Origin: a virus
Lineage: Duplodnaviria; Caudoviricetes
Virus record (IMG/VR): IMGVR_UViG_3300017913_001710
Coordinates: 1,219 to 65,218 of that record
Reading direction: 5' to 3' (one strand)
Length of the DNA stretch: 64,000 nucleotides
The position numbers and the translations under genes are program-made. Below are positions 1-64,000 of the stretch, in pieces (positions within the stretch are counted from its first letter, which is position 1; every line of letters begins with the position of its first letter). The notes under the pieces are model-generated. The model saw only the letters and a list, made by a program, of their open reading frames with translations, had not been told where the DNA came from and made no database searches.

Positions 1-549
1 GTATGGACCAGTAAGGAGTTGTTCGCTAAGAGAACTAACATGCAGGAATCAATGTTTATTAAGCTCAAGACAAATGTATCGTATGCATATGTCAACCTTA
101 AAAACAAAAACCTACTGTCTGTCCAGGTAAACGGACACGATAGGGAGTCAGGAGCGCTCAAAGGTCCTAAGTTCCCAGACATCTCAGACACAGAGCTAGA
201 CGAACAGGTTGCAGCTGCTAAGGAATTGTTTCCTGAAGCAAACGTATTCAAGCAACCTCACCTTATAGATCGTGTAGGACTTGTAGATGACTACATTAGT
301 TCATCGCCATTCATACAGCCAGACAAGAAAGTTGTTGGGTGCCTAGGAAAAAGAGATACCGAGTGGATACATGTTAACGCACACTCTGATCTATTCCTTT
401 GCTGTAACGATTATCATATGGAGTACAAGTATGGCAACCTAAAAGAAAACACACTACAAGAACTCTGGATGAGCGATAAGCACAACGAAGTGCTTCAAAA
501 AGCATGGGGGTCTATATGTAAAACTTGTACCTCAGCAGTGTATGAATAA
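1..549 (+). CDS. Radical SAM protein, C-terminal SPASM/twitch-like region (5'-truncated by window edge)
   Basis: Frame is open from base 1. LFLCCNDY...YGNLKENTLQELW...CKTC is typical of SPASM/twitch auxiliary Fe-S domains. The CxxxCxxC motif is not visible (presumably upstream). Confidence 0.65.
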   Translation, partial: VWTSKELFAKRTNMQESMFIKLKTNVSYAYVNLKNKNLLSVQVNGHDRESGALKGPKFPDISDTELDEQVAAAKELFPEANVFKQPHLIDRVGLVDDYISSSPFIQPDKKVVGCLGKRDTEWIHVNAHSDLFLCCNDYHMEYKYGNLKENTLQELWMSDKHNEVLQKAWGSICKTCTSAVYE

Positions 550-560
550 ACAAAAAGTGT

Positions 561-568
561 TATATTTG
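561..568 (+). promoter_or_regulatory. Bacteroidota-type -7 promoter element (TATATTTG)
   Basis: Matches TAnnTTTG in the intergenic gap 25 nt before groEL. Confidence 0.6.
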
Positions 569-593
569 TATCAGTAATCAAATACAATATAAC

Positions 594-2189
594 ATGATTG
601 AAAAGAGTATAGACTTCGATCAGGAAGCAAAAGACAAATTGCAGGTCGGAGTCAACAAAATTGCTAACGCTGTCAAGTCAACACTAGGGGCAGCAGGAAC
701 CACAGTAATCCTTGAAGACGACCTTGGACGACCTCATGTAACAAAAGATGGGGTGACTGTAGCACGTTACATTAACCTATCAGACCCTGTAGAGCACTTG
801 GCTGCTGATATTGTAAAGCAGGCGTCTATACGTACAGCTGATGAAGCAGGTGATGGTACAACCACGTCTATCGTTTTAACGCAGGCTATCGTAAACGAAG
901 CGACTAAGGTTCTAAAAGAGAAGCCAGACCTCAACCCTACAGTTATTCGTAAGGTGATCGAGGATGGAGTTGATTTGGTTTGTGAGTTTCTTGAAAGTAA
1001 GGCAAAGCCAGTTACAACTGAAACACTTATTGATGTTGCTACCATTTCCGCTAACAACGACTTAGAGCTGGGAACAATTATCGCTGAGGCGTATGATAAG
1101 GTTGGGGTAGACGGTGTTGTGACAATAGAGGAGTCGATGGGTGCACAGACCTACGTTGATGTGGTAGAAGGCACTAGAATCAAGAGAGGATTCTTCTCAC
1201 CATACATGATAACTGATAAAGAAAAAAATCAGGCAATCTTAGAGAGCCCATTGGTTCTAGTTTCCGATAAAAAGGTGAATACAGTGGAAGATATAGAGCT
1301 ACCACTAAAGTTTGCTATGCAGTCTAAACGACCCTTGCTAATTGTAGCAGACGTGGAAACGGCAGTAATGAATACCCTCAACGTAAACAAAGCAAGAGGT
1401 GTTCTTCAAGTTAACGTGTTAGCTCCAGAGGGTGTAGGTCTAAATCGTTTTGAGTTGCTAGAAGACTTAGCGGTTATGACTGGCGCTGTAGTAGTATCAG
1501 ATGAAACAGGTAATGACTGGAATGGTGTGACAGCTGAGTTTCTTGGCGAAGCCAAAAAGTCGGTGTCAACTAACAAGGAAACAATCCTGACTCTCAACCT
1601 AGAAAAAACTGCTGACGCAGTTGAAGAACAAGCTGAGCGTGTAAGAAGCATACTCACAAACAAAGAAGACACTGACAACGACTGGCATTATAAGGATCGA
1701 CTATCTCGTCTAGCTGGAGGAATCGCTGCGATCTACGTAGGCGCTCTTACAGAGGTCGAGATGAAGGAAAAGAAAGACAGGGTAGATGACGCTGTATGTG
1801 CCACTAAAGCCGCCTTAGAGGAAGGGATATTGCCTGGAGGAGGAACTGCACTTGCTCATGCGGCAACCAAGATATTTGGAATGATTAGTAAAGGTAAGAC
1901 AGAAGAAGATCAGGAAGGATTGTCTATATTGTGGGCAGCATTGTTTGCGCCTATCGAAACCATTATGACAAACTCTGGTGTGCAGAACACGGACGACATT
2001 CTGGAGATTATTCAGAACTGCGGAAGGTTTACCACTGGGTATGATGTGAAGAAGAAACGTGTACGTAATATGTATACAGCTGGAGTAATAGATCCTCTTA
2101 AGGTGACTAAGAATGCCCTACGCAATGCTGCGTCAGTGGCTACAACGATATTGCAAACAAACTGTGTAATCTCAAACAAACGTGCATGA
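594..2189 (+). CDS. groEL: Group I chaperonin GroEL (phage-encoded)
   Basis: 531 aa with TLGAAG, VTKDGVTVA, AGDGTTT (ATP site), KKDRVDDA and GILPGGG motifs; lacks the GGM tail. Confidence 0.95.
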   Translation: MIEKSIDFDQEAKDKLQVGVNKIANAVKSTLGAAGTTVILEDDLGRPHVTKDGVTVARYINLSDPVEHLAADIVKQASIRTADEAGDGTTTSIVLTQAIVNEATKVLKEKPDLNPTVIRKVIEDGVDLVCEFLESKAKPVTTETLIDVATISANNDLELGTIIAEAYDKVGVDGVVTIEESMGAQTYVDVVEGTRIKRGFFSPYMITDKEKNQAILESPLVLVSDKKVNTVEDIELPLKFAMQSKRPLLIVADVETAVMNTLNVNKARGVLQVNVLAPEGVGLNRFELLEDLAVMTGAVVVSDETGNDWNGVTAEFLGEAKKSVSTNKETILTLNLEKTADAVEEQAERVRSILTNKEDTDNDWHYKDRLSRLAGGIAAIYVGALTEVEMKEKKDRVDDAVCATKAALEEGILPGGGTALAHAATKIFGMISKGKTEEDQEGLSILWAALFAPIETIMTNSGVQNTDDILEIIQNCGRFTTGYDVKKKRVRNMYTAGVIDPLKVTKNALRNAASVATTILQTNCVISNKRA

Positions 2190-2443
2190 AAGCTATAGGA
2201 TCATTTGTAGTCGTAGAGACTGAGAAGGAAGAGGTAAAAAACTCTATGGGTCTCATCATGACAGAGGCTAACGAGAAGACAATACGTTATAAGTTAGCTA
2301 AGGTTAAAAGTGTAGGAGATGATGTCACAGGAATTGATGTGGGGGATTCTGTATATTATGATTCCGCTGCTGGTTCTGATATTAGAATTCAGGGACAGAA
2401 GCTAGTCGTAGTGCATGATCGCAACATCGCTATCGTCGCGTGA
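2186..2443 (+). CDS. groES: Co-chaperonin GroES
   Basis: 85 aa, cpn10-like pattern (KVKSVG...VGDSVYY...G.DIRIQG.KLVVV.DRNI); ATGA overlap with groEL. Confidence 0.8.
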   Translation: MKAIGSFVVVETEKEEVKNSMGLIMTEANEKTIRYKLAKVKSVGDDVTGIDVGDSVYYDSAAGSDIRIQGQKLVVVHDRNIAIVA

Positions 2444-3180
2444 GACTCTTTGAGTTTGAAGATGACAAGTTCTGTCTTGTAACAGAACACGATTTTCAGG
2501 GGATGGATTTCGTATGGTATTCGTCCCCTGTTAATCATTATGACATCCGAGAATGTTATGCACGCATAGCAAGTTTTGACCAGCTCGAATACTATGCCGA
2601 AGTTTTTCTGTACCTTAATCCCGATGTTGATAAGAATCTACTAGCTGGTATATTCCAATGGGTAGCCAATAGAGAGAATGGCAAAACTGTAAGAACCTAT
2701 GGAAAGGCTAGAGTAAATGACATGATAGGTAAAGTGTATCATGAAAGATCAACGCCTTGGTGCAGAAGAATGAGAAGGGTGATATTTAATCCTGATAAAA
2801 TTATTTCTGCTGAAGATAAGATGAGCGTTACAGCTCAGATAGTTGGTCGTGGTATATCTTACACAGAAACAGATCTCATTCAGACTATTCAGTTTATGAG
2901 TAGAAACAGAATGATTACTACGCAAGACACTGTGTCTAAAGAGATGGGGTGCAGCGTAAGAACAGTTCAAAGGTTGATGAATCAGTCACACAAGTACACA
3001 ATGAGAGTCAACAATGAAAGAATCAAAAGAGAAAACAAAATAGAAAAGGTGATCGAATGGATAGATCTTCTATCTAGTGACGGTAACACACTTAAGATGA
3101 GGTACTTAAAAGAAATGACAAGCGTAAGGGACTACTCAATAATTAAAGAGGCTCTTCATCGTTATGAGAATCAGCTGTAG
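2440..3180 (+). CDS. Hypothetical protein with HTH motif
   Basis: VSKEMGCSVRTVQRLM resembles a helix-turn-helix; GTGA overlap with groES. Confidence 0.55.
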   Translation: MRLFEFEDDKFCLVTEHDFQGMDFVWYSSPVNHYDIRECYARIASFDQLEYYAEVFLYLNPDVDKNLLAGIFQWVANRENGKTVRTYGKARVNDMIGKVYHERSTPWCRRMRRVIFNPDKIISAEDKMSVTAQIVGRGISYTETDLIQTIQFMSRNRMITTQDTVSKEMGCSVRTVQRLMNQSHKYTMRVNNERIKRENKIEKVIEWIDLLSSDGNTLKMRYLKEMTSVRDYSIIKEALHRYENQL

Positions 3181-3658
3181 TCTTATTGTTCATCTTTCTG
3201 ATTAGGTTCCTGTAAATCTTATCCATGTAGTTTTCACCCTTCATAATCTTATTACGGTATGGATCTTCAGATATCAATTCTAGCCCTAATAATTTTTTAT
3301 ATGTATGAGAGCATATAAGCTTTGCTTTCTGAGTTAACTCGTATAGCTGCTTGTGGTTTGCTTTCTTACCGTTCCTCCAGATCCTTATTAGTCCACGATC
3401 ATTCATGGATTTAAATCTTCTTTTGTCCCACATCATAGACTCAGCGTAGTCATTGAACAGGTCTTTATCAAAAACCTTTTCGTCATACAGGAAGAGGATC
3501 ATCTCTAGCTCTGTAACACTTAGATCGTACCTTTTCTGTATGTAATAACGTACCACCCTCCAGTTCTTAAGGAAGTCAAACTCTTTCTCTCTTGATGTGT
3601 ATGTAGGGGTTTTTCTTGGTTTCTTCTTTACGTAGAAGCGGTTGTACATGTGATTCAA
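3143..3658 (-). CDS. Winged-helix (MarR-like) DNA-binding protein, putative
   Basis: DLSVTELEMILFLY...RGLIRIWR...LYELTQKA wHTH-like pattern; lone - strand gene in this block. Confidence 0.5.
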   Translation of the reverse strand: MNHMYNRFYVKKKPRKTPTYTSREKEFDFLKNWRVVRYYIQKRYDLSVTELEMILFLYDEKVFDKDLFNDYAESMMWDKRRFKSMNDRGLIRIWRNGKKANHKQLYELTQKAKLICSHTYKKLLGLELISEDPYRNKIMKGENYMDKIYRNLIRKMNNKTTADSHNDEEPL

Positions 3659-3693
3659 TTAAAGTTGGTCAAATCTACAAATTTTAAAATTCT

Positions 3694-3701
3694 TATCTTT
3701 G
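3694..3701 (+). promoter_or_regulatory. Bacteroidota-type -7 promoter element (TATCTTTG)
   Basis: TAnnTTTG 22 nt before ORF 3724. Confidence 0.6.
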
Positions 3702-3723
3702 CTACAACTAATATAGACCTATT

Positions 3724-4023
3724 ATGGCAGCAAGACTAGACAAATCTAAGATGGCATGTAACAGTCCACGTAAGAGTCCAAACCCCAAGAAAAAGAAGGT
3801 GGTTAAGGCTTGCTCTGGGGGTCAAGAAAAAATAATTCACTACGGAGCTTCAGGATATGGACACAACTATTCTGATGCTGCACGTAAGTCATTCAAAGCC
3901 AGACACAAATGTGGAGAGGCTAAGAATAAGTTGTCTGCTCGATACTGGGCATGCAAAGATCTTTGGGCTGGTAAAGGAGGCTCAACTAAATCATCACCAA
4001 AAAGCAAAAAAGGAAAATACTAA
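3724..4023 (+). CDS. Small Lys-rich basic protein
   Basis: 99 aa, very basic, IIHYGASGY...KSFKARHKC...SARYWAC. Confidence 0.7.
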   Translation: MAARLDKSKMACNSPRKSPNPKKKKVVKACSGGQEKIIHYGASGYGHNYSDAARKSFKARHKCGEAKNKLSARYWACKDLWAGKGGSTKSSPKSKKGKY

Positions 4024-4238
4024 TGGCAAAGAAAGAAAGAACAGCACGCATTCCAGTGATGGACAAACGCTCACAGAACCAACCACAACCTGCTGAGGTG
4101 TATGAATCTTACAACGTAAAGAATAGTACGATTGATATGCTATCTCAGATTGCACCTAAGAAGAAGTTGACAAAAGATGTAGAGCTTTACAATCCAAAGA
4201 CTAAGAAGAGTAAAATGATCTATAAACCTGGATACTAA
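4023..4238 (+). CDS. Small basic hypothetical protein
   Basis: TAATG stop/start coupling on both sides. Confidence 0.55.
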   Translation: MAKKERTARIPVMDKRSQNQPQPAEVYESYNVKNSTIDMLSQIAPKKKLTKDVELYNPKTKKSKMIYKPGY

Positions 4239-4414
4239 TGATTAAGGGATTTAAAAATCACAAAGGTCTTGGGGACACGGTAGAAGCTGTGACCCGTGTG
4301 ACAGGGATCAAGGGTGTTGTAGACTTCGCAGCAAAGAAGGCAAAAAAAGATTGTGGATGTCAGAGCAGAAAAAAAACATTAAACGAATTGTTTCCGTATG
4401 GCAACAAAAAGTAA
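4238..4414 (+). CDS. Small protein with DCGC motif (58 aa, not in ORF track)
   Basis: Hand translation MIKGFKNHKGLGDTVEAVTRVTGIKGVVDFAAKKAKKDCGCQSRKKTLNELFPYGNKK; TAATG coupling. Confidence 0.65.
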   Translation: MIKGFKNHKGLGDTVEAVTRVTGIKGVVDFAAKKAKKDCGCQSRKKTLNELFPYGNKK

Positions 4415-4568
4415 AACGAAAGCGAATAGAGGTAACAAGATCTGTCCAGCTGGTATTGCTTGGGCTAAGCGTACCTTTGATCGGTATCCCAGCGCTTATG
4501 CTAATATGGCTGCATCAAAGTATTGTAAAGATCCTAACTACGCTAAAGGCTCTAAAAAGAAAAAGTAA
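4398..4568 (+). CDS. Small basic protein (56 aa, not in ORF track)
   Basis: Hand translation MATKSKTKANRGNKICPAGIAWAKRTFDRYPSAYANMAASKYCKDPNYAKGSKKKK. Confidence 0.65.
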   Translation: MATKSKTKANRGNKICPAGIAWAKRTFDRYPSAYANMAASKYCKDPNYAKGSKKKK

Positions 4569-4570
4569 GT

Positions 4571-4888
4571 ATGCCTAGTATAGATATAAACAACGATGGA
4601 AAAGCTGACTTCAGCATAAACATAACACAAATCATTACGGTTGTAACCTTGATCGTGTCTATGGCTGGTAGTTACTATAGTCTCAAGGGAAGGCTTGATG
4701 CTATGGAACTAAAGGTTCAGCAAGCTATGGAGATGCCAAAACAAGATATTAGCATGAAAGACATTGATGCTATGCAGCGTGAGATAGACCTTAAGATTGA
4801 TAAGGTGGCAATACAGGCTTCTGAAAACATGGACGAAATAAAGAGTGTCGCAAGGGAAATGCGAACACAGTACAAAAGAAACCGATAA
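4571..4888 (+). CDS. Membrane-anchored coiled-coil protein
   Basis: Hydrophobic segment IITVVTLIVSMAGSYY followed by a helical region. Confidence 0.6.
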   Translation: MPSIDINNDGKADFSINITQIITVVTLIVSMAGSYYSLKGRLDAMELKVQQAMEMPKQDISMKDIDAMQREIDLKIDKVAIQASENMDEIKSVAREMRTQYKRNR

Positions 4889-5130
4889 TGGGTGAACTTA
4901 AAAAATGGCGTGATGAGAAATGGGTTAGAATATCTACCAGTGGTAAGATCATGGGCGAGTGCGGTACAAGCAAGGATAAGAAAAATCCAGACCGTTGCCT
5001 TCCTCTCTCAAAAGCACGTTCTCTTTCCCAAGCCGAAAGAGCCAAGACAGCTAGAAAGAAAAAGTCTGAAGGGGGAAAGAAGAAACAGTTTGTCTCAAAC
5101 ACAAGAAAAGCAAAAGTAAAACGCAAGTAA
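4888..5130 (+). CDS. Small basic protein (LKKW..EKWV...RCLP..KA pattern)
   Basis: 80 aa, Lys/Arg-rich, TAATG coupling. Confidence 0.65.
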   Translation: MGELKKWRDEKWVRISTSGKIMGECGTSKDKKNPDRCLPLSKARSLSQAERAKTARKKKSEGGKKKQFVSNTRKAKVKRK

Positions 5131-5131
5131 T

Positions 5132-5302
5132 ATGGAAACGATTTTTATTTTGATCACGATTGCAGCAGTGTCTTGGATTGGATACAAAGGATACAAGATG
5201 CTATCAGAAGACCCTGTAGTAGAAAAGAAGCCAAAGAAGAAGGGTGGTGCATCAAGTACCTCTGAGGCAGTTACAGGTGAGAAAATCAAACAAGCAAAGT
5301 AG
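5132..5302 (+). CDS. Small single-TM protein (56 aa, not in track)
   Basis: METIFILITIAAVSWIGYKGYK... then a basic tail; fills the gap between genes. Confidence 0.5.
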   Translation: METIFILITIAAVSWIGYKGYKMLSEDPVVEKKPKKKGGASSTSEAVTGEKIKQAK

Positions 5303-5448
5303 TGGAAGATTTGAAGATATACGGATTAAACATAGCAGCTATAACAGGCGCATCAATCAGTGAGATCAATCCGATCTTGTCTACTCTAGTGTTGTCTGCA
5401 ACGTTATTCTACACTCTTATACAGATATACGAAAAGCTAAAGAAATGA
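5302..5448 (+). CDS. Small hydrophobic protein (48 aa), possible lysis accessory
   Basis: GTG start; MEDLKIYGLNIAAITGASISEINPILSTLVLSATLFYTLIQIYEKLKK; ATGA overlap with endolysin. Confidence 0.5.
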   Translation: MEDLKIYGLNIAAITGASISEINPILSTLVLSATLFYTLIQIYEKLKK

Positions 5449-5795
5449 AATACTTTACTAACGAAGGCGATTTTAAAGGACAGATGGACAAGATGGATCC
5501 AAAGCTTTTATCTATGCTAGACGAGCTTAGAGAGGAGTACGGAAAGGCTATTGTCCTAACGTCACACTACAGGTCACCAGATCATCCTATAGAAGCAAAG
5601 AAGGACAAGCCTGGAGAGCACACTTATGGAGCTGCTGTTGACATTGCTTGCGTTGGAGGAGAGAATACATTCAATCTAGTGGCAGCAGCAATCAAGGTTG
5701 GATTTAGACGTATAGGTATTTCAAGAAAGAATAACTTTGTTCATGTAGGTATCGGATATCCTGATGCTCCTGACACAACAATATGGACGTACTAG
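5445..5795 (+). CDS. Endolysin, peptidase M15-like Zn peptidase
   Basis: TSHYRS...GEHTYGAAVDI...FVHVG (HxxxxxxD...H zinc ligands). Confidence 0.85.
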   Translation: MKYFTNEGDFKGQMDKMDPKLLSMLDELREEYGKAIVLTSHYRSPDHPIEAKKDKPGEHTYGAAVDIACVGGENTFNLVAAAIKVGFRRIGISRKNNFVHVGIGYPDAPDTTIWTY

Positions 5796-5796
5796 G

Positions 5797-6213
5797 ATGG
5801 CAAAAAAAAAGTTCAAAGACACGAAAGTGGGACAGTTCCTACTTCAAAAAATCCCAGGGGTCGTAGGCGCACTAGCTGAAGAGACACCCATACCAGCAGT
5901 CATTGAGGCTATCATTGGTGGATCAGAACTTCCTGCCGAAGACAAAGAGGTTGCCTTGAAAAAACTAGACCTTGAAAGAGCAGAGATGGATGGTATAACC
6001 AGACGTTGGGTTGCAGATGCAAGATCAGGCTCTTGGCTAGCTTCAAATGTACGTCCACTTACATTAGTTTTTTTAACGGTTGCTTTTGTAGTTGGATGGG
6101 GTTTGCAACTATCTGAGTTAGATGTAGTTAAAGAGCTGTTAACGATTGTCTTCATAGGCTACTTCGGAAGTCGTGGGGCAGAAAAGATAATGGGTAACAA
6201 CAAACACAAGTAA
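5797..6213 (+). CDS. Holin (GTA-type 3TM-like)
   Basis: RWVAD..SGSWL..NVRPL then TM segments and GYFGSRGAEK; follows the endolysin. ATG at 5797 preferred over track start 5764. Confidence 0.7.
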   Translation: MAKKKFKDTKVGQFLLQKIPGVVGALAEETPIPAVIEAIIGGSELPAEDKEVALKKLDLERAEMDGITRRWVADARSGSWLASNVRPLTLVFLTVAFVVGWGLQLSELDVVKELLTIVFIGYFGSRGAEKIMGNNKHK

Positions 6214-6215
6214 GA

Positions 6216-7205
6216 TTGGCTAGGATTAAAACATATAATCAAGACGTCAAAGTCACTAAGGATGATAAGTTAATTGGAACTAACACCAATACTGGTGCTA
6301 CTCAAAACTTTTCATTAAGCAGCATTGTGGACTTCATAAATAATGAGGGACAGATAAAAATGCCTGATGGAGCTTTGTTTCGTTTTCAAACTTTTGATCC
6401 TGATCATACTGATCCTGTAGGTATACTTAATCTTACCAGAGATGAAAACACTGTAGAGACAAACTACTCAGCAGTAACAACTGTTTATGTCTCCAAAAAG
6501 ATGCAGGGTGGAGACACTGTAGGCGATTATATCGATGCTTTTAACAACGGTACTATTAAAATATCAGAGCAAGGTAATCTTAATAGCTTTGGAATATTCC
6601 TTGTTTCAGATGTTGTTGATGATGACAATGACAAGTACACAAAACTCACCTTAACACATGACAAGTCAGTTGGCACATTGTATCCAGGAAAGTATTACTA
6701 CGTGTCTTTTATGTTGGACGAGGGTGATATTAATATTGGAAGCTACAGTGTCACAGATTTACAGGGAGTAGAGGACGCTGGGTCTGGTAGGATCATGACA
6801 GTTGAAGAGCGTGGTCGTTTAGCTAACATAGAGGATAACGCAACGCAAGATCAATCTGATGAGGAGATTGAAACAGCTTACAACAATCGAGTTAGTCAAG
6901 CTACAGCAGACGAACTTACTAATGGTACAGAGACTGAGGTAAGAAGATTCTCTCCTGCCAACGTAAAGAGTATGATTGACGAACACGCTAACAGTGTTCA
7001 GTATGTACACAATCAATCTTTAGCCTCAACGACATGGACAATAAACCACAACCTAGGAAAGTATCCTGCCGTGAGCATTAAGTTCTCAAGCAGTGATCAA
7101 GTCTACTCTAACGTAGGCGCTTTTGCTGGGGTAACATATACAAACGAAAACTCAATAACTATTAACCTTGCAGCCGCAGAAAGTGGCTATGCATACCTAA
7201 ACTAA
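6216..7205 (+). CDS. Virion structural protein (tail/baseplate associated)
   Basis: C-terminal YVHNQ...TWTINHNLGKYPAV beta-rich module; first gene of the fibre block. Confidence 0.55.
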   Translation: MARIKTYNQDVKVTKDDKLIGTNTNTGATQNFSLSSIVDFINNEGQIKMPDGALFRFQTFDPDHTDPVGILNLTRDENTVETNYSAVTTVYVSKKMQGGDTVGDYIDAFNNGTIKISEQGNLNSFGIFLVSDVVDDDNDKYTKLTLTHDKSVGTLYPGKYYYVSFMLDEGDINIGSYSVTDLQGVEDAGSGRIMTVEERGRLANIEDNATQDQSDEEIETAYNNRVSQATADELTNGTETEVRRFSPANVKSMIDEHANSVQYVHNQSLASTTWTINHNLGKYPAVSIKFSSSDQVYSNVGAFAGVTYTNENSITINLAAAESGYAYLN

Positions 7206-7209
7206 AGAC

Positions 7210-8289
7210 ATGGCTATACCAATTCTTAACCACTTAGACTTACGAAATGTGTCAGAGCTGCAAAATGCTATTGTACACAAGACTACATCATCCTCAGCTT
7301 CAACAGCTGCTGGTAAAATTATTTTTGACACAGGAGACAACCTCCTTAAATTCTACGACGGATCAGCATGGAAAAGTGCAGCTGGGGATATTACAGCTGT
7401 AAGCATCGTAGCTGACGACTCTAACTCTGTTGCAGCATCTACAGGAGACTATAACCTTACTATTGCAGGAGGGACAGGTCTAACTTCATCTGTAGCTGGC
7501 ACAACCCTTACTATCAATCTTGATGACACTGCGGTATCGCCTGGAACATTTGGCTCTTCAACGGCAGTTTCTCAAATAACGGTAGACCAGCAAGGTCGTA
7601 TAACTGCGGCTAACGAGGTATCTATATCATTAAGCAATACTATTTCTGATGGTACAACAACATCTACGCTAAGCACTGGAGATACCTTGACTATTGAAGG
7701 TACAGATAATCAAGTAACTGTTTCTAATTCAGACAACACTCTAACACTTGGACTTCCTGACGATGTTAATATTGGAGGAAATGTTGTAATCTCTGGAGAT
7801 CTTACGGTGCAAGGAGACACTGTTACTTTAAACACCGAGACTTTAACGGTAGATGATAACATCATTGTCCTAAACAACAATGTAACAGCTGCTCCAACTG
7901 AGAATGCAGGGATAGAGATTGAGAGAGGAACGTCTGATAATGTATCTATTCGTTGGAATGAATCTACAGATCGCTGGCAGTTTACAAACGACGGGTCTAC
8001 ATATAACAACATTGCCACAGCTGCTGACTCTGAATACAAGGCAAGCTTCCCATCAGCTGCAACAAGCGCAGGAGATAATATCACGATTACGCATAGCTTG
8101 AACACTAGAGATGTTATTGTGCAGTTCTACGCTAACGTTGCTGATCTTGATGGAGACAGTACAGATGAGGTTACACAATATGAGGAGTTGATGTTTGCCA
8201 CAACAAGAGCATCAGTAAATACAGTTACTATAACGCCAAACATTGCACTAGCAGCAAACGCAGTAAGAGTGTTGGTTAAGTCTGTATAA
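7210..8289 (+). CDS. Tail fibre/structural protein
   Basis: Beta-rich G/T/S composition; ENAGIEIERG...WNESTDRWQF and ITHSLNTRDVIVQ motifs. Confidence 0.6.
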   Translation: MAIPILNHLDLRNVSELQNAIVHKTTSSSASTAAGKIIFDTGDNLLKFYDGSAWKSAAGDITAVSIVADDSNSVAASTGDYNLTIAGGTGLTSSVAGTTLTINLDDTAVSPGTFGSSTAVSQITVDQQGRITAANEVSISLSNTISDGTTTSTLSTGDTLTIEGTDNQVTVSNSDNTLTLGLPDDVNIGGNVVISGDLTVQGDTVTLNTETLTVDDNIIVLNNNVTAAPTENAGIEIERGTSDNVSIRWNESTDRWQFTNDGSTYNNIATAADSEYKASFPSAATSAGDNITITHSLNTRDVIVQFYANVADLDGDSTDEVTQYEELMFATTRASVNTVTITPNIALAANAVRVLVKSV

Positions 8290-8311
8290 TTTAGTAATTT
8301 AAAATAAAAAT

Positions 8312-11300
8312 ATGTCCGAACTCAAGATACTTGAAGACTTAAAGGTACACGGTGATTTAAAACCAACGGGAGCTATTCATGACTCTGGAGATTCTCCAGG
8401 AACAATCGGACAAATACTTCAGTCTACTGCAACAGGAACAGACTGGGTTGATGGCATAGATATAAGCGCAGGAGACGCTGAAGCCATTCACTTAGCTGTA
8501 AAAAATACATCGGGAGCTACAATAACAAAAGGTACTCCTGTTTATATTACAGGTAACGTTGGAAATAGTGACCGACTAGAGGTTGCGCCAGCAGATGCTT
8601 CGGATGCTTCAAAGATGCCTGCTGTTGGACTTTTAGAGTCTGACCTAGCTAACAATGCACAAGGATATGTAGCGCAGGGAGGATATTTAAAAGGTTTAGC
8701 CACCGCTACTATTGATGGAACTTCAACTTCATCTAATGACACTGTATATGTAAAAGCTGGAGGTGGGCTTACAATGACAAAGCCTACTGGAACTAACTAC
8801 ATTCAGAATGTTGCAAAAGTAGCAAGGGTTCACGCTAGCAATGGATCTCTTGTAGTGTCATCTATTCTTAGAACGAATGATGTGCCTACTCCTTTATACA
8901 TAGACCACACAAATCAAAGGTTAGGAATAGGCGAAACGAGTCCTGGCAGAAGGCTACACGTTAAATACTCAGCACAAGGAGTAGCAAGGTTTGAAAGTAC
9001 ATCTTCTACAAATGGATTTATAGACATAAAAGATGCAAATACAACTGCAGATAACAAAGTTAGATTTGGTGCAGAAGCTGATGATTTACTTCTTTTTGCA
9101 GGCGGTGCAGAGCGCCTGCGTATTGATTCGAGTGGCTACGTTGGTATTGGAACAACCAATCCTTCTGTTAAATTAGATGTAAAGGATACTTTAAATAGTG
9201 CACGTCCGGTAAAAATCGGAACCACAGGTAATAGTTACACAGCTATTGATATTTACACTAATTCCATAGCCGCAGGTAATCTGTATTTAATTGGATACGG
9301 AAGCGGCAATCCTCAAGATGGAGCTTTTGCAATAAAAAATAATTCATCTCATACTACGACTAATAGTACTGCAGGTGATATTTGGTTTGCAACTGGTGGT
9401 TCTTCAACAGAGAGATTAAGAATAAAAGGCAGTTCAGGCAACGTAGGAATAGGTACTAATAGTCCTGATGCTAAACTTCATATTAACGGCGGAACTGGCG
9501 GAGATACTGCAAAAGTAATAGTAGGTGGTAATGATGCTATAATAAAGCTAGGAGATAATCAGGGAGGTGGACCTCACGGTTTACAGTTTGATGGAGTTAG
9601 TGGTGTTGATGGTATGTCTATGTATTACCGTACAACCCCCCAACATATAGTGTTTGAAGATAGCACTGGTACGAGTGGTAACAGCATAATGGTTATTGAA
9701 AGGGGAGGAAACGTCGGAATTGGAACGACTTCTCCTTCTTATAAGTTAGATGTAGATGGTACAGCTAGATTACAAGTAGCAACAAGTGCTGACCTTACTT
9801 TTGAGCAGGGTGCTAACCAATATCAAGCATCTATCAATTCATCCAATCATTTAGTTTTACAATCAGCAGCCAATAATCAAGTTATATTTAGATCTGGCGG
9901 TACAACTAATATGATTGTTGACGGAACAAGCAACAACGTTGGAATCGGCACGACTTCGCCTTCTTCTACTTTACACGTGGCTGACACTGGAAATGCAGAG
10001 ATTTTAATTCAAAGAGCCTCGGGCGCTGGAGTATTAATTCAATCTCAAGCATCAGTAGGTGTTGTAGGGACAAACACAAATAATAGGTTAGATTTAAAAA
10101 CGAACGGTGGCACTAGAGCAACTATTTCTACAGATGGCAACGTAGGAATAGGTACGACTTCTCCCGACACTATTTTACATATTGAGTCTACTAGTGCAAC
10201 AGGCGCTATATTAAATTTAGAAACCACCCATTCAGGAGGAATACCTATATACAATATGAAGGGTGCGCATTCTGCGCAGTTAAGATACCAAGACGAAAAT
10301 GGTAACAACCAAACTAGAATTGACTTTTTAGACGCAGGTGCAATGTCTTTTATTGACGCTGCTAATGGTAACACTAGGATAGCAATTAAGTCAAGCGGAA
10401 ACGTAGGAATCGGCACAGGTTCGCCAGGACAAAAACTTCATGTAGACGGTAATATCAGAGTCGGAGATTCAGCAGATGCTATATACTCTAATAAATTTTA
10501 TGGGCTATCAAACACTTCTGTTTACTTACAATCTAACAGCGGCTATCCAATAATTTTTAACGCTGGTGCATCTGAAAAGATGCGCATTACAAGTAGCGGC
10601 AACGTAGGAATCGGAACGACTTCGCCTGCTGTTGAACTTGAGGTTGATGGACATATAATGTCTGACACCCATTTTAGGTCTTCAGACACTAACGCAACTC
10701 TTTCAGCTCAAGACGGGGGAAATGTTTTCTTAAGACCAAACGGGTATTCGAATACATCTGGACAAGTTGTAGTAAAATCCACAGGCAACGTAGGAATAGG
10801 TACGGATTCACCTGGCGCAACGTTACAAGTGGGTGATGGTACGGTGGATGAAAACATAAGAGCGTATTATAATGACAATACCTTTACGGAACTTAGAGGT
10901 TATGGAATCCAAACAAATAGGGGCACTGCTTATTTTAGACCTACGGTAGATAATACTCAATCTTTAAGAATTGGGTATAATTATTTACAATGGCAGACTC
11001 TTTCATTTGATGCTACTACAACAACATTTAATGTAAATGGGAGTGAAAAGTTGCGTATCAATTCTAGCGGGGACGTAGGAATCGGAACGACTTCTCCCAG
11101 CGAAAAACTTCACGTTTCAGGTAATACTAGACTTGATGGATTGGTTGGAATAAATGGACCGACAAGTACTGATTACCAACTAAATTTGCAGTTTGACAAT
11201 ACTAATCCAGATGATGATTTTCACTTTGCACAACGTATTGATGGTAACTTTAGTGGCGCCGATAATACCACTGGTGATAGGGAACAAGGGGGTATTTATA

Positions 11301-14300
11301 TAGATATTGATTCGTCAGCAGACGGAGATTCTTCTAATGAGCATAGGTTATACGGAATTTTTAATGATGTAAGATTCACAGGGTTTAGTGATGTTGTCTA
11401 TGCTGCCTTTAATAGGGCAGAAAGTAATAATAATACAGAAAGCACTTCTGTTCTGGCTGCAGCGTATAACTATGCAGTTCATGATAGCGGAAGCGCAGGA
11501 GGTGTTTCTAACCTGTATGGTTCATTAAATTACGGAGTTGTTGATGACGCCGGGGATGTAACTAACGTAGTTGGAAGCATGGGTGCTGCTTTAATATCAT
11601 CTGTAAGAACTGCAAATATCGGCACTTTAAAAGGAGTTGTTGGGGAAGTTCAAATAGATTCCCCTAATGCTATTACTTATGGGAATGTTTCTGGTGTTGA
11701 AGCGATTATTGATAATAACGAGGGAAGCACTCCGACTGGAACAAATACATTTTTATTCAAAGGAAATTATCAAGGAACAAGATACGCAACGAACGCTTAT
11801 GGGTTATACGTTCAAGGTAATAAGCATTATTTAGAAGGTTCGGTAGGAATAAACACGACTTCGCCTGACGCTAATCTCCATATTTCAGGCATTAGCCAAA
11901 CAGGATCATTAACCCCATTTAAAATAGAAAATGATACTAATAATCTTAAGTTTTCAGTAAGGTCTGTACTTGGAGATTATAATCTTCAGTTCAAAAATGC
12001 AGCTAATACAGTAAAAGTTTTATTGAATTCTAACGGGGATAGCTATCTTAATGGTGGCAACGTAGGAATCGGCACGACTTCGCCTTCTACTAAGCTTGAG
12101 GTTAATGGAGCTATAACTTTAACTCATAATACATTTGGTGAAGGATTAATTTTAAATAGAGATCATGCTTCGAATGCTTCTACTATAACATTTAAAAATA
12201 ATAGTGGTCAAGCAGGTATTTTATATGCTACTTATGCAGATACTACATTGAGGTGGAGAGACGGTTCGTCTTCTAACTCGTATGAAATATGGCATGAAGG
12301 CAACGACGGCTCAGGTTCAGGTCTTGATGCAGATACGGTTGACGGAATACAAGCAGCTTCTTTCTTAAGAAGTGATGCAAGTGATTCATTTAGTGGAATC
12401 TTAACTGGTACCAACACAGGTGAGAATCTTAAAGTTGGTGGTATTAGAGGTACTACTAAAGGCAGTCAAACTGGACAATACATTCATCTTTATGAAAGAG
12501 TGCATGTAGGTGGACCAAGTGGTTGGGGACATTCATCGCACGGTGCACCAAGTAATGGTTTAAGTACTTGGGGTAGTGTAGATTTCGGAATGAACGGAAC
12601 TGGTGTTATACAACTTGATGGAACTACCATAGTAAACGCGTCAAGAGAACTTATAAATGTCACTAATACAAACTGGGATACCGCATACGGCTGGGGTAAC
12701 CACGCAAGTGCTGGGTACATTACCGGTATAAGCTTTGCCGATGTAAGCAGTAAACCGGCTTTCATTACAAACTCTAATTTACAATCAAGAGCAACAACAG
12801 CTCCAAATACCGCTGGAGACGGAACTGGTGCTAGTTTCCACTACTTATCTAGTGCCGCAACAAACAAACCAGCTGGTACTGACCACTCCTTGCTAACCAT
12901 GGCATACAGTAATGACTGGCAAACGCAAATTGCTCAAGACTGGAGAAACAAAGGTAGAATGTACTTGAGAGGACAAAGCAGTGGAACTTGGTCTTCTTGG
13001 ATTAGAGTACATACAACCGATGATTTTAGTACAACAGATGTTTCTAATGGCGCAACCGCATATGGATGGGGTAACCACGCAAGTGCTGGGTACTTAACTG
13101 ATTCATCCACTCAAAGCAAATACTTAAGAAGTGATGCTGATGATACATTTACTGGTAATCTTACCACTGGAGCAAATAACCATATCACCTTTGGACCTAA
13201 TTCAACTTGGGGGTCTTCATTAAGAGTAGGGGGGAATGGTCATACTGCTACTGGAACAGAGATGGCTAGTGTTGTTACAACAGATGGAAACTTACATCTT
13301 GATGCAGCCGAATCTACTAATGCAACATATTTAAATTATTATGCTGGTACTCGTGGTACTATTTTTGGCAACGGCGATGCTGGCATTGTTGCTAGAATAG
13401 ACAGTAGCGGAAACCTATACAAAGCTAGCACTGCCACTAATATTACAGAAACATATTGGCACTCTGGTAATGACGGTTCTGACTCAGGATTAGACGCAGA
13501 TACATTAGATGGTCAGCACGCTTCTTCTTTCTTAAGAAGTGATCAAAATGATACAACATCTGGTATCTTAGGTGTTAACACTACTTCTTTAGAATCAGGA
13601 GTATCGTTAACACTTGGCAGAACAAACGGATTGCCTTCCATAAAAGCCGATAGTTCTAACGGTGGGTACTTAATATTAGACAGCAAAAGTAATTTCCTTT
13701 CTTTAAATCACTATGTAAACCAGGATGTTGTAATTGGCAATGGAGGTGGTAACGTCGGAATCGGAACGACTTCGCCTAGTGGAGGAGATTACACAAGTAC
13801 AGCCCCCAAACTTCATGTGAAAGGAGCAGATACTGCAGGTTCTTATACTACAGTAGCACGATTTCAAGCAGGTAACGATAGTGATAACACAGGAGCAGCG
13901 GTTTTAATTAATCACAATAACGATAGAGGATTAGCTATTAGAGCAGGTAGAAAAGACTCAGATAGAGCTGTAGCTTATTTTGATTTAATAAGTTCAAGTG
14001 GAAGTGCTACTAATATGCTTACTCTTGGTAAGTATGCTAGTGATTTTAGAGTGGGTATTGGAACCACTTCTCCCCTGCAAGCATTTCACACAGATGGAGT
14101 TGCTTACTTTAGCGGTGGAACTAACGTTGCTTTCCAGAGTGGTGGTGATGTTCATGCGAGCACGGCTATAGTTATAGACAAGGGATACAGAATAAAAGTA
14201 AGAGCAGGAGCATACTTAAGAGATTTAATACATCAAGACTCTTCCACCAGTTTAATAAAGGTTGGACAAAGTGGAACATCTTTAATTACTGGTATAAACT

Positions 14301-15361
14301 TAGAGCCTGGTCATGACGGTTCCGCTGGGTCTGCACAAGTAAGAGTATATGGTGGTTCAACTGAATATGTTCGCTTTGATGGATACAATAAAAGAGTAGG
14401 AATCGGGACGACTTCGCCTTCAAATAAATTACACGTTGTTGGTGGTGCTATTCACGTTAATTCAAGCGGTGATAAACAATTACGATTTTCGGGGACAAAT
14501 AAAAACACGTATTCATTTGAACACGATACGTCCCGTATTTACATTTACGATGAAACAAATGCGTCCGCTCGTTTCACGATTATGGATAGCGGAAATGTAG
14601 GAATAGGCACGACTTCGCCTTTAGTTAAACTAGATGTCAATGGCGACATACAGTCATATGGTACATCTCCAAGAATAGTTCTAAAAGAAACTGGAGCTAA
14701 TAAAGACTATAATTTAAGAGTATATAGCGGTGGGCGTTTAGCTTTTTTAAACGACAACACTACAACAGAAACAATGTCTTTGTTGCAGAACGGCAACTTA
14801 GGAATAGGCACAACTGCGCCTGGAGCAAAGCTTCATGTCTATGATGGAAATATTAGAATATCAAACAGCAATGGAACAAAAGACATAGCTCAGTACTACA
14901 ACACTATGACCTTTAAGGGTGATAGTAACTGTAAGTTTTACTTTGGAACATCTGAGAACCCATCATATAGCACGCCTCTTCCAGTTCACACTGGTAAGTT
15001 AGATGTAACTGGACATATATACGGGGGAGCCGCTGTACAAACAATAACAACAACTAGTGGAACGATAAACCTTGACGCTGAAGACTACGGTGTGTTTAGG
15101 TTAACAAGCTCACTTTCAGGAACGACTACACTTAACATTCAAAACATGAAGTCTGGTCAGGTTATAGATGTTATACTTACTGGAGATCAAACGGTAAACT
15201 TAACAAGTGATGATACCTCTGAGACTTTCTATAGAATAGGTGAAACAACTTATGATGGTACAGCAACTAATCACTTACAGATTGTTTGTATTAGCGACAC
15301 AGACTCAGCAGCAATATATCATTTCACTGTAGCAAAAATAGCAAGTAGTAGTTCAATATAA
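8312..15361 (+). CDS. Giant modular tail fibre (2349 aa) with about 17-19 GNVGIGTTSP-type repeats
   Basis: Recurrent G[N/D]VGIGTTSP..KL.V hinges separate variable beta-rich segments; GNDG.GSGLDAD and YGWGNHASAGY motifs each occur twice. Confidence 0.85.
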   Translation: MSELKILEDLKVHGDLKPTGAIHDSGDSPGTIGQILQSTATGTDWVDGIDISAGDAEAIHLAVKNTSGATITKGTPVYITGNVGNSDRLEVAPADASDASKMPAVGLLESDLANNAQGYVAQGGYLKGLATATIDGTSTSSNDTVYVKAGGGLTMTKPTGTNYIQNVAKVARVHASNGSLVVSSILRTNDVPTPLYIDHTNQRLGIGETSPGRRLHVKYSAQGVARFESTSSTNGFIDIKDANTTADNKVRFGAEADDLLLFAGGAERLRIDSSGYVGIGTTNPSVKLDVKDTLNSARPVKIGTTGNSYTAIDIYTNSIAAGNLYLIGYGSGNPQDGAFAIKNNSSHTTTNSTAGDIWFATGGSSTERLRIKGSSGNVGIGTNSPDAKLHINGGTGGDTAKVIVGGNDAIIKLGDNQGGGPHGLQFDGVSGVDGMSMYYRTTPQHIVFEDSTGTSGNSIMVIERGGNVGIGTTSPSYKLDVDGTARLQVATSADLTFEQGANQYQASINSSNHLVLQSAANNQVIFRSGGTTNMIVDGTSNNVGIGTTSPSSTLHVADTGNAEILIQRASGAGVLIQSQASVGVVGTNTNNRLDLKTNGGTRATISTDGNVGIGTTSPDTILHIESTSATGAILNLETTHSGGIPIYNMKGAHSAQLRYQDENGNNQTRIDFLDAGAMSFIDAANGNTRIAIKSSGNVGIGTGSPGQKLHVDGNIRVGDSADAIYSNKFYGLSNTSVYLQSNSGYPIIFNAGASEKMRITSSGNVGIGTTSPAVELEVDGHIMSDTHFRSSDTNATLSAQDGGNVFLRPNGYSNTSGQVVVKSTGNVGIGTDSPGATLQVGDGTVDENIRAYYNDNTFTELRGYGIQTNRGTAYFRPTVDNTQSLRIGYNYLQWQTLSFDATTTTFNVNGSEKLRINSSGDVGIGTTSPSEKLHVSGNTRLDGLVGINGPTSTDYQLNLQFDNTNPDDDFHFAQRIDGNFSGADNTTGDREQGGIYIDIDSSADGDSSNEHRLYGIFNDVRFTGFSDVVYAAFNRAESNNNTESTSVLAAAYNYAVHDSGSAGGVSNLYGSLNYGVVDDAGDVTNVVGSMGAALISSVRTANIGTLKGVVGEVQIDSPNAITYGNVSGVEAIIDNNEGSTPTGTNTFLFKGNYQGTRYATNAYGLYVQGNKHYLEGSVGINTTSPDANLHISGISQTGSLTPFKIENDTNNLKFSVRSVLGDYNLQFKNAANTVKVLLNSNGDSYLNGGNVGIGTTSPSTKLEVNGAITLTHNTFGEGLILNRDHASNASTITFKNNSGQAGILYATYADTTLRWRDGSSSNSYEIWHEGNDGSGSGLDADTVDGIQAASFLRSDASDSFSGILTGTNTGENLKVGGIRGTTKGSQTGQYIHLYERVHVGGPSGWGHSSHGAPSNGLSTWGSVDFGMNGTGVIQLDGTTIVNASRELINVTNTNWDTAYGWGNHASAGYITGISFADVSSKPAFITNSNLQSRATTAPNTAGDGTGASFHYLSSAATNKPAGTDHSLLTMAYSNDWQTQIAQDWRNKGRMYLRGQSSGTWSSWIRVHTTDDFSTTDVSNGATAYGWGNHASAGYLTDSSTQSKYLRSDADDTFTGNLTTGANNHITFGPNSTWGSSLRVGGNGHTATGTEMASVVTTDGNLHLDAAESTNATYLNYYAGTRGTIFGNGDAGIVARIDSSGNLYKASTATNITETYWHSGNDGSDSGLDADTLDGQHASSFLRSDQNDTTSGILGVNTTSLESGVSLTLGRTNGLPSIKADSSNGGYLILDSKSNFLSLNHYVNQDVVIGNGGGNVGIGTTSPSGGDYTSTAPKLHVKGADTAGSYTTVARFQAGNDSDNTGAAVLINHNNDRGLAIRAGRKDSDRAVAYFDLISSSGSATNMLTLGKYASDFRVGIGTTSPLQAFHTDGVAYFSGGTNVAFQSGGDVHASTAIVIDKGYRIKVRAGAYLRDLIHQDSSTSLIKVGQSGTSLITGINLEPGHDGSAGSAQVRVYGGSTEYVRFDGYNKRVGIGTTSPSNKLHVVGGAIHVNSSGDKQLRFSGTNKNTYSFEHDTSRIYIYDETNASARFTIMDSGNVGIGTTSPLVKLDVNGDIQSYGTSPRIVLKETGANKDYNLRVYSGGRLAFLNDNTTTETMSLLQNGNLGIGTTAPGAKLHVYDGNIRISNSNGTKDIAQYYNTMTFKGDSNCKFYFGTSENPSYSTPLPVHTGKLDVTGHIYGGAAVQTITTTSGTINLDAEDYGVFRLTSSLSGTTTLNIQNMKSGQVIDVILTGDQTVNLTSDDTSETFYRIGETTYDGTATNHLQIVCISDTDSAAIYHFTVAKIASSSSI

Positions 15362-18303
15362 TGAGTAACAGAAGAGTATTTATATCACCAACAACAGAAT
15401 CAACATCTCTACCAACTTCATTCAGCGCAAGATATTTAGTAGTTGCTGGAGGTGGATCAGGAAGTGGATATCACTACGGTGGTGGTGGAGGTGCTGGAGG
15501 TATGTTAGGCGGAAACGCTAACGATACCATAACACTAAGTGTTGGTGTTACGTACACCGCAATGATTGGAGGTGGTGGATCTAGTCCAAACACAAGTCAA
15601 GGAACTACTGGTAATGATGGATCTTCATCTTCTTTTTATGGATCGGGTATAACAACAATATCAACCACAGGTGGTGGTGGTGGTAACACACACTACAGCT
15701 CAACAGATGATGGTAGAGACGGTGGATCTGGTGGTGGTGGTGGATTAAACGCCAATGGTGGTTCTGGAGTTTCTGGTCAAGGTAATGATGGAGGTAGTTC
15801 TATAAATGTAGATGTAACGACAACCTATCCAAGAGCTGGAGGTGGTGGAGGTGGTGCAGGCGCTGCTGGAAGAAGCGGATGGACTGGTACTGCCGACTCA
15901 CTATTAGCAAATGGTGGTGATGGAAGAAGTTCAGATATAACGGGAACTAGCACATACTACGCAGGTGGTGGTGGTGGTGCACCAATTAATAGTTATGCTT
16001 ACGCTGGTGATAATGCCTATCGTGGTGGATTAGGTGGAGGAGGAGATGCTCAGATAAGTTGGGTATCAGGATACGGAATAGCCTCTGGATACAGCACTAG
16101 AATACAACAACCAGGAGACGTAAACACTGGCGGTGGTGGTGGTGGAAGAAACAACGGAAATCTTGGTAACAGAACTGGATCTAACGGTGGAGGATCTGGT
16201 GTAATAATATTAAGAGTGCCTAGTGGATACGGTATAAGTGGTACTTGTACAAGAACAGTAAATGAAGTAGGAAGTGATAAAGTTATAACGATAACTGGAT
16301 CAGGAACTATTTCATTTGTAAACTCTATTTTTCCTATTGATGTCGATTATCTTGTTATAGGTGGCGGTGGTGCTGGAAACCCTGGAGGTGGAGGTGGAGG
16401 TGCTGGAGGTTATAGAACTTCCTTTGGATCTGGCAACGTATCTGGTAGAAACTCTGCTGTAGAATCTCCGATATCTGTATCCGCTGGAACCGCATATACA
16501 GTAACAGTAGGTGGAGGTGGATCCACTATGAGTCCATCTAGTACAACCTCTGTATTGAATGCTGGAGGATCGGCAGGAAGTAATTCTGTTTTTTCTACGG
16601 TAACATCATTAGGTGGGGGTTGTGCATCATACTATCCCACTAGTGGCTACTTAGCTAAGAATGACGGAGGATCTGGTGGTGGAGCTGTATTCGGTGGAAG
16701 CGGTGGTCACAATGCAGGGGATACGTCTGGTACTACGGCACAAGGATTTGGAGGACACGGTGGAGGTTTGTCCAATGCATCTACATGGTCGGGAGGCGGT
16801 GGAGGCGCAGGTGCCGCTGGAAACAATACAGGCACAGGTGGGGCAGGATTGGCTTCATCAATAACAGGGACATCTGTTAACCGTGCAGGTGGAGGATCTC
16901 CTGGTCCTTGGCAGGGAGGAACAAGATCTTCAAACGGATTTGGTGGTGGTGCAGGAGGTAGCGCAACATCTGGAACTGCTAACACTGGTGGTGGAGGCGG
17001 TGGTGGAGGATCTACTAGTCAAAGTCAAAGTAACTTAAGAAATTCTGGATCGGGAGGATCTGGTGTTGTAATATTGAGGTTTGACTCAGAAGCTGATTAT
17101 ACTGTATCGGCAGGACTAACTTTTTCTGAAACGACAGACGGTGAATTTAAGGTTGTCACGTTCACATCAGGCACAGGTACAATAACCTTTAACGATCCAG
17201 TTGAAGAGCCAGATTATCCACACGAAGACTTAGTGTTATTTTTAAATGGCGCTACATATCCAGGATCAGGAACTACGTGGAATGATTTAAGCGACACAAA
17301 TGCTACAGCTACATTTAACTCAGCTCCTGCTCAAAGCACATACGGGTCTGCTCCAAACACATTAAACTTTTCAAGTAAGCTGGTCACAGTCACCAACAAC
17401 GCTGCTTTTGACTTTACATCAGAGCAGAGTGTTTACATTATAAGCTACCCTCTAAGTGATACCAATAGACAGAACTACTGGGATCAAGCCTATGGTGGTG
17501 AGGGTACTTGGACAAGAGAAGGAAATGGAACTATAAACTGTTTCTTTGGTGACAACGGAGGAAATGCACAACCATACATTGGCGCAAACTCTAGTACATC
17601 TGTAACGCTAAACCAATGGCAGAGTTGGTGCTTTACTAGAAACACTTCTACATGGCACTGGTATAAGAATGGTGTTCAAACAAGCACTGGTTCACATAGC
17701 TATAACACTCTTCCAAACGGAACGCAAAACATACGAATAGGATACGGGTATACTAGTCGGTACTTAAGCGCATACGTTATGTGTGTTTTAGCTTATACAA
17801 GAAAACTGACGTTGGCTGAGGTTAATGAGTTAGACGACTACTTTGAAGAGCAGTACGGCATTACATTGGGCGCAGCAAGTACGACGACTTCCACGTCTAC
17901 TACAGCCGCACCAACGACGACAACGTCGACAACTGCGTCTCCGACTACCACGACGGCAGCTCCGACTACTACGTCTACTTCGACAAGTACATCTACTTCG
18001 ACAAGTACATCTACTTCGACAAGTACGTCTACTTCTACATCTACTAGTACATCAACATCTACAAGTACGTCTACAAGTACATCAACTAGTACATCGACTA
18101 CTGCTGCTCCAGCTTGCTATCAATATGAATTTTTTGCAGACGGAGGGCAGACTGTTACCTTTACCTATCAGAGATGTAACAACGGTAATACGTTTACTGT
18201 TACAGTACCAAATGGCGATAGCGCAGGACCATTCTGTGCAAGAGAAAACTCAGTTTCAATGTCACCAAACAGTGGCACAGTAATAAAAGGATCATCATGT
18301 TAA
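15361..18303 (+). CDS. Virion decoration protein: two Gly-rich domains, LamG/ConA-like domain, (TS)n stalk, 4-Cys tip
   Basis: YLVVAGGG...GGGGAGG repeats; LVLFLNGATYPGSGTTWNDLS...WQSWCFTR LamG-like region; TS tract 17878-18102; terminal Cys module. Confidence 0.75.
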   Translation: MSNRRVFISPTTESTSLPTSFSARYLVVAGGGSGSGYHYGGGGGAGGMLGGNANDTITLSVGVTYTAMIGGGGSSPNTSQGTTGNDGSSSSFYGSGITTISTTGGGGGNTHYSSTDDGRDGGSGGGGGLNANGGSGVSGQGNDGGSSINVDVTTTYPRAGGGGGGAGAAGRSGWTGTADSLLANGGDGRSSDITGTSTYYAGGGGGAPINSYAYAGDNAYRGGLGGGGDAQISWVSGYGIASGYSTRIQQPGDVNTGGGGGGRNNGNLGNRTGSNGGGSGVIILRVPSGYGISGTCTRTVNEVGSDKVITITGSGTISFVNSIFPIDVDYLVIGGGGAGNPGGGGGGAGGYRTSFGSGNVSGRNSAVESPISVSAGTAYTVTVGGGGSTMSPSSTTSVLNAGGSAGSNSVFSTVTSLGGGCASYYPTSGYLAKNDGGSGGGAVFGGSGGHNAGDTSGTTAQGFGGHGGGLSNASTWSGGGGGAGAAGNNTGTGGAGLASSITGTSVNRAGGGSPGPWQGGTRSSNGFGGGAGGSATSGTANTGGGGGGGGSTSQSQSNLRNSGSGGSGVVILRFDSEADYTVSAGLTFSETTDGEFKVVTFTSGTGTITFNDPVEEPDYPHEDLVLFLNGATYPGSGTTWNDLSDTNATATFNSAPAQSTYGSAPNTLNFSSKLVTVTNNAAFDFTSEQSVYIISYPLSDTNRQNYWDQAYGGEGTWTREGNGTINCFFGDNGGNAQPYIGANSSTSVTLNQWQSWCFTRNTSTWHWYKNGVQTSTGSHSYNTLPNGTQNIRIGYGYTSRYLSAYVMCVLAYTRKLTLAEVNELDDYFEEQYGITLGAASTTTSTSTTAAPTTTTSTTASPTTTTAAPTTTSTSTSTSTSTSTSTSTSTSTSTSTSTSTSTSTSTSTSTSTSTTAAPACYQYEFFADGGQTVTFTYQRCNNGNTFTVTVPNGDSAGPFCARENSVSMSPNSGTVIKGSSC
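17878..18102 (+). repeat. Thr/Ser mucin-like tract (75 codons) including 18-bp tandem units
   Basis: TCTACTTCGACAAGTAC[A/G] occurs three times at about 17975-18028 within an (ST)n run. Confidence 0.9.
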
Positions 18304-18313
18304 AATTAAATAT

Positions 18314-18703
18314 ATGGCACACTACGCACTATTAGACTCGAATAACATCGTTACTGAAGTTATAGTAGGTAAAGATGAGACAGACACAACCCTTGACTGG
18401 GAGATCTACTACGGAGATTTGAAAAATCAGACATGTAAGAGAACTAGCTTTAACACATACAATGGTGAACACATAAACGGTGGTACGCCATTCAGAAAGA
18501 ACTACGCTGGTATTGGCTACAGTTATGACGAAACAAGAGATGCTTTCATACCTCCAAGATTATATGATAGCTGGACACTAAATGAAACAACTTGTAACTG
18601 GGATCCGCCAGTAGCCTATCCAGATGATGGGAATCTTTACAACTGGGATGAAGACAACCTACAATGGGTTGTAGATGAAAACACTATCCCGCCTAATGAA
18701 TAA
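18314..18703 (+). CDS. Conserved-looking phage tail-associated protein
   Basis: MAHYA.LD.NNIVT.VIVG...RTSFNT...FRKNYAGIGYSYD..RDAFIPP pattern, commonly found after Gly-rich fibre genes. Confidence 0.6.
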   Translation: MAHYALLDSNNIVTEVIVGKDETDTTLDWEIYYGDLKNQTCKRTSFNTYNGEHINGGTPFRKNYAGIGYSYDETRDAFIPPRLYDSWTLNETTCNWDPPVAYPDDGNLYNWDEDNLQWVVDENTIPPNE

Positions 18704-18710
18704 TAATTTG

Positions 18711-18718
18711 TATATTTG
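18711..18718 (+). promoter_or_regulatory. Bacteroidota-type -7 element (TATATTTG)
   Basis: TAnnTTTG 21 nt before ORF 18740. Confidence 0.55.
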
Positions 18719-18739
18719 TAAAACAAAAGAAACACAAAG

Positions 18740-19105
18740 ATGGCAACAATAACTACATGGACCTGGAATGTTAATACTGTGGATACATATCCATCTCACA
18801 CAGATGATAACGATGTAACAGAATCAGACGTTATATACAACGTTCACTGGAGATTGACAGGGTCAGATGGAACAAACGAGGCAACTAATATTGGAACAAT
18901 CAACTTAGATGTTTCTGATCTTTCTACTTTTTCAGACTTTGATGATGTTACAGCTTCTGATGTAGAAGGATGGGTAGAATCTGCTATAGGTTCTGATAGT
19001 TTAGCTGACATCAAAGCCAGCATTCAAACGCAAGTAGATGAGATTTCTGCTCCTACTTCTGTCACAAGAACTATAGGAGAATCTACGAGTACACCTGAAG
19101 AATAA
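18740..19105 (+). CDS. Acidic hypothetical virion-associated protein
   Basis: TWTWNV...VIYNVHWRLTG...FSDFDDVT...GWVES pattern. Confidence 0.6.
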   Translation: MATITTWTWNVNTVDTYPSHTDDNDVTESDVIYNVHWRLTGSDGTNEATNIGTINLDVSDLSTFSDFDDVTASDVEGWVESAIGSDSLADIKASIQTQVDEISAPTSVTRTIGESTSTPEE

Positions 19106-19125
19106 TAACCCTTTAAATAAATAAA

Positions 19126-19305
19126 ATGGAAATTAAATTAACCGAAGAACAAGTAAACCAAATCAACGCAATCTTAAACTCTATGCCCATTAGTCAACTA
19201 GGGGCAGTGCAACAGATTATTAAGATATTCCAAGAGGCGCAACAGCCTGCTGAAGAAGCAGGAGAAACACGTCAACTTACTGCTGATGCTAATTCGGAAG
19301 ATTAG
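19126..19305 (+). CDS. Small protein (59 aa, not in track)
   Basis: MEIKLTEEQVNQINAILNSMPISQLGAVQQIIKIFQEAQ...; AT-rich leader. Confidence 0.55.
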   Translation: MEIKLTEEQVNQINAILNSMPISQLGAVQQIIKIFQEAQQPAEEAGETRQLTADANSED

Positions 19306-19501
19306 TATAGGTCGAGATTATAAAGACGCAATGCATTATGTGGTCGGACAGCAAGTGCTGTCTGGTCACTATAGCATAGCGGAAATAAATCAAGAAGAAA
19401 ATAGCTACTCTATCTGGGTCAAGAAGAATGGCGAGATTGTCAAGTGGAAAGAAATCGTAGACACTCCCTTGATAGTAGAGTACAACTTAAACGCAGTATG
19501 A
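19286..19501 (+). CDS. Hypothetical protein
   Basis: 71 aa, IRKISIGRDYKDAMHYVVGQ; coupled to the next gene. Confidence 0.6.
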   Translation: MLIRKISIGRDYKDAMHYVVGQQVLSGHYSIAEINQEENSYSIWVKKNGEIVKWKEIVDTPLIVEYNLNAV

Positions 19502-20046
19502 CGCCAAGATGGAACTATTTAATTACTCCATATGGGAGCGAATACAACAACCAAAAAGAGATAGCAGGAAAGAGCTTGATAGTAAACACCTCGATAGAGG
19601 ATGCTCGATATGTGAACAGGCTGGGAGTTGTGTGTGCGGTGCCGATCACTGGAAGTAACGGTCCAGGTGTAGGAGACATTGTTGTCTTACATCATAACGT
19701 ATTTAGAACTTACTTTGATATGAAAGGAAATCAAAGGAAGAGCAACGAGTATTTTAGGGACGACTACTATTTAGTTAGTCCTGATCGTATATACATGTAC
19801 AATGATGGAGAAGATTGGAAATGCACTGAGGGGTATTGCTTCGTTAGTCCTGTTGATTATATACAGTCTGGCGATCTATATCGGACAGAGGAGAAGGAAG
19901 AAGAGCATGTGGGACTTATAAAGGTAAGCTCTATATTCGAAACAGGAACACGTGTAGGCTTCACGAAAAACTCTGAGTATGAGTTTGAGATAGACGATGA
20001 GAAGGTTTATCGAATGAGGGAATCAGACATATGTCTAAAATTTTAA
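19498..20046 (+). CDS. Tandem GroES-like beta-barrel protein, putative
   Basis: Two halves, each with GroES-like strand patterns (YLITP...GVVCAVP...VGDIVVLHHN; YCFVSP...GLIK...GTRVGF...EYEFEIDDEKVYRM). ATG at 19498 overlaps the upstream stop. Confidence 0.45.
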   Translation: MTPRWNYLITPYGSEYNNQKEIAGKSLIVNTSIEDARYVNRLGVVCAVPITGSNGPGVGDIVVLHHNVFRTYFDMKGNQRKSNEYFRDDYYLVSPDRIYMYNDGEDWKCTEGYCFVSPVDYIQSGDLYRTEEKEEEHVGLIKVSSIFETGTRVGFTKNSEYEFEIDDEKVYRMRESDICLKF

Positions 20047-20055
20047 TTATATTAA

Positions 20056-20274
20056 ATGGCAAGCGAAATCAAGATAAAGTCTAATGGACTTCGCAACGAA
20101 CTAAAGGAGATACGTAAGAGTATCGACAAACTAACTAACGCCATCGAGGCACAAACAAACAATCGCTATGAAAAAAGCACTATTTATCATCGTGACTCTG
20201 CTCCTGACGGGATGCGCTGGGTCACAGATATCACAGCAAGAACAACGGAGACTAACGTTCCAGGAACTGACTAA
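20056..20274 (+). CDS. Hypothetical coiled-coil protein
   Basis: AT-rich leader; N-terminal heptad pattern. Confidence 0.45.
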   Translation: MASEIKIKSNGLRNELKEIRKSIDKLTNAIEAQTNNRYEKSTIYHRDSAPDGMRWVTDITARTTETNVPGTD

Positions 20275-20371
20275 GGATGTTTGCAAAGAAAACAAGCATG
20301 AAGTTTATTTAGCACAAGTACTATGGAACGAAATGAACGCCAACAGGAGACGGATATTAGACAGACCATAG
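20168..20371 (+). CDS. Putative lipoprotein
   Basis: MKKALFIIVTLLLTG-C: basic n-region, hydrophobic h-region, lipobox LTGC. Confidence 0.55.
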   Translation: MKKALFIIVTLLLTGCAGSQISQQEQRRLTFQELTKDVCKENKHEVYLAQVLWNEMNANRRRILDRP

Positions 20372-20646
20372 AAAGGGTTATCAATGCAGGAGAACGTGCA
20401 GTAGAGGAGCTTATAAAGGTCGCAGAAGAGGAGATTATCACGGGCAAACCAGACGATGATCTTGCAGCAGATAGGTTGAAGAATGCGGCAGCAACAAAGA
20501 AGCTTGCGATATTCGATGCCTTAGAAATCTTACAACGTATAGAACAGGAACGAAACAAGCTCGATGGCAAGGACGAATCTGAAACAAGTTCAGGAAAAGA
20601 TACAGGATTCCAAAGCTTCGCAGAAACAAGAGGCAGAAAGCCTTAA
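20323..20646 (+). CDS. Putative terminase small subunit
   Basis: Helical protein (AVEELIKVA...DRLKNAAATKKLAIFDA) immediately upstream of the large terminase. Confidence 0.45.
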   Translation: MERNERQQETDIRQTIERVINAGERAVEELIKVAEEEIITGKPDDDLAADRLKNAAATKKLAIFDALEILQRIEQERNKLDGKDESETSSGKDTGFQSFAETRGRKP

Positions 20647-22843
20647 CCTAACTAGAAGCATACCTAATTACGTACGTAAGTCTTTACTTGACAAAAAGAA
20701 CAAGGAGCGCTCCTGGAGGTATGGTTATGATAGCGATATAGATTTAGTTATCATATCAAAAGATGGAACATTAGGTGAGGTCATAGAGATACAGAATCTA
20801 AAAATTGGATTACCTTTGCAGCCGAAAAGGGTACACGCTAGAAGCAATGCAAAGAAAGATCAATACTGGGAGCCATCTGAGTATCCAAAAGAACTCAAGA
20901 AGATCAAGACCATATTTCAGTGGAATGAATACCCAAATAAATTCAAGGAGTCATGGGTATCCTACATTGAGACTGAGTTCGACAGAAGAGAAAACGGTTA
21001 TTGGTTTAAGAATAACGGTGTTCCTACTTATGTTACTGGGAGTCATTACATGTACTTACAGTGGACAAAGATCGACGTTGGACACCCTGAATATCGTGAA
21101 TCCAACAGACTATTCTTTATTTTTTGGGAAGCCTGCAAAGCTGATCCCAGATGCTTTGGCATGTGCTATCTTAAGAACAGACGATCAGGATTCTCTTTCA
21201 TGTCCTCATCAGAAACAGTCAATCAAGCTACAATCACCTCAGATGCTAGGTTCGGTATTCTATCCAAGACAGGTAGTGACGCAAAGAAAATGTTCACCGA
21301 CAAGGTCGTACCTATATCAACAAACTATCCATTCTTCTTCAAACCAATACAAGATGGAATGGACAGACCAAAGACAGAACTCGCATACAGGGTGCCTGCT
21401 TCTAAGCTTACCCGTAAGTCCATCGAGCAGTCCGACAGTGATAATCTCACTGGACTCGACACTACAATCGATTGGAAGAATACAGGTGACAACTCGTACG
21501 ATGGTGAAAAACTTAGACTTCTCGTGCACGATGAATCTGGGAAGTGGGAGAAACCTGATAACATCCTCAACAATTGGAGGGTCACTAAGACTTGTTTGCG
21601 ATTAGGTAGACGTGTAATAGGTAAGTGTTTGATGGGGTCTACATCGAATGCTTTAGATAAGGGAGGAGACAACTTCAAAAAACTTTACAGGGACTCTGAT
21701 GTTACAGAGCGAAACTCTAACGGACAAACCAAGAGTGGCATGTATAGTCTATTCATTCCAATGGAATGGAATATGGAAGGTTTTATAGATTTATACGGAC
21801 AACCAGTATTTACCAAACCAGAGAAAATTGTAAAAGGTATTGATGGTTTGGACATCGACTTAGGAGTTATTGATTACTGGAACAATGAGGTTGAATCTTT
21901 GAAGAGTGATCCAGATGCACTCAATGAGTTCTACAGACAGTTCCCTCGTACAGAAAACCACGCCTTTAGAGATGAGTCTAAGAACACACTGTTCAATCTT
22001 TCCAGACTGTATGAGCAGATAGACTACAATGACGGACTAGAAGCACAGCGTGTAGTAAAACGTGGAGACTTTAGTTGGGCAAATGGAAAGAAGGATACAG
22101 AAGTTATATGGACACCAAACCCTAGAGGTAGGTTCTATGTATCATGGATTCCACCAAGAGAGCTAAGGAATAATGTTATTCATAGGAACGGAAAGATGTA
22201 TCCAGGTAATGAACACATGGGAGCCTTTGGATGTGACAGCTATGATATATCAGGAACAGTTGGTGGGGGTGGATCCAACGGTGCTTTACACGGTATGACA
22301 AAACTTAACTTTGATGGACCATCAGACTTTTTCTTCCTAGAGTACATATCAAGACCGCAGACTGCTGAGATATTCTACGAAGATGTTCTCATGGCTTGTG
22401 TATTTTACGGCATGCCTGTGCTTGCAGAAAACAATAAGCCAAGACTACTCTATCATTTAAAGAACAGAGGGTATAGAGCGTTTAGTTTATCAAGACCAGA
22501 TAAGCATAAGAATGACCTTTCAAAAGCAGAGCGAGAGCTAGGCGGAATACCCTCATCCTCAGCGGTAATATCCATTCATGCTGAAGCTATTGAGTCGTAC
22601 ATAGAGCAGCACGTTGGATTCAATGAAGATGGTTCTGGAAAAATGTATTTCACAAGGACACTTTTGGACTGGGCAAACTACGATATAAGCAACCGAACTA
22701 AGTTTGATGCAACAGTCTCATCTGGCTTTGCTATTATGGCTAACAATAAGTACGTTACGAAACCACAGAAAACCGTTAAAGAAATAAATGTTACCTTTGC
22801 AAAGTACAATAACGGTGGAATAACAAGTACGATATTAAGATAA
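20564..22843 (+). CDS. terL: Terminase large subunit
   Basis: YLKNRRSGFS (Walker A region), LLVHDESGKW (Walker B), GSTSNA motif III, FGCDSYD and D.TVSSG nuclease residues. True start uncertain. Confidence 0.9.
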   Translation: MARTNLKQVQEKIQDSKASQKQEAESLNLTRSIPNYVRKSLLDKKNKERSWRYGYDSDIDLVIISKDGTLGEVIEIQNLKIGLPLQPKRVHARSNAKKDQYWEPSEYPKELKKIKTIFQWNEYPNKFKESWVSYIETEFDRRENGYWFKNNGVPTYVTGSHYMYLQWTKIDVGHPEYRESNRLFFIFWEACKADPRCFGMCYLKNRRSGFSFMSSSETVNQATITSDARFGILSKTGSDAKKMFTDKVVPISTNYPFFFKPIQDGMDRPKTELAYRVPASKLTRKSIEQSDSDNLTGLDTTIDWKNTGDNSYDGEKLRLLVHDESGKWEKPDNILNNWRVTKTCLRLGRRVIGKCLMGSTSNALDKGGDNFKKLYRDSDVTERNSNGQTKSGMYSLFIPMEWNMEGFIDLYGQPVFTKPEKIVKGIDGLDIDLGVIDYWNNEVESLKSDPDALNEFYRQFPRTENHAFRDESKNTLFNLSRLYEQIDYNDGLEAQRVVKRGDFSWANGKKDTEVIWTPNPRGRFYVSWIPPRELRNNVIHRNGKMYPGNEHMGAFGCDSYDISGTVGGGGSNGALHGMTKLNFDGPSDFFFLEYISRPQTAEIFYEDVLMACVFYGMPVLAENNKPRLLYHLKNRGYRAFSLSRPDKHKNDLSKAERELGGIPSSSAVISIHAEAIESYIEQHVGFNEDGSGKMYFTRTLLDWANYDISNRTKFDATVSSGFAIMANNKYVTKPQKTVKEINVTFAKYNNGGITSTILR

Positions 22844-22844
22844 T

Positions 22845-25265
22845 ATGGACAAAGTTCAAACTAGGAACATTGTAGGTTTTCCTGACCAACTTGCTAATGA
22901 TGCATATAAGGCATCAAAGGAGTATGGGCTTTCTGTTGCAAAGGCTATTGAGAGTGAATGGTTTCGTAGAGAAACAGGTACGTCTCGCTTTTACAACAAC
23001 AGAGACAGCTACCATAAGCTTAGAACATATGCTATGGGTGAGCAGTCTGTACAGAAGTATAAGGATGAGCTTGCTATAAACGGAGATATATCATACCTAA
23101 ACTTAGATTGGACACCCGTCCCAATCATCCCTAAGTTTGTAGACGTAGTAGTTAATGGTATGCAACATAGATTGTTTGATGTAATGGTTGATGCAATCGA
23201 CCCTATATCCTCAAACAAGAGAGCTATGTACAAATTAAAACTTCAGTCCGAAATGAGAAACAAGGAATCGTTGTCTCAAATGGGAACAGTGATTGGAGTT
23301 GACATGTTTGATGAAGACCCCTCATTGTTACCACAAAGCAAAGATGAGCTTGAATTGCATCTTCAACTTAACTACAAGGACGATATTGAGGTAGCTCAAG
23401 AGAAAGCTATACAGAACGTCATGAAGATGAATAACTACGACACAATTCGTAGAAGATGTGATGAAGATCAAACGGTTCTTGGTATATCTGCATTGAAGCA
23501 CTCATTCAATAATCATGACGGAATAAAGATAGAGTACGTAGATCCAGCTAATCTTATTTGGAGCCCTACAGAAGATCCTAACTTTGAAGACTGTTATTAC
23601 TTTGGTGAAGTTAAGAATGTAAACATAACTGAACTAAAGAAGCTAGATCCTTCATTGACACAAGAAGATATAGAAGAGATATCAAAATTATCATCTAAGT
23701 TTGATGCATACCAAGGCATTAGAGGGGGATACACTACAGATAACTTTGATAGAAATACAGCAACATTATTATACTTCTGTTACAAGACGGATAAGAATAT
23801 CGTATACAAGAAAAAGAAAACCACTCAAGGAGGAGAAAAGGTATTAAAGAAAGACGATCAGTTCAACCCACCAAAAACAGAACAAGCAAGATTTGAAAAA
23901 CTTTCTAAACGTATTGACGTATGGTACGAAGGTGTACTTGTTCTAGGAACAAACTACATTCTAAAGTGGGACATGATGAAGAATATGGTTCGTCCCAAAT
24001 CATCGATAAGCAAAGCAAGTGCACCGTTTATTGTCAGTGCACCAAAAATGTACAGAGGACAGATAGACTCTCTAGTAAAGAGGATGGTTCCGTTTGCAGA
24101 TCAGATTCAGCTGATGCATTTAAAGCTTCAGCAGGTCACAGCAAAGATGATTCCTGATGGTGTATACATGGATATTGATGGGCTTAGCTCGATCAACCTG
24201 GGGAACGGTGCTTCTTATACACCTCAAGAGGCACTTAATTTATATTTCCAAACAGGGTCTGTTATTGGTAGATCTTTCAACGAAGAAGGAGAATATAATC
24301 ATGGTAAAGTTCCTATTCAGGAGCTTACGTCTTCTGGTGCAAACGCTAAGATATCTTCTCTTATAAACATGTACAATTACAATCTTGGAATGATTCGTTC
24401 TGTCACAGGATTGAATGAGGCACGTGATGGTTCAATGCCAGACGCTAACTCTCTAGTTGGTCTTCAAAAATTAGCAGCATTAAACTCTAACACCGCAACC
24501 AGACACATATTGATTTCAGGTCTTAACATGTCTCGAAAAATTTCAGAAGCTATTACATATAGAATGTCTGATGTGATCGAATACTCTCCAATGAAAGAAG
24601 ACTTTATAAAAGCCATAGGAAAGTATAGCATTGAAATCATAGATGAAATAAGAGATATGCACCTGCATGACTTTGGTGTGTATGTAGAGTTGCAGCCAGA
24701 TGAGGAAGAAAAAGCTGTACTTGAGCAACACTTAAATGTTGCTCTTCAGCAAGGCAAGATTGATGTAGATGACGCTATTGATATACAAGGCGTCAAAAAC
24801 ATTAAGATTGCATCGCAACTTCTTAAGGTTAGAAAACAAAGAAGAGAAAGAGACGAACAGAAACGTGCGCAGCAGAACATAGAAAAGCAGGCTGAAGCAA
24901 ATCAGCAGGCAGCGCTTGCGGCTGAGCAAGGAAAGCAACAAACTGAAATGGCTAAGAAGCAAGCTGAAATGGAGCTCATGCAGATGCAGTCACAACTACG
25001 TCAGCAAGAGATGGAAAAAGAGTTTGAACTTAAGAGAATGTTAATACGTGAGCAGAAAGGTTTAGAAGCTCAAGTAGAGGGAGTGCGAACTAAGTCTCAA
25101 ATAGATAAAGAAAAGTACAAGGAAGATCGTAAAGATCAACGCACTGCAAAGCAAGCAAGTCAACAATCAAAGTTGATACAGCAACGTAAGCAGGATTTAG
25201 ATCCAATTGATTTCGATGGACAAGATACGTTAGGGTCTGGTTTAGAGGGAATTACAGGTATCTAA
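22845..25265 (+). CDS. Portal protein
   Basis: 806 aa after terL; YLNLDWTPVPIIPKFVDVVVNG; long C-terminal Gln-rich helix. Confidence 0.85.
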   Translation: MDKVQTRNIVGFPDQLANDAYKASKEYGLSVAKAIESEWFRRETGTSRFYNNRDSYHKLRTYAMGEQSVQKYKDELAINGDISYLNLDWTPVPIIPKFVDVVVNGMQHRLFDVMVDAIDPISSNKRAMYKLKLQSEMRNKESLSQMGTVIGVDMFDEDPSLLPQSKDELELHLQLNYKDDIEVAQEKAIQNVMKMNNYDTIRRRCDEDQTVLGISALKHSFNNHDGIKIEYVDPANLIWSPTEDPNFEDCYYFGEVKNVNITELKKLDPSLTQEDIEEISKLSSKFDAYQGIRGGYTTDNFDRNTATLLYFCYKTDKNIVYKKKKTTQGGEKVLKKDDQFNPPKTEQARFEKLSKRIDVWYEGVLVLGTNYILKWDMMKNMVRPKSSISKASAPFIVSAPKMYRGQIDSLVKRMVPFADQIQLMHLKLQQVTAKMIPDGVYMDIDGLSSINLGNGASYTPQEALNLYFQTGSVIGRSFNEEGEYNHGKVPIQELTSSGANAKISSLINMYNYNLGMIRSVTGLNEARDGSMPDANSLVGLQKLAALNSNTATRHILISGLNMSRKISEAITYRMSDVIEYSPMKEDFIKAIGKYSIEIIDEIRDMHLHDFGVYVELQPDEEEKAVLEQHLNVALQQGKIDVDDAIDIQGVKNIKIASQLLKVRKQRRERDEQKRAQQNIEKQAEANQQAALAAEQGKQQTEMAKKQAEMELMQMQSQLRQQEMEKEFELKRMLIREQKGLEAQVEGVRTKSQIDKEKYKEDRKDQRTAKQASQQSKLIQQRKQDLDPIDFDGQDTLGSGLEGITGI

Positions 25266-25273
25266 ATAAATTG

Positions 25274-25281
25274 TAATTTTG
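25274..25281 (+). promoter_or_regulatory. Bacteroidota-type -7 element (TAATTTTG)
   Basis: TAnnTTTG 24 nt before the scaffold gene. Confidence 0.55.
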
Positions 25282-25305
25282 TAACATATTTAAATTCAAT
25301 ACATA

Positions 25306-26475
25306 ATGGAGGAGTTCAAAGTATATGCCTTGGATGATGACGGCAATCGAATAGAGCCACAGCAACCAGAGCAAGAACAACAAGTAGAACAAGAGGCTGC
25401 ATCACAGGTGGAACCTCTACAAACAGAAACAGTAGATGCCCAGCAAGAAGAAGTGCAGCAGCAAGACATCGTACAAGAGCAAAGCGAAGAGCAAGCCAAT
25501 GTACAAGTCGAAGAAGAAAAAATAAACAAAGAGCTAGAGTCAGACGAAAAGGATGACAACTGGTTCTTTAGCAAACTAAAAGAGAGATACGAAGTGGAGG
25601 TTAGCTCTGCTGAAGATCTCAAAAACGTTCTTTCAAATAACGACAAAAACGAAATTCCTGAAGAGGTAAGCAAGTACTTGGATTACAAGAAAGAAACAGG
25701 TCGTTCCTTTCAAGACTACCAACAACTTCAAAAGGATTGGTCCTCTGTAGATGACGCACAAGTGTTACGTGAATATCTGCAAGACACCAAACCGCACCTC
25801 GACAAGGAAGATATAGAGCATATTCTTAGTGAACAGTATTCGTATGACGAAGAACTTGATGACGAAAAAGAAGTCAGAGCTAAGAAGATTGCTTACAAAG
25901 AAGCATTGTACGAAGCAAGAAACCACTTTGAAGGTTTGAAGGAAAAATATAAAGCTCCACTAGGGTCTAGTGAAGTTGACGTTCCAGAAAACTACAAAGA
26001 GGCTTTTAGCTTTTATAATGAATATCAGACGCAAGCTGAACAAGAGAAAAAACTACGAGAAGAGCGTGCAACATTCTTTGATCAGAAAACAAAAACTCTT
26101 TTCAATGACGAGTTCAAAGGTTTTGAATTTAATGTCGGAGACAAGAAACAAGTTGTTAAAATTTCAGATGTAAAGAAAATCGCAGAGTCTCAGAAGGACA
26201 TCACCAACTTTGTAAGTTCTCACCTAGATGAGAATGGATACGTTAAAGATGCCGCCAATTATCATCGTGCTTTGTATGCTGCAATGAACCCCGATGCGTT
26301 AGCAAAATTTTTCTACGAGCAAGGGAAGGCAGATGCCACTGGAGATATTGTAAAGGAAACGAAGAATATTGATATGGGTGTAAGAGAAAACAAAGTAACA
26401 GAGGTAGGAGGAACAAAGTTTCGAGTAGTTGATTCAGGTGATCAGTTTGAGTTCAAAATTAGAAAACGAAACTAA
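25306..26475 (+). CDS. Scaffolding protein, putative
   Basis: Highly acidic Glu/Gln-rich N-terminus, helical; lies between portal and capsid genes. Confidence 0.7.
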   Translation: MEEFKVYALDDDGNRIEPQQPEQEQQVEQEAASQVEPLQTETVDAQQEEVQQQDIVQEQSEEQANVQVEEEKINKELESDEKDDNWFFSKLKERYEVEVSSAEDLKNVLSNNDKNEIPEEVSKYLDYKKETGRSFQDYQQLQKDWSSVDDAQVLREYLQDTKPHLDKEDIEHILSEQYSYDEELDDEKEVRAKKIAYKEALYEARNHFEGLKEKYKAPLGSSEVDVPENYKEAFSFYNEYQTQAEQEKKLREERATFFDQKTKTLFNDEFKGFEFNVGDKKQVVKISDVKKIAESQKDITNFVSSHLDENGYVKDAANYHRALYAAMNPDALAKFFYEQGKADATGDIVKETKNIDMGVRENKVTEVGGTKFRVVDSGDQFEFKIRKRN

Positions 26476-26499
26476 CAACCTTTTTAAAACTATTTACAC

Positions 26500-27834
26500 A
26501 TGTCTGTAACTATTACTGGAGTACAAGGTGCATTAACACCATCTCCATCGAAAGCAACGCTTTCAAGCAACTATTTAGGGTCTGACGTTGAGTTCACCTC
26601 TCAATATCTACCTGATGTTTATGAACAAGAATTTGAGAAATACGGAAATCGTTCTGTATCTTCTTTCTTACGCTTAGTGGGAGCTGAGATGCCTTTCGCA
26701 TCTGATGTTATCCAATGGGCTGAGCAAGGACGTTTGCACTTAGCTGTAACTGGTGCTACACGTGCTGCTGATGTAATCACTTCCAACGGTCACCCTTTCC
26801 GTGTAGGTCAAACAGTTATTGTATCTGACGGTACTGACCAAGAGAAAGCAATCGTTACCGCTACTACAGCTAACACATTTACTGTAGATTCTTACGAGAA
26901 CGCTAACCTTGCTGCTGCTATTGCAACTTCTGGATTAAAAGTATTTGCTTACGGTTCAGAATTTAAGAAAGGAACTAGCGGAATGAGTGGAGCTTTAGAG
27001 GCACCTAAAGATATCCAAACTAACAACCCTATCATCATCAAAGATATGTATGAGGTTGCTGGATCTGACATGGCTCAGATTGGATGGATTGAAGTGACTA
27101 CCGAGAATGGAGCTTCTGGATACTTATGGTACTTAAAGTCTGAGCACGAAACTCGCTTACGTTTCGAAGATTACTTAGAGCTTTCTATGATCGAAGGACG
27201 TCCTGCTGCTTCTGGATCAGGTGCTGCCGATGAAGGATACAAAGGAACTAAAGGTTTATTCTACGAAGTAGAAAACCGTGGTAACATTGCAACTGGATCT
27301 ATCGCTGCTCGTACTGACTTAGAAGAGTTAATCAAAGTATTAGACAAAGAAGGAGCTATCCAAGAGAACGTTATGTTTGTTAACCGTACTAAATCTTTCG
27401 AGATTGATACAGTGTTAGCTGCACAGAACAACTCTGGAGCATCTACTTCTTCTTACGGTTTATTTGATAACGACGAAGGAATGGCAATCAGCTTAGGATT
27501 CCAAGGGTTTAACTTAGGATATGACTTCTACAAAACTGATTGGAAATACTTAAACGATGCTACTACTGGATCTTTAACTTCTGCTGTTGATGGTGTAATT
27601 GTGCCTGCTGGTACTACTACCATCTACGATCAGATCTTAGGGAAGAACGCTACTCGTCCTTTCTTACACGTGAAGTATCGTAAGAACGAAGCTGAAGATC
27701 GCAAGTATAAGTCTTGGGTTGTTGGATCTGCTGGTGGTGCTGCCACAAGTGATCTTGATGCAATGCAAGTACACTTCTTGTCTGAGCGTGCACTATGTGT
27801 ACACGGAGCTAACAACTTCATTTTATTGAAGTAA
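26500..27834 (+). CDS. Major capsid protein (crAss-like/Flavobacteria-phage type)
   Basis: QYLPDVYEQEFEKYGNRSVSSFL...WAEQGRLH; strongly biased codons (tta/gct/act) indicating high expression; followed by a terminator. Confidence 0.85.
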   Translation: MSVTITGVQGALTPSPSKATLSSNYLGSDVEFTSQYLPDVYEQEFEKYGNRSVSSFLRLVGAEMPFASDVIQWAEQGRLHLAVTGATRAADVITSNGHPFRVGQTVIVSDGTDQEKAIVTATTANTFTVDSYENANLAAAIATSGLKVFAYGSEFKKGTSGMSGALEAPKDIQTNNPIIIKDMYEVAGSDMAQIGWIEVTTENGASGYLWYLKSEHETRLRFEDYLELSMIEGRPAASGSGAADEGYKGTKGLFYEVENRGNIATGSIAARTDLEELIKVLDKEGAIQENVMFVNRTKSFEIDTVLAAQNNSGASTSSYGLFDNDEGMAISLGFQGFNLGYDFYKTDWKYLNDATTGSLTSAVDGVIVPAGTTTIYDQILGKNATRPFLHVKYRKNEAEDRKYKSWVVGSAGGAATSDLDAMQVHFLSERALCVHGANNFILLK

Positions 27835-27847
27835 TACTACTGGATAG

Positions 27848-27888
27848 GATAGGGGAGCTTCGGCTCCCTTTCCCCTATCATTTTTATT
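27848..27888 (+). terminator. Intrinsic terminator after the capsid gene
   Basis: GGGAGC-TTCG-GCTCCC hairpin (UUCG tetraloop), extendable with GATAGG/CCTATC, then a T-run. Confidence 0.75.
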
Positions 27889-27913
27889 GAACTAAAATTT
27901 AATATTTAATACA

Positions 27914-28666
27914 ATGCCTAGAAAAAAAGCAACCCAGTCCTGGGAAATCCGTGATCGTATCTATCTGTTAAAAGGAGGAGCAACTCCTGTAAACTACATC
28001 TTAAGATCACGTCATCACATCAACAAACCCTTACAGTATTTTGACGGAACAATGAGTCGTTCATTGCGTTATGCATCTAACCAAGTGTCTTTATTTGAGG
28101 ATGAGCAGAACGGAGATGTAACGTTACCAGCGATTATATTTAAAGATGGGAAGTTAATTGTGCCAAAAGAGAATACACTATTACAGCAGTTCTTAAGCAT
28201 CTATCACCCTGACTTAAACAAGGTGTACTTTGAGTTTGACTCTAACAAAGAAGCCGCTCAAGAAGTTGAAAACGTAGAGCTAGAGCTAGAAGCCATGAAC
28301 CTGGCAAAAGAAATGGACATAGCAGATCTAGAAGCTATCGCACGTGTAGTCCTTTCAGGAAGAGTATCAGACATGGCATCGAATGAAATTCGTAGAGACA
28401 TGTTGATATTTGCACGTCAAGATCCAGAAGAGTTTATTCAACTAACAAAAGATGAAAACATCAACCTTAGAAACGCAGCCGTTCGTGCAGTAGAAATGGG
28501 TATCATAACTATTGGTGATGACCAGAGAACTGTATCTTGGGGTGGCAAGAAGAAAGGTAAGATTATAACAGTGCCTTATGGTGAGAATGTGTATAGCGCA
28601 CTAGCAGTATATTTTAAGACTGACGAAGGTCTAGATGTACTTCAAGCAATCACTAACCAGCTATAG
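27914..28666 (+). CDS. Conserved hypothetical protein (head accessory)
   Basis: 250 aa directly after the MCP; LRYASNQVSLFEDEQ, FARQDPEEF. Confidence 0.65.
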   Translation: MPRKKATQSWEIRDRIYLLKGGATPVNYILRSRHHINKPLQYFDGTMSRSLRYASNQVSLFEDEQNGDVTLPAIIFKDGKLIVPKENTLLQQFLSIYHPDLNKVYFEFDSNKEAAQEVENVELELEAMNLAKEMDIADLEAIARVVLSGRVSDMASNEIRRDMLIFARQDPEEFIQLTKDENINLRNAAVRAVEMGIITIGDDQRTVSWGGKKKGKIITVPYGENVYSALAVYFKTDEGLDVLQAITNQL

Positions 28667-28694
28667 TAATTCCACCTTAACTGTAGTTGATATC

Positions 28695-28726
28695 AAGGGG
28701 TCGCAAAAAGCGACCTCTTTTTTTTT
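28695..28726 (+). terminator. Intrinsic terminator
   Basis: AAGGGGTCGC-AAAAA-GCGACCTCTT stem followed by a long T-run. Confidence 0.8.
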
Positions 28727-28728
28727 CG

Positions 28729-28736
28729 TACCTTTG
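28729..28736 (+). promoter_or_regulatory. Bacteroidota-type -7 element (TACCTTTG)
   Basis: Immediately after the terminator, 4 nt before ATG 28741 (near-leaderless). Confidence 0.55.
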
Positions 28737-28740
28737 TGAC

Positions 28741-29436
28741 ATGGCATCAATGATAAATCACGTTAGAAACACAGTGCTTACTGTACTCAATAAAGAGAAC
28801 AGAGGATTCCTTACACCTACACAATTTAACTACTATGCAAAGTATGCACAGCAGTTGATTTTTGACGATTATTTTAACGAGATAGACAAACTCAAAACGC
28901 TAGACAACAACCGTAGAATACATGATATGGGTGATATTCACTCACGTCTAGAGCAGAAGATCGAGAAGTTTATTAAGGTATCAACTAAGTCGGAAACAAA
29001 TGGGTATTATGAGCAGCCTGACGATCTTTATAAGATACAGAACCTAACATATGGTGGCAAGATAATAGAACACTTGCCTTCAACTAGAAAAAAATATTTA
29101 ACACTCTCTAGTATAGCCGCTCCATCCGAGGAGTATCCAGCTTACTGTACAGAGGGAGACTACTTTTACTTGTATCCAACAGACCTAGATCAAGACATCA
29201 AAATAACATACATAAGAAAACCTAAAGATCCTAAATGGACCTACAGAACTATTGGTGAAAATCCAGTGTTTAATGTAGCTGCATCTGATTATCAAGATTT
29301 CGAGATATTTCCAGATGATGAATCAAGACTTGTCACAGAGATACTTAAGCTGACTGGTGTAACTGTAAGAGAACCAGGCATTGTACAGGCAAGCACAGGT
29401 TTCGAGCAGGTAGAGGAACAAAGAGATAACGTATAA
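28741..29436 (+). CDS. Tail ring/adaptor protein (tubular-A-like)
   Basis: VRNTVLTVLNKENRG.LTP.QFN...YIRKPKDPKW pattern; start moved to ATG 28741 because the track start lies in the terminator. Confidence 0.6.
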   Translation: MASMINHVRNTVLTVLNKENRGFLTPTQFNYYAKYAQQLIFDDYFNEIDKLKTLDNNRRIHDMGDIHSRLEQKIEKFIKVSTKSETNGYYEQPDDLYKIQNLTYGGKIIEHLPSTRKKYLTLSSIAAPSEEYPAYCTEGDYFYLYPTDLDQDIKITYIRKPKDPKWTYRTIGENPVFNVAASDYQDFEIFPDDESRLVTEILKLTGVTVREPGIVQASTGFEQVEEQRDNV

Positions 29437-30293
29437 TGGCAACACTAGAATCATATTACAACGACAGTTCCGAGTGGGGTAACTATCAGTACATCCTAAT
29501 GAAGGATGTCATAAATAATTTCATGGCATTTTATGTAGGAGATGGAAAAGTACTTGATAGCGTATCACGTTATGATGTAATCTTTCATGCAAAGCGTGGT
29601 CTTCAAGAGCTGCATTATGACGCATTAAGAGATATTATTGCATTAGAGCTAGATGTTCCTGATGATTTACAACTTGAACTACCACGGGACTTTGTAAGGC
29701 TAATACGTCTATCGTGGGTAGATAAGCAAGGAAGACAGCATGATATTCTTAATGACCATAAGTCTTCTATGCCAACAGCTTACCTACAAGATGACGATGC
29801 TAATATCATCTTTGACGATGATGGCAATCCCACTACAGGCACGTCAACTGTTGATGCAAATAGGTCTAACGTGAATCACAATGATGAGGTTGACGAATAC
29901 ACCAGCTTAGCAGATGAGTTTTTTGGTGGTCGCTTTGGTATGCAAACCAACAATGCTAACGTTAACGGTACTTACAACATAGACAAGAATCTTGGTATTA
30001 TCAGGTTTAGTTCTAACATCAAGGCGGAGACTGTTGTTATTGAATACATATCGGACGGACTTGAAAGCAAAGAAGAGTCAGAAATCCGAGTTAACAAACA
30101 AGTAGAAGATTTCCTATATAAATACATTGCCCATCAGATTATATCGCATAAATTTGGTGTACAAGAATACATTGTTAGAAGACTCAAGAATGATGCGTTT
30201 GCTGCATACAAGAATATGAAGATAAGAATGATGGAGATTCATCCAAACGATCTTGTGCAGGCATTGAAGGGTAGAAACAAGTGGATTAAGTAA
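29436..30293 (+). CDS. Tail ring/structural protein
   Basis: YQY..MKDVINNFM..YVG...HAKRGLQELHYD...IEYISDGL; TAATG coupling. Confidence 0.6.
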   Translation: MATLESYYNDSSEWGNYQYILMKDVINNFMAFYVGDGKVLDSVSRYDVIFHAKRGLQELHYDALRDIIALELDVPDDLQLELPRDFVRLIRLSWVDKQGRQHDILNDHKSSMPTAYLQDDDANIIFDDDGNPTTGTSTVDANRSNVNHNDEVDEYTSLADEFFGGRFGMQTNNANVNGTYNIDKNLGIIRFSSNIKAETVVIEYISDGLESKEESEIRVNKQVEDFLYKYIAHQIISHKFGVQEYIVRRLKNDAFAAYKNMKIRMMEIHPNDLVQALKGRNKWIK

Positions 30294-33200
30294 TGAAAGT
30301 TAAAAATGTTTTCGTTCAAGGGAAGATGAACAAGGATCTTGATGAGAGACTTGTACCCAAAGGACAGTATACAGACGCACAAAATGTACGCATATCAAAC
30401 TCAAACGGGTCTGATGTGGGTGCTGTTGAGAATGCTTTGTCTAATGAAGTGCTAACCAGTTTAAACTTCGGAGACACTCCAAGATGTATCGGCTCCTGTA
30501 CTAATTCCTCTGATCGTAAAATATACTGGTTTGTCGTCAGTAATGATGGGTCTTATATAGCTGAGTATGATGAAAAGAATGACGCAGCTACAATGATCCT
30601 GAAGGATGAACGACCAGGAACGTCAAACGTACTACAGTTTACGCCAGGTGATCTTATAGACTGCGATGTCCTTGTGGATGACGACAACGATAAGGTGTAT
30701 ATATATTTTACAAACGGAATATCTGCACCTAAAAAGATAGAGGTAGGTCATGCCAAGACACTTACAGCTTCAGAGTTTACTTTTGACGATGTTTCTGTTA
30801 TTGTTAAACCACCTATCAATCCACCAACCATAGCGCCAAAGACAACAGCAAACGACCTTGAGAAGAAAAATAACCTCAAGGAGAAGTTTGTAATGTTTGC
30901 CTATAGATATAAGTATCGTGACGATCAGTTTAGTGCTATATCTCCATTCAGCAACGTAGCGTTTCTTCCAGACTCGTATAAGTTCAACTTTGAGGATCAT
31001 GTGTTAGAATGCATGGTTAACATATACGATCAAGTAGATATCACATTCAATACGGGTGGAGTTAATGTGAAAGAAGTTGATGTTCTGTTTAAAGAATCAG
31101 GACAAAACACAATATACCTAGCTAAGAGTTTTAATAAGGAGGATGAATCTTTTGAGGATGATGAAGAGCAAACCTACACTTTTTCTAACAATCAGATATA
31201 CAAGGTGTTGTCTGAAAAGGAAATGTTTAGGCTGTATGACAATGTCCCTCTAACGGCAAAGACACAAGAGATAATTAATAACAGACTGGTGTATGGAAAC
31301 TACACCGAGAACTATGATCTTATCGATGCTGATGGTGATCAGGTGATTCCCGACTTAACTCTTACTTACAATCAAACTGTAAAGCAACAGAATGAAGCTT
31401 ACTCTTCTGTAAAAAGTAATAGAGATTATGAGATAGGCATAGTGTATCTAGACGAGCACGGTAGATCAACGACTGTGCTTAGTGGTGGTGATAACTCTAC
31501 ATACGTGAAGCCATATGCGTCTATTACGCAGAACGATCTATACGTTATGGTGAAACACCGTGCTCCTAAGTGGGCTAAGTTTTACCGTTTCTTTATTAAA
31601 GAAAGCGCAACAGATTACGATAACATATGCTCTAGTACCTTTCATGTTGATGCTGATGAAAAAGACATATATGTAAAGCTTGGAGGTGATGATATAAACA
31701 AAGTCAAAGAAGGAGATTTTGTAACCATGAAACGTGGTACGGATGGTGTATTAAGAGTGACGGAAGATCTCAACATTAAAGAGATAGAGAAAAAAGACAG
31801 AAACTTCCTTGACTATGATGACAGTGCCACAGACACGGAGCAAGAGCCTGGTTTGTACATGTCCCTAAAGCAACGAGGTTCCTTCCTTGTCCAAGACGAC
31901 AGTTTCGTTGAGTATAACTTAAAAGAAAATGTCACTGCTGATGGTGGTAAAGATGATCAATTCACGAACACTAGCGGTGTCAATTTAACTGAAGGACCTT
32001 TTTACTACGGATTTGACGAGGATTCAGATGATTGTAATCTCGTAAGTACAACATATCCACCAGACGGAGATTTCAGTGATCATTACAGAGTAGAAATAGA
32101 GATATCTACAAAAGGAACCACTGCTGATAAATTTAGAAAGAGAATTAAAGGCAGAGGTGAGGATGGTTACAATAATGAATGGAGTGATTGGTCTGATGAG
32201 ATCGATTGCAGCACATCCAATATAGACATAGGAATACACACAGACAACAGTAATAGTGGTACTTTACAAAAAATAGTCGTTAACTTTGATTCAGCTACTG
32301 GACACAGTGTAGGGGATAGATGGACGTTTAACTTTAAGCCAGCAGGTCAATGGATCGAAGGCGACTCAGCTCAGCCAGAAGATAGAGCTTACACTTGTAT
32401 AGAGTTTGAAAGTGGTGATGCCGAAAAAATACACGCTGGTTCATTTGCTAATATTACTGTTACATCATCCGAAGGTTCAGAAAGCTTCACAGCAGAATCA
32501 GACACTGTATACGCATCACGTGATTACGAAAACTTTGAGGAGTTTTATTATGAAGAAAGAATATATGAACAGTTAGCAAAAACAAAAGCCTTTAATGAGG
32601 AGATGATATCTTTCAGGAGAGGAACGCAGCAAGCTAACAAGCCTGACTCACACAAAACCTTTACGTCTAGCACTTCAGATCCATTGATCTTAGTTTTTGA
32701 AAGTCCATACTATTACAACAACTGGTTCAACAGGAATTTTGAGAAAGTAAAAGGTACTGTAGCCATAGAGTTAAACGTAACCGAAGGGCAGAGCCATACG
32801 TTTTTAGCTGAAACAAAATCTAAGATTAAAAACAGTGATGTATATTACGAGATAGGAAAGACTTATGAGTTGTCAAATATAGGGTACCATAAAGGCGATC
32901 CAAACAGTAATGACATTGATCAGGCTTTTGATACTAACGCATTCATAAAGTTAGACTTCTTTAACTGCTTTGCTTGGGCTAATGGTCACGAATCTATAAA
33001 GATCAAAGACTCCTTCTTTGGGACGAAGTATACATATGACACAAGACCATTGACTAGTATAGAGAAGTATCAAGAGAATGAAAGAAGATCTTCGTTAACA
33101 TACTCAAACGTATACGATCAGACTACGAACTATAATGGACTGAACGAGTTTAACTTATCTACTGTCAATTATAAAGACTTAGATGACGCAGATGGCGACA

Positions 33201-34312
33201 TTCAAAACATAATGTCAAGAGACACTAACCTAGTTGTGTTTCAAGAGAACAAAATATCTCAGATATTATACAATAAAAACGTGTTATTTAGCGCAACTGG
33301 CGCTGGTGATGTAGCCCAGACCACAGAGATACTTGGTCAACAAATACCTTTTCTAGGTGAGTACGGTGTAACAACTTCTCCTCATACAGTAACAAGATGG
33401 GGTGGTAGAATATATGCTGCTGATCCTAGACGAGGATGTGTTTTAAGGATATCACAAGATGGTATTACTGAAATATCACAGTATGGTATGCGTGATTGGT
33501 TCAGAGACAACATGAGCCCTACTAATGGCAACTATCTAATAGGCGGCTATGATCCAATAAACGGGCAGTATGTACTATCTATACAGAACCCTGTAGAAGA
33601 GTGGAGGGAAGACTCTACTTCATGTGAGCTGTTTACATGGAAGGTTGACACATATGATTGTGAAGACTTACCATTTGAGTGTAGCGATGCTGGATTTACT
33701 ATGTCCGACGGGATAACAGGATCATCTACTAGTGGTCAAGGTAGTGTAACAGCAGGAACGATTACATCTATATCACCATCTACATATACAACAGGTTCAG
33801 CTACCTATACTGCAACCATTACAATACCAGATGGTTGGTCTAACAGTGGTGAGTCTATTGAGTGTACAGCAACAGCTACTGGATCTGCAACAACAACAAG
33901 CACCTCTACAAGTACATCAACAACATCTGCACCGACTACATCGACAACATCTGCACCGACTACATCTACCAGCACATCAACGAGTACTTCTACCAGCACA
34001 TCAACGAGTACTTCTACTAGCACATCAACGTCTTCAACGAGTACGTCAACGAGTACGTCAACTAGCACTTCAACAAGTACGTCTACAAGTACTTCAACAA
34101 GTACAAGTACAACGGCAGCGCCAGTGTGTTACGATTACGAAGTATCTGCAGACGGAGGGGAAACTGTTACGTTCTACTACGAAAGATGTAACACAGGTGC
34201 TACGCAGTCGGTTACAGTGCCTAACGGTGATAGTGCTCAGATATGTGCGAGACAAGGTAGTGTGTATGGGGCGCCAAATAGTGGAACAATAACAGCACTA
34301 GGTCTTTGTTAA
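30293..34312 (+). CDS. Tail stabilisation/muzzle protein (N-terminal part) extended by a beta domain, (TS)n stalk and 4-Cys tip
   Basis: GKMNKDLDERLVP.GQY.DAQN start; D.DGDIQ...LVVFQENKI...GEYG...GGYDP pattern of crAss/P22-gp10-like nozzle proteins; TS tract 33890-34114. Confidence 0.7.
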   Translation: MKVKNVFVQGKMNKDLDERLVPKGQYTDAQNVRISNSNGSDVGAVENALSNEVLTSLNFGDTPRCIGSCTNSSDRKIYWFVVSNDGSYIAEYDEKNDAATMILKDERPGTSNVLQFTPGDLIDCDVLVDDDNDKVYIYFTNGISAPKKIEVGHAKTLTASEFTFDDVSVIVKPPINPPTIAPKTTANDLEKKNNLKEKFVMFAYRYKYRDDQFSAISPFSNVAFLPDSYKFNFEDHVLECMVNIYDQVDITFNTGGVNVKEVDVLFKESGQNTIYLAKSFNKEDESFEDDEEQTYTFSNNQIYKVLSEKEMFRLYDNVPLTAKTQEIINNRLVYGNYTENYDLIDADGDQVIPDLTLTYNQTVKQQNEAYSSVKSNRDYEIGIVYLDEHGRSTTVLSGGDNSTYVKPYASITQNDLYVMVKHRAPKWAKFYRFFIKESATDYDNICSSTFHVDADEKDIYVKLGGDDINKVKEGDFVTMKRGTDGVLRVTEDLNIKEIEKKDRNFLDYDDSATDTEQEPGLYMSLKQRGSFLVQDDSFVEYNLKENVTADGGKDDQFTNTSGVNLTEGPFYYGFDEDSDDCNLVSTTYPPDGDFSDHYRVEIEISTKGTTADKFRKRIKGRGEDGYNNEWSDWSDEIDCSTSNIDIGIHTDNSNSGTLQKIVVNFDSATGHSVGDRWTFNFKPAGQWIEGDSAQPEDRAYTCIEFESGDAEKIHAGSFANITVTSSEGSESFTAESDTVYASRDYENFEEFYYEERIYEQLAKTKAFNEEMISFRRGTQQANKPDSHKTFTSSTSDPLILVFESPYYYNNWFNRNFEKVKGTVAIELNVTEGQSHTFLAETKSKIKNSDVYYEIGKTYELSNIGYHKGDPNSNDIDQAFDTNAFIKLDFFNCFAWANGHESIKIKDSFFGTKYTYDTRPLTSIEKYQENERRSSLTYSNVYDQTTNYNGLNEFNLSTVNYKDLDDADGDIQNIMSRDTNLVVFQENKISQILYNKNVLFSATGAGDVAQTTEILGQQIPFLGEYGVTTSPHTVTRWGGRIYAADPRRGCVLRISQDGITEISQYGMRDWFRDNMSPTNGNYLIGGYDPINGQYVLSIQNPVEEWREDSTSCELFTWKVDTYDCEDLPFECSDAGFTMSDGITGSSTSGQGSVTAGTITSISPSTYTTGSATYTATITIPDGWSNSGESIECTATATGSATTTSTSTSTSTTSAPTTSTTSAPTTSTSTSTSTSTSTSTSTSTSTSTSSTSTSTSTSTSTSTSTSTSTSTSTSTTAAPVCYDYEVSADGGETVTFYYERCNTGATQSVTVPNGDSAQICARQGSVYGAPNSGTITALGLC
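33890..34114 (+). repeat. Thr/Ser mucin-like tract (75 codons) including 24-bp tandem units
   Basis: TCTACCAGCACATCAACGAGTACT occurs twice at about 33965-34012; ACAACATCTGCACCGACTACATC also occurs twice. Confidence 0.9.
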
Positions 34313-34356
34313 AATATTTAGATAAAGCCTTATATATTAAGTTAAATAAAGTATAA

Positions 34357-35256
34357 ATGAAATACATTTGCGCACAGCCAGCAAACCAATATTTTGGATG
34401 GCAACTAGATGTGATGCTTCACAGCTTCATAACGACTGGGGTAAAGCCTAGTGAGATAGATGTTATATCTTCTACTATAGAAGGCATAGACGATTACTTC
34501 ACTACTCTTATGCAGAAATATACGGGTGTTAACTTTTCCTTCTATGAAGACACTAGGGAGTTTAAAGGATACATACCATCCATAAAGCAACACTTACTAG
34601 CTAAGCACTTAAGAGCAAACCCAGAGCTACAACACTGTCCAATAATGCTACATGATGCTGATATTGCACTAACAAGACCAATCAAGCTAGACAACCTCCT
34701 AAAAGATAACATATGGTATTTTAGCGACACTATATCATACCTGAATCATAGCTACATATTATCTAAAGGAAGAGACGTATTAGAGAAGATGCTTGAGATT
34801 GCTGAAATATCAGAGGACATAGTGAGGTCAAACAACAATAACGCAGGGGGTGCACAATACCTAATGAAGAACGTTACCCCAGAGTTAATGGATGAGGTTG
34901 TGGAAATGTCTCATAAGTTATGGATAGAGATGAGTGCGGTAAATGAAGCTAAAGATTATGGCGATGATTACCCGTTACAGATATGGACAGCGGAGATGTG
35001 GGCAATGCTTTGGGTGCCTTGGAAGAAGGGGATAATGACAGCAGTTGCAAAGGACCTAGACTTTTGCTGGGCTACTGATCCTAAAGAGAAGTGGCATAGC
35101 GTGTCTATATATCACAACGCAGGGGTGACTGAGCCGTCTGATATAATGTTTCACAAGGGAACATATATTCATCAAATGCCAGACCTTAATCTAAACCTCA
35201 AGGCAGAGCGTTGCTCTTACCACTACTACAACCTTCTTAAAAGTGCACTAGGTTAA
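34357..35256 (+). CDS. GT-A glycosyltransferase resembling plant peptidyl-Ser O-galactosyl/Hyp O-arabinosyltransferases (GT96/GT95)
   Basis: NQYFGWQLDVMLHSF, YIPSIK, IMLHDAD (DxD) and WTAEMWAM correspond in order to recalled SERGT1/HPAT motifs (NYFDWQ..GLMHSF, YP.INKP, ILDAD, WI.EMYGY). Confidence 0.65.
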   Translation: MKYICAQPANQYFGWQLDVMLHSFITTGVKPSEIDVISSTIEGIDDYFTTLMQKYTGVNFSFYEDTREFKGYIPSIKQHLLAKHLRANPELQHCPIMLHDADIALTRPIKLDNLLKDNIWYFSDTISYLNHSYILSKGRDVLEKMLEIAEISEDIVRSNNNNAGGAQYLMKNVTPELMDEVVEMSHKLWIEMSAVNEAKDYGDDYPLQIWTAEMWAMLWVPWKKGIMTAVAKDLDFCWATDPKEKWHSVSIYHNAGVTEPSDIMFHKGTYIHQMPDLNLNLKAERCSYHYYNLLKSALG

Positions 35257-35262
35257 ATTTAG

Positions 35263-35270
35263 TATCTTTG
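35263..35270 (+). promoter_or_regulatory. Bacteroidota-type -7 element (TATCTTTG)
   Basis: TAnnTTTG 14 nt before ORF 35285. Confidence 0.55.
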
Positions 35271-35284
35271 CACAAAGATGTTTC

Positions 35285-37033
35285 ATGCTTAGAACAGGAG
35301 TAAAAATCATAACGACTTTACGTAAATACGTTAATGGTGTCAAGACAGACGAGACCAAAACTAACGTGGTTACAGATCAAGACTACATAAAGAAGTATTA
35401 TGATACGTCTCAATGTAAGGTCAGGGAAGAAGATGAAGATGACACCACAACGGCTGCTCCTGAGTCAACAACAACAACTGCACCTTCAACGACATCTACA
35501 ACTACTGTAAATGAAGGGCTGTGTAGTGCAACCGCTGATGGCTTCGTTGCGGCAGGTACATCTCAGTGGAACATATCATTTACTACTGATTTATTCCCAA
35601 GCGCTGGAGATGTCATAACATTCACAAGTGGAAACTTTGTTGTCATATACGAAGCAGAAGAGGTGAGTCAAGGAAACTGGACTATTACTACAGATCCAAT
35701 GCCTGAAACTATAACCGACAACACTTCATTTAATATAGATTGTAGTAACGAAGTGACACCGCCAACTACAAGTACTTCCACTAGCACATCAACAAGCACC
35801 TCCACTAGCACATCAACGAGTACCTCCACCTCAACAACATCATCACCTACACCTACTACGTCAACCAGCACAAGTACTTCAACGACTAATGCTCCTACAA
35901 CAACGACAACGACTAATGCTCCTACAACAACGACAACTACAGAAGCACCATGCGTAGTGGGAGATGAGATATCTTCGAGTACTAATATGATAGGCAACCT
36001 GGAACAGGTAGATGTTAATAACTCTCACCCTACGGCAGATCCTGGTGTGGCATTAGGTACTGGTTTAGGATTGAATATTGGATCATTCGTAAACACAAAC
36101 AAAAGCTTCGCTTCATCTTCATCATTAGGAGAATATAACATTGCAACAGTTGTCATTACTAACTGGAGTCAAGCAGAAAATAATTCTGGTAGTGCATTTG
36201 ATTTTGAGTCATGGGTTGAAACAAATCTTTTGAATGGAGGAACACTTTCAAACAGTTATCAAAATATAGTTGACTTTGATGGTAATGAGGTGGATGTCAT
36301 ATTAGGTTACGGTGCAAGTGCATTTACTTCTTACTATATAAGAATCAAAGTGGGATCTGTTAGAATGCAGGGGTCTGGAGGAAGATATGATCACATGATT
36401 TTCGCTGCACGAGATGGATCTATGTTTACTTCTAGTGATTATGTCGATGGAGCAAACAATTACGTTACAGGACACAACAATACAGGAGACTTAAGGTTCT
36501 GGGAGTTGTGCACCAACGGAGGAAACTTCGATGCACCTTCTACAACTTCCACCAGTACATCGACCTCAACAAGTACCTCAACGACTTCAACGAGTACATC
36601 AACCAGTACCAGTACATCAACCAGTACCAGTACATCAACTAGTACTAGTACATCAACCAGTACTAGTACATCAACAAGTACAACAGCAGCTCCTGCAGCA
36701 TCTTGGAAGACTATAACGCTTTCAACTCAGTACTCGGTTACCACTAGCGAAACCCTCACTTCAACCCATGAAAATGATTATTGCCCTGGAGATTGGACTT
36801 CAGCTAACTATTCTGGAAACTACGCCTTCTACGGAACTGGAAACTTCCCTGCGGTTGGTGACACTATAGCATATACGTACAATGGTAATCCTATCAGTAA
36901 TGCCAACACTCAATCATCTCACATGGTGAGAAGAGTTTACAGCTCTACCGAAGGACAGGGACCAGTTGTATTGATAGAAAACGGTCAGGGAGTAAATGCA
37001 GGAGTTGTTTTAGATGTTCATTACTGTACATAA
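35285..37033 (+). CDS. Virion decoration protein with three Thr/Ser-rich linkers
   Basis: TS tracts at 35444-35506, 35765-35941 and 36539-36685 separate small Cys-flanked domains; N-terminus homologous to ORF 37043. Confidence 0.7.
   Translation: MLRTGVKIITTLRKYVNGVKTDETKTNVVTDQDYIKKYYDTSQCKVREEDEDDTTTAAPESTTTTAPSTTSTTTVNEGLCSATADGFVAAGTSQWNISFTTDLFPSAGDVITFTSGNFVVIYEAEEVSQGNWTITTDPMPETITDNTSFNIDCSNEVTPPTTSTSTSTSTSTSTSTSTSTSTSTTSSPTPTTSTSTSTSTTNAPTTTTTTNAPTTTTTTEAPCVVGDEISSSTNMIGNLEQVDVNNSHPTADPGVALGTGLGLNIGSFVNTNKSFASSSSLGEYNIATVVITNWSQAENNSGSAFDFESWVETNLLNGGTLSNSYQNIVDFDGNEVDVILGYGASAFTSYYIRIKVGSVRMQGSGGRYDHMIFAARDGSMFTSSDYVDGANNYVTGHNNTGDLRFWELCTNGGNFDAPSTTSTSTSTSTSTSTTSTSTSTSTSTSTSTSTSTSTSTSTSTSTSTSTTAAPAASWKTITLSTQYSVTTSETLTSTHENDYCPGDWTSANYSGNYAFYGTGNFPAVGDTIAYTYNGNPISNANTQSSHMVRRVYSSTEGQGPVVLIENGQGVNAGVVLDVHYCT
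35765..35941 (+). repeat. Thr/Ser tract with 27-bp tandem duplication
   Basis: AACGACTAATGCTCCTACAACAACGAC occurs twice at 35881-35934. Confidence 0.85.
36539..36685 (+). repeat. Thr/Ser tract
   Basis: (ST)n run with ACCAGTAC/ACATCAAC units. Confidence 0.85.
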
Positions 37034-37042
37034 AAAATAGAT

Positions 37043-37834
37043 ATGGCACAAAGCGGATATAAGAAGATATTGACAATTAGAAAGTATGTAGACAATGTAG
37101 CTACAGACTTCACTAAGACAAACGTTGTGGATACAGAGGATTATTTTAAGCCTCAGTATAACCTAGATGATTGTGCGTCCGATGATCCCCGTGCTATTAC
37201 AACTACAACTAGTACATCTACAAGTACATCTACAACAACATCAGCACAACAGGCTGTGGGGAACATTGCTGCTATAGCAATAACAGGAGGCAAGGTGACT
37301 GATCCAGCAAGTGCTTTACTTACTAGGTTGTCTACAAACGTAGTGTATGTGAAAGCAAAAGAAGTGGGAGCGACTATGTACACTCTTGTAGATTCAGGCA
37401 ACTATCCGAATGCGATTAGAAGAAATAAGCTTGTGATAGACAATAGTAGCATACAGAATCTATACATGCTACAGAAAAACATTTCAGGGTATATATACAG
37501 CGACACAGAGGGGATTATAAGAGACAACTCTATATTATCTACAAGTAGCACAATATCACCTACTGATCAAAACGCTAAAGGAAACTATTTGGTTAGTGCT
37601 GTCAGTCTTTTAGATCCAGGAGAGTATAATGCATCATTAAGCAAATATCTAGCAAGACATGCCCCTTATTTGACTTTATCTTGGGACTCATCTGAAGGTA
37701 GATTAAAGTTTAAGATAAATTATGTAGAGCTGTATTCTACTGGGTCCACTGTTCAAGGTGATGTTTTAGGTGGAGATCAGTCAACTAACGATAGCCTATT
37801 TGGAGGTGATGGTAAAGTAGAAGAAGTAGTATAA
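37043..37834 (+). CDS. Virion decoration protein with a short TS linker
   Basis: N-terminal G.K.I.T.RKYV...TKTNVV...DY...Y....C module, then TS tract 37199-37243. Confidence 0.65.
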   Translation: MAQSGYKKILTIRKYVDNVATDFTKTNVVDTEDYFKPQYNLDDCASDDPRAITTTTSTSTSTSTTTSAQQAVGNIAAIAITGGKVTDPASALLTRLSTNVVYVKAKEVGATMYTLVDSGNYPNAIRRNKLVIDNSSIQNLYMLQKNISGYIYSDTEGIIRDNSILSTSSTISPTDQNAKGNYLVSAVSLLDPGEYNASLSKYLARHAPYLTLSWDSSEGRLKFKINYVELYSTGSTVQGDVLGGDQSTNDSLFGGDGKVEEVV

Positions 37835-37835
37835 C

Positions 37836-38591
37836 ATGGCACAACACACACTAACATTTGATGAAAAAGTAAGCGGATGGACTTCGTTCCATACTTACTA
37901 CCCAGAGTACATGGTTGAAATGAACAATCAGTTCTACACTTTTAAAGATGGTCAATTATACAAACATAACGTAGACTCTGGAGATCGAAATACTTTCTAC
38001 GGTGAAGCTGGAAGTTCTAGCATAGAGTTTGTTGTAAACGATAGTCCATCTGATGTTAAGAACCTGAGAGCGTTATCTCTTGAGTCAAACAATAAGACTT
38101 GGAGTGCTACCATAGAGACCGACATAGAAAAAGGACACATAGACAAAAGCTCTTTTGAAAATAAAGAAGGTATAAACTATGCATACATAAGACGAAATGC
38201 AGACGCTGATGTAGACACCACTTTACTTTCTGTACAAGGAGTTGGTGTATTAGATGCTATATCGGAAAACGTACTAACGTTTGATAACGTGCCTGGAACC
38301 GTAAGTGTAAGTGATGGAATCCCTCAGATGGGTGATATTCTGTATTTCATTAATAATCTTGGAGAGCAGAAAAAGATTGGTAGAATCGAAAGTAAAACTA
38401 GCGTAAGTATTACAGTCGAGTCACAAGAAAACACCCCCTCACTCAATGACTTTTGTTTCGCTGTTAAGAACAGCATAGCTGAAAGCTTTAGTCTTAAAGG
38501 ATACTTTGCCAAAGTAAAGCTAACAAGTGAATCGACTGACCCATGCGAACTCTTCGCTGTCAACACCGAGCTTGATAAAAGCTTCCCTTAA
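37836..38591 (+). CDS. Tail stabilisation/muzzle protein, C-terminal part (separate gene)
   Basis: TLTFDEKVSGWTSFHTYYPEYM..MNNQFYTFKDGQLYKHN...LKGYFAKVKL...ELFAV resembles the C-terminal blades of tail tubular-B/muzzle proteins. Confidence 0.6.
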   Translation: MAQHTLTFDEKVSGWTSFHTYYPEYMVEMNNQFYTFKDGQLYKHNVDSGDRNTFYGEAGSSSIEFVVNDSPSDVKNLRALSLESNNKTWSATIETDIEKGHIDKSSFENKEGINYAYIRRNADADVDTTLLSVQGVGVLDAISENVLTFDNVPGTVSVSDGIPQMGDILYFINNLGEQKKIGRIESKTSVSITVESQENTPSLNDFCFAVKNSIAESFSLKGYFAKVKLTSESTDPCELFAVNTELDKSFP

Positions 38592-38598
38592 TATTTAG

Positions 38599-38606
38599 TA
38601 TATTTG
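38599..38606 (+). promoter_or_regulatory. Bacteroidota-type -7 element (TATATTTG)
   Basis: 5 nt before ATG 38612. Confidence 0.55.
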
Positions 38607-38611
38607 CAGTA

Positions 38612-39013
38612 ATGGAATTTAATGTAAGAGCTGTTACTGAAAGCGATTACGACAATGTACTTAAACCATGGTGGGACTCTTGGGGCTGGCAGGCTCCACC
38701 AAAAGACTTCCTTCCAGAAACAGGCATAATCGTATCAAAGAGTGGTATTGATATATGCGCAGGTTTTATGTACTTGACAAACTCGAAAGTAGCTCTTACA
38801 GAGTTCGTGGTATCTAACAAAGATTACAAGGATAGTGATCGCTCAGATGCTATAGAACTTCTGATATACTGTATCATTGAGTTGGCAGATAAAAATGGTT
38901 GTAAGTATGCGCATGTAATACTCAAGAACAAAAGTTTACTAGGCAAGTACAAAGCAGCAGGTTATATAGAATCAGATAAGAACGTTATAGAACTAATAAA
39001 AGTATGGCAATAG
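38612..39013 (+). CDS. GNAT-fold protein (T7 gp13-like position)
   Basis: R.VTESDY...ICAGFMY...EFVVSN...LLIYCIIELA.KNGCKY...KYKAAGY; lies between tail and ejection genes. Confidence 0.55.
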   Translation: MEFNVRAVTESDYDNVLKPWWDSWGWQAPPKDFLPETGIIVSKSGIDICAGFMYLTNSKVALTEFVVSNKDYKDSDRSDAIELLIYCIIELADKNGCKYAHVILKNKSLLGKYKAAGYIESDKNVIELIKVWQ

Positions 39014-39684
39014 CAACAGGAACAGCGATAGCACTAGGTATCAGCGCTGCCGCTGGTGCAGGTCAGGCAATAGCTGGTGCTCAGAAATCTAAGAAAGCTA
39101 AAGCCGCAATGCGTGAGTTTGAGAAAAACAGGCAAGACCTAACTAAAGGAACAGAGGGACTACGTGTTTCAACGCTTGGTGCAGAACTAAGATCAAGAGA
39201 AGCTTCAAGAAGATTTGCAACTTCAGTAGATTCGCTACGATCAGGCGGTGTAAGAGGAGTTGTGGGTGGTCTCTCTAGAGCTGAGGCTGGACAGCAGCGT
39301 GTAACGCAACAGATAGCAGCAGATCTAGACAGGCAAGAAGCACAAATTAGAATGATGAAATTCCAAGAAGAGCAAACGCTTCGAAGTATGCGTGAATCAA
39401 GAGAGGCACAGAAGCAAGGTATGTTGATGGCTGAAAGACAGCAAGGTCAAGAGATGATGATGGCAGGTATAGGTCAAGTTGGATCGGCTGTCATGACTGG
39501 TATAACTTCGATGGAAAGCATGCAGTCAAAAGCACCTACAATAAAGCCATCAGGAACGGACTTTAGAGTTCAGTCAGCAGGTTTAACGCCACCACCAATG
39601 CCCAAGGTGAATCTAGCTTCAGGATATATTCCGCCTCCACCGAAACCATTGAACGTGGACTTTTCATCATTAAACGACTTATAA
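39004..39684 (+). CDS. Internal virion/ejection protein (small)
   Basis: Gly/Ala hydrophobic N-terminus (AIALGISAAAGAGQAIAG) and Gln/Arg helices. Confidence 0.65.
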   Translation: MAIATGTAIALGISAAAGAGQAIAGAQKSKKAKAAMREFEKNRQDLTKGTEGLRVSTLGAELRSREASRRFATSVDSLRSGGVRGVVGGLSRAEAGQQRVTQQIAADLDRQEAQIRMMKFQEEQTLRSMRESREAQKQGMLMAERQQGQEMMMAGIGQVGSAVMTGITSMESMQSKAPTIKPSGTDFRVQSAGLTPPPMPKVNLASGYIPPPPKPLNVDFSSLNDL

Positions 39685-39685
39685 G

Positions 39686-41443
39686 ATGAGTGCAGCAGAT
39701 TTAACAGCAGGATACAGAGCCGCTGGTGGTGGCAAAGCAAATACATTAGACTTAACTGCTGCTGCAAGCGCAGTGGCTAAACACGGTCTTGAACAAGCTG
39801 AATTAACACGTAAAAGACAAGAAGAGTTTGATAAGAATCGTGCAGACTTTAAGGCTAAGATGCAAGAGTCTTACGATCAGTTTGTTTATGAAGACAACTT
39901 TGATGACACTGGTATACTCGAGCTGGATTCGGCAGGAGAGAAACTAAGAAACCAAATCAAAGCCAGCTACCTACAAACAGAGTGGGAGTACAATAATGGA
40001 TTGATAGACGAGGCAACAGTTAGAGCGAGAAACAACAACATCAAGGGACAAGTTAATGAGTTTTCTAATCTCACTGGAGATATTATAAAATGGGGAGAAG
40101 AAAAGGCGAAGCTTGAAGCTGAAGGAAAAGATAATAGGCTTAATGATTTTAGAGGAGATCTACTAGAAGCATATGCAAAGAATTTCAAGGTAAAGTCTAC
40201 AGGTGCAGGACTTGTTATGTCAACAGTTATAGATAAACAAGAAGTCGATGTGCCTGCAAGCCAATTCAAGCGAGTGATGCAAACCGATCAGGCTGTTGAT
40301 ATAGAGGCTGACCTTGACGACCTTGTGAAGCTAGGTGGTTTAGAAGAAAAGATACAGGGCTGGGGACGTGATGCTAAAAAGATAACGGACTACACACGAG
40401 GTAAGGAAGGGCAGGCTTTAATTAAGACGAGAGTAGATCAGTGGTCAGCTGCTGAAACTATGGACTACGCCTTAAAGAGAGGTTTAGTAACTGATGATCC
40501 TAACGATAAGAGTAAACCATACTTAGGATTAGACGCTGTATTTGCTGATGACGTTCAAGATGAAGTTAAAGAGGCTGTTTATAAAAGCATGGCTGAGGAG
40601 CTAGACAATCGTCTACAGTTCAAGCAGAAGAAAGAACTATACAATGACACGTTTGCTCTTGCTGCTACTAAGCAAGCATATGCTAGAGAGAATAGGAGAA
40701 AGGAGAAACAAGTATTGAAATCTGCTGATCTGAAAGTCACAGATGAAATAAGTGGAGACAAGAGAAATGTTAGAGAGTTCTACCCAACAAATGGTAAGGG
40801 TATAGAACTTTCATATGTAGTTCAAGATCCAGGAAACAACATGAGTCGTGCATTCGCAGATTCGATTGAAGGAAAGGCAGGACACCCAGTCCCTCTTAAT
40901 GCTATAAAGAGCACTAAGTATATGAAGGAGAGAATCGATATGAGCACTGGGAAGATTGAAGTGACTCTTGGATATGACTTCCAACAGACTGAAGAGGAGA
41001 TCTACGAACAGATCAACGGGTTCACAGATGAACAATACTCAGACTACATAGATGGCATTGTAAAGATGCATAATCAAAATGTATCCAATAGCAGCACATC
41101 ACGCACTGTAGATACTGGACGAAAAGATGAAGATGGAAACCCAATAACAAGAACTGAATCTGGCTCAGGAGGTCAAATAATAGACTCAGCTACAGCTGAA
41201 GAGATGAAGAAAGACAGACAAAGAGGTGTTAGTTTTGCTACAACTCAGATGCCTAAAGATGGATCTGGTACTTTCAAGTATGTACCAAGAACCCTGTCTG
41301 AATACAACACCATACTTTCTGCTACAAACAGAGATCCAATATCAAACGAAGAGTGGGATCAGTTCTTTATTGCTAAGCAAGCTGACAAGGTTAAGAGTCA
41401 AGCATATACGAAGCACAATAAGAAACAATCAAGAAATCAATAA
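39686..41443 (+). CDS. Internal virion/ejection protein (medium)
   Basis: 585 aa, helical and charged; second gene of the three-gene ejection cluster. Confidence 0.6.
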   Translation: MSAADLTAGYRAAGGGKANTLDLTAAASAVAKHGLEQAELTRKRQEEFDKNRADFKAKMQESYDQFVYEDNFDDTGILELDSAGEKLRNQIKASYLQTEWEYNNGLIDEATVRARNNNIKGQVNEFSNLTGDIIKWGEEKAKLEAEGKDNRLNDFRGDLLEAYAKNFKVKSTGAGLVMSTVIDKQEVDVPASQFKRVMQTDQAVDIEADLDDLVKLGGLEEKIQGWGRDAKKITDYTRGKEGQALIKTRVDQWSAAETMDYALKRGLVTDDPNDKSKPYLGLDAVFADDVQDEVKEAVYKSMAEELDNRLQFKQKKELYNDTFALAATKQAYARENRRKEKQVLKSADLKVTDEISGDKRNVREFYPTNGKGIELSYVVQDPGNNMSRAFADSIEGKAGHPVPLNAIKSTKYMKERIDMSTGKIEVTLGYDFQQTEEEIYEQINGFTDEQYSDYIDGIVKMHNQNVSNSSTSRTVDTGRKDEDGNPITRTESGSGGQIIDSATAEEMKKDRQRGVSFATTQMPKDGSGTFKYVPRTLSEYNTILSATNRDPISNEEWDQFFIAKQADKVKSQAYTKHNKKQSRNQ

Positions 41444-41447
41444 GTAG

Positions 41448-44400
41448 ATGAATCAAGACAACAAGAAAAAGCCTGTAGATCCTTCAGCAGCTGGAAGTCC
41501 AGACAATGAAGCTTTAGGTCTATCTTATGGTGTATTCGTAGATGGAGGATACACAGGGAGTCATTCTGACTTTTTTCAGTTAATGTGTACAAATCAAGAG
41601 GCTCTTGAGACAGCATATGATGATGCACTTGGTATGGGTTATGAGGATTCTATAGAAGACTTCAAAGCCTTATTGGGTGTTACTCAGGCGCAGAACAATG
41701 TACTTAATGATGAAGATTTAAAAAAAAAAGTTACAGCTTCCGACTCGGAGTTTGGACCATCACCATTTCCAGATAAAGATGATTCTATATTCGCCAAGGA
41801 AAGAGCGATACAAGAAAAGTATTTAGAAGAATACGAAAAACAAAGGCAAGAAGATGCTATAAAAGCATTGAAGGAAGCCAGACCTGATCTAGATTTTCCA
41901 ACAACAGCTGAAGAGTTCTACGCAAAGAAAGGAGAAACTCCTCCTATGCTTGAAGCTACAACAGAGCAGAAGGATATTAAGGACATATCCGCTGATGAAA
42001 TGAAGCAGCGAGAGAAGAGAGCTAAGAAACAAGCCGTCCCACTCGGTGAAGACGATGCTGGTAAGTCAATCCTAAATACGGTAAGTAATGCGGTAGGTCA
42101 GTTAGCTTTGACTGACGACTGGATGAAGTACACCCTTGGAGTTATGCTACGTGATGGTGGTGAATACAACATTGAGCCATTAAGTAAACTAGGCATTAAG
42201 TGGACAGCAGAAGCAGAGAGTGAAATTGATAGAGTTCAATCTTACAGAAAAGCTGTTGCAAACTTTACAGATCAAGAAAGCATATCAATGAAACTTGCTG
42301 CGTTTGCAGATGGAGTTGCTGGTGTTGGTGTTAGTGCCGCACAAAACTACCTTACAATGGGCACTGGTCTAGCTGCATCTATGGTTGGGCAAAGCATAAA
42401 GACTTACAACGAAGAACGTGCACGTTCAAAAGGCATCACTGTAGATGAGCTATATGAGGAAGGTGGTTATGATATAGCTGTTCCAGCTCTTATTGGTGGA
42501 GTGAGTTATTCATTTGAAAAGTTAGGACTTGTGACCATGGGAAGGTCATTTAACTTAATGAACGCAAGTGCAAAGCAAGTTGTATCAAGATTCTTAACTT
42601 CCACAACCACAGAAGGAGGAACCGAAGGTCTTCAGTTTTTATCTGAAAAAATTAACGAATACTTGGGAGCCAACCCTGATTCAGTCAAGACGTTGGAGAT
42701 GATGCTTACACCAACAGGAGCTAATATTCCAATGGCTGTATCTAGAGATCCTGAGTTTGTGAAATTTTTATCAAGTCTTCCACTTGATCCAATGTTCCGT
42801 GAGTCTATATATAAAGGCATGGCTGGGGGTGGATTTGCCAGCGGAACTGGTATACTTACGTCAAGATATCTTAAGACCGCAGAGGAGTTATCGGTTCAAG
42901 ACGAAGCTATGAAGGGTCTTGAAAGAACTGCTGACATGAAGAACAAGAGGTCCTTAACTGACGAAGAGTCGCAGGCTGTAGAAACAGTAGAAGGACAGTA
43001 CTTCTCTAAGATAAAAGACGCTCAACTTAAAGTTGAGGCTATTGATAAAGAATTATCTGACACTGATCGTTCACGTGTTAACGAACTAGGTCAGAGCTTG
43101 CAGTCTTACAACAACCAACTTTTTGAGGTTCTTAATTCACCGAACATGAATGAGGAGCAAAAGAATATGGTCATCAAAGCTCTTGAAGAAAAAGCTAACG
43201 AGGCAAAGGCTGAGATAAAAACTATACGTGAAGCTGCGGAGAAAAGGTTAGCAGACAAACCCATCGCAGATCAAGAACAAACTACAAGCCAAGATCAAAC
43301 TACAGAGCAGGAAGTAGAAGCAGAAGTAGAAGCAGAAGTAGACGACTCTGTAGACTCTGATAAGGTTGATGGCACAATCAGAGAGCAATTCCAAGACTTA
43401 GATGATGTTGCTGATGCTGATCAAGTGGCGATACTAGATGCTGCTGATCAGGTAAAAACAATTATGCAAGATCAGGATCCTGATCTAAATATTGTGGTAC
43501 ACAAAACATCAGAATCGTACCAAGCGGCTACTGGCAAGAAAGGTAGAGGGGCTTACAATCCCAACCAGAAGACAATACATATTGATCTAACTAAGACCAA
43601 TGACAAGTCAACGATATACCACGAAACATTTCACGCCTTACTATTTAGCAAGTTAAAAAGCGATCCTGCGATACAACAAAAAACTAAAGAGCTTGTTGAG
43701 CTTATAAAGCCAAATCTAGATCCAGGCGTTCAAAATAAATTAGACGAGTTCACCTCCATGTATGACGACAATTTCCAAAGTGAGGAAGCTTTGACTCAAT
43801 TGTTTACATACCTAACTTCAGGAGAAGCAAACCTAGATAAGACTACCATTCAGAAGATTCAACAATGGATCAATGAAGTAGCAGATATGTTAGGTCTAAG
43901 TGCAATGAAGTTTACTGGAGAAAATATACAACGTGCTCAGGTTATTGATCAACTGAATGCGTTAGCTCAGTCGTTTCAAAAGGGTGAAGCCGTCACAGCA
44001 GAGCAAGCGCAGTTCTTAGGATCTGAAAAAGCTACTGAGACTGAAAGCCTGATTAGAGAGGAAAAGGTTGGTGAGTTTGAAAAGAACTACTACGAGGACA
44101 CTGATAAGTTTCAGAAGCTTATTGATGACAACAAAGTGGTGTTTGTCGGTAACGCAAAAGAATACATTGGTCCTGACAAGGAGGTTGTCGTCCACCAACC
44201 AGATAATATGTTTGTTGGAGACATATCACACAAGGGTAAGAAAATTATCAAGGGCGAAGGAGGTATATACTACATCTTGAATGCAGGAAACGTTTGGGCA
44301 TCTTCACCAAAAGCAACACGTACTTTAGTGAAGATGATTAATGAAGCGAGAGCAAAATCCAAGGATGGTAAAGCATACATGTTATTTGCTAGAGGTGCTC

Positions 44401-47400
44401 AAGATAAAATGATCAGCTCAACCATGGGTGTAAAAGCTAGCATGAAAGTGCTAGAGACTATGGTGGATGAAGGCATGATACCTAGATCTGATTTTAGATC
44501 ATCATTGAATAGAGTCGGAAAGAAGTATGGTATTGATTTTAGTGGCGCAGATTCTGCAATCGCTATTAAGCAAGATATAGAGACAAAGTTTATGAAGGCA
44601 GATGCTTCAACCTTTGAGAAGCGTGGCACATTCTTTAGTGATCTAATAGCCGACCTTGGTAATACAAGTGATTTTGTAAACACTCCAGAGAATAAGAAGA
44701 GAATACAGAAGTTCTTAGGATCAAAGAAACGTATATCGTTTTCAAAAGCAGGGATCAGAAATGCTATTGGAGATATGCTAACCGAAAGAATACTTCAAGA
44801 CCTACCAAACTCTCATGTATATGCAGCAGTAGAAGTTGATCAAGATGTTGAAGCGGTAGAGGATCCAACTCACGAAAGCTACAGCTCTGTGATAAAGCAG
44901 AAAGATGGTAGTAGACCACGATTGGTTGTCTTCAATCAAAGAGAAAGCGTAGATAAAGTATTAAAAACAAAAGACGGAGTAACAGCCGAGGAAGCTGGTA
45001 AGTCTTTTAGAGGTACGATAGGGATGGCTCAAGCTGGTATAGGTAGAGCTAGAATACGTGAACAAAAGGAAGACCTAGATCAAGCTCAAGGATACTTCGA
45101 ACAAAACCAGAAGGTTGCTGAGGATATGCAGAAGCGTGACAATGATCTAAATGATACATTTGTTAGACGTGTATGGAGAGCTATTTTTGATAGACAAGCA
45201 GACGTTAAAAGACTCTTCAAAGGAGACCCCGATAGAAGAGTTTACAATGCGTTAGTTACAGCGGCAGGTGCTGGAGCAAAAGCCAAGTACGACTTTGAGC
45301 AGGTAAGAAAAAACATATTTGATGGTTTGTCTGAGGCACAACAAAATGCACTGAACCAAATCATTGCTTTGAGGCGTGTGGTTGAAATCAATAGAACTAG
45401 ACAAGATAAAAGAGAGAGAGCTCAAGAGTTAGTTGATCAGTACGGTTCAGAGTTCACGCAAGATAAAGCTGACGAGATCATGGAAGATGACTTGCAGTTT
45501 TATTACGATTATGACAGCGACACTGGCAAGTACACCATTAGAGAGTTTAACGACTACGTAAGAAAGAACGAAAAAGGTGAGATCAACAAAGATTCTGCAC
45601 AAGGTGCTCTTGAACAGTTAAGAAGACTTGATCCAGAAGCATATGATGATTACATAAAGAGATCAGACTTTTATTTTGATGCATACAAAGATATGCTCAA
45701 GACTTTATATGATTCAGGGAGAATATCGAGAGGTTCTTACATGTACTTCAGAGATGTAAACTACTCCCCTATTCGTCTCGTCAAGACGGTTATAAAAGAC
45801 AATGAATCTTTATTCAAGGACAAGCTTGATCAGCAGGCTGGTGTGTATGGTATGACGGCTAAAGACATTCAGGCACTGACCGACAAGAATGAGAATGCTA
45901 TCATTGATGATGCTGAGTATATGCTTGCTATGTCTATGGCTGCTACACAAAGAAAAGCATTCAACAACAGGTTGATGCAGAAGGTGGTTGAGGAAGTAAG
46001 AAAAAACCCAGAAGCATTCGAGCAGTTTGTAACAGAGGAATCTGAAGGCTCAAAAGAAAAAGGGTTTGTTCCCATCAGATACTTTGATAAAGGAGAGCCA
46101 AAGCTGATTTACATAAAAGAAGCTATAGCTGCTCAACTTCTTGATATAAGAACACCTGGTTTGTTGACTAGTGAGCAACTACAAAACATAAGTAAGTTCA
46201 CAGGCGTATCTCTACTTAAAGCGTTTGCAACAGGAGCAAACCCTGCGTTTATTATTGGCAACACTGCAATGGATATCACAAATGTTGCTATGTTTACTGA
46301 CGTGTATAGCAAGGTCAAACCAGTAGCAGTTGCTCAGGTTAGTTTTGACTACATAAAGAATGCTATTGGAAAGATAGTGTCAGATGCAAAAGGCGAAGGA
46401 AACTTTAAAAAGATATACGAAGATTTTCTCGCTCATGGAGGAGGCATGGACTTCTTATCCCAGCAAGGGATAGACGCATACAAATCATTGAAAGCACCTA
46501 GCATACTTGGATACAAGATTGCACCAGCTAAGCGCCTAGTAAACGCAATGGCTTACCTAGGAACCATGTCAGAGCAGGCTGTAAGAGTATCTGTTTATCA
46601 GAAGGTACTTAACGACAAAATAAAAGAGTATCAAAAACTGAATGGACTTCGACCAAAAGGAGAAGCACTAAGGGATATTAAGCTTGCTGCTGCCGCAAAG
46701 TCAAGAGAGACTATAGATTTTAGTCAAGGAGGAAGATATGCGAAAGATGCTGATCACGCGTTTGCATATTTAAATGCGGCAGTTCAGGGTGTAAGAAGAC
46801 CTATAGATTTTGCAAGAGAAAATCCAGGGCAGTTCACTTCTAGTGTTGCTCAGGCTGCTGGGTTAGCATTCTTAGCGCCTATAGCTAACGCTTTGATACT
46901 TGGATTATCTGGATACGATGAAGAGGAAAGAAGAAAGATAATAAAGAAAATGCGTGAAGGATCTTCAAGGTATGAGAAGGCAAACTACATGCAGATCATC
47001 GACCCTAGAAGCCCGTTAGATAAGAATGGAAATGTAAACTACTATCGTGTTAGAAAACTGCCTGGACTAAATGTAATAACAACTCCAGCAACAGAGATGT
47101 ATTATAGTATGATTACTGGCGACAAGTATGAATGGGCATCTACAGGGCAATCAATAAAGAACACCTTGCCTTTTTCTGGAGGGTTTGTAGACGTGTTAGG
47201 AGGTAACCCACTCATTTCTTCTGGCTTTGCTTTAGGCAACATAGATTTATTTAGAGGTCAAGACGTTGTTAGACTTAACCCACGTAAACCAATTGACAAA
47301 ATTGCTGAAGTTGATGAGGATACAGCCGCACTATACAGGTATATTGCTGAGGGGTGGGATGCAACAGCAGGTAAATTAGGATTTGATACATTCAGTTCAC

Positions 47401-48017
47401 CAAAGAGAAATCAAGCAGCTATGGAGAAGTTGATCACAAACCCCTCAACGAACCCACTAGTTGGACTTCTTTATGCTGGTCCTGAAGCTATATATCAAAT
47501 GAAGAACAATGGTTTTGATACAAAATTTCTAATGACTCCAGTGACGGAACTTGCGAAAGGATTTGAGAAGCGACTTTACAGAACAACAAATCCAAACATA
47601 AAAATGTATGAACAGCAAGATAAGATTGAAGATAAAATCAAAGCGATCAACAGTAAAGAATATACTCTAAATAAAAAGGTGACAAAAATGATCCGTGATG
47701 TTTATGAAGGAAAGGATATGAAAAGTCTACCATCAGAAATCACTAGGTATATAAAAGAGAACTCAGACAAGCAAGACCATAAGAGGTTGATCAAGAAGTA
47801 TACACAAAGAGTAAAGAGCATGGGGGTTCCTGCTGAGTTTTTTAACATTGCTCATGCAGCATCAGATAAGGAAAGAGCTCTTCATATACAAGAAATATAT
47901 GGCGGCTCCTTAGACTCTGAAGAGAGACGTGAGCTAGAGAGATATATCAAAAGAATCTCTGGGAGAAGCATACCTAAGAAGACTTATGTTGAGTACAAGA
48001 AACTTATCAGTGAATAA
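41448..48017 (+). CDS. Large internal virion/ejection protein (2189 aa) with HExxH motif
   Basis: Last + strand gene; GAYNP...IHIDL...STIYHETFHALL zincin-like segment; hydrophobic helical C-terminal region resembling large polyvalent proteins. Confidence 0.7.
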   Translation: MNQDNKKKPVDPSAAGSPDNEALGLSYGVFVDGGYTGSHSDFFQLMCTNQEALETAYDDALGMGYEDSIEDFKALLGVTQAQNNVLNDEDLKKKVTASDSEFGPSPFPDKDDSIFAKERAIQEKYLEEYEKQRQEDAIKALKEARPDLDFPTTAEEFYAKKGETPPMLEATTEQKDIKDISADEMKQREKRAKKQAVPLGEDDAGKSILNTVSNAVGQLALTDDWMKYTLGVMLRDGGEYNIEPLSKLGIKWTAEAESEIDRVQSYRKAVANFTDQESISMKLAAFADGVAGVGVSAAQNYLTMGTGLAASMVGQSIKTYNEERARSKGITVDELYEEGGYDIAVPALIGGVSYSFEKLGLVTMGRSFNLMNASAKQVVSRFLTSTTTEGGTEGLQFLSEKINEYLGANPDSVKTLEMMLTPTGANIPMAVSRDPEFVKFLSSLPLDPMFRESIYKGMAGGGFASGTGILTSRYLKTAEELSVQDEAMKGLERTADMKNKRSLTDEESQAVETVEGQYFSKIKDAQLKVEAIDKELSDTDRSRVNELGQSLQSYNNQLFEVLNSPNMNEEQKNMVIKALEEKANEAKAEIKTIREAAEKRLADKPIADQEQTTSQDQTTEQEVEAEVEAEVDDSVDSDKVDGTIREQFQDLDDVADADQVAILDAADQVKTIMQDQDPDLNIVVHKTSESYQAATGKKGRGAYNPNQKTIHIDLTKTNDKSTIYHETFHALLFSKLKSDPAIQQKTKELVELIKPNLDPGVQNKLDEFTSMYDDNFQSEEALTQLFTYLTSGEANLDKTTIQKIQQWINEVADMLGLSAMKFTGENIQRAQVIDQLNALAQSFQKGEAVTAEQAQFLGSEKATETESLIREEKVGEFEKNYYEDTDKFQKLIDDNKVVFVGNAKEYIGPDKEVVVHQPDNMFVGDISHKGKKIIKGEGGIYYILNAGNVWASSPKATRTLVKMINEARAKSKDGKAYMLFARGAQDKMISSTMGVKASMKVLETMVDEGMIPRSDFRSSLNRVGKKYGIDFSGADSAIAIKQDIETKFMKADASTFEKRGTFFSDLIADLGNTSDFVNTPENKKRIQKFLGSKKRISFSKAGIRNAIGDMLTERILQDLPNSHVYAAVEVDQDVEAVEDPTHESYSSVIKQKDGSRPRLVVFNQRESVDKVLKTKDGVTAEEAGKSFRGTIGMAQAGIGRARIREQKEDLDQAQGYFEQNQKVAEDMQKRDNDLNDTFVRRVWRAIFDRQADVKRLFKGDPDRRVYNALVTAAGAGAKAKYDFEQVRKNIFDGLSEAQQNALNQIIALRRVVEINRTRQDKRERAQELVDQYGSEFTQDKADEIMEDDLQFYYDYDSDTGKYTIREFNDYVRKNEKGEINKDSAQGALEQLRRLDPEAYDDYIKRSDFYFDAYKDMLKTLYDSGRISRGSYMYFRDVNYSPIRLVKTVIKDNESLFKDKLDQQAGVYGMTAKDIQALTDKNENAIIDDAEYMLAMSMAATQRKAFNNRLMQKVVEEVRKNPEAFEQFVTEESEGSKEKGFVPIRYFDKGEPKLIYIKEAIAAQLLDIRTPGLLTSEQLQNISKFTGVSLLKAFATGANPAFIIGNTAMDITNVAMFTDVYSKVKPVAVAQVSFDYIKNAIGKIVSDAKGEGNFKKIYEDFLAHGGGMDFLSQQGIDAYKSLKAPSILGYKIAPAKRLVNAMAYLGTMSEQAVRVSVYQKVLNDKIKEYQKLNGLRPKGEALRDIKLAAAAKSRETIDFSQGGRYAKDADHAFAYLNAAVQGVRRPIDFARENPGQFTSSVAQAAGLAFLAPIANALILGLSGYDEEERRKIIKKMREGSSRYEKANYMQIIDPRSPLDKNGNVNYYRVRKLPGLNVITTPATEMYYSMITGDKYEWASTGQSIKNTLPFSGGFVDVLGGNPLISSGFALGNIDLFRGQDVVRLNPRKPIDKIAEVDEDTAALYRYIAEGWDATAGKLGFDTFSSPKRNQAAMEKLITNPSTNPLVGLLYAGPEAIYQMKNNGFDTKFLMTPVTELAKGFEKRLYRTTNPNIKMYEQQDKIEDKIKAINSKEYTLNKKVTKMIRDVYEGKDMKSLPSEITRYIKENSDKQDHKRLIKKYTQRVKSMGVPAEFFNIAHAASDKERALHIQEIYGGSLDSEERRELERYIKRISGRSIPKKTYVEYKKLISE

Positions 48018-48054
48018 AAAAAGAGACCTGGTTACTGTCTTCACCAAGTCTCTT
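48014..48054 (-). terminator. Hairpin with A-tract (terminator for - strand; may also stop + strand)
   Basis: AAGAGAC...GTCTCTT stem preceded by an A-run. Confidence 0.55.
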
Positions 48055-48105
48055 CAACAAAAATCCGATTTGTAAGCTTTCCTAATACTTACTCTGTAAA
48101 GATAA

Positions 48106-48148
48106 TAAAAAAACCCAATGGCGACTACTCCACTGGGTTCTTTTTTTT
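48106..48148. terminator. Bidirectional intrinsic terminator
   Basis: A-run, AACCCAATGG/CCACTGGGTT stem, then T8. Confidence 0.75.
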
Positions 48149-48221
48149 AATCTGTTTTAAGACTGACTAAAGGTCCGTAATGTTCGATGGTGTAAAGTTA
48201 CAACAACGTTCTGTAATAAAC

Positions 48222-48253
48222 AAAAAAAGCCCCCCTAAAATTTAGGAGGGCTA
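48222..48253 (-). terminator. Intrinsic terminator of the leftward operon
   Basis: AGCCC..CTAAA/TTTAGG.AGGGCT stem with an A7 run on its left (U-tract on the - strand). Confidence 0.7.
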
Positions 48254-48318
48254 CCAGCAATTAATTATCTCAAAATTGATGAATAACCTGAGCGATCAAC
48301 ATTATCATCACAACAAAC

Positions 48319-48768
48319 TTACAACAACTCTTTCAATAAACCAACAACAACCTCGCAATCTTTCTGGTTTCGTGGCATATAAAGAACTGGAGTCTGTCCT
48401 GTATCAACTAGGTGCTTCTTGAATAGCTTCCACCGTATAGGGAACGACTCGTTTGGATTACCCTTACACTCGATAATAAACCTAGGTGGTTCTTGTACAT
48501 CAATAAAGTCAGGTGTATACTTGATCGGAAGAATCTTCTTGTGTCCTTTATCATGGAGCACCTTCTTTGATGGGGTCTTTTCAAATGTAGACATGTTAAA
48601 ATCAAACCCATCCACAATGGTGAAAGTCTTGCCTTCATAGATGTTTGGTATTTTGTTCTTCTTCAAGAGCCTGTACATGTGTAGCTCCAGCTTACTTGCA
48701 AACTTTATTCCGTCCTGCTCAACCTTGGTTGAACGTGTTATTTGTTTCTTCTTAGAGCGTCTCCTCAT
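48319..48768 (-). CDS. PD-(D/E)XK endonuclease, T7 endonuclease I/Holliday-junction resolvase-like
   Basis: GIKFASKLE...YTPDF...IIECKG. Confidence 0.75.
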   Translation of the reverse strand: MRRRSKKKQITRSTKVEQDGIKFASKLELHMYRLLKKNKIPNIYEGKTFTIVDGFDFNMSTFEKTPSKKVLHDKGHKKILPIKYTPDFIDVQEPPRFIIECKGNPNESFPIRWKLFKKHLVDTGQTPVLYMPRNQKDCEVVVGLLKELL

Positions 48769-49210
48769 TGTCTTCTCTTATAGTGATGATGTCTTCTAGC
48801 TGGAGTATCTCGGAGAAGTAGTAGTATGCTTCCGTCTCATCCTTAGCTACACACCAGAAAGGATCCTCATCAAGTTCTATTGTCTGAGATGTTTGTGCTA
48901 TGTATCTATTAAGGTCATTGATCCCTTCTCTCCAAAGCATCTCCATTGTGCTCTCATAGAACCCCTCAAATTCATTGATGCATATCACCGCCTCATGATC
49001 AGTGCAGAACAACTCCTTTGCCTGCCACTGAACCTCTTCAGCTCTGTATGTGGTTATGTTTATATCTAGGCTTTCATGAACCTCAACGTAGTAGTATAGG
49101 TCTTCATCTTGATACTTGCTCATGAAGCCAATCATGAAGAAGCTTATCGATAAATATTCCTCAGCATTAAGTGCTCTGTTAAATACTACTCTGTCGCTTG
49201 CTAAGCTCAT
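48752..49210 (-). CDS. Hypothetical acidic protein
   Basis: 152 aa ORF overlapping its neighbours in the operon. Confidence 0.5.
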   Translation of the reverse strand: MSLASDRVVFNRALNAEEYLSISFFMIGFMSKYQDEDLYYYVEVHESLDINITTYRAEEVQWQAKELFCTDHEAVICINEFEGFYESTMEMLWREGINDLNRYIAQTSQTIELDEDPFWCVAKDETEAYYYFSEILQLEDIITIREDNEETL

Positions 49211-49421
49211 CTATTGCTCTTTGAAGATATAGGACTTGATCCATAGCCTCTTCTTTGGCATGCTCCAGCCACTCTATCAAAGATAAAGGATTTCCTGCTA
49301 ATGTGGTACCATACTTTTGTATACCCTTAGCGCTTCTTTCTTGGAAGAGGTCCACAACTTTCTTTACAGTTGGGTCGCCATCCTTCATAATCTCGTAATA
49401 CTTTGTTACACTATCGCTCAT
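49179..49421 (-). CDS. Small all-alpha protein, MazG/dNTP-pyrophosphatase-like
   Basis: ERS.KG.QKYGTTL...EWLEHAKEEAMDQVLYL (EExxD pattern). Confidence 0.5.
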   Translation of the reverse strand: MSDSVTKYYEIMKDGDPTVKKVVDLFQERSAKGIQKYGTTLAGNPLSLIEWLEHAKEEAMDQVLYLQRAIDELSKRQSSI

Positions 49422-49513
49422 TAATCAACCGATACCAAATTGTTTTTAATCCTTCTTCTACTACTCTACACACTATGTAAAACAGGAATCCTTGTATAAA
49501 TACTGCTGCCATA

Positions 49514-49735
49514 TTACTTGATCAGTTCTGGTTCTTCATTCGTCTTGGAAGAATCTGTCTTCATATCTTCCTTCAGTTGATCGAGGGCTGTCTGGTATCC
49601 AGACATCCGCTTCAAGGTCTCTAGCGTCCCAACCGAGAGGTCTTTCAGGTTTGCCATCTGTCCCAGCAGCGCCTGTACTAGACCCTCTAGATTCTTCACT
49701 TTGTTCCTCAGCTGTATTAGTTCGCTTTCTTTCAT
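49514..49735 (-). CDS. Small coiled-coil protein
   Basis: 73 aa with a heptad pattern. Confidence 0.5.
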   Translation of the reverse strand: MKESELIQLRNKVKNLEGLVQALLGQMANLKDLSVGTLETLKRMSGYQTALDQLKEDMKTDSSKTNEEPELIK

Positions 49736-49804
49736 TGTCCATAGAATTTAAATCGCAAAAACAACCGCCAACATCTAGCCAGCAGTCACATATTCTTTGT
49801 TGTT

Positions 49805-50956
49805 TCAAAATAGATGTGTGAATCGAGCTATCTGCCCGTTATCTTTAGAGTGTATAAATCCTTCAACTGCTTTCGGAGCATGCTGATAGCCATTCCTGTG
49901 GTGCCAAGAATCAGTTCCAGATGGAGATCGTAGGGCTTCAACAGTAACTCCAATATAATCTTTGGCGATCTTGTGATGAACGTGATGCATGTATACATAC
50001 CTATGTTTAGTCTGTGACCATTCTTCACGAGCCTCCTGCGCCATGAGAAGGGGGAGGTCAGCCTGCTTTGCTCCATCTCCATGAGTTGTTCCGATTAGTG
50101 AGTTACCATATTGGTAATATTTTCTGTGTGATATACTAACGTCAAACGTTACGTTCTCGCAGTTGCGATACCATGTCTTGATGGCATCAGCTAAGAAGAA
50201 ACCGTTTGAGTAGTCATGGTTGCTAGGGTTGTACATTATATGTACATCAGCAAGAAGCATAAGCTTGTCGATGATCTCAACATAAAGCTTCTTTGCAATC
50301 AGGAAGTTGTTGTACCACATTCCGTCTGTATCCTGTGGTGTTCCAGCGGTTGTTGTTCTTTTCGGAGTATCGATGTGGAGGATATCGTTTCCAACCACAA
50401 GCACGACTTTATCGATGTTAAATCCTGCTGACTTCTGTAGGATCCCATCAACCCCGTCTCGTACTCTTTGGACTGCGATTTGATTGTTGTACTCTTCACC
50501 TGTCTCGAAGCTTGATGCCAGCTTCCCAATATGTATATCAGCAGGATCAACAACAAGTAGGCAACCATCAGTATAGTTTTCTCGCTCAATCTTTTCATAG
50601 TTAAATGTATGATTCTTTACATCATGTATGTGATCACGTAGCATCTCATCAAATGTAGGACCATCGTTTGCACTAGGTCTAAACTGAATCGACCACGCCT
50701 TGTCTTTATTCCAAGCCATACCAACACTGTTGATGTTGATACCCCTGTCATCACAAGCCTGTGAAAGGGCTGGATGTTCTGTCTGTCGTTCTTTTGTCTT
50801 GTGTCTGTACCTGAGCAATTTTGCAGTTTGGTGCTCAGTTCTCACGTCATCTTGGATTCCGTGCTTCTCATGTAGGAAACTTGCGATCTTTGCGAAGCTT
50901 AGACCCTGCTTGTCTCGCAGATCTAGACCTTCTTCAATTAGGACTTCAATGTTCAT
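49805..50956 (-). CDS. Calcineurin-like metallophosphoesterase with N-terminal helical/HTH region
   Basis: ADIHIG, VGNDILH, PSNHD, THGD and HHVHH motifs. Confidence 0.85.
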   Translation of the reverse strand: MNIEVLIEEGLDLRDKQGLSFAKIASFLHEKHGIQDDVRTEHQTAKLLRYRHKTKERQTEHPALSQACDDRGININSVGMAWNKDKAWSIQFRPSANDGPTFDEMLRDHIHDVKNHTFNYEKIERENYTDGCLLVVDPADIHIGKLASSFETGEEYNNQIAVQRVRDGVDGILQKSAGFNIDKVVLVVGNDILHIDTPKRTTTAGTPQDTDGMWYNNFLIAKKLYVEIIDKLMLLADVHIMYNPSNHDYSNGFFLADAIKTWYRNCENVTFDVSISHRKYYQYGNSLIGTTHGDGAKQADLPLLMAQEAREEWSQTKHRYVYMHHVHHKIAKDYIGVTVEALRSPSGTDSWHHRNGYQHAPKAVEGFIHSKDNGQIARFTHLF

Positions 50957-51119
50957 GGTATTGGCTATATAGTTCGTTTACTTGGTTCTTTAATTTAACG
51001 AATGATTCCTCCACCTTTTCATCTGCATCGGGCAAAAGTAAATAAAGCTCAACTTCCTTTACTAATCTATGCAATCTTCTTACTACATGCTCTATGTACT
51101 TCTGCCTTGTCCCTTTCAT
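50946..51119 (-). CDS. Small hypothetical protein (57 aa, not in track)
   Basis: ATGA overlap with ORF 51116; MKGTRQKYIEHVVRRLHRLVKEVELY... Confidence 0.4.
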   Translation of the reverse strand: MKGTRQKYIEHVVRRLHRLVKEVELYLLLPDADEKVEESFVKLKNQVNELYSQYHEH

Positions 51120-51427
51120 TCATTCTTATCCTGATGCTTCAGGAAGGATTCACCCATACTTTTGTCGTACTTCTTTATCTCTCGATAAATCATACGTGAT
51201 TTCTTTCTTACTTCCGCCTTCTCTGATTTTGTTGCGTCTACTCCAAGCATCATGTAAAGATTAGCATCTAGCTCCAGCAGCAAACCTACCTTGCTTCTAT
51301 CCTTTCCCTTGTACTTCTCAACTTTTTTGAAGTACTTATCAAAGTTAAAGGTCGTGATGTCGTAATTCTTCGCCCCTCTTGATTGAACAAAAATCTTTTC
51401 AAACGTATTCATAGAACTCTTTTTCAT
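51116..51427 (-). CDS. Hypothetical protein
   Basis: LLELDANLYMMLGVDATKSEK...KSRMIYREIK. Confidence 0.55.
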   Translation of the reverse strand: MKKSSMNTFEKIFVQSRGAKNYDITTFNFDKYFKKVEKYKGKDRSKVGLLLELDANLYMMLGVDATKSEKAEVRKKSRMIYREIKKYDKSMGESFLKHQDKNE

Positions 51428-51464
51428 AAAATAACTTAAAATAATTGTGAATTACAAATAATTA

Positions 51465-51725
51465 TCAATCTTTTTCAACATATTTCTTATACTCATGCTC
51501 ATAGATCCTCCAGATTGTTGAAGCATAGTCGGTCTTAGGATATGTCTTTGGTGATTTAACCTTCTTAATTTTACCCTGCTCTACATACTCATAGATTATT
51601 CTGTACTCATCGCCATCAGGCTCTGGATAAACCTTACGGTAGTTGTTGATGCACCATACCATTGCCTTTCTCTCACTGTCGGTTGGTAGGTAGTTGTCTT
51701 GTGGTTTTTTCTTAGGTCTTCCCAT
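51465..51725 (-). CDS. Hypothetical protein
   Basis: 86 aa ORF in the operon. Confidence 0.5.
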   Translation of the reverse strand: MGRPKKKPQDNYLPTDSERKAMVWCINNYRKVYPEPDGDEYRIIYEYVEQGKIKKVKSPKTYPKTDYASTIWRIYEHEYKKYVEKD

Positions 51726-51735
51726 GTTTTTTTAA

Positions 51736-53526
51736 TTAGAATGGTAAGTCATCCACAACGAATGCTTCAGACGGTTGTTTTGTTTTCATATATTCTTCCT
51801 CCTTGTCAAAGATGAAGTGAGGGGGTGTGTCACCTGCGTAGTATCTTCCTGACGGAAGGTGATAGTTAAATATTTGCCTGCCCAAAAGTTCACCTTGAAA
51901 CTTCATCTTCACCTTCTGTGTGATGAACTCGACCTGATCTTTCTTTACATACAGACCACCATCATCACCGTCCTCAAAGTGTCTGTAGATTGTGAATCCA
52001 TCATGTGTCTGATTACGGAAATCAGCAGAACCTGAAACATCATACAGTGATGGCTTCACGTAACCACCACCCTCCATCTTCTGCATCTTGGTTGGGTGAG
52101 CCACTAGAAATATGATCACGTTATTCATCTGTGCAAACATTGTAAGCTGAGTAAGCACACGCTTGATCCTACTGATCTCTTTGTCTTTCATGTCATCATA
52201 CTCTAGCTTATTGAATGCATCAATAACAAAGATGTCTACACCGTAGATAAACATCTGCTCCTTGAACTTCTCAAGCAACCAGTTCCATGTAGGGAACCTG
52301 CCTTCTTCAGGTGATGTGAGGTATAGTCTTTCCTGTGCCCACTCCTTATATCTTTTAATCTCATCACGACTAATGCGTGGAAGTCCAGGGTTGTCCAAGA
52401 AGAAGTTCTTCCCGTAAAACTTCTCAATGAAAGTTGTCTGATGAAGCTCCATTGGATGGTGCTCAGGTGAAAAGAACGACGCCTTCATGTTGTAATCTCT
52501 CATCAGATTCATCACATACCACTCAACAAAGTTAGATTTACCGTGTGAAGGTATCCCTGTTGCTACGCAAAGGTGACCACGCATCACACTGAATATGTCA
52601 TTGAGTTCACCAAAACAGCTGTGCTTTGGGTAGTAGGTTTCGGGCATTCCATTCTCATGCAGGCTCATGATGCCGTCATAAAGATCTTCTACTGTAAACG
52701 TTCCACTGGCAGGATACTTCTTTGCGTTATTTAAAGAATCCTTTAATACGCTCTCCCCCTTTTCAAGATCTCCGTTCGCATCTTTATTAGTGAACAGAAC
52801 TCTCTCACATCTGTACCTACCAAGGCGTTGTGCTATCTTCTCAGACACAACCTCACCCTTATCGTCATTGTCCGTGCATATGTAGAACTTCTTTACATCC
52901 TGCAGATACTTCTCGCAGTTGATCCAGAAGTCATCGTTATCGTTCGCACCGTTGGGTATGCTGATTGTGTTCTTATAACCACACTGGACCATAGCGAGCA
53001 CATCAAACTCTCCCTCGACTATGTAAACCTCATCCTGTCCAACTGCTGCATTAATATTGTAGAAGATAGGTTTTGTCTGTGCTGTCTGCGTAAAGTGCTT
53101 GGCTGAAGATCTATACTTCTTGTTTACTAACACATCTCCCTCGAAGTAGTTGAACACGATGTTGTTCATCTTCTTTCCTGCCTGTGGTTGGAAGTACTCC
53201 TCTTCAGTTACATTCATATTCACAAGGGTACTTTGTCTTATGCCTCTTGATTCACACCACTTCACTAAATTATCAGACAGGTTGGTGTAGTTCTTCCAAG
53301 TCTGCTCTGGAAGCTTGTAGTCTATACTTATAACTTCTTCCTTGTTTCCACGTATAGATATAGACTCGCAGTGATGGCACTTCGCTACGCCCTTGTTTAT
53401 GTTTACACTTAAGCTACGATCTCTTTTGTTCTTTCGCTCAGGAGAACACGATGGGCAAACTACTTTTACCTGCCCAGTCGTTTTATTCTTAAGGTCTATT
53501 GAAGACCAATCAATTGTTCTGATCAT
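51736..53526 (-). CDS. Primase-helicase (T7 gp4/Twinkle-like)
   Basis: Zn finger CPSC...CHHC; TOPRIM IVEGEFD...CTDNDDKG...KDAN; Walker A GIPSHGKS; VIDAF; LVAHP; SGSADF. Start set at MIRTIDW (ATGA overlap). Confidence 0.9.
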   Translation of the reverse strand: MIRTIDWSSIDLKNKTTGQVKVVCPSCSPERKNKRDRSLSVNINKGVAKCHHCESISIRGNKEEVISIDYKLPEQTWKNYTNLSDNLVKWCESRGIRQSTLVNMNVTEEEYFQPQAGKKMNNIVFNYFEGDVLVNKKYRSSAKHFTQTAQTKPIFYNINAAVGQDEVYIVEGEFDVLAMVQCGYKNTISIPNGANDNDDFWINCEKYLQDVKKFYICTDNDDKGEVVSEKIAQRLGRYRCERVLFTNKDANGDLEKGESVLKDSLNNAKKYPASGTFTVEDLYDGIMSLHENGMPETYYPKHSCFGELNDIFSVMRGHLCVATGIPSHGKSNFVEWYVMNLMRDYNMKASFFSPEHHPMELHQTTFIEKFYGKNFFLDNPGLPRISRDEIKRYKEWAQERLYLTSPEEGRFPTWNWLLEKFKEQMFIYGVDIFVIDAFNKLEYDDMKDKEISRIKRVLTQLTMFAQMNNVIIFLVAHPTKMQKMEGGGYVKPSLYDVSGSADFRNQTHDGFTIYRHFEDGDDGGLYVKKDQVEFITQKVKMKFQGELLGRQIFNYHLPSGRYYAGDTPPHFIFDKEEEYMKTKQPSEAFVVDDLPF

Positions 53527-54218
53527 AAAAATTGCTTCGGTTGTCTTATTATACTTCTTCCCTTGAATCCTTTTCCAGTACGCTTCTTGTACCATCTAAG
53601 GAAATACTCCTTGTATTCTTTAGGACTTATAACAGTCTTGCCTGTCATCGTAGCGTGGGCAGTGAACTCTTGAATGTATCCTTGAAACTGCTCTTCACTG
53701 ATCTTCATGTTGTTCTTGATCGCATTGCACCACACCTCGTTGGCTAAAGAAAATTCTTTGGCACTCTCTATTATTACTATTGATTCTTCACTTATTACTT
53801 TATTTACTTCTTTAGTAGTGGTTGGCTCTTGGTTACCACTTGGTTGGATGTTGGTTGGATCTTGGTTAGTATACATCTCATTACTCTGGTAAGCGTCATA
53901 GTTTACAATAGTTACGAGAGTATATAGCTTGGTTGAATTTACCTTAACCTCTTCTGTCTTGACCAAGTTCTTAAGAGCTGTTCTTATGTTCTGTCGTGAA
54001 AGCTTTAGTTCTTTTGCAAGGTGATCATGTGAGGTAATCAGCTGCCCCCTTTCGATGGTTATGTCTTGCCAGTTTTTTGTTTTGTAGTTGGCTTTGATAA
54101 GTAGATGAATGAATAAACGGAACGTGTTAGGATTCGTATACCATCCCCACTCCTGTATCTTCCTGTTTAGTCGGATAAAAGTATTGATCATCTCCAAAGT
54201 AGTTTTTCTTAACGTCAT
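53523..54218 (-). CDS. Phage replication initiator (lambda O/replisome-organiser-like)
   Basis: FIRLNRKI.EWGWY...LFIHLL.KAN...ERGQLITS...LA.ELKLSRQNIRTAL wHTH; internal iterons. Confidence 0.8.
   Translation of the reverse strand: MTLRKTTLEMINTFIRLNRKIQEWGWYTNPNTFRLFIHLLIKANYKTKNWQDITIERGQLITSHDHLAKELKLSRQNIRTALKNLVKTEEVKVNSTKLYTLVTIVNYDAYQSNEMYTNQDPTNIQPSGNQEPTTTKEVNKVISEESIVIIESAKEFSLANEVWCNAIKNNMKISEEQFQGYIQEFTAHATMTGKTVISPKEYKEYFLRWYKKRTGKGFKGRSIIRQPKQFL
53819..53873. repeat. Five tandem 11-bp iterons, putative replication origin
   Basis: TGGTTGGCTCT TGGTTACCACT TGGTTGGATGT TGGTTGGATCT TGGTTAGTATA, next to an AT-rich stretch at 53770-53815. Confidence 0.7.
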
Positions 54219-54672
54219 CAGGCATGCTGTTTATTCTATCCTTAAGGTAGATCGCACGGTTGATTAGTTTTATGTTAAACGATTTCACTCTATCAATCTC
54301 CTGAGTCAAACTGGGTTTGCTCATGTTTCTTATGTAGGGTATTGCTCTCTTTATCTTTATGTCAATGTCGGTACACAAGTCGATGACTCTCTTGTCGTTC
54401 TCTAAGTACCCAGAGATTGTTTTAACCGCATGAAGCACGGTCGCATGATCCTTTTTCTTGCCGTCCTTTTCAACAAATATTGCGCCTATTGATGATAGGC
54501 TTAGAAGTGTATACTTTTTAAGGAAGTACATGGATATCTGTCTAGCCTCTACTAGATGACGCCTTCTGTTCTTGACGTTCTTTAGTGGATCCCTGCCAAC
54601 AACCCCACCTACGATTTCAATGATTGCTATAGGGTTTAGGTTCTTCTTTGTTTCCTTGTCTTTATCTATCAT
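54127..54672 (-). CDS. Stand-alone DnaA domain IV (DNA-binding) protein
   Basis: RRRHLVEARQISMYFLKKYTLLSLSSIG.IF....KDHATVLHAVKTI matches the DnaA C-terminal HTH pattern; no AAA+ domain. Confidence 0.75.
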   Translation of the reverse strand: MIDKDKETKKNLNPIAIIEIVGGVVGRDPLKNVKNRRRHLVEARQISMYFLKKYTLLSLSSIGAIFVEKDGKKKDHATVLHAVKTISGYLENDKRVIDLCTDIDIKIKRAIPYIRNMSKPSLTQEIDRVKSFNIKLINRAIYLKDRINSMPDDVKKNYFGDDQYFYPTKQEDTGVGMVYES

Positions 54673-54687
54673 ATTAAATTAAATTAA

Positions 54688-54727
54688 GACTACAGGGGAG
54701 GCTACCGTTCCTCCCCTTCTTGTAGTC
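54688..54727. terminator. Intergenic stem-loop after the SSB-like gene
   Basis: GACTACA/TGTAGTC and GGGGAGG/CCTCCCC stems; no clear U-tract. Confidence 0.45.
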
Positions 54728-54741
54728 AATACATACCAATC

Positions 54742-55107
54742 TTAGAACGGTAGATCATCGGCTACAACAGCGGTCTTGTTTGTTGTCTCAAACGCTTGCT
54801 GTGTTGATCCTGAAGGTGAATCCTGAAACTTGGACACCATAATCTTTCCTAGATCATAACGCATCTGCGTTGTCTTGTCATAAAAAGAAAGACTGATAGA
54901 GTTGTCATCCCACTGAGTTCCCTCAATGGCAAAACGTTTACCACCTGTGATCTTCTTGTCAGATTCAGATACAGTCTTGTACTGATCCTTGTCAGGCTCG
55001 GTAATGATTTTGCTTTTGATGTCATCAGCATAAGATGAAACTGTTTTGATTGCACGAGAAAATACCTCGTAGCTTAGTGATCCGTAAAATTTAGTTTTTA
55101 CTGCCAT
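54742..55107 (-). CDS. SSB-like protein, putative
   Basis: Acidic C-terminus ...ADDLPF; located with exonuclease and annealing genes. Confidence 0.5.
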   Translation of the reverse strand: MAVKTKFYGSLSYEVFSRAIKTVSSYADDIKSKIITEPDKDQYKTVSESDKKITGGKRFAIEGTQWDDNSISLSFYDKTTQMRYDLGKIMVSKFQDSPSGSTQQAFETTNKTAVVADDLPF

Positions 55108-55109
55108 AA

Positions 55110-55853
55110 TTAAATAATAGGGTTAATAATCCGTTCTCCAAGACCAACGGACAGGTCTGTTAAATACTCACGGCATATCTCTATGCGTTCGTACAACCGC
55201 TCGATATCCTCAGGGTTATACTCCACCTCAAACTTCTTGATGCGGAGTTCCTCAGGGATGTCAGCGTATTGAAGTCTTTCGTAAACCTCGGCTTCGAGGT
55301 CCATAGGAACTTCAATCATTCCAAGTTTCCATCCCAGTCTTCTTACCTCATCCTGAATGAGCTGTGTGGGAGTGTCGACAAGGCAGTACACTACGCTCGA
55401 TGTGTTTACATCTGTTAGCAACATGTAGCCCTGCATCTGCCAATAGTAATCCTTGTTTGGCAGGTGGTCTTCGTGCATTGGGAATGTTGTGAAATCCCAT
55501 GAAGACTTAATATCAATCAAGCATACTTTGTACTTGTCGCCAATCTTAGGTCTGTCAATTATATCAGGAGTACCGCAGATGTAATCATCCTCGAAAAACT
55601 CCATGTTCTTTTCAAAGCCTAGTCCTGTGACGTTGTTAAGCATCTTGATTGAATCATCCTCAACTTGTATTCCTTTGCTGAGGTACTTCGACTCTATCTC
55701 AGTTGTCTTTCCAAACAACACCTCCTTGTGTATCTCCTGAAGGTAACGCTTAGTAGTGGCGGATAGTAAGTCCTTCTTGTTTCGAGGATTTACCATCAGC
55801 TTGCCAAGCGCAGAGCATCTGAATCTATACTTAGAGAAGTCAGTCGTTTTCAT
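55110..55853 (-). CDS. YqaJ/lambda-exonuclease-like nuclease
   Basis: FRCSALG...KGIQVE...ICGTPD...DIKSSW...YYWQMQGYM; start at MKTTDF. Confidence 0.8.
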   Translation of the reverse strand: MKTTDFSKYRFRCSALGKLMVNPRNKKDLLSATTKRYLQEIHKEVLFGKTTEIESKYLSKGIQVEDDSIKMLNNVTGLGFEKNMEFFEDDYICGTPDIIDRPKIGDKYKVCLIDIKSSWDFTTFPMHEDHLPNKDYYWQMQGYMLLTDVNTSSVVYCLVDTPTQLIQDEVRRLGWKLGMIEVPMDLEAEVYERLQYADIPEELRIKKFEVEYNPEDIERLYERIEICREYLTDLSVGLGERIINPII

Positions 55854-56334
55854 ACTTCTTGAGAATGTGGTGAAGGGTTCCTTTACTACTGATCGCAAAG
55901 TGCTCCATCGTTTTCTTGTACGATTCGCACTCCTTGTAGTATTTATATATTGCTTCATGATCGTGCTTCTTGACAAAGCTACTAGCATGTATAGCATGAG
56001 CAAGCCTTTCAGCTGCTGGTCTGTCCATGATGTTTTCTCTCATAGTCCCAATGGCTATGTTGTCAACATGATTGTTGTCAGGGTTACCATCAAGATGTCG
56101 AACAACCATACCCTCTTGGTATATGCCTTCTCCAAATTTTTGGTACGCCTGTAGACGGTGGGCTGCAACGTTGATGTTCTCACCGTTTTCGTCACGCATC
56201 TTGAAACGTCTGTAGCCGTTTCCATGTGTGAACCCTACCTTCTCTTTCTTTAATCCTACCACATCACCCTCTTCGGTGATGCGGTATCCTTTGTCGTAGG
56301 CTTTTTGTTCAAACCTTCTGAATCTCTTTGACAT
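55840..56334 (-). CDS. HNH homing endonuclease
   Basis: AHRL...VVRHLDGNPDNNHVDNI...EN. Confidence 0.85.
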   Translation of the reverse strand: MSKRFRRFEQKAYDKGYRITEEGDVVGLKKEKVGFTHGNGYRRFKMRDENGENINVAAHRLQAYQKFGEGIYQEGMVVRHLDGNPDNNHVDNIAIGTMRENIMDRPAAERLAHAIHASSFVKKHDHEAIYKYYKECESYKKTMEHFAISSKGTLHHILKKYEND

Positions 56335-56337
56335 AAT

Positions 56338-56757
56338 TTAAGATTTTACTTTTTCTGTTACTTTATATAGTTTATCTGACTCTTCTTTAGAGAAGTCTGG
56401 TGATTCCTCCTCGGAATATGCGCCAGCCTGATAGAATCCTGTAAGTTTTAATACGGCTCTACTCATAGCACGCTTCTCAGCAATAGCTACGTGATACTGG
56501 TTCTTGCAGTTGGTCTTTCTATCTGCCTCACCGAATGTCTCGATGTAGTTGTCCCCAAGCGAAGCTTTAGCCATGACTACACAAAACTCTCTGTCTAGTG
56601 CTAGTACTTCGTAATTGATTACAACGTTTGATTGTGCTTGAATCTTATCGATTCCAGTTCTTCGGATGATTGTCCATCCTTGTGCATGTTTGAACATGTC
56701 TGTTGGCGTGAGGTTATACTCCTTGTACAACTTCACTAGTTGCGCTCTGTCGCTCAT
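56338..56757 (-). CDS. Rad52/Sak-like ssDNA annealing protein, putative
   Basis: ETFGEA......YHVAIAEKRAMSRAVLKL.G; adjacent to exonuclease and SSB-like genes. Confidence 0.55.
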   Translation of the reverse strand: MSDRAQLVKLYKEYNLTPTDMFKHAQGWTIIRRTGIDKIQAQSNVVINYEVLALDREFCVVMAKASLGDNYIETFGEADRKTNCKNQYHVAIAEKRAMSRAVLKLTGFYQAGAYSEEESPDFSKEESDKLYKVTEKVKS

Positions 56758-57127
56758 ACTCTTCTTTTATTTGATTTAAATTAATTACTCCTTTCTTTAA
56801 TAGCTTATCGATTCTCTTGTTGTAGCTGTCTATGGTCTGCTGTGCTTGCATAACCTTCTTGTCGTTTACCCTGTCCGAATAAACTGTAAGCTTTACTGAA
56901 TCAGAAAGTGCTTCGATTCCATTCTCATAAGCATACCATACTCCGTGTATAGGCACTATCTTGTATAAAGACGATACCGTGGTGTAGAGTTCAAGCTTAC
57001 CATCGAGGTCTTCTATCTTTAACCCCTTGTAAAAGTAAGTCTTGCTCCCATCCATCCACTTGTATGCAGTGTGGTGGTCTGGTATGGATCTCCAGATTAC
57101 CTTCAACATGTAATCTCTATCTTTCAT
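56714..57127 (-). CDS. Hypothetical protein
   Basis: 137 aa ORF in the operon. Confidence 0.5.
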   Translation of the reverse strand: MKDRDYMLKVIWRSIPDHHTAYKWMDGSKTYFYKGLKIEDLDGKLELYTTVSSLYKIVPIHGVWYAYENGIEALSDSVKLTVYSDRVNDKKVMQAQQTIDSYNKRIDKLLKKGVINLNQIKEEYERQSATSEVVQGV

Positions 57128-57429
57128 CCTAGTAGTCTTTGAATCTTAGCATAGTATCTCTCTCTTCTGACGAGGAGGAGCGCACGGTTTCGTGCTCTCC
57201 TACAGAAACCTTCATCAGATATCTCGTGCATTCCGTATCTTAAAGATAGGTTGATGATTGAAAATTTCAGGCTCGATATATCGTCCTCCACGTAGCGAAG
57301 ATGGGCTTTCCTCCTCGCCTTCTTGGACTGGTACGACCTCATAATCGACCTCAAGTTCATGTATACTTTTCTCATACTCTTCTTGTTTAACTCGCTCAAA
57401 CTCCTGCTCCATCCAATGCAACTCAACAC
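57124..57429 (-). CDS. Hypothetical basic protein (start uncertain)
   Basis: ATGA overlap with the downstream gene; overlaps ORF 57215-57490. Confidence 0.4.
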   Translation of the reverse strand: MLSCIGWSRSLSELNKKSMRKVYMNLRSIMRSYQSKKARRKAHLRYVEDDISSLKFSIINLSLRYGMHEISDEGFCRRARNRALLLVRRERYYAKIQRLLG

Positions 57430-57490
57430 GGTTGATGTTAGCGACGAAGTGTTCGTTTATGTCATCGAGTATTGTTTTTATGTAACTCAT
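57215..57490 (-). CDS. Hypothetical protein
   Basis: AT-rich leader and an acidic helical N-half; the C-half overlaps another ORF. Confidence 0.4.
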   Translation of the reverse strand: MSYIKTILDDINEHFVANINRVELHWMEQEFERVKQEEYEKSIHELEVDYEVVPVQEGEEESPSSLRGGRYIEPEIFNHQPIFKIRNARDI

Positions 57491-57658
57491 TTTATTGGAT
57501 TAATGTTAAGTGTTGCAAGGAACTCCTTGAACTTACTCCACCACACGTTGTGCATGTAGTGTAGGTTGTATTGACTTTGCGTCAATGCCTTGTATCGGGT
57601 AACACCGTCACTACCTGTATAGGCAATGACGTGTACCCCTGTCTTTAGCCTAGTTATC

Positions 57659-58114
57659 TTACGCACCTGCTAGAGTTTTGATTGCCTCAATCTTAGCACG
57701 TAGTCTTTCGACTATAGTCTCCTCCTCAGTCAGTTCGTCTTCTAACTGATAAAGAATCTGTGAACTCAGCTGTTGAACTACTTTTGGTGTAAACAAATCC
57801 AGTTCAATCATTGCAGTATTCCCGTTGGAATCAGTCACTCTGAGACCTGCTCCATCAACCTCGATTGTGCCCTTGCTAAAGTGTTGTTGACTTGACCTCG
57901 AACTGCTTATCATCTCTGGTTGTTGTGTTGGAACATACTTAAGTAGAGTGCCTTTCTTGTACGTTACGCCAAACTTGTCGTAATAAATCTTCTGTACATC
58001 GTCAGCATCATACCAACTGAGTGTTCTGAGGAAGTCCTTGCCTTGTTTGGTAAGCCTACCTCTTGATAGTTTTTGCTGAGGTTTCTCAGCTGTGAAATTA
58101 AATAAACCTGCCAT
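57659..58114 (-). CDS. Hypothetical protein
   Basis: 151 aa with a C-terminal coiled coil. Confidence 0.55.
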   Translation of the reverse strand: MAGLFNFTAEKPQQKLSRGRLTKQGKDFLRTLSWYDADDVQKIYYDKFGVTYKKGTLLKYVPTQQPEMISSSRSSQQHFSKGTIEVDGAGLRVTDSNGNTAMIELDLFTPKVVQQLSSQILYQLEDELTEEETIVERLRAKIEAIKTLAGA

Positions 58115-58245
58115 AGGATAACATGTATTAAGTTTTGCCTACTCTGTTCCAGCTTTTCGGCTTCCGCTGTAGAAGGTGAGGGTTCAGGGGGAGACCCTCG
58201 GTGTAGCATTACTAAATCTATTAACTATAATGAAAACCCCCCTGA

Positions 58246-58392
58246 TTATGTATTGTCTAGCTTGATTATTTCTGAATAAGGGCACGTGTCCGCTATCATT
58301 TGTGCGCTTTGCAAAGTCTTTGCTTTTACTTTTTTTTGCCCGAAGATGACGGACTTTTTAAGTATCACTAAATATTTGTATGGATGTCTCAT
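58246..58392 (-). CDS. Small basic protein (48 aa, not in track)
   Basis: Hand translation MRHPYKYLVILKKSVIFGQKKVKAKTLQSAQMIADTCPYSEIIKLDNT. Confidence 0.4.
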   Translation of the reverse strand: MRHPYKYLVILKKSVIFGQKKVKAKTLQSAQMIADTCPYSEIIKLDNT

Positions 58393-58409
58393 AGATTCGA
58401 ACTTTGAGG

Positions 58410-58968
58410 CGAATGTAGGGATAATTTCTTACCCCCACAAACTTTTCAACTAGAAATTAACATTTCTGTAGAAGGTGAGGGCTGTATGCTATACCTATAA
58501 AGGATTTGTTTTTTTATTAGATATGCTTGTTTACTTTTCACATCACCTTTAGCGGTGAACGTAACTAACTTTAGACAATTGTCTTGTATGCATTTCTTGA
58601 TATCCTCAGGGTAAAACCATTTGTATTCAATGCCATCCCATATAACCCAATAATCTGCCTTGGTTGTAGATAGGGCTGATGGCTTTCCATCGAACGTAAC
58701 TTCGATTACGATATTTCCCGTTTCTTGACTCATCTCGTCTAGTTTGACTTCGACTGCGATGTTTTTCTCAGGAACATAGATGTCCCACTCTTTGAAATAC
58801 CCCTCCTGCATGTATGCTTTAGGGTACTTAGTATGTATCATGTCTAGAACATTTTTCTCTATCTGTTTTCCTCTCTCTAAATCTTGATAAAATGTCTGCA
58901 TATGATAACGAATGTAGGGATAGATATTTACCCCTACAAACATTATCAACAGAAATTAACAAACTCTG
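58410..58968. repeat. About 60-bp imperfect direct repeats (58410-58468 and 58909-58968) flanking the nuclease gene
   Basis: CGAATGTAGGGATA...TACCCC.ACAAAC...TCAAC.AGAAATTAACA...CTG in both copies. Confidence 0.75.
58446..58901 (-). CDS. PD-(D/E)XK nuclease-like protein
   Basis: G...E...WDI......VEVK.D....TGNIVIE; start at MQTFYQ. Confidence 0.65.
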   Translation of the reverse strand: MQTFYQDLERGKQIEKNVLDMIHTKYPKAYMQEGYFKEWDIYVPEKNIAVEVKLDEMSQETGNIVIEVTFDGKPSALSTTKADYWVIWDGIEYKWFYPEDIKKCIQDNCLKLVTFTAKGDVKSKQAYLIKKQILYRYSIQPSPSTEMLISS

Positions 58969-59405
58969 AATCCATTTGCCTCCTCCAAGAACGTAATGAA
59001 CCGCTTCAGATTCTCCACGTCAAACACGTAGCTTTGCGTGTCGTCTTCGTACTGCTCCACAAGGGTGTGCAACCTATCACGGTCACGTAAAAGTTCCTTG
59101 AGACCGTCGCAAATAACCTTAGACGTGTGTCTGTCAATAGTTCTTCCATCGTTGAAGCTTAGAGTGGCTTCACGGTTTTTCGTGTAGGCACCCTTCTCGA
59201 CCAATACAGCGCAAATGAGGTGCGCTAGAGGTCTCCAGTACCAAACGTTGTTTCTGAAGTAGTACCCCTTGTTACTGTCGTAGAATTTTTCCATTTCAGT
59301 AAAATACTTGTCCCACTTCGGGCTTTTAAATTCCACTTGACCTTTTGGTCTGCGTGGTTTTCTTGTGTTGAGAACTGGTTTTAGTCCATAGATGTCGAAA
59401 CCCAT
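58956..59405 (-). CDS. Early hypothetical protein
   Basis: Start MGFDIYG lies 26 nt after the repeat motif; GYYFRNNVWYWRPL. Confidence 0.65.
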   Translation of the reverse strand: MGFDIYGLKPVLNTRKPRRPKGQVEFKSPKWDKYFTEMEKFYDSNKGYYFRNNVWYWRPLAHLICAVLVEKGAYTKNREATLSFNDGRTIDRHTSKVICDGLKELLRDRDRLHTLVEQYEDDTQSYVFDVENLKRFITFLEEANGFRVC

Positions 59406-59419
59406 AGTATAGATATTTA

Positions 59420-59451
59420 AGATTAGTATATGAAGCAGGGGCAATGCCCCT
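59420..59451 (-). promoter_or_regulatory. Early intergenic element copy 1 (hairpin + GCTTC/ATATACTAATCT)
   Basis: + strand AGATTAGTATATGAAGC at 59420-59436; stem AGGGGC/GCCCCT. Confidence 0.85.
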
Positions 59452-59455
59452 AAAA

Positions 59456-59806
59456 TCAACAAGAGTTCGGATAGTATTTATCCTCGTCATTGTTGTTCGC
59501 CCACTCACACGCTTTGTCGTTGACGTTGTAGTGCGTTTCTGATACATAGTAACCGTAGTCACGCCACCATCTGAGTTCCCTTTCAAGCGTGGATTCCTCC
59601 TTTGTTTTGCAGTTCATTATAACTTCCTCAAACAAATCGTGTAATTGGTTGTAATAGTCCTGCGCTTGCTCTGTTAGCACGTTAACTCCTGTTTCGTCTA
59701 CACGATACATTTTGTTATCGTCCCCATAAGATTGCTTGAATAATCCCCTAAGGCTTTTTGTAGTTAGTTCATCAGCCAGTTCTGTAACGTTGATTGTTGC
59801 ATTCAT
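59456..59806 (-). CDS. Early hypothetical protein
   Basis: Start MNATIN lies 26 nt after the motif. Confidence 0.6.
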   Translation of the reverse strand: MNATINVTELADELTTKSLRGLFKQSYGDDNKMYRVDETGVNVLTEQAQDYYNQLHDLFEEVIMNCKTKEESTLERELRWWRDYGYYVSETHYNVNDKACEWANNNDEDKYYPNSC

Positions 59807-59820
59807 TTTAGATATATTTA

Positions 59821-59857
59821 AGATTAGTATATGAAGCAGGGAGCTTAAGGTGTCCCC
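59821..59857 (-). promoter_or_regulatory. Early intergenic element copy 2
   Basis: Exact 17-mer at 59821-59837; imperfect GGGA/TCCC stem. Confidence 0.85.
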
Positions 59858-59871
59858 AAACCTTTCAAGCA

Positions 59872-60357
59872 TTAAAGCTTGTACAGTATTAAATAACCAT
59901 CGTTACAATATCCATCGGTATGACCTTCTGTATATAACTCGTCTAGCCACCCCGTAAAGGTGTTTTCGTCGGCTTCTAAATTGCTTAACAGTTCGCTGTC
60001 TTTGCTTAGGTCATTAGTTATTCCTAAAAACTCTTCATGAGTCAGTAGTTTAACATCGTTAGTGTCGGGTTGGATTAGTAATCCATAGTTTCCTTTTACT
60101 GGCATAAAGTGTATAGCCCCGTGGTCTTTTCCGATTTCGGCATGTATGGCATTCGTTGTTACGCCTTCGTGGTAGGTTACTTTAACCTCTTCACTTCCTA
60201 GTGATGGCAAGTATCTCCTAGCAAATTGTGCTCTCGCTAATTCTAAGGCGTTGTAACGTGCGTTGTCCTCGGTCATGTCAGTATATGTAACATCCTCGAT
60301 GATTCCGCTATCTGAGTAGCCCTCACCGTTCCAAGTGTCAATAATAATGTATCGCAT
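59872..60357 (-). CDS. Early hypothetical protein
   Basis: 161 aa; ATG 25 nt after the motif. Confidence 0.6.
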   Translation of the reverse strand: MRYIIIDTWNGEGYSDSGIIEDVTYTDMTEDNARYNALELARAQFARRYLPSLGSEEVKVTYHEGVTTNAIHAEIGKDHGAIHFMPVKGNYGLLIQPDTNDVKLLTHEEFLGITNDLSKDSELLSNLEADENTFTGWLDELYTEGHTDGYCNDGYLILYKL

Positions 60358-60370
60358 AATATATAAGTTA

Positions 60371-60411
60371 AGATTAGTATATGAAGCCTAGTTAGAATTG
60401 CTCCTAACTAG
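60371..60411 (-). promoter_or_regulatory. Early intergenic element copy 3
   Basis: Exact 17-mer at 60371-60387; 8-bp stem CTAGTTAG/CTAACTAG. Confidence 0.85.
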
Positions 60412-60442
60412 ATGTTAACTAGCCTATGCCAGTCGGTTTGTT

Positions 60443-60613
60443 TTAGAACACTTTCTCCCCTTTTTTTGAGAACGAGAAACTCTCTATCTCGTCACATTCT
60501 AACTGCTCCATGCATTCCCAATATATTTTTGTCCTTTTGGGATAGGTGCAGTACTTCAGGTAGTGTTTTTGTTTTCCTCTCATGTCAACCGTAGTGAATA
60601 CGTACAAGTGCAT
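60443..60613 (-). CDS. Early small protein (56 aa)
   Basis: Start MHLYVF lies 26 nt after the motif. Confidence 0.55.
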   Translation of the reverse strand: MHLYVFTTVDMRGKQKHYLKYCTYPKRTKIYWECMEQLECDEIESFSFSKKGEKVF

Positions 60614-60627
60614 AGTTTTTAGTTTTA

Positions 60628-60665
60628 AGATTAGTACATGAAGCAAGGGATTTTTACCGATCCCT
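60628..60665 (-). promoter_or_regulatory. Early intergenic element copy 4
   Basis: AGATTAGTACATGAAGC at 60628-60644; stem AGGGAT/ATCCCT. Confidence 0.85.
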
Positions 60666-60677
60666 AGGCGGTGTTTT

Positions 60678-60968
60678 CTACCAACAATGTTCCATCGACC
60701 AATGTGGGTTTTTAGGATTGAAGTCCTCATCTAGCTTGACCTCCCTGATTGATATGCGAATATCATCATCACAGTTTGACCTGTATAAATCATCATACTC
60801 TTCGGGGTCTTCATAGAACCTGATGGTATCCTTGTACTGTAAAGTACGTTTCTTCTCAACGTCCACAAGTGAACGGAAGTGTTGTTTTGCTTTTACTTCA
60901 CTAGCATAGACTTGAAACTGATTCTCGCTGTGTGAATGCATCATGTAGGTAACAACGTAAACTTTCAT
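60678..60968 (-). CDS. Early hypothetical protein
   Basis: 96 aa; ATG 26 nt after the motif. Confidence 0.6.
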   Translation of the reverse strand: MKVYVVTYMMHSHSENQFQVYASEVKAKQHFRSLVDVEKKRTLQYKDTIRFYEDPEEYDDLYRSNCDDDIRISIREVKLDEDFNPKNPHWSMEHCW

Positions 60969-60982
60969 AATAGATATAATTT

Positions 60983-61019
60983 AGATTAGTATATGAAGCA
61001 TGGAGACTTACGTCCCCAT
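60983..61019 (-). promoter_or_regulatory. Early intergenic element copy 5
   Basis: Exact 17-mer at 60983-60999; 8-bp stem with 1 mismatch and a GUAA (GNRA) loop on the RNA. Confidence 0.85.
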
Positions 61020-61274
61020 TCGAGTCCATGCATTGTTCTTGCAGAACTCACCAATGGCATCACCATTAGCCTTGATTTTCTCGTAGTTCTCTACGTGATT
61101 CATCACCGTGTCGATAGCCTCCTGCTCATCGGCTAGGTTGATGTGTGGAGTTGAGAATCCACCAAAAAGTTTGATGGTGTACCCGAACTCACTTGTCTTC
61201 TTGCCAAACGGTGTGTACGTGCCGTTTTTGTACTCGAACATCTCATTCTTTGTGTCTTGCATTTTTGGTTGCAT
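61008..61274 (-). CDS. Early hypothetical protein
   Basis: 88 aa; ATG 26 nt after the motif. Confidence 0.6.
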   Translation of the reverse strand: MQPKMQDTKNEMFEYKNGTYTPFGKKTSEFGYTIKLFGGFSTPHINLADEQEAIDTVMNHVENYEKIKANGDAIGEFCKNNAWTRMGT

Positions 61275-61288
61275 AATAGATATAGTTT

Positions 61289-61325
61289 AGATTAATATGT
61301 GAAGCAAGGGAGGGTTTCCCCTCCC
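61289..61325 (-). promoter_or_regulatory. Early intergenic element copy 6
   Basis: AGATTAATATGTGAAGC at 61289-61305; RNA hairpin GGGAGGG-GAAA-CCCUCCC. Confidence 0.85.
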
Positions 61326-61331
61326 ATACTG

Positions 61332-62273
61332 TTACCCTAGGATGTAGGCACTAGCTTTGGTAGCTTGTTGCATTGCGAAGAAGCATTGCTTTGGCTTGTC
61401 CTTGAATCGCTTGACCCATCCTTTGATGTAGGCGATGCTGTTCTGTTCTGTATCCTTCGGATTCAGTCCCACAAAGCCTTCTAGATACATAGAACTAATC
61501 TCTGCGACTAGTTCCTCTTGTGCATAGGTGTCATCCCCCCACTTGTTGACGTCTAGAAGTGTACTTCTATTCAGTCTAGACTCGTGACCAGTTGAGTGTG
61601 CCAGTTCGTGGAAGAGTGTCTTGTAGTAGCTGTCGCTGTCTACGAACGTCTCAATCTTTGGCATGTTCACTACGTCATCACTTGGTCTGTAGTAGGCTTG
61701 GTCTACCTTATGCACTAGCTTGAGGTTTCCGTCTCTGTCGATGTACGACTGGACGAGGTTCTCAGCTACTTCAATCGGTTGGTTATCGTTGCCGTTGTCC
61801 TCGATTTCTTCGAGTGGCTCAATGCCTTCCGTTTGCCCTATATTAAACACCTTGTAGTACATCCATGTGAATGTCTCACGGTATCGGGCAATCTCCTCTC
61901 CTTTGTCGTTTGTAATCGTCTCGTTGAGGTTGACTTCTTTGATTTCTGCAGGTTTCAAGTACTTGCCAGTCTTCATGTCCTGATAGCCTATTTTCATTAG
62001 GTAGACATCAGTTGATTTACTGCCTTTTATGATTGTTCCTCCAAGGCTTTTTACTTGCTTGAAGGTCAACCATTGGTTGTACTGGAATCCGTTTGACATC
62101 ATCTCGAAGTTCAGGAAGAAGACGTTGAAACCGTTGTAGTAACGTCCCGTGACACGGTTGCGAGGTGCATTCGCTTGTCCTGATTTCCATGGCTTAAACC
62201 ACTTCATCCCTTTCTTGCTGATTCCCTCGATAACTGCATCGTTCACCTTTTTGATAATTGCATCTTGATTCAT
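61332..62273 (-). CDS. ardC: ArdC-like antirestriction/ssDNA-binding protein with zincin domain
   Basis: KPW...PRNRVTGRYYNGFN...QWLTFKQ...GG.IIKG N-domain; YYRPSDDVVNMP...YYKTLFHELAHSTGH..RL.R...YAQEELVAE C-domain. Confidence 0.85.
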   Translation of the reverse strand: MNQDAIIKKVNDAVIEGISKKGMKWFKPWKSGQANAPRNRVTGRYYNGFNVFFLNFEMMSNGFQYNQWLTFKQVKSLGGTIIKGSKSTDVYLMKIGYQDMKTGKYLKPAEIKEVNLNETITNDKGEEIARYRETFTWMYYKVFNIGQTEGIEPLEEIEDNGNDNQPIEVAENLVQSYIDRDGNLKLVHKVDQAYYRPSDDVVNMPKIETFVDSDSYYKTLFHELAHSTGHESRLNRSTLLDVNKWGDDTYAQEELVAEISSMYLEGFVGLNPKDTEQNSIAYIKGWVKRFKDKPKQCFFAMQQATKASAYILG

Positions 62274-62286
62274 AATATAGATATTT

Positions 62287-62321
62287 AGATTAGTATATGA
62301 AGCTGGGGAGACATGCTCCCC
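62287..62321 (-). promoter_or_regulatory. Early intergenic element copy 7
   Basis: Exact 17-mer at 62287-62303; stem GGGGAG/CTCCCC. Confidence 0.85.
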
Positions 62322-62327
62322 GTTGTA

Positions 62328-62579
62328 CTAGATAATGTAGCGCATTCTGTTGTGTAGGAACCAGTAAGCCTCCTGCACTCCATCAGCTGAACCTAAGTCT
62401 ACTTTGCACTCTTCGTGTATTGCTCCTCTCTTCCATCCAGTCATGTAGAATCTGAAAGATATTTGATTCACGTGAGGCGAGTAGTCAACGAATAATTGAG
62501 CGTTGCTTATCCTATCTCTGTCGGCATTGTCAATGATTGCTTGGCTAACGAGTTCCATAAGTTCTTTAATAGTTTTCAT
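62328..62579 (-). CDS. Early hypothetical protein
   Basis: 83 aa; ATG 28 nt after the motif. Confidence 0.6.
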   Translation of the reverse strand: MKTIKELMELVSQAIIDNADRDRISNAQLFVDYSPHVNQISFRFYMTGWKRGAIHEECKVDLGSADGVQEAYWFLHNRMRYII

Positions 62580-62594
62580 AATAGATATAAATTA

Positions 62595-62631
62595 AGATTA
62601 GTAATGTGAAGCAAGGGGTCGTTGTGACCCC
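62595..62631 (-). promoter_or_regulatory. Early intergenic element copy 8
   Basis: AGATTAGTAATGTGAAGC at 62595-62612; stem GGGGTC/GACCCC. Confidence 0.85.
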
Positions 62632-62638
62632 GTTGTAC

Positions 62639-62770
62639 TTATCGACTCAAAACCTCCCGTACTTCAGTGCTGAGATTCTTGCACACATCCAAGAAGGTGT
62701 CCTCTGTGATGTTGTCGTTTAAAAGTTCTTGTGAAGCTAAGTTGATTAGAAATAATACATCAGATTGCAT
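62639..62770 (-). CDS. First early ORF (43 aa, not in track)
   Basis: MQSDVLFLINLASQELLNDNITEDTFLDVCKNLSTEVREVLSR; ATG 28 nt after motif copy 9. Confidence 0.55.
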   Translation of the reverse strand: MQSDVLFLINLASQELLNDNITEDTFLDVCKNLSTEVREVLSR

Positions 62771-62785
62771 AATAATAGATTTTTG

Positions 62786-62825
62786 TGATTAGTAATGTGA
62801 AGCGAGGTGTACCGTAGCACACCTC
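62786..62825 (-). promoter_or_regulatory. Early intergenic element copy 9 (cis substrate of the hammerhead)
   Basis: TGATTAGTAATGTGAAGC at 62786-62803; 7-bp stem GAGGTGT/ACACCTC. Confidence 0.85.
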
Positions 62826-62916
62826 AGTTTTGCTTTTCGACCTATCAGGTACTACCTAACGGTAGCCCATGGTTTTATCTCCCATGGCTCATCAGACATA
62901 CTTGTAATCTTATCTA
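62787..62916 (-). ncRNA. Hammerhead ribozyme (type I topology, atypical branched stem II)
   Basis: Arm AGAUU-ACA-AGUAUGU (62910-62896), CUGAUGA (62895-62889), G62888:C62839 closing pair, GAAA (62838-62835), AGC. AAGC pairs GCUU and the arm pairs the sequence after the UUC triplet. Confidence 0.7.
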
Positions 62917-63078
62917 ATTTCGTTTGACCTACCATCCTGTCTCGGTTGGCTCCACCTACGGTGGGACTCGCTGTTACCTTGTCGTGCTACGCCTGTTTTA
63001 CTACCACATCGTAGTGTGGCACTGGGTAGCCTGCCGAAGGGCTGAGTGAGTGGGTCAGTATTTCAAAGAGCGATGCCC

Positions 63079-63111
63079 CAAAGATATAACAATGAGTTCG
63101 AATCTACCAAA
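63079..63111 (-). promoter_or_regulatory. Leftward (early) Bacteroidota-type promoter
   Basis: -33 TTTG (63111-63108), 21-nt spacer, -7 TATCTTTG (63086-63079); predicted TSS about 63072. Confidence 0.7.
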
Positions 63112-63613
63112 TATTTTTTAAACTTTTTTTAGAATCCTAGGTTTTACGGGGGCTCACAAGGCATATTTTTTTTTCGCAGGGTTGACTACAACTGGCAAAA
63201 ACACCACAAACACTAGCTGAGCCCTTGCCACCATTGACTTAACCTGCATTTCTTAACATTTCTTTAGCTGTTACTGGACGCAATGATACGACATGGAACG
63301 TTTAGTGTATTGTAGAATATAAGAGGTGGTTATGACGTGCCTCTTAGCATGAGCTAGTAGGACACCGTCCCCCATGGAGGGGGTAAACGTCAAAAGTTTT
63401 GCTGTGGGTCCAGTATGGTGGTGGGGGGTGGGGTTTAGGATTGCGTTTTTCTGTAGCGGTACGTCGTGCGGAAATACATACTAACCCACTACTTCTATAT
63501 ATCTAACGTGGCACAGAAATACGACATTAGCTGTACTAGTAATTAGGTGTACAGTTACTTGTCATGTTTTTACGCCACATATGTTAGTTGTTGGTGGAAT
63601 GAAATATGATGTC

Positions 63614-63621
63614 TATCTTTG
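63614..63621 (+). promoter_or_regulatory. Rightward Bacteroidota-type -7 element (TATCTTTG)
   Basis: Diverges from the early promoter; TTG about 20 nt upstream. Confidence 0.6.
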
Positions 63622-63643
63622 TAGTCTCATAGGAACTTCGGTT

Positions 63644-63700
63644 GAACCTCTAGACTGCATGTATGTAAACGCACTCGGATCTAGGGGTTCTTCTTTTTTT
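63644..63700 (+). terminator. Hairpin plus U-tract shortly after the rightward promoter (attenuator or sRNA end)
   Basis: GAACCTCTAGA/TCTAGGGGTTC 11-bp stem (one G-U), then TTCTTTTTTT. Confidence 0.5.
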
Positions 63701-63738
63701 GGCATCTAGGGGGTCTATATTTTCATTATCTTTACAAA

Positions 63739-63885
63739 ATGGAAATAAGGATAATTATACAACCACCCTATGCGTTCTTAGTAGGATTCGAGGCAGTAAA
63801 CAGAATAGACCAGGATGATAGTATTGTGGTTGATGGAGTGGCATTTCACTTCCTATTAATAAGTGTAGAGTTTAGATGGAACTAA
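63739..63885 (+). CDS. Small hypothetical protein (48 aa, not in track)
   Basis: MEIRIIIQPPYAFLVGFEAVNRIDQDDSIVVDGVAFHFLLISVEFRWN. Confidence 0.45.
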   Translation: MEIRIIIQPPYAFLVGFEAVNRIDQDDSIVVDGVAFHFLLISVEFRWN

Positions 63886-64000
63886 AGACTAGGACTAGTT
63901 GCTTTCTTAATGAGTTTTACTTTGATCAGTTTCTTGTGTGTTTTAAAAGCTACAAGTACTATGGCAACACTAGACAGTTTCGGGTGTATAACTACGACAA
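63876..64000 (+). CDS. Hypothetical protein, 3'-truncated by window edge
   Basis: MELKTRTSCFLNEFYFDQFLVCFKSYKYYGNTRQFRVYNYD..., open to the end of the window. Confidence 0.45.
   Translation, partial: MELKTRTSCFLNEFYFDQFLVCFKSYKYYGNTRQFRVYNYD

Follow-up and report, generated by a model that had tools for sequence, protein, structure and literature searches.

A small marine crAss-like phage probably glycosylates Thr/Ser tracts in its own virion proteins, using a soluble glycosyltransferase (GT1) helped by enzymes encoded at the left end of its 65-kb genome. The broader statement, that virion proteins of the phage are glycosylated by the phage itself, has good support from comparative genomics. 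The argument is built on direct observations of the GT1 fold, its conserved motif, the positions of the genes, the co-occurrence of GT1 with the tracts, and gene fusions in relatives. The window (the whole 64,000-nucleotide stretch that was analysed) begins at genome position 1219 and represents nearly the entire genome; its relevant features are collected in Table 1.

Table 1. Features of the proposed glycosylation system, by position in the window
Position	Strand	Feature	Basis or location
genome 17-859		GT2, second GT-A enzyme, 280 aa; just upstream of and outside the window	structure match
1-549 (genome 844-1767)	+	radical-SAM/SPASM enzyme, 307 aa; C-terminal part in the window	SPASM and Radical_SAM (Pfam)
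15361-18303	+	980-aa fibre-block protein: Gly-rich domain, ConA-like lectin domain, T/S stalk, four-Cys tip (18106-18303)	Gly_rich_2 and Laminin_G_3 (Pfam)
17878-18105	+	T/S tract, purest from 17965	in ORF 15361-18303
30293-34312	+	muzzle protein, N part, 1339 aa	crAss_MUZ PF25731 (Pfam), E 1.8e-9; phrog_14478, E 2e-230
33890-34117	+	Thr/Ser stalk, about 75 residues; proposed acceptor	in muzzle protein ORF 30293-34312
34118-34312	+	four-cysteine beta tip domain, 64 aa, tethered by the muzzle stalk	AF2 pLDDT 94.3, six strands
34357-35256	+	GT1, soluble GT-A glycosyltransferase, 299 aa, DxD at D100/D102	phrog_4417, AF2, fold matches
35285-37033	+	582-aa modular protein: N-terminal docking module of ~45 aa, then three globular domains parted by T/S tracts	
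35444-35506	+	looser T-rich stretch, TTTAAPESTTTTAPSTTSTTT	in ORF 35285-37033
35765-35941	+	T/S tract	in ORF 35285-37033
36539-36688	+	T/S tract	in ORF 35285-37033
37043-37834	+	263-aa protein: N-terminal docking module, T/S tract, then 195-aa domain	
37199-37246	+	T/S tract	in ORF 37043-37834
37836-38591	+	muzzle C-terminal piece, 251 aa	crAss_MUZ_C PF25729 (Pfam), E 2.8e-13, and last 36 positions of crAss_MUZ PF25731

A GT-A glycosyltransferase in the tail muzzle module

The GT cassette is flanked by crAss_MUZ and crAss_MUZ_C domains, the context of the Crassvirales tail muzzle module, and the sequence-only reading was right to place the enzyme among virion genes. Gene order at the muzzle locus is kept in 80 relatives, and their layout makes the muzzle C-terminal piece the far border of the variable region that contains the cassette. 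A promoter/terminator scan of 29-42 kb found no + strand terminators and no excess of promoters; co-transcription of the genes in this interval is faintly suggested.

The motifs that had been quoted for the enzyme, NQYFGWQLDVMLHSF, YIPSIK, MLHDAD and WTAEMW, are all present in the GT1 ORF. The profile of phrog_4417, a family of unknown function, matches GT1 at E 1.4e-68, with residues 1-296 aligned to positions 1-290 of 293, and searches of the GT1 sequence against Pfam (E<=1), NCBIfam and PDB sequences returned no match. The AF2 model (pLDDT 96.6, pTM 0.92) was used in a structure search, which gave 122 chains with Z>=8; the top 21 rows were all GT-A transferases (Z 10.8-15.4), and the Foldseek probability for the fold match was 1.00. 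The best structural matches, all to GT-A enzymes, span Z 13.6-15.4; the best folds were those of AgtA, glycogenin, LgtC, WbbM, UGGT and GlyE (Z 13.9-15.4), with 206-239 aligned residues at a sequence identity of only 7-13%. In the model, H-D100-A-D102 directly follows strand 96-99, which places the DxD at the strand end. Among 42 homologs with 47-92% identity, D100, D102, Q167, H253 and K267 are invariant, H253 lying toward the C-terminus. We are confident that this ORF encodes a GT-A glycosyltransferase with an invariant DxD, as had been claimed from its motifs.

The closest solved folds belong to retaining enzymes of families GT8, GT24 and GT77 (glycogenin, LgtC, the UGGT catalytic domain, Dictyostelium AgtA and pneumococcal GlyE), whose fold is common to the whole of GT1 and which share with it a DxD that terminates a beta strand, as well as an invariant C-terminal His. 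The likeness is one of fold and does not extend to sequence-based membership of CAZy GT8, since GT1 has no match to Pfam Glyco_transf_8 (PF01501). Because these neighbours are retaining enzymes, and solely on that ground, an alpha linkage may be suggested for the GT1 product. Several of them act on proteins or protein-bound glycans: glycogenin, AgtA (on Skp1), UGGT and GlyE (in a serine-rich-repeat pathway). Fold similarity by itself does not point to one particular acceptor of GT1. We propose that GT1 adds the first sugar to the Thr/Ser tracts; several of the nearest enzymes act on glycans and not on peptides, so that GT1 could instead extend a sugar already in place.

Thr/Ser tracts and their association with GT1

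All six Thr/Ser tracts, including the one in the fibre block, are genuine: they lie on the + strand, in frame and inside long ORFs, as the sequence-only reading had listed them. Chance does not explain them. With a strict tract defined as at least 11 S/T in 12 residues, merged, six were observed, whereas 200 residue shuffles of the same proteins gave 0.005 on average and never more than 1. All four Thr codons and both Ser codon families (TCN and AGY) are used, and the repeats in the tract DNA are imperfect (64-94% match). The tracts are thus preserved at the peptide level and do not represent simple microsatellites.

The proteins carrying the tracts are modular. At the C-terminus of the muzzle protein, the stalk is followed by the four-cysteine tip domain, which is 62% identical to the C-terminus of the 980-aa fibre-block protein. 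A structure search with this domain gave no convincing relative (best Z 4.7, to Ena1C; Foldseek E at least 0.28), and lectins and carbohydrate-binding modules appeared only as weak matches. PT/PA-type linkers precede the same tip domain in some relatives. The docking module of the 582-aa protein is 52% identical to the N-terminal module of the 263-aa protein, and in GT-less relatives it is fused to the MUZ_C piece.

There is a strong association between the glycosyltransferase and the Thr/Ser tracts, among crAss-like relatives as well as in unrelated phages. Among 80 crAss-like loci centred on the muzzle, several tracts were found in 4/4 with GT1 and none in 72/76 without it (Fisher p = 4e-5), although many compared loci are mutually related and such counts overstate the number of independent events; one of the four GT1-less loci with tracts has them at a contig end. 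Strict tracts occur in 36 of 80 GT-centred loci, and in 33 of these 36 the nearest lies at most 2 kb from the GT, against 24% expected. All 113 tracts in the GT-centred loci share the strand of the GT. About half of the 80 have short T-runs only, and most loci without a strict tract carry these shorter runs in the gene directly upstream. In the reverse search, which started from 80 arbitrary viral stretches showing a T/S-coding pattern, 8 had this GT adjacent and on the same strand, and for 90% of such arbitrary loci there was no GT within the stretch examined.

The same pairing is found in seven unrelated isolated phages, mostly of Gram-positive hosts (phiFL1A, nattely, RQ1, phiCTP1, R3.3, Iacchus and Chryseobacterium phage MA9V-3), where poly-T/S tails or linkers are borne by capsid-like, major-tail or adjacent proteins beside the GT; the tagged proteins are mutually non-homologous. 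A lack of correlation between GT and tracts across relatives had been named beforehand as grounds for abandoning the idea, and the correlation held in both groups. That GT and stalks are gained or lost together across very different phages suggests that the phage sugar-coats parts of its own particle.

This distribution bears on three other readings. The tracts might be plain, unmodified flexible linkers that hitch-hike with GT1 in a mobile cassette, the enzyme itself acting on a host envelope glycan (for superinfection exclusion or serotype conversion) or on a small molecule. Phage glycosyltransferases that modify host surface glycans are well known (PMC12619734), and GT1 belongs to the variable part of the tail module, a region that gains and loses genes. 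We nevertheless consider this quite unlikely, because the tracts sit on non-homologous proteins (muzzle, fibre, capsid-like and tail-tube) and because one of them, in the fibre-block protein, is 16 kb from GT1. The closest relatives of that protein come from two GT-less genomes (89% and 100% complete) and have nothing beyond the lectin domain; these genomes gave no hits to the T/S pattern as against 57 here. GT1 also has no membrane segment or signal peptide, and genes of its family sit in late structural operons, outside lysogeny or moron regions. Glycosylation of hydroxymethylated bases in the phage DNA as an anti-restriction measure is highly improbable: DNA-hypermodifying phage glycosyltransferases are diverse (bioRxiv 10.1101/2023.12.21.572611), but the replication arm yielded no hydroxymethylase, TET-like dioxygenase or DNA methyltransferase, and a tail-module gene linked to T/S tracts would be left unexplained. 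Equally remote is the possibility that GT1 glycosylates itself as a glycogenin-like primer, or acts as a polysaccharide synthase, and makes a product that virion proteins do not carry; glycogenin is among the top structural matches (Z 14.9-15.2), yet such an activity accounts neither for the co-occurrence with tracts nor for fusions to a peptide-modifying type of radical-SAM enzyme.

Left-end enzymes and the proposed pathway

The structure of GT2 matches GT8/Nucleotid_trans/Mannosyl_trans3 clusters (TM 0.67-0.73); hhalign found no relation between GT2 and GT1, and BLAST-level searches of five relatives and of the fusion partners turned up no GT2 homologs. Longer relatives carry fusions of the GT1 domain in which its partners are GT6, GT2, GT32, GT11, GT7C or GT1 domains, an FkbM methyltransferase, or radical-SAM/SPASM. 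In 15 proteins the fused radical-SAM/SPASM module shows 39-43% (about 41%) full-length identity to the separate enzyme of this phage, which we propose to be an accessory of the GT1 pathway. Its gene is absent from 2 of 4 near-complete GT-bearing relatives. Strict tracking of the four-Cys tip by the radical-SAM gene was considered and rejected: G012 has the gene without the tip and G013 the tip without the gene. As judged from sequence, the fusion of GT1 with radical-SAM/SPASM points to a chemistry so far undescribed for glycoproteins.

The presence of a second GT-A enzyme leaves room for an arrangement in which GT2 or a host enzyme adds the first Ser/Thr sugar and GT1 only extends it. The virion would be glycosylated in that case too, with the roles of the enzymes exchanged. 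Near folds including LgtC, XXYLT1, AgtA, LARGE1 and UGGT do extend existing glycans. We regard this as unlikely, given that in every lineage it is GT1 whose occurrence matches that of the tracts, that no GT2 homolog was detected in the GT1-bearing relatives searched, and that in many small phages (for example, phiFL1A and R3.3) GT1 stands alone beside the tagged proteins in the stretches examined.

For GT1 as the initiating enzyme, we infer the acceptor, timing, sugar and benefit to the phage as follows. GT1, soluble and metal-dependent, would be produced late in infection, when the tail genes are expressed too. Acting in the host cytoplasm, the enzyme would transfer sugar from a host nucleotide sugar to hydroxyls of the Thr/Ser tracts before or during virion assembly. 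The acceptors would be the muzzle protein, the two muzzle-docked modular proteins and the lectin-bearing fibre protein, the last proposed as a distant acceptor. GT2, which is GT8-like, and the radical-SAM/SPASM enzyme may then extend or modify the glycan or the tract. The outcome would be a mucin-like, extended, protease-resistant stalk that keeps small terminal domains off the tail. The sequence-only reading also proposed stiffening and adhesion as possible roles.

Known systems and implications

In microbial glycoside hydrolases, catalytic domains are joined to carbohydrate-binding modules by O-glycosylated Pro/Thr/Ser linkers. The architecture is shared with the phage proteins: a globular domain, a long hydroxy-amino-acid linker and a small terminal beta domain. 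The hydrolase linkers are glycosylated during secretion, whereas the phage proteins do not leave the cytoplasm before lysis and would therefore require a cytoplasmic enzyme encoded by the phage. The sequence-only reading had likened GT1 to plant enzymes that start glycans on extended Ser/Hyp-rich peptides, namely HPAT (GT95, PF23452, also algal) and SERGT1 (GT96). The logic is shared, but the plant enzymes are Golgi membrane proteins and GT1 is soluble. Two of 42 family members hit PF23452 below its cut-off of 23.9 bits (best E 3e-4), and HPAT occurs on 10% of the members of one nearby Atlas cluster; GT1 has no PF23452 hit at E<=1, and searches of this genome and of ten phage records carrying family members found none. 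GT1 is thus not a GT95 member by sequence, and a distant kinship with the HPAT and SERGT1 enzymes is at most weakly indicated.

To our knowledge, glycosylation of phage particles has been demonstrated experimentally in mycobacteriophages only. Freeman et al. 2023 (Cell Host Microbe 31:1216) reportedly described virion glycosylation in the mycobacteriophages Che8, Corndog and Myrna, which is said to shield virions from antibodies and to be regarded as rare elsewhere. The passages of PMC12619734, PMC13313380 and PMC12582341 that cite Freeman 2023 state that phage-encoded glycosyltransferases glycosylate mycobacteriophage capsid and tail-tube proteins. Both systems involve phage-encoded cytoplasmic glycosyltransferases proposed to O-glycosylate the phage's own structural proteins, and in the Gram-positive phage carriers of GT1, as in Che8, it is the C-terminus of capsid-like and tail-tube proteins that bears the tag. 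There is no relationship between the enzymes: gp108-110 of Che8 are of GT2/GT25 type (Glycos_transf_2, Glyco_transf_25), and an hmmsearch of the GT1 family profile against them gave no match (E at least 0.5). In Che8, the capsid and tail-tube proteins have a short '...GS' terminus and no poly-T/S tract, and the GT genes are found at the extreme right of the genome, not next to their substrates. The tracts in the window are internal stalks in tail proteins and do not form tails on capsid or tube proteins, and the hosts are Bacteroidota-type and Bacillota, as opposed to Actinomycetota.

Full-text searches found no paper on the GT1 family or on poly-T/S tags on virions of non-actinobacterial phages. 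With somewhat more confidence than doubt, we suggest that phrog_4417 starts the glycans in a portable 'glyco-tag' system that is widespread among tailed phages and separate from that of the actinophages. In it, a poly-Thr/Ser tail or linker on any virion protein would direct cytoplasmic O-glycosylation. Extension glycosyltransferases, fused or separate, and radical-SAM/SPASM enzymes (a new kind of glycan or peptide modification) would optionally diversify the product, and carriers of the system would be found among both Bacillota and Bacteroidota phages, crAss-like ones among them. Culturable carriers such as phiFL1A, R3.3, phiCTP1, RQ1, Iacchus and MA9V-3 allow the idea to be tested directly. 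If it is correct, a short genetically encoded tag and one soluble enzyme could serve biotechnology for cytoplasmic O-glycosylation, and the interpretation of cryo-EM maps would be affected because flexible glycosylated stalks are invisible in them. Phages of lactic acid bacteria, enterococci, staphylococci and clostridia would then commonly have glycosylated virions, as would crAss-like phages of Bacteroidota, with consequences for immune recognition and clearance in phage therapy and, through adhesion to mucus or polysaccharides, for the ecology of dairy and gut phages.

Organization of the muzzle region

The record from which the window was taken (bases 1219–65218) is a complete 65,218-bp virus sequence with direct terminal repeats, and its source is a small crAss-like phage whose replication arm lies on the minus strand. 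The muzzle, a crAss-like tail protein, is encoded in two pieces. Between them are three plus-strand genes with intergenic gaps of 1–44 bases, one of which encodes the candidate glycosyltransferase GT1 (Table). In the compared loci L083–L162, the muzzle N part and the crAss_MUZ_C piece are set apart by a variable region of 0–7 kb (window 34312–37836) with or without a glycosyltransferase (GT), and in L134, L147, L150, and L123 the two matches are contiguous. The split is therefore a general hot spot, and the GT cassette was rejected as its cause. Also encoded by the phage are a GroEL-like chaperonin and an anti-restriction protein that resembles ArdC and contains a zincin metallopeptidase domain.

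Table. Positions of the genes and domains considered here
Feature	Window position	Strand	Remark
GroEL-like chaperonin	594–2189		phrog_5725, E 4e-138; directly after the GT2/rSAM pair
Four-cysteine tip domain, fibre protein	18106–18303		
Terminase	20564		
Portal	22845		
crAss muzzle protein, N part	30293–34312	+	
Four-cysteine tip domain, muzzle protein	34118–34312		
Candidate glycosyltransferase GT1	34357–35256	+	299 aa, between muzzle pieces
582-aa and 263-aa proteins		+	remaining two genes between muzzle pieces; the 263-aa protein at 37043–37834
N-modules of the 582-aa and 263-aa proteins	35285–35420, 37043–37175		
End of muzzle model with crAss_MUZ_C domain	37836–38591		separate piece
ArdC-like anti-restriction protein	61332–62273	−	Pfam ArdcN + MPTase-PolyVal

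GT1 and candidate partner enzymes

GT1 matches PHROG 4417, a family of unknown function, across its whole length (E 1.4e-68) and has no match in Pfam, NCBIfam, or PDB sequences. All of the motifs from which the sequence-only reading had recognized a glycosyltransferase were found in the ORF. A structure model built from 42 homologs (pLDDT 96.6) was assigned to the GT-A fold by exhaustive structural comparison, in agreement with Foldseek, as that reading had anticipated. The best structural matches were tied within one Z unit and comprised the Skp1 α-galactosyltransferase AgtA (Z 15.4), glycogenin (15.2 and 14.9), LgtC (14.9), WbbM (14.7), and the UGGT catalytic domain (14.6), followed by pneumococcal GlyE (13.9). 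All of these enzymes are retaining, and the substrates of several are proteins or glycans attached to proteins. The kinship originally proposed, with plant SERGT1 and the HPAT enzymes, proved at best faint when the window protein, its relatives, and phage records were searched with HPAT. D100 and D102 (the DxD motif), Q167, H253, and K267 are invariant among the 42 homologs. GT1 is predicted to be cytoplasmic because its sequence is without a hydrophobic segment. At 50% identity, the family forms 965 clusters among 1.84 billion representatives, and a full-text literature search found no published description of it.

About half of the best GT1-family representatives exceed 450 residues. In the longer relatives, the GT domain is fused to GT6, GT2, GT32-type, GT11, GT7C, or GT1 domains, to an FkbM methyltransferase, or to a module with radical-SAM and SPASM domains. 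Window ORF 1–549, which is cut by the window edge, encodes the last part of a 307-aa radical-SAM/SPASM protein (rSAM; genome 844–1767) whose entire length aligns at 39–43% identity with the module fused to the GT domain in 15 proteins of other phages. Of four GT-bearing relatives with near-complete genomes, two have the rSAM gene at 77–78% identity; it is absent from both GT-less genomes. Its start is overlapped, at the left end of the genome (L301), by the gene for GT2 (280 aa, genome 17–859), which carries a DAD motif and has no sequence relation to GT1. The Atlas model of GT2 matched GT8, Nucleotid_trans, and Mannosyl_trans3 clusters at TM 0.67–0.73, which identifies GT2 as a second, GT8-like GT-A enzyme. 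SPASM-type radical-SAM enzymes usually act on peptides, so a protein substrate fits. The gene fusions argue that GT1, GT2, and rSAM act in one pathway, with a putative role for rSAM; together they would produce a multi-sugar or a modified glycan. It is possible that GT1 extends a glycan and is not the initiating enzyme.

Association of the glycosyltransferase with Thr/Ser tracts

The Thr/Ser tracts highlighted in the sequence-only reading lie in frame inside four long ORFs. Merging of strict tracts (at least 11 Ser/Thr in 12 residues) gave six, compared to 0.005 expected from residue shuffles. Thr is encoded in the tracts by ACT, ACA, ACG, and ACC and Ser by both TCN and AGY codons, and the underlying DNA repeats are only 64–94% matched. 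Mixed codons and imperfect repeats therefore point to selection on the tract peptide and not to a slippery DNA repeat. Glycosylation of DNA by GT1 is unlikely, given that a search of the replication arm for base-hydroxymethylation and methylation genes found none and that such a role leaves the tracts unexplained.

Whether GT and tracts are correlated, the point on which the original proposal had been staked, was addressed by five lines of comparison, and a correlation was found. Among 80 muzzle-centred crAss-like loci, several tracts were present in all four with a GT; 72 of the 76 GT-less loci had no tract, three had one minimal tract, and one, on a short contig, had tracts at the contig end (Fisher p = 4e-5, with loci that are partly non-independent). 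L092 (7254–8183) is the sole GT-less muzzle locus with several strict tracts; these lie <1.2 kb from the contig end, so a GT may be located just past the assembled sequence. When loci were centred on GT homologs, 36/80 contained strict tracts, the nearest being ≤2 kb from the GT in 33 of the 36 (24% expected), and all 113 tracts were on the same strand as the GT. In most of the loci lacking a strict tract, the large gene immediately upstream contains shorter T-runs.

Seven phage isolates belonging to distant lineages have a GT that adjoins proteins with poly-T/S tails or linkers. Tagged neighbours include capsid-like gp45 and the major tail protein gp50 in Enterococcus phage phiFL1A, capsid-position and tail-tube-position proteins in Lacticaseibacillus phage R3.3, gp11 and gp18 in Clostridium phage phiCTP1, and the annotated major tail protein in Staphylococcus phage RQ1. 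The tagged proteins of the isolated phages have no homology to the proposed acceptor proteins of the window. The RQ1 protein has a poly-T C-terminus, and its gene overlaps the next ORF, which is almost pure poly-T/S (L164, 7229–7931); the overlap could reflect a programmed frameshift or a split in the annotation, yielding a longer tagged form. In the reverse direction, a GT was found in 8 of 80 arbitrary viral stretches with a Thr/Ser-coding pattern, a sample that takes in giant-virus contigs and truncated loci, in every case next to the pattern and on its strand. The final comparison was in trans. The 980-aa fibre protein carries a tract 16 kb from the GT, and its closest relatives (60–62% identity in the lectin domain), from two GT-less genomes that are 89% and 100% complete, end directly after the lectin domain. 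The Thr/Ser-coding pattern has 57 matches in the window's genome and none in either GT-less genome. Modification of host surface glycans by GT1 does not fit with its position in late structural operons or with the way tracts recur across unrelated proteins.

Proposed acceptor proteins and relation to known virion glycosylation

A 45-residue N-terminal module (N-module) is common to the 582-aa and 263-aa proteins, with 52% identity between the two copies. It is also found, at 35–38% identity, in the tract-bearing GT neighbours of Chryseobacterium phage MA9V-3, and in GT-less relatives it is joined to the MUZ_C piece by a short ordinary linker. The sequence comparisons suggest that the module is probably a tail-docking element and, by extension, that both proteins are likely virion components. 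Several proteins encoded in the muzzle variable region begin with the N-module, at sites including L084 (17077–18024) and L001 (6606–8995). The muzzle and fibre proteins are unrelated, yet both end, behind their longest tracts, in a four-cysteine tip domain of 64–65 residues (62% identity). The tip is confidently modeled as a six-stranded β domain (pLDDT 94), for which structural comparison found no convincing relative (best Z 4.7). In other GT-bearing loci, the tip domain follows poly-T or Pro/Thr/Ala linkers. In some GT-bearing relatives (L028, 9262–9963; L026, 11459–11908), very long Pro/Thr/Ala/Val linkers and further small Cys-containing domains come after the tip-like domain, producing beads-on-a-string tail proteins.

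The best explanation, and one we regard as probable, is that the phage glycosylates its own virion stalks. According to accounts of Freeman 2023 in PMC12619734, PMC13313380, and PMC12582341, mycobacteriophages provide the sole experimentally established case of phage virion glycosylation. The three GTs of mycobacteriophage Che8 are of GT2/GT25 type and are not matched by the GT1 family, and they are encoded far from the structural genes. The Che8 capsid and tail-tube proteins have no tract and terminate in a short GS. The system described here would therefore share the principle of mycobacteriophage virion glycosylation but be distinct in its enzyme family, the design of its acceptors, the arrangement of its genes, and its host phyla.

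Follow-up and report, generated by a model that had tools for sequence, protein, structure and literature searches.

A hammerhead ribozyme core with nine matching sites in a phage early region: candidate RNA-driven processing of early mRNA

Known hammerheads and early mRNA processing

Small self-cleaving ribozymes occur in nature as single-turnover elements acting in cis. To our knowledge, RNase P is alone among natural RNA enzymes in being well established as a trans-acting catalyst with many substrates. Its RNA is a multiple-turnover enzyme, but it differs from the hammerhead in having an unrelated fold, in hydrolyzing its substrates to leave a 5' phosphate and in reading the shape of tRNA instead of base pairing, and it is a cellular housekeeping enzyme. 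Trans-cleaving hammerheads of the I/III format have been engineered with short arms, and multiple turnover is possible. Their enzyme strand contains both arms and stem II and their substrate the NUH site, as at the locus described here, but they are synthetic. The early mRNA of phage T7 is processed by host RNase III, and the promoter-early stem-loops (PeSL) of T4 use sigma-70 promoters. These systems, too, have one intergenic element per early gene, resulting in monocistronic early mRNAs or modular cassettes. However, they work through a protein enzyme of the host or through sigma-70 promoters, whereas the element described here matches ribozyme arms and lacks a host promoter consensus.

In prophages, cis hammerheads form clusters that flank single genes, one of them being ardA, a gene for anti-restriction (Perreault et al., 2011; PMC3088659). 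They were proposed to split a phage polycistronic RNA into single-gene messages, as is suggested below for the window, i.e., the whole 64,000-nucleotide stretch of phage DNA analyzed here, and in both cases an anti-restriction gene is among those flanked (ardA there, an ArdC-like gene here). In the prophage clusters, however, each site is a complete self-cleaving ribozyme, whereas the window contains one core and nine substrate-only sites, and the three-hairpin domain that constitutes its stem II is unlike that of the prophage hammerheads. A discontinuous hammerhead is present in the 3' UTRs of mammalian Clec2 genes (Martick et al., 2008, as cited in PMC6765202). Its enzyme and substrate strands lie far apart on one transcript, like those in the window, but it combines one enzyme with one substrate in a eukaryotic 3' UTR, whereas the window has an array of substrates and the reaction after the first cut would have to be intermolecular. 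Reviews consider the search for genomic trans-cleaving ribozymes still open (PMC6765202). Neither a description of a hammerhead layout with one enzyme and many substrates nor an example of a natural trans-cleaving hammerhead with multiple substrates was found in the literature.

The enzyme strand in the early leader

An earlier, sequence-only reading of the window had proposed hammerhead geometry for the leader of the early transcript, and the order of elements on the minus strand (62916-62832) is indeed a stem-I arm, CUGAUGA, a branched stem II, GAAA and a stem-III arm. The 5' arm, UAGAU-A-AGAUU-[ACA bulge]-AGUAUGU (62896-62916), would pair with AUAUACU and AAUCU, extendable with AUCUA, in every repeat discussed below. 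It is followed by the core strand CUGAUGA (C3-A9; 62889-62895), which is identical in the relatives L226, L055, L228 and L042, and by an expanded stem II (62839-62888), which in single-sequence folds comprises G10.1, the hairpins H1 (loop GAGAUAAAA), H2 and H3, and C11.1. The last segment (62826-62838) consists of GAAA (G12-A15.1; 62838-62835), the stem-III arm AGC (62834-62832) and an A-rich linker, AAAACU; AAGC can pair with GCUU at 9/9 sites. The conserved type I core, C3-U4-G5-A6-N7-G8-A9 with G12-A13-A14, is present in the leader, as is the A15.1-U16.1 pair, and the NUH triplet is UUC at all nine window sites. In stem II, the G10.1-C11.1 pair leads into a junction of three hairpins instead of a helix. 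That a single G:C pair closes this domain counts against reading the locus as one hammerhead serving an array of sites, and so does an extra U after A9 in the enzymes of L055 and L228. Among natural hammerheads, one with a stem II of a single base pair is active (Perreault et al., 2011; PMC3088659).

The repeat consensus was turned into a hammerhead descriptor, with G.U pairs allowed, and both strands of the window were searched. The descriptor matched once, at 62902, and of 2000 shuffled windows one contained a match. CUGAUGA occurs 18 times on the two strands of the window, but on the minus strand, the part of the early region that precedes gene 8 contains a single CUGANGA, at 62895; the next two on this strand, at 59775 (inside gene 8) and 58609, lie in downstream sequence. 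The Rfam hammerhead search of the window returned no match even at E<=10, and the gathering threshold of RF00163 was not reached. Rfam misses the core because of the 50-nt three-hairpin insert in stem II: the expanded cores of L132, L226 and L228 likewise have no Rfam hammerhead matches at E<=1, while the hammerhead of L042, with a plain 4-bp stem II (GUCC/GGAC), passes, and therefore the miss tracks the insert. Covariance-model scans overlook hammerheads with large inserts in this stem.

The substrate modules

Nine modules, each a hairpin followed by GCUUC^AYRU(U)ACUAAUCU, are found on the minus strand, early genes 1-9 each being preceded by one. The coordinates of the initial G of GCTTC are 62803, 62612, 62303, 61305, 60999, 60644, 60387, 59837 and 59436. 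Five copies share the exact repeat GCTTCATATACTAATCT, and a repeat search allowing up to 3 mismatches yielded 8 matches against 0.30 expected, a number reached by no shuffle. The copies at 62803 and 62612 contain one extra U. Each site lies directly 3' of a GC-rich hairpin of variable sequence, and no U tracts follow these hairpins. Copies are numbered here from the leader, so that copy 1, which adjoins it, is copy 9 of the earlier reading, where the order was reversed.

Module 1, the putative cis site (62787-62825), comprises a hairpin (62825-62804) and GCUUC^ACAUUACUAAUCA; its predicted cut is at 62799/62798, upstream of the ATG at 62770 (43 aa), and its stem I would have 7 bp and one bulged U, with weakened distal pairing. 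Module 2 (62595-62631) consists of a hairpin and UUGCUUC^ACAUUACUAAUCU, with a predicted cut at 62608/62607 and the ATG at 62579 (83 aa). Module 3 (62287-62321; predicted cut 62299/62298; ATG 62273) precedes the gene for a 313-aa, anti-restriction-like protein with ArdC-N and MPTase-PolyVal domains. The next modules are the ACAUAUU variant module 4 (61289-61325; cut 61301/61300; ATG 61274, 88 aa), module 5 (60983-61019; cut 60995/60994; ATG 60968, 96 aa) and the AUGUACU variant module 6 (60628-60664; cut 60640/60639; ATG near 60612, 56 aa). They are followed by module 7 (60371-60411; cut 60383/60382; ATG 60357, 161 aa), module 8 (59821-59857; cut 59833/59832; ATG 59806, 116 aa) and module 9 (59420-59450; cut 59432/59431; ATG 59405, 149 aa). 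Modules 2-9 contain the substrate strand only, which is not the layout of one complete ribozyme per site reported by Perreault et al. (2011).

The earlier reading thus holds in its listing of nine sites that match both arms, one per early gene, in its five identical copies, in its predicted cuts 25-28 nt before the ATG and in its claim that the substitutions among the copies preserve pairing. Two of its details need correction. The extension of stem III by 1-2 U:A pairs is real, but concerns about six copies rather than five. The statement that pairing is weakest at the nearest sites, which would favour release, holds only partly: the distal stem I of the cis copy is weakened in the window and L228, whereas L226, L055 and L042 show no such weakening.

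Covariation in related phages

The comparison comprised five lineages (the window, L226, L055/L037, L042 and L228+L071) with 39 sites and four arm sets. Arm/repeat covariation among relatives was a check proposed by the earlier reading, and the four arm sets of these five lineages do match their own repeats. Stem III is AAGC/GCUU, ACGU/ACGU or AGGG/CCCU, and the stem I arm is AGUAUGU, AGUAUAU, AUAUAA or GUUAAAU. The best partners of each enzyme are the repeats of its own genome, with which it forms 10-11 of 11 pairs, against 5-10 of 11 with the sites of other lineages. All pairs of stem III can form at 38 of the 39 sites, and no site has fewer than six of the seven pairs of stem I. U16.1 does not vary, and position 17 is C in 37 sites, U in two and G in none. 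Within a genome, the four nucleotides of stem III are fixed (9/9, 11/11, 8/8 and 5/5 sites); between lineages they vary, and the enzyme arm varies to match. In L228+L071, two of three variant sites stay paired via G.U. This covariation supports the prediction that the strands flanking the core form stems I and III. On the other side, all sites are identical in three lineages, which show no covariation within the genome, and the array is absent from the closest primase relatives, L086, L021 and L025; both observations count against an array served by one hammerhead.

Every array contains one CUGANGA core, accompanied in the relatives by 5-11 substrate-only sites. The three hairpins of stem II adopt the same fold in the window, L226, L055 and L228, as judged from single-sequence folds, and their stems show compensatory changes, e.g., CCAUGG/CCAUGG vs. 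CCGUGG/CCACGG. At the same leader position, L042 (1130-1200) has a canonical type I hammerhead that scores 40.6 bits with Rfam Hammerhead_1 (threshold 34). Its substrate strand is repeat copy 1, and four more identical sites are located downstream. In L223, a relative with respect to the ArdC gene, a compact, complete cis hammerhead-like element was identified by eye, which has no Rfam score at E<=1; its predicted cut is ~32 nt before an ATG, a spacing similar to that in the window.

Proposed mechanism and alternatives

The L042 hammerhead, the arm covariation, the recurring branched stem II and the precedent for a one-bp stem II all lend support, from sequence, to the earlier proposal of ribozyme-driven processing of early mRNA. 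Probably, one catalytic RNA cuts the early transcript into single-gene messages. The early operon of this marine, 65-kb Flavobacteriia-type podophage would be read leftward, starting at the end of the genome, probably by host RNA polymerase from a promoter-like site at 63110-63079. The leader of ~270 nt would carry the type I enzyme strand with its expanded, three-hairpin stem II, and each of the nine early genes would be preceded by a substrate-only module, i.e., a hairpin of arbitrary sequence followed by GCUU-C^-AUAUACU-AAUCU. The 3' arm AAGC would form with GCUU a short helix stacked on the module's own hairpin, whilst the 5' arm would pair with 12-17 nt 3' of the cleaved C. Cleavage of copy 1 in cis would turn the leader into a free, small ribozyme RNA. 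This RNA may then cut copies 2-9 in trans, or the leader may do so while tethered (long-range cis). It is likely that copy 1 is cut in cis and the other copies in trans or over a long range. The products would be monocistronic mRNAs that begin with a 5'-OH and whose 3' hairpin terminates in a 2',3'-cyclic phosphate; their 5' leaders of 25-28 nt would be AU-rich and unstructured, and lack a Shine-Dalgarno sequence. The sequences themselves establish the anatomy of the locus, its homology to a hammerhead that passes Rfam, the covariation of arms and sites and the single core of each array; from these we infer catalysis, turnover in trans, promoter function and any benefit for mRNA stability or translation.

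A bolder version, for which we consider the chances evenly balanced, is that the freed ~270-nt leader is a diffusible, multiple-turnover hammerhead endonuclease that processes every early mRNA, the first natural trans-acting small ribozyme with many substrates. If so, the modules of a hairpin and 17 nt would be recognized by base pairing and helix stacking, the code of arm and site would co-evolve genome-wide, and new cassettes could enter the operon just by bearing a module. The phage group offers a concrete, testable case, in which a single core is combined with 5-11 substrate-only sites, and the pairing code is readable and has diverged among lineages with compensation. If confirmed, it would show how one catalytic RNA can take the place of protein RNases or per-gene ribozymes in a phage, and the hairpin-plus-motif cassettes before the early genes of these marine phages would be explained. 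It would also provide a natural design for programmable RNA cleavage, in which a hairpin is stacked on the 4 bp of stem III, stem I is long and bulged, and stem II is expanded.

Alternatively, the hammerhead is real but cuts only copy 1 in cis, and copies 2-9 are paralogous modules of a hairpin and a 5' UTR that have spread with cassettes and are kept, for example, as translation-initiation regions, protein-binding sites or recombination anchors. The Rfam match in L042 requires copy 1 alone, the window and L226 differ by whole cassettes, each with its own module, which fits modular shuffling, and the identity of all copies in L055 and L042 is as expected after recent duplication or gene conversion. 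Contrary to gene conversion, however, the hairpins and AT-rich spacers flanking the sites are not homogenized. Moreover, conservation of the repeat stops where complementarity to the enzyme stops, so that the conserved block approximates the enzyme's footprint, including stem III nucleotides that are lineage-specific yet fixed within a genome, and the changes in variant copies are all compatible with pairing. We therefore regard this explanation as unlikely.

Unconstrained cofolding of the enzyme with copies 3-9, which the earlier reading had suggested, recovered the hammerhead secondary structure. The arm-binding ddG of -7.7 to -11.3 kcal/mol, vs. -5.7 +/- 2.2 for shuffled sites, is modest, the strongest duplexes of the 5' arm with the transcript lie elsewhere than at the sites, and after cis cleavage the stem-III arm may still be held by the tethered GCUUC product; all three points count against the proposed mechanism. 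Another alternative is a leader that acts as an antisense regulator, its 5' arm pairing with early 5' UTRs and modulating translation or recruiting a host double-strand RNase, with no catalysis at copies 2-9. In its favor, stem I forms in every cofold, and pairing of the 5' arm extends to within ~8 nt of most start codons. However, such a role explains neither the conserved GCUU/AAGC-type pairing beyond the invariant U-C, nor the lack of G at position 17, nor the conservation of the catalytic core across lineages, and it seems very unlikely.

The leader 5' part and candidate promoter

A candidate host-type (Bacteroidota) promoter, TTG-N21-TATCTTTG (63079-63110, minus strand), lies ~180 nt upstream of the ribozyme core; it is a motif match that suggests promoter function. 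The first 5 kb of the minus strand contain no other TTG-N17-23-TAnnTTTG, and TAnnTTTG itself occurs once there, at 63086, upstream of the leader. The modules, with a hairpin, a conserved 17-20 nt, a short AT-rich leader and a gene, have a terminator-promoter look, and they might be PeSL-like cassettes that make each early gene its own transcription unit for a host or phage polymerase. A DYDSD motif in a 2189-aa virion protein would fit the latter. However, the Bacteroidota -33 TTG/-7 TAnnTTTG consensus is absent from the repeats, none of which contains TAnnTTTG, and the hairpins have no U tracts. The resemblance of the DYDSD region is to polyvalent proteins (LPD38/ART-PolyVal) rather than to a polymerase, and the 2189-aa protein has no match to the crAss-like virion polymerase in PDB. 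The compensatory changes in repeats and arms around a hammerhead core would also be left unexplained, which makes such cassettes highly improbable. Finally, a chance resemblance, with CUGAUGA and GAAA happening to lie beside repeat-complementary sequence, might be suspected from the number of CUGAUGA occurrences and the silence of Rfam, but is effectively refuted by the comparative data, as four more lineages have this layout with compensated arms, and by the rarity of descriptor matches in shuffled windows.

Upstream of the ribozyme arms, the 5' part of the leader RNA (62921-63072, minus strand) is non-coding. The homology with L226 starts at 63072, just downstream of the candidate promoter, and identity over 63072-62277 is 77%. 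The window, L055 and L042 share a GTAGATT motif, which precedes the core by 180-210 nt.

Early operon and its repeat modules

The window spans bases 1219-65218 of a 65,218-bp IMG/VR virus record, which has 141-bp direct terminal repeats. Virion genes occupy the + strand up to about 48 kb, and the replication and early genes are oriented leftward on the - strand, starting at the right end of the genome. Protein matches to Cellulophaga phi46:3, Maribacter Panino and Flavobacterium Elemovirus indicate a podophage of marine Flavobacteriia; blastn found no match of the early region to cultured phages. The early genes lack Shine-Dalgarno sequences, which is usual for Bacteroidota hosts. The product of early gene 3 combines ArdC-N and MPTase-PolyVal and is anti-restriction-like, and for none of the other eight early genes was an informative family found.

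Exactly one module precedes each of the first nine early genes. It consists of a GC-rich hairpin, the sequence of which differs per copy, and GCUUC-AYRU(U)ACUAAUCU, from which an AT-rich segment leads to the ATG. The nine - strand repeats claimed in a sequence-only reading are real, and the cuts predicted there (62799/8, 62608/7, 62299/8, 61301/0, 60995/4, 60640/39, 60383/2, 59833/2 and 59432/1) indeed lie 25-28 nt before the start codons. No U tract is present in the module hairpins of the window. Scans of viral contigs with the exact repeat motif gave single chance matches only, besides the lineage of the related contig L055.

A hammerhead core in the leader

In the model favoured here, a single hammerhead core in the leader of the operon would cut in cis at copy 1, the module nearest to it, and then act in trans or over long range at the other modules. 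On the - strand, the leader contains the stem I strand UAGAU-A-AGAUU-ACA-AGUAUGU (62916-62896), the core CUGAUGA (62895-62889), a G and a C enclosing three hairpins (62888-62839), GAAA (62838-62835), AGC (62834-62832), the linker AAAACU (62831-62826), the hairpin of copy 1 (62825-62804) and GCUUC (62803-62799). Read directly, this is the layout of a type I hammerhead with copy 1 as cis substrate, as had been proposed. The cis copy is built as enzyme, 4-16-nt linker and standard module, and its hairpin directly adjoins the 3' strand of stem III. The trans sites share this arrangement, which suggests that the hairpin is stacked on the short, intermolecular helix of stem III. A descriptor of the repeat consensus with G.U pairs allowed, run on both strands, matched the leader only; it also matched one of 2000 shuffled windows.

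Rfam returned no hammerhead, either in 59000-64000 at E<=10 or in the whole window at the gathering threshold. Per-sequence folds independently predict a stem II of three hairpins (H1-H3) in the window and in the relatives L226, L055 and L228; the miss follows this insert, and we attribute it to stem II and not to the absence of a ribozyme. The H1 loop, (A)GAGAYAAAA, is conserved, and the stems of the hairpins show compensatory changes. These folds and anchored counts replaced an RNAalifold consensus, since MAFFT misaligned the 3' half of the four expanded ribozymes. Active natural hammerheads with a stem II of one or two bp are documented (PMC3088659); that of the window is atypical and constitutes a weak point of the favoured model. 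The hammerhead identity of the core is settled by its relatives, since L042, one of the primase-helicase relatives, has at the same leader position AUAUAA-CUGAUGA-GUCC-AAACAA-GGAC-GAAACGU, a linker, a hairpin and ACGUC^UUAUAU, and this element passes Rfam Hammerhead_1 with 40.6 bits (threshold 34).

Arrays in related phages

Four further identical modules of hairpin and ACGUCUUAUAUUAAUCUUAA precede the next genes of L042. In the L055 lineage (with L037 and L132), eight ACGUC^AUAUACUAAUCUUAA modules accompany a single core, the arms of which are AGUAUAU and ACGU. Two more lineages were found by searching metagenomes for the expanded stem II pattern: L226, a mosaic relative of the window (72-91% identical) with the same arms and 11 sites, and L228, which forms one phage with L071 because they share 123 identical overlapping bases, and in which the arms GUUAAAU and AGGG go with six CCCUC^AUUUAACUAAUC sites. 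A pattern of arm, core and site gave 60 matches, all by chance in coding sequence except L132.

Arrays occur patchily and are missing from the closest primase relatives, which is another weak point of the favoured model; when five close primase relatives were searched over their full records, the core pattern detected no ribozyme. A search with the single ArdC protein found no relatives, and an alignment search found only the L042 contig and L223. The latter has no array; by eye, it contains one hammerhead-like cis element, compact and complete, that lies about 32 nt ahead of an ATG.

Between the window and L226, whole hairpin-site-gene cassettes differ (9 vs 11 modules; window 62803-59436 vs reverse complement 3233-6964 of L226). 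The ArdC gene is 91% identical between them, vs 72-81% in other parts. In cassette shuffling, the shared 17-nt site may additionally act as a recombination anchor.

One core and many sites

Across the five lineages, 39 sites were counted. Stem III pairs completely at 38, at least six of the seven stem I pairs form at all 39, U16.1 is invariant, and position 17 is C 37 times, U twice and never G. Each array has one core. The covariation between arm and repeats that the sequence-only reading had proposed to look for is present: enzymes form 10-11 of 11 pairs with their own sites, which are the best-paired ones in every case, vs 5-10 with those of other lineages. Four nucleotides of stem III (GCUU, ACGU or CCCU) are fixed within a genome and differ between lineages, and the enzyme changes to match. 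Where a site deviates, either the G or U opposite the substitution tolerates it or the site has a single bulged U. These comparative data support the reading that one core may serve many cleavage sites.

Cofolded with copies 3-9, unconstrained, the enzyme returned the hammerhead secondary structure. The predicted binding is modest (-7.7 to -11.3 kcal/mol), and this would be compatible with product release. A further weak point is possible competition by the tethered product for the stem III arm of the enzyme. When the 5' arm was scanned along the transcript with duplexfold, the sites did not come out on top, since GC-rich chance duplexes outscore AU-rich arms; we judge this ranking uninformative on hammerhead geometry. 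A strict demand for the hammerhead fold in the MFE structure was dropped. L055 and L042 fail it because ViennaRNA pairs the core GAUG with CGUC, which it also does when the L042 element that passes Rfam is folded in cis.

Alternative explanations and precedents

The hammerhead might act in cis only, the other modules being kept for another reason; this we consider unlikely. The conserved block of the repeat stops where complementarity to the enzyme stops, and neither the flanking hairpin on one side nor the AT-rich spacer on the other is homogenised between copies. This pattern speaks against gene conversion and in favour of selection for pairing in each copy. Antisense regulation without cleavage appears improbable.

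Even less probable are stem-loop and promoter cassettes. The only Bacteroidota-type promoter match in the region, TTG-N21-TATCTTTG, is at 63110-63079, and homology with L226 begins right after it. Since the repeats hold no such consensus and the neighbouring 2189-aa virion protein is not polymerase-like, a promoter function of the repeats finds little support. Chance resemblance is hardly credible.

Clusters of hammerheads that flank phage genes, ardA among them, were described in 2011 (PMC3088659). Those are complete cis hammerheads, whereas the window combines a single core with substrate-only sites. PMC6765202 describes a discontinuous, one-to-one hammerhead in mammals. In the literature, no natural case was found in which one core is accompanied by an array of substrate-only sites.

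Other elements in and around the operon

A GTAGATT(AC) motif is conserved 180-210 nt upstream of the core (window 63106-63100, - strand; L055:478; L042 about 955). In the window, it falls within the spacer of the promoter-like site, and it could mark the transcript start or belong to a leader structure. The 2189-aa protein (41448-48017, + strand) carries the motif DYDSD at residue 1354, and its residues 554-587 weakly match the protein A B domain. The idea of a virion RNA polymerase, based on DYDSD, was unsupported: the C-terminal half resembles LPD38/ART-PolyVal 'polyvalent' injected proteins, its Atlas neighbours (score 0.96), and no match to the crAss-like virion polymerase was found in PDB.

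Just downstream of the repeat array lies a DUF805b RNA motif (Rfam RF02914; 58136-58170, - strand; 51.2 bits, threshold 35.6). Its relative position is conserved in three lineages, the occurrences outside the window being L042:4904-4939, L055:5463-5495 and L037:3733-3765; the sole paper mentioning the motif concerns alignment software. In the closest primase relatives, the leader region contains, with no repeat array, a tRNA-like sequence with a GGTTCGATTCC T-arm (L025:985-1004; L021 and L086, about 854-1095).

After its last substrate module, the L055 lineage carries an additional, separate cis hammerhead, which is compact and of type III (L055:4883-4937 = L132:5560-5614 and L037:3150-3204), which scores 45.4 bits on Hammerhead_3 (E=6e-7), just below the threshold of 48.5 bits. 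A multi-site core and a classical cis ribozyme thus occur together in this lineage.

Comparable intergenic modules were not found in Flavobacterium phage hattifnatt. In the early region of the Elemovirus elemoE_6-9C (NC_055854.1), two hammerhead-like motifs were seen by eye on the - strand near 18126 and 16355, CUGAAGA-GUCA..UGAC-GAAAC and CUGAUGA-GACU..AGUC-GAAAC, neither of which reaches the gathering threshold of Rfam. If real, they would make this cultured phage handy for the study of hammerheads in early operons of Flavobacterium phages.
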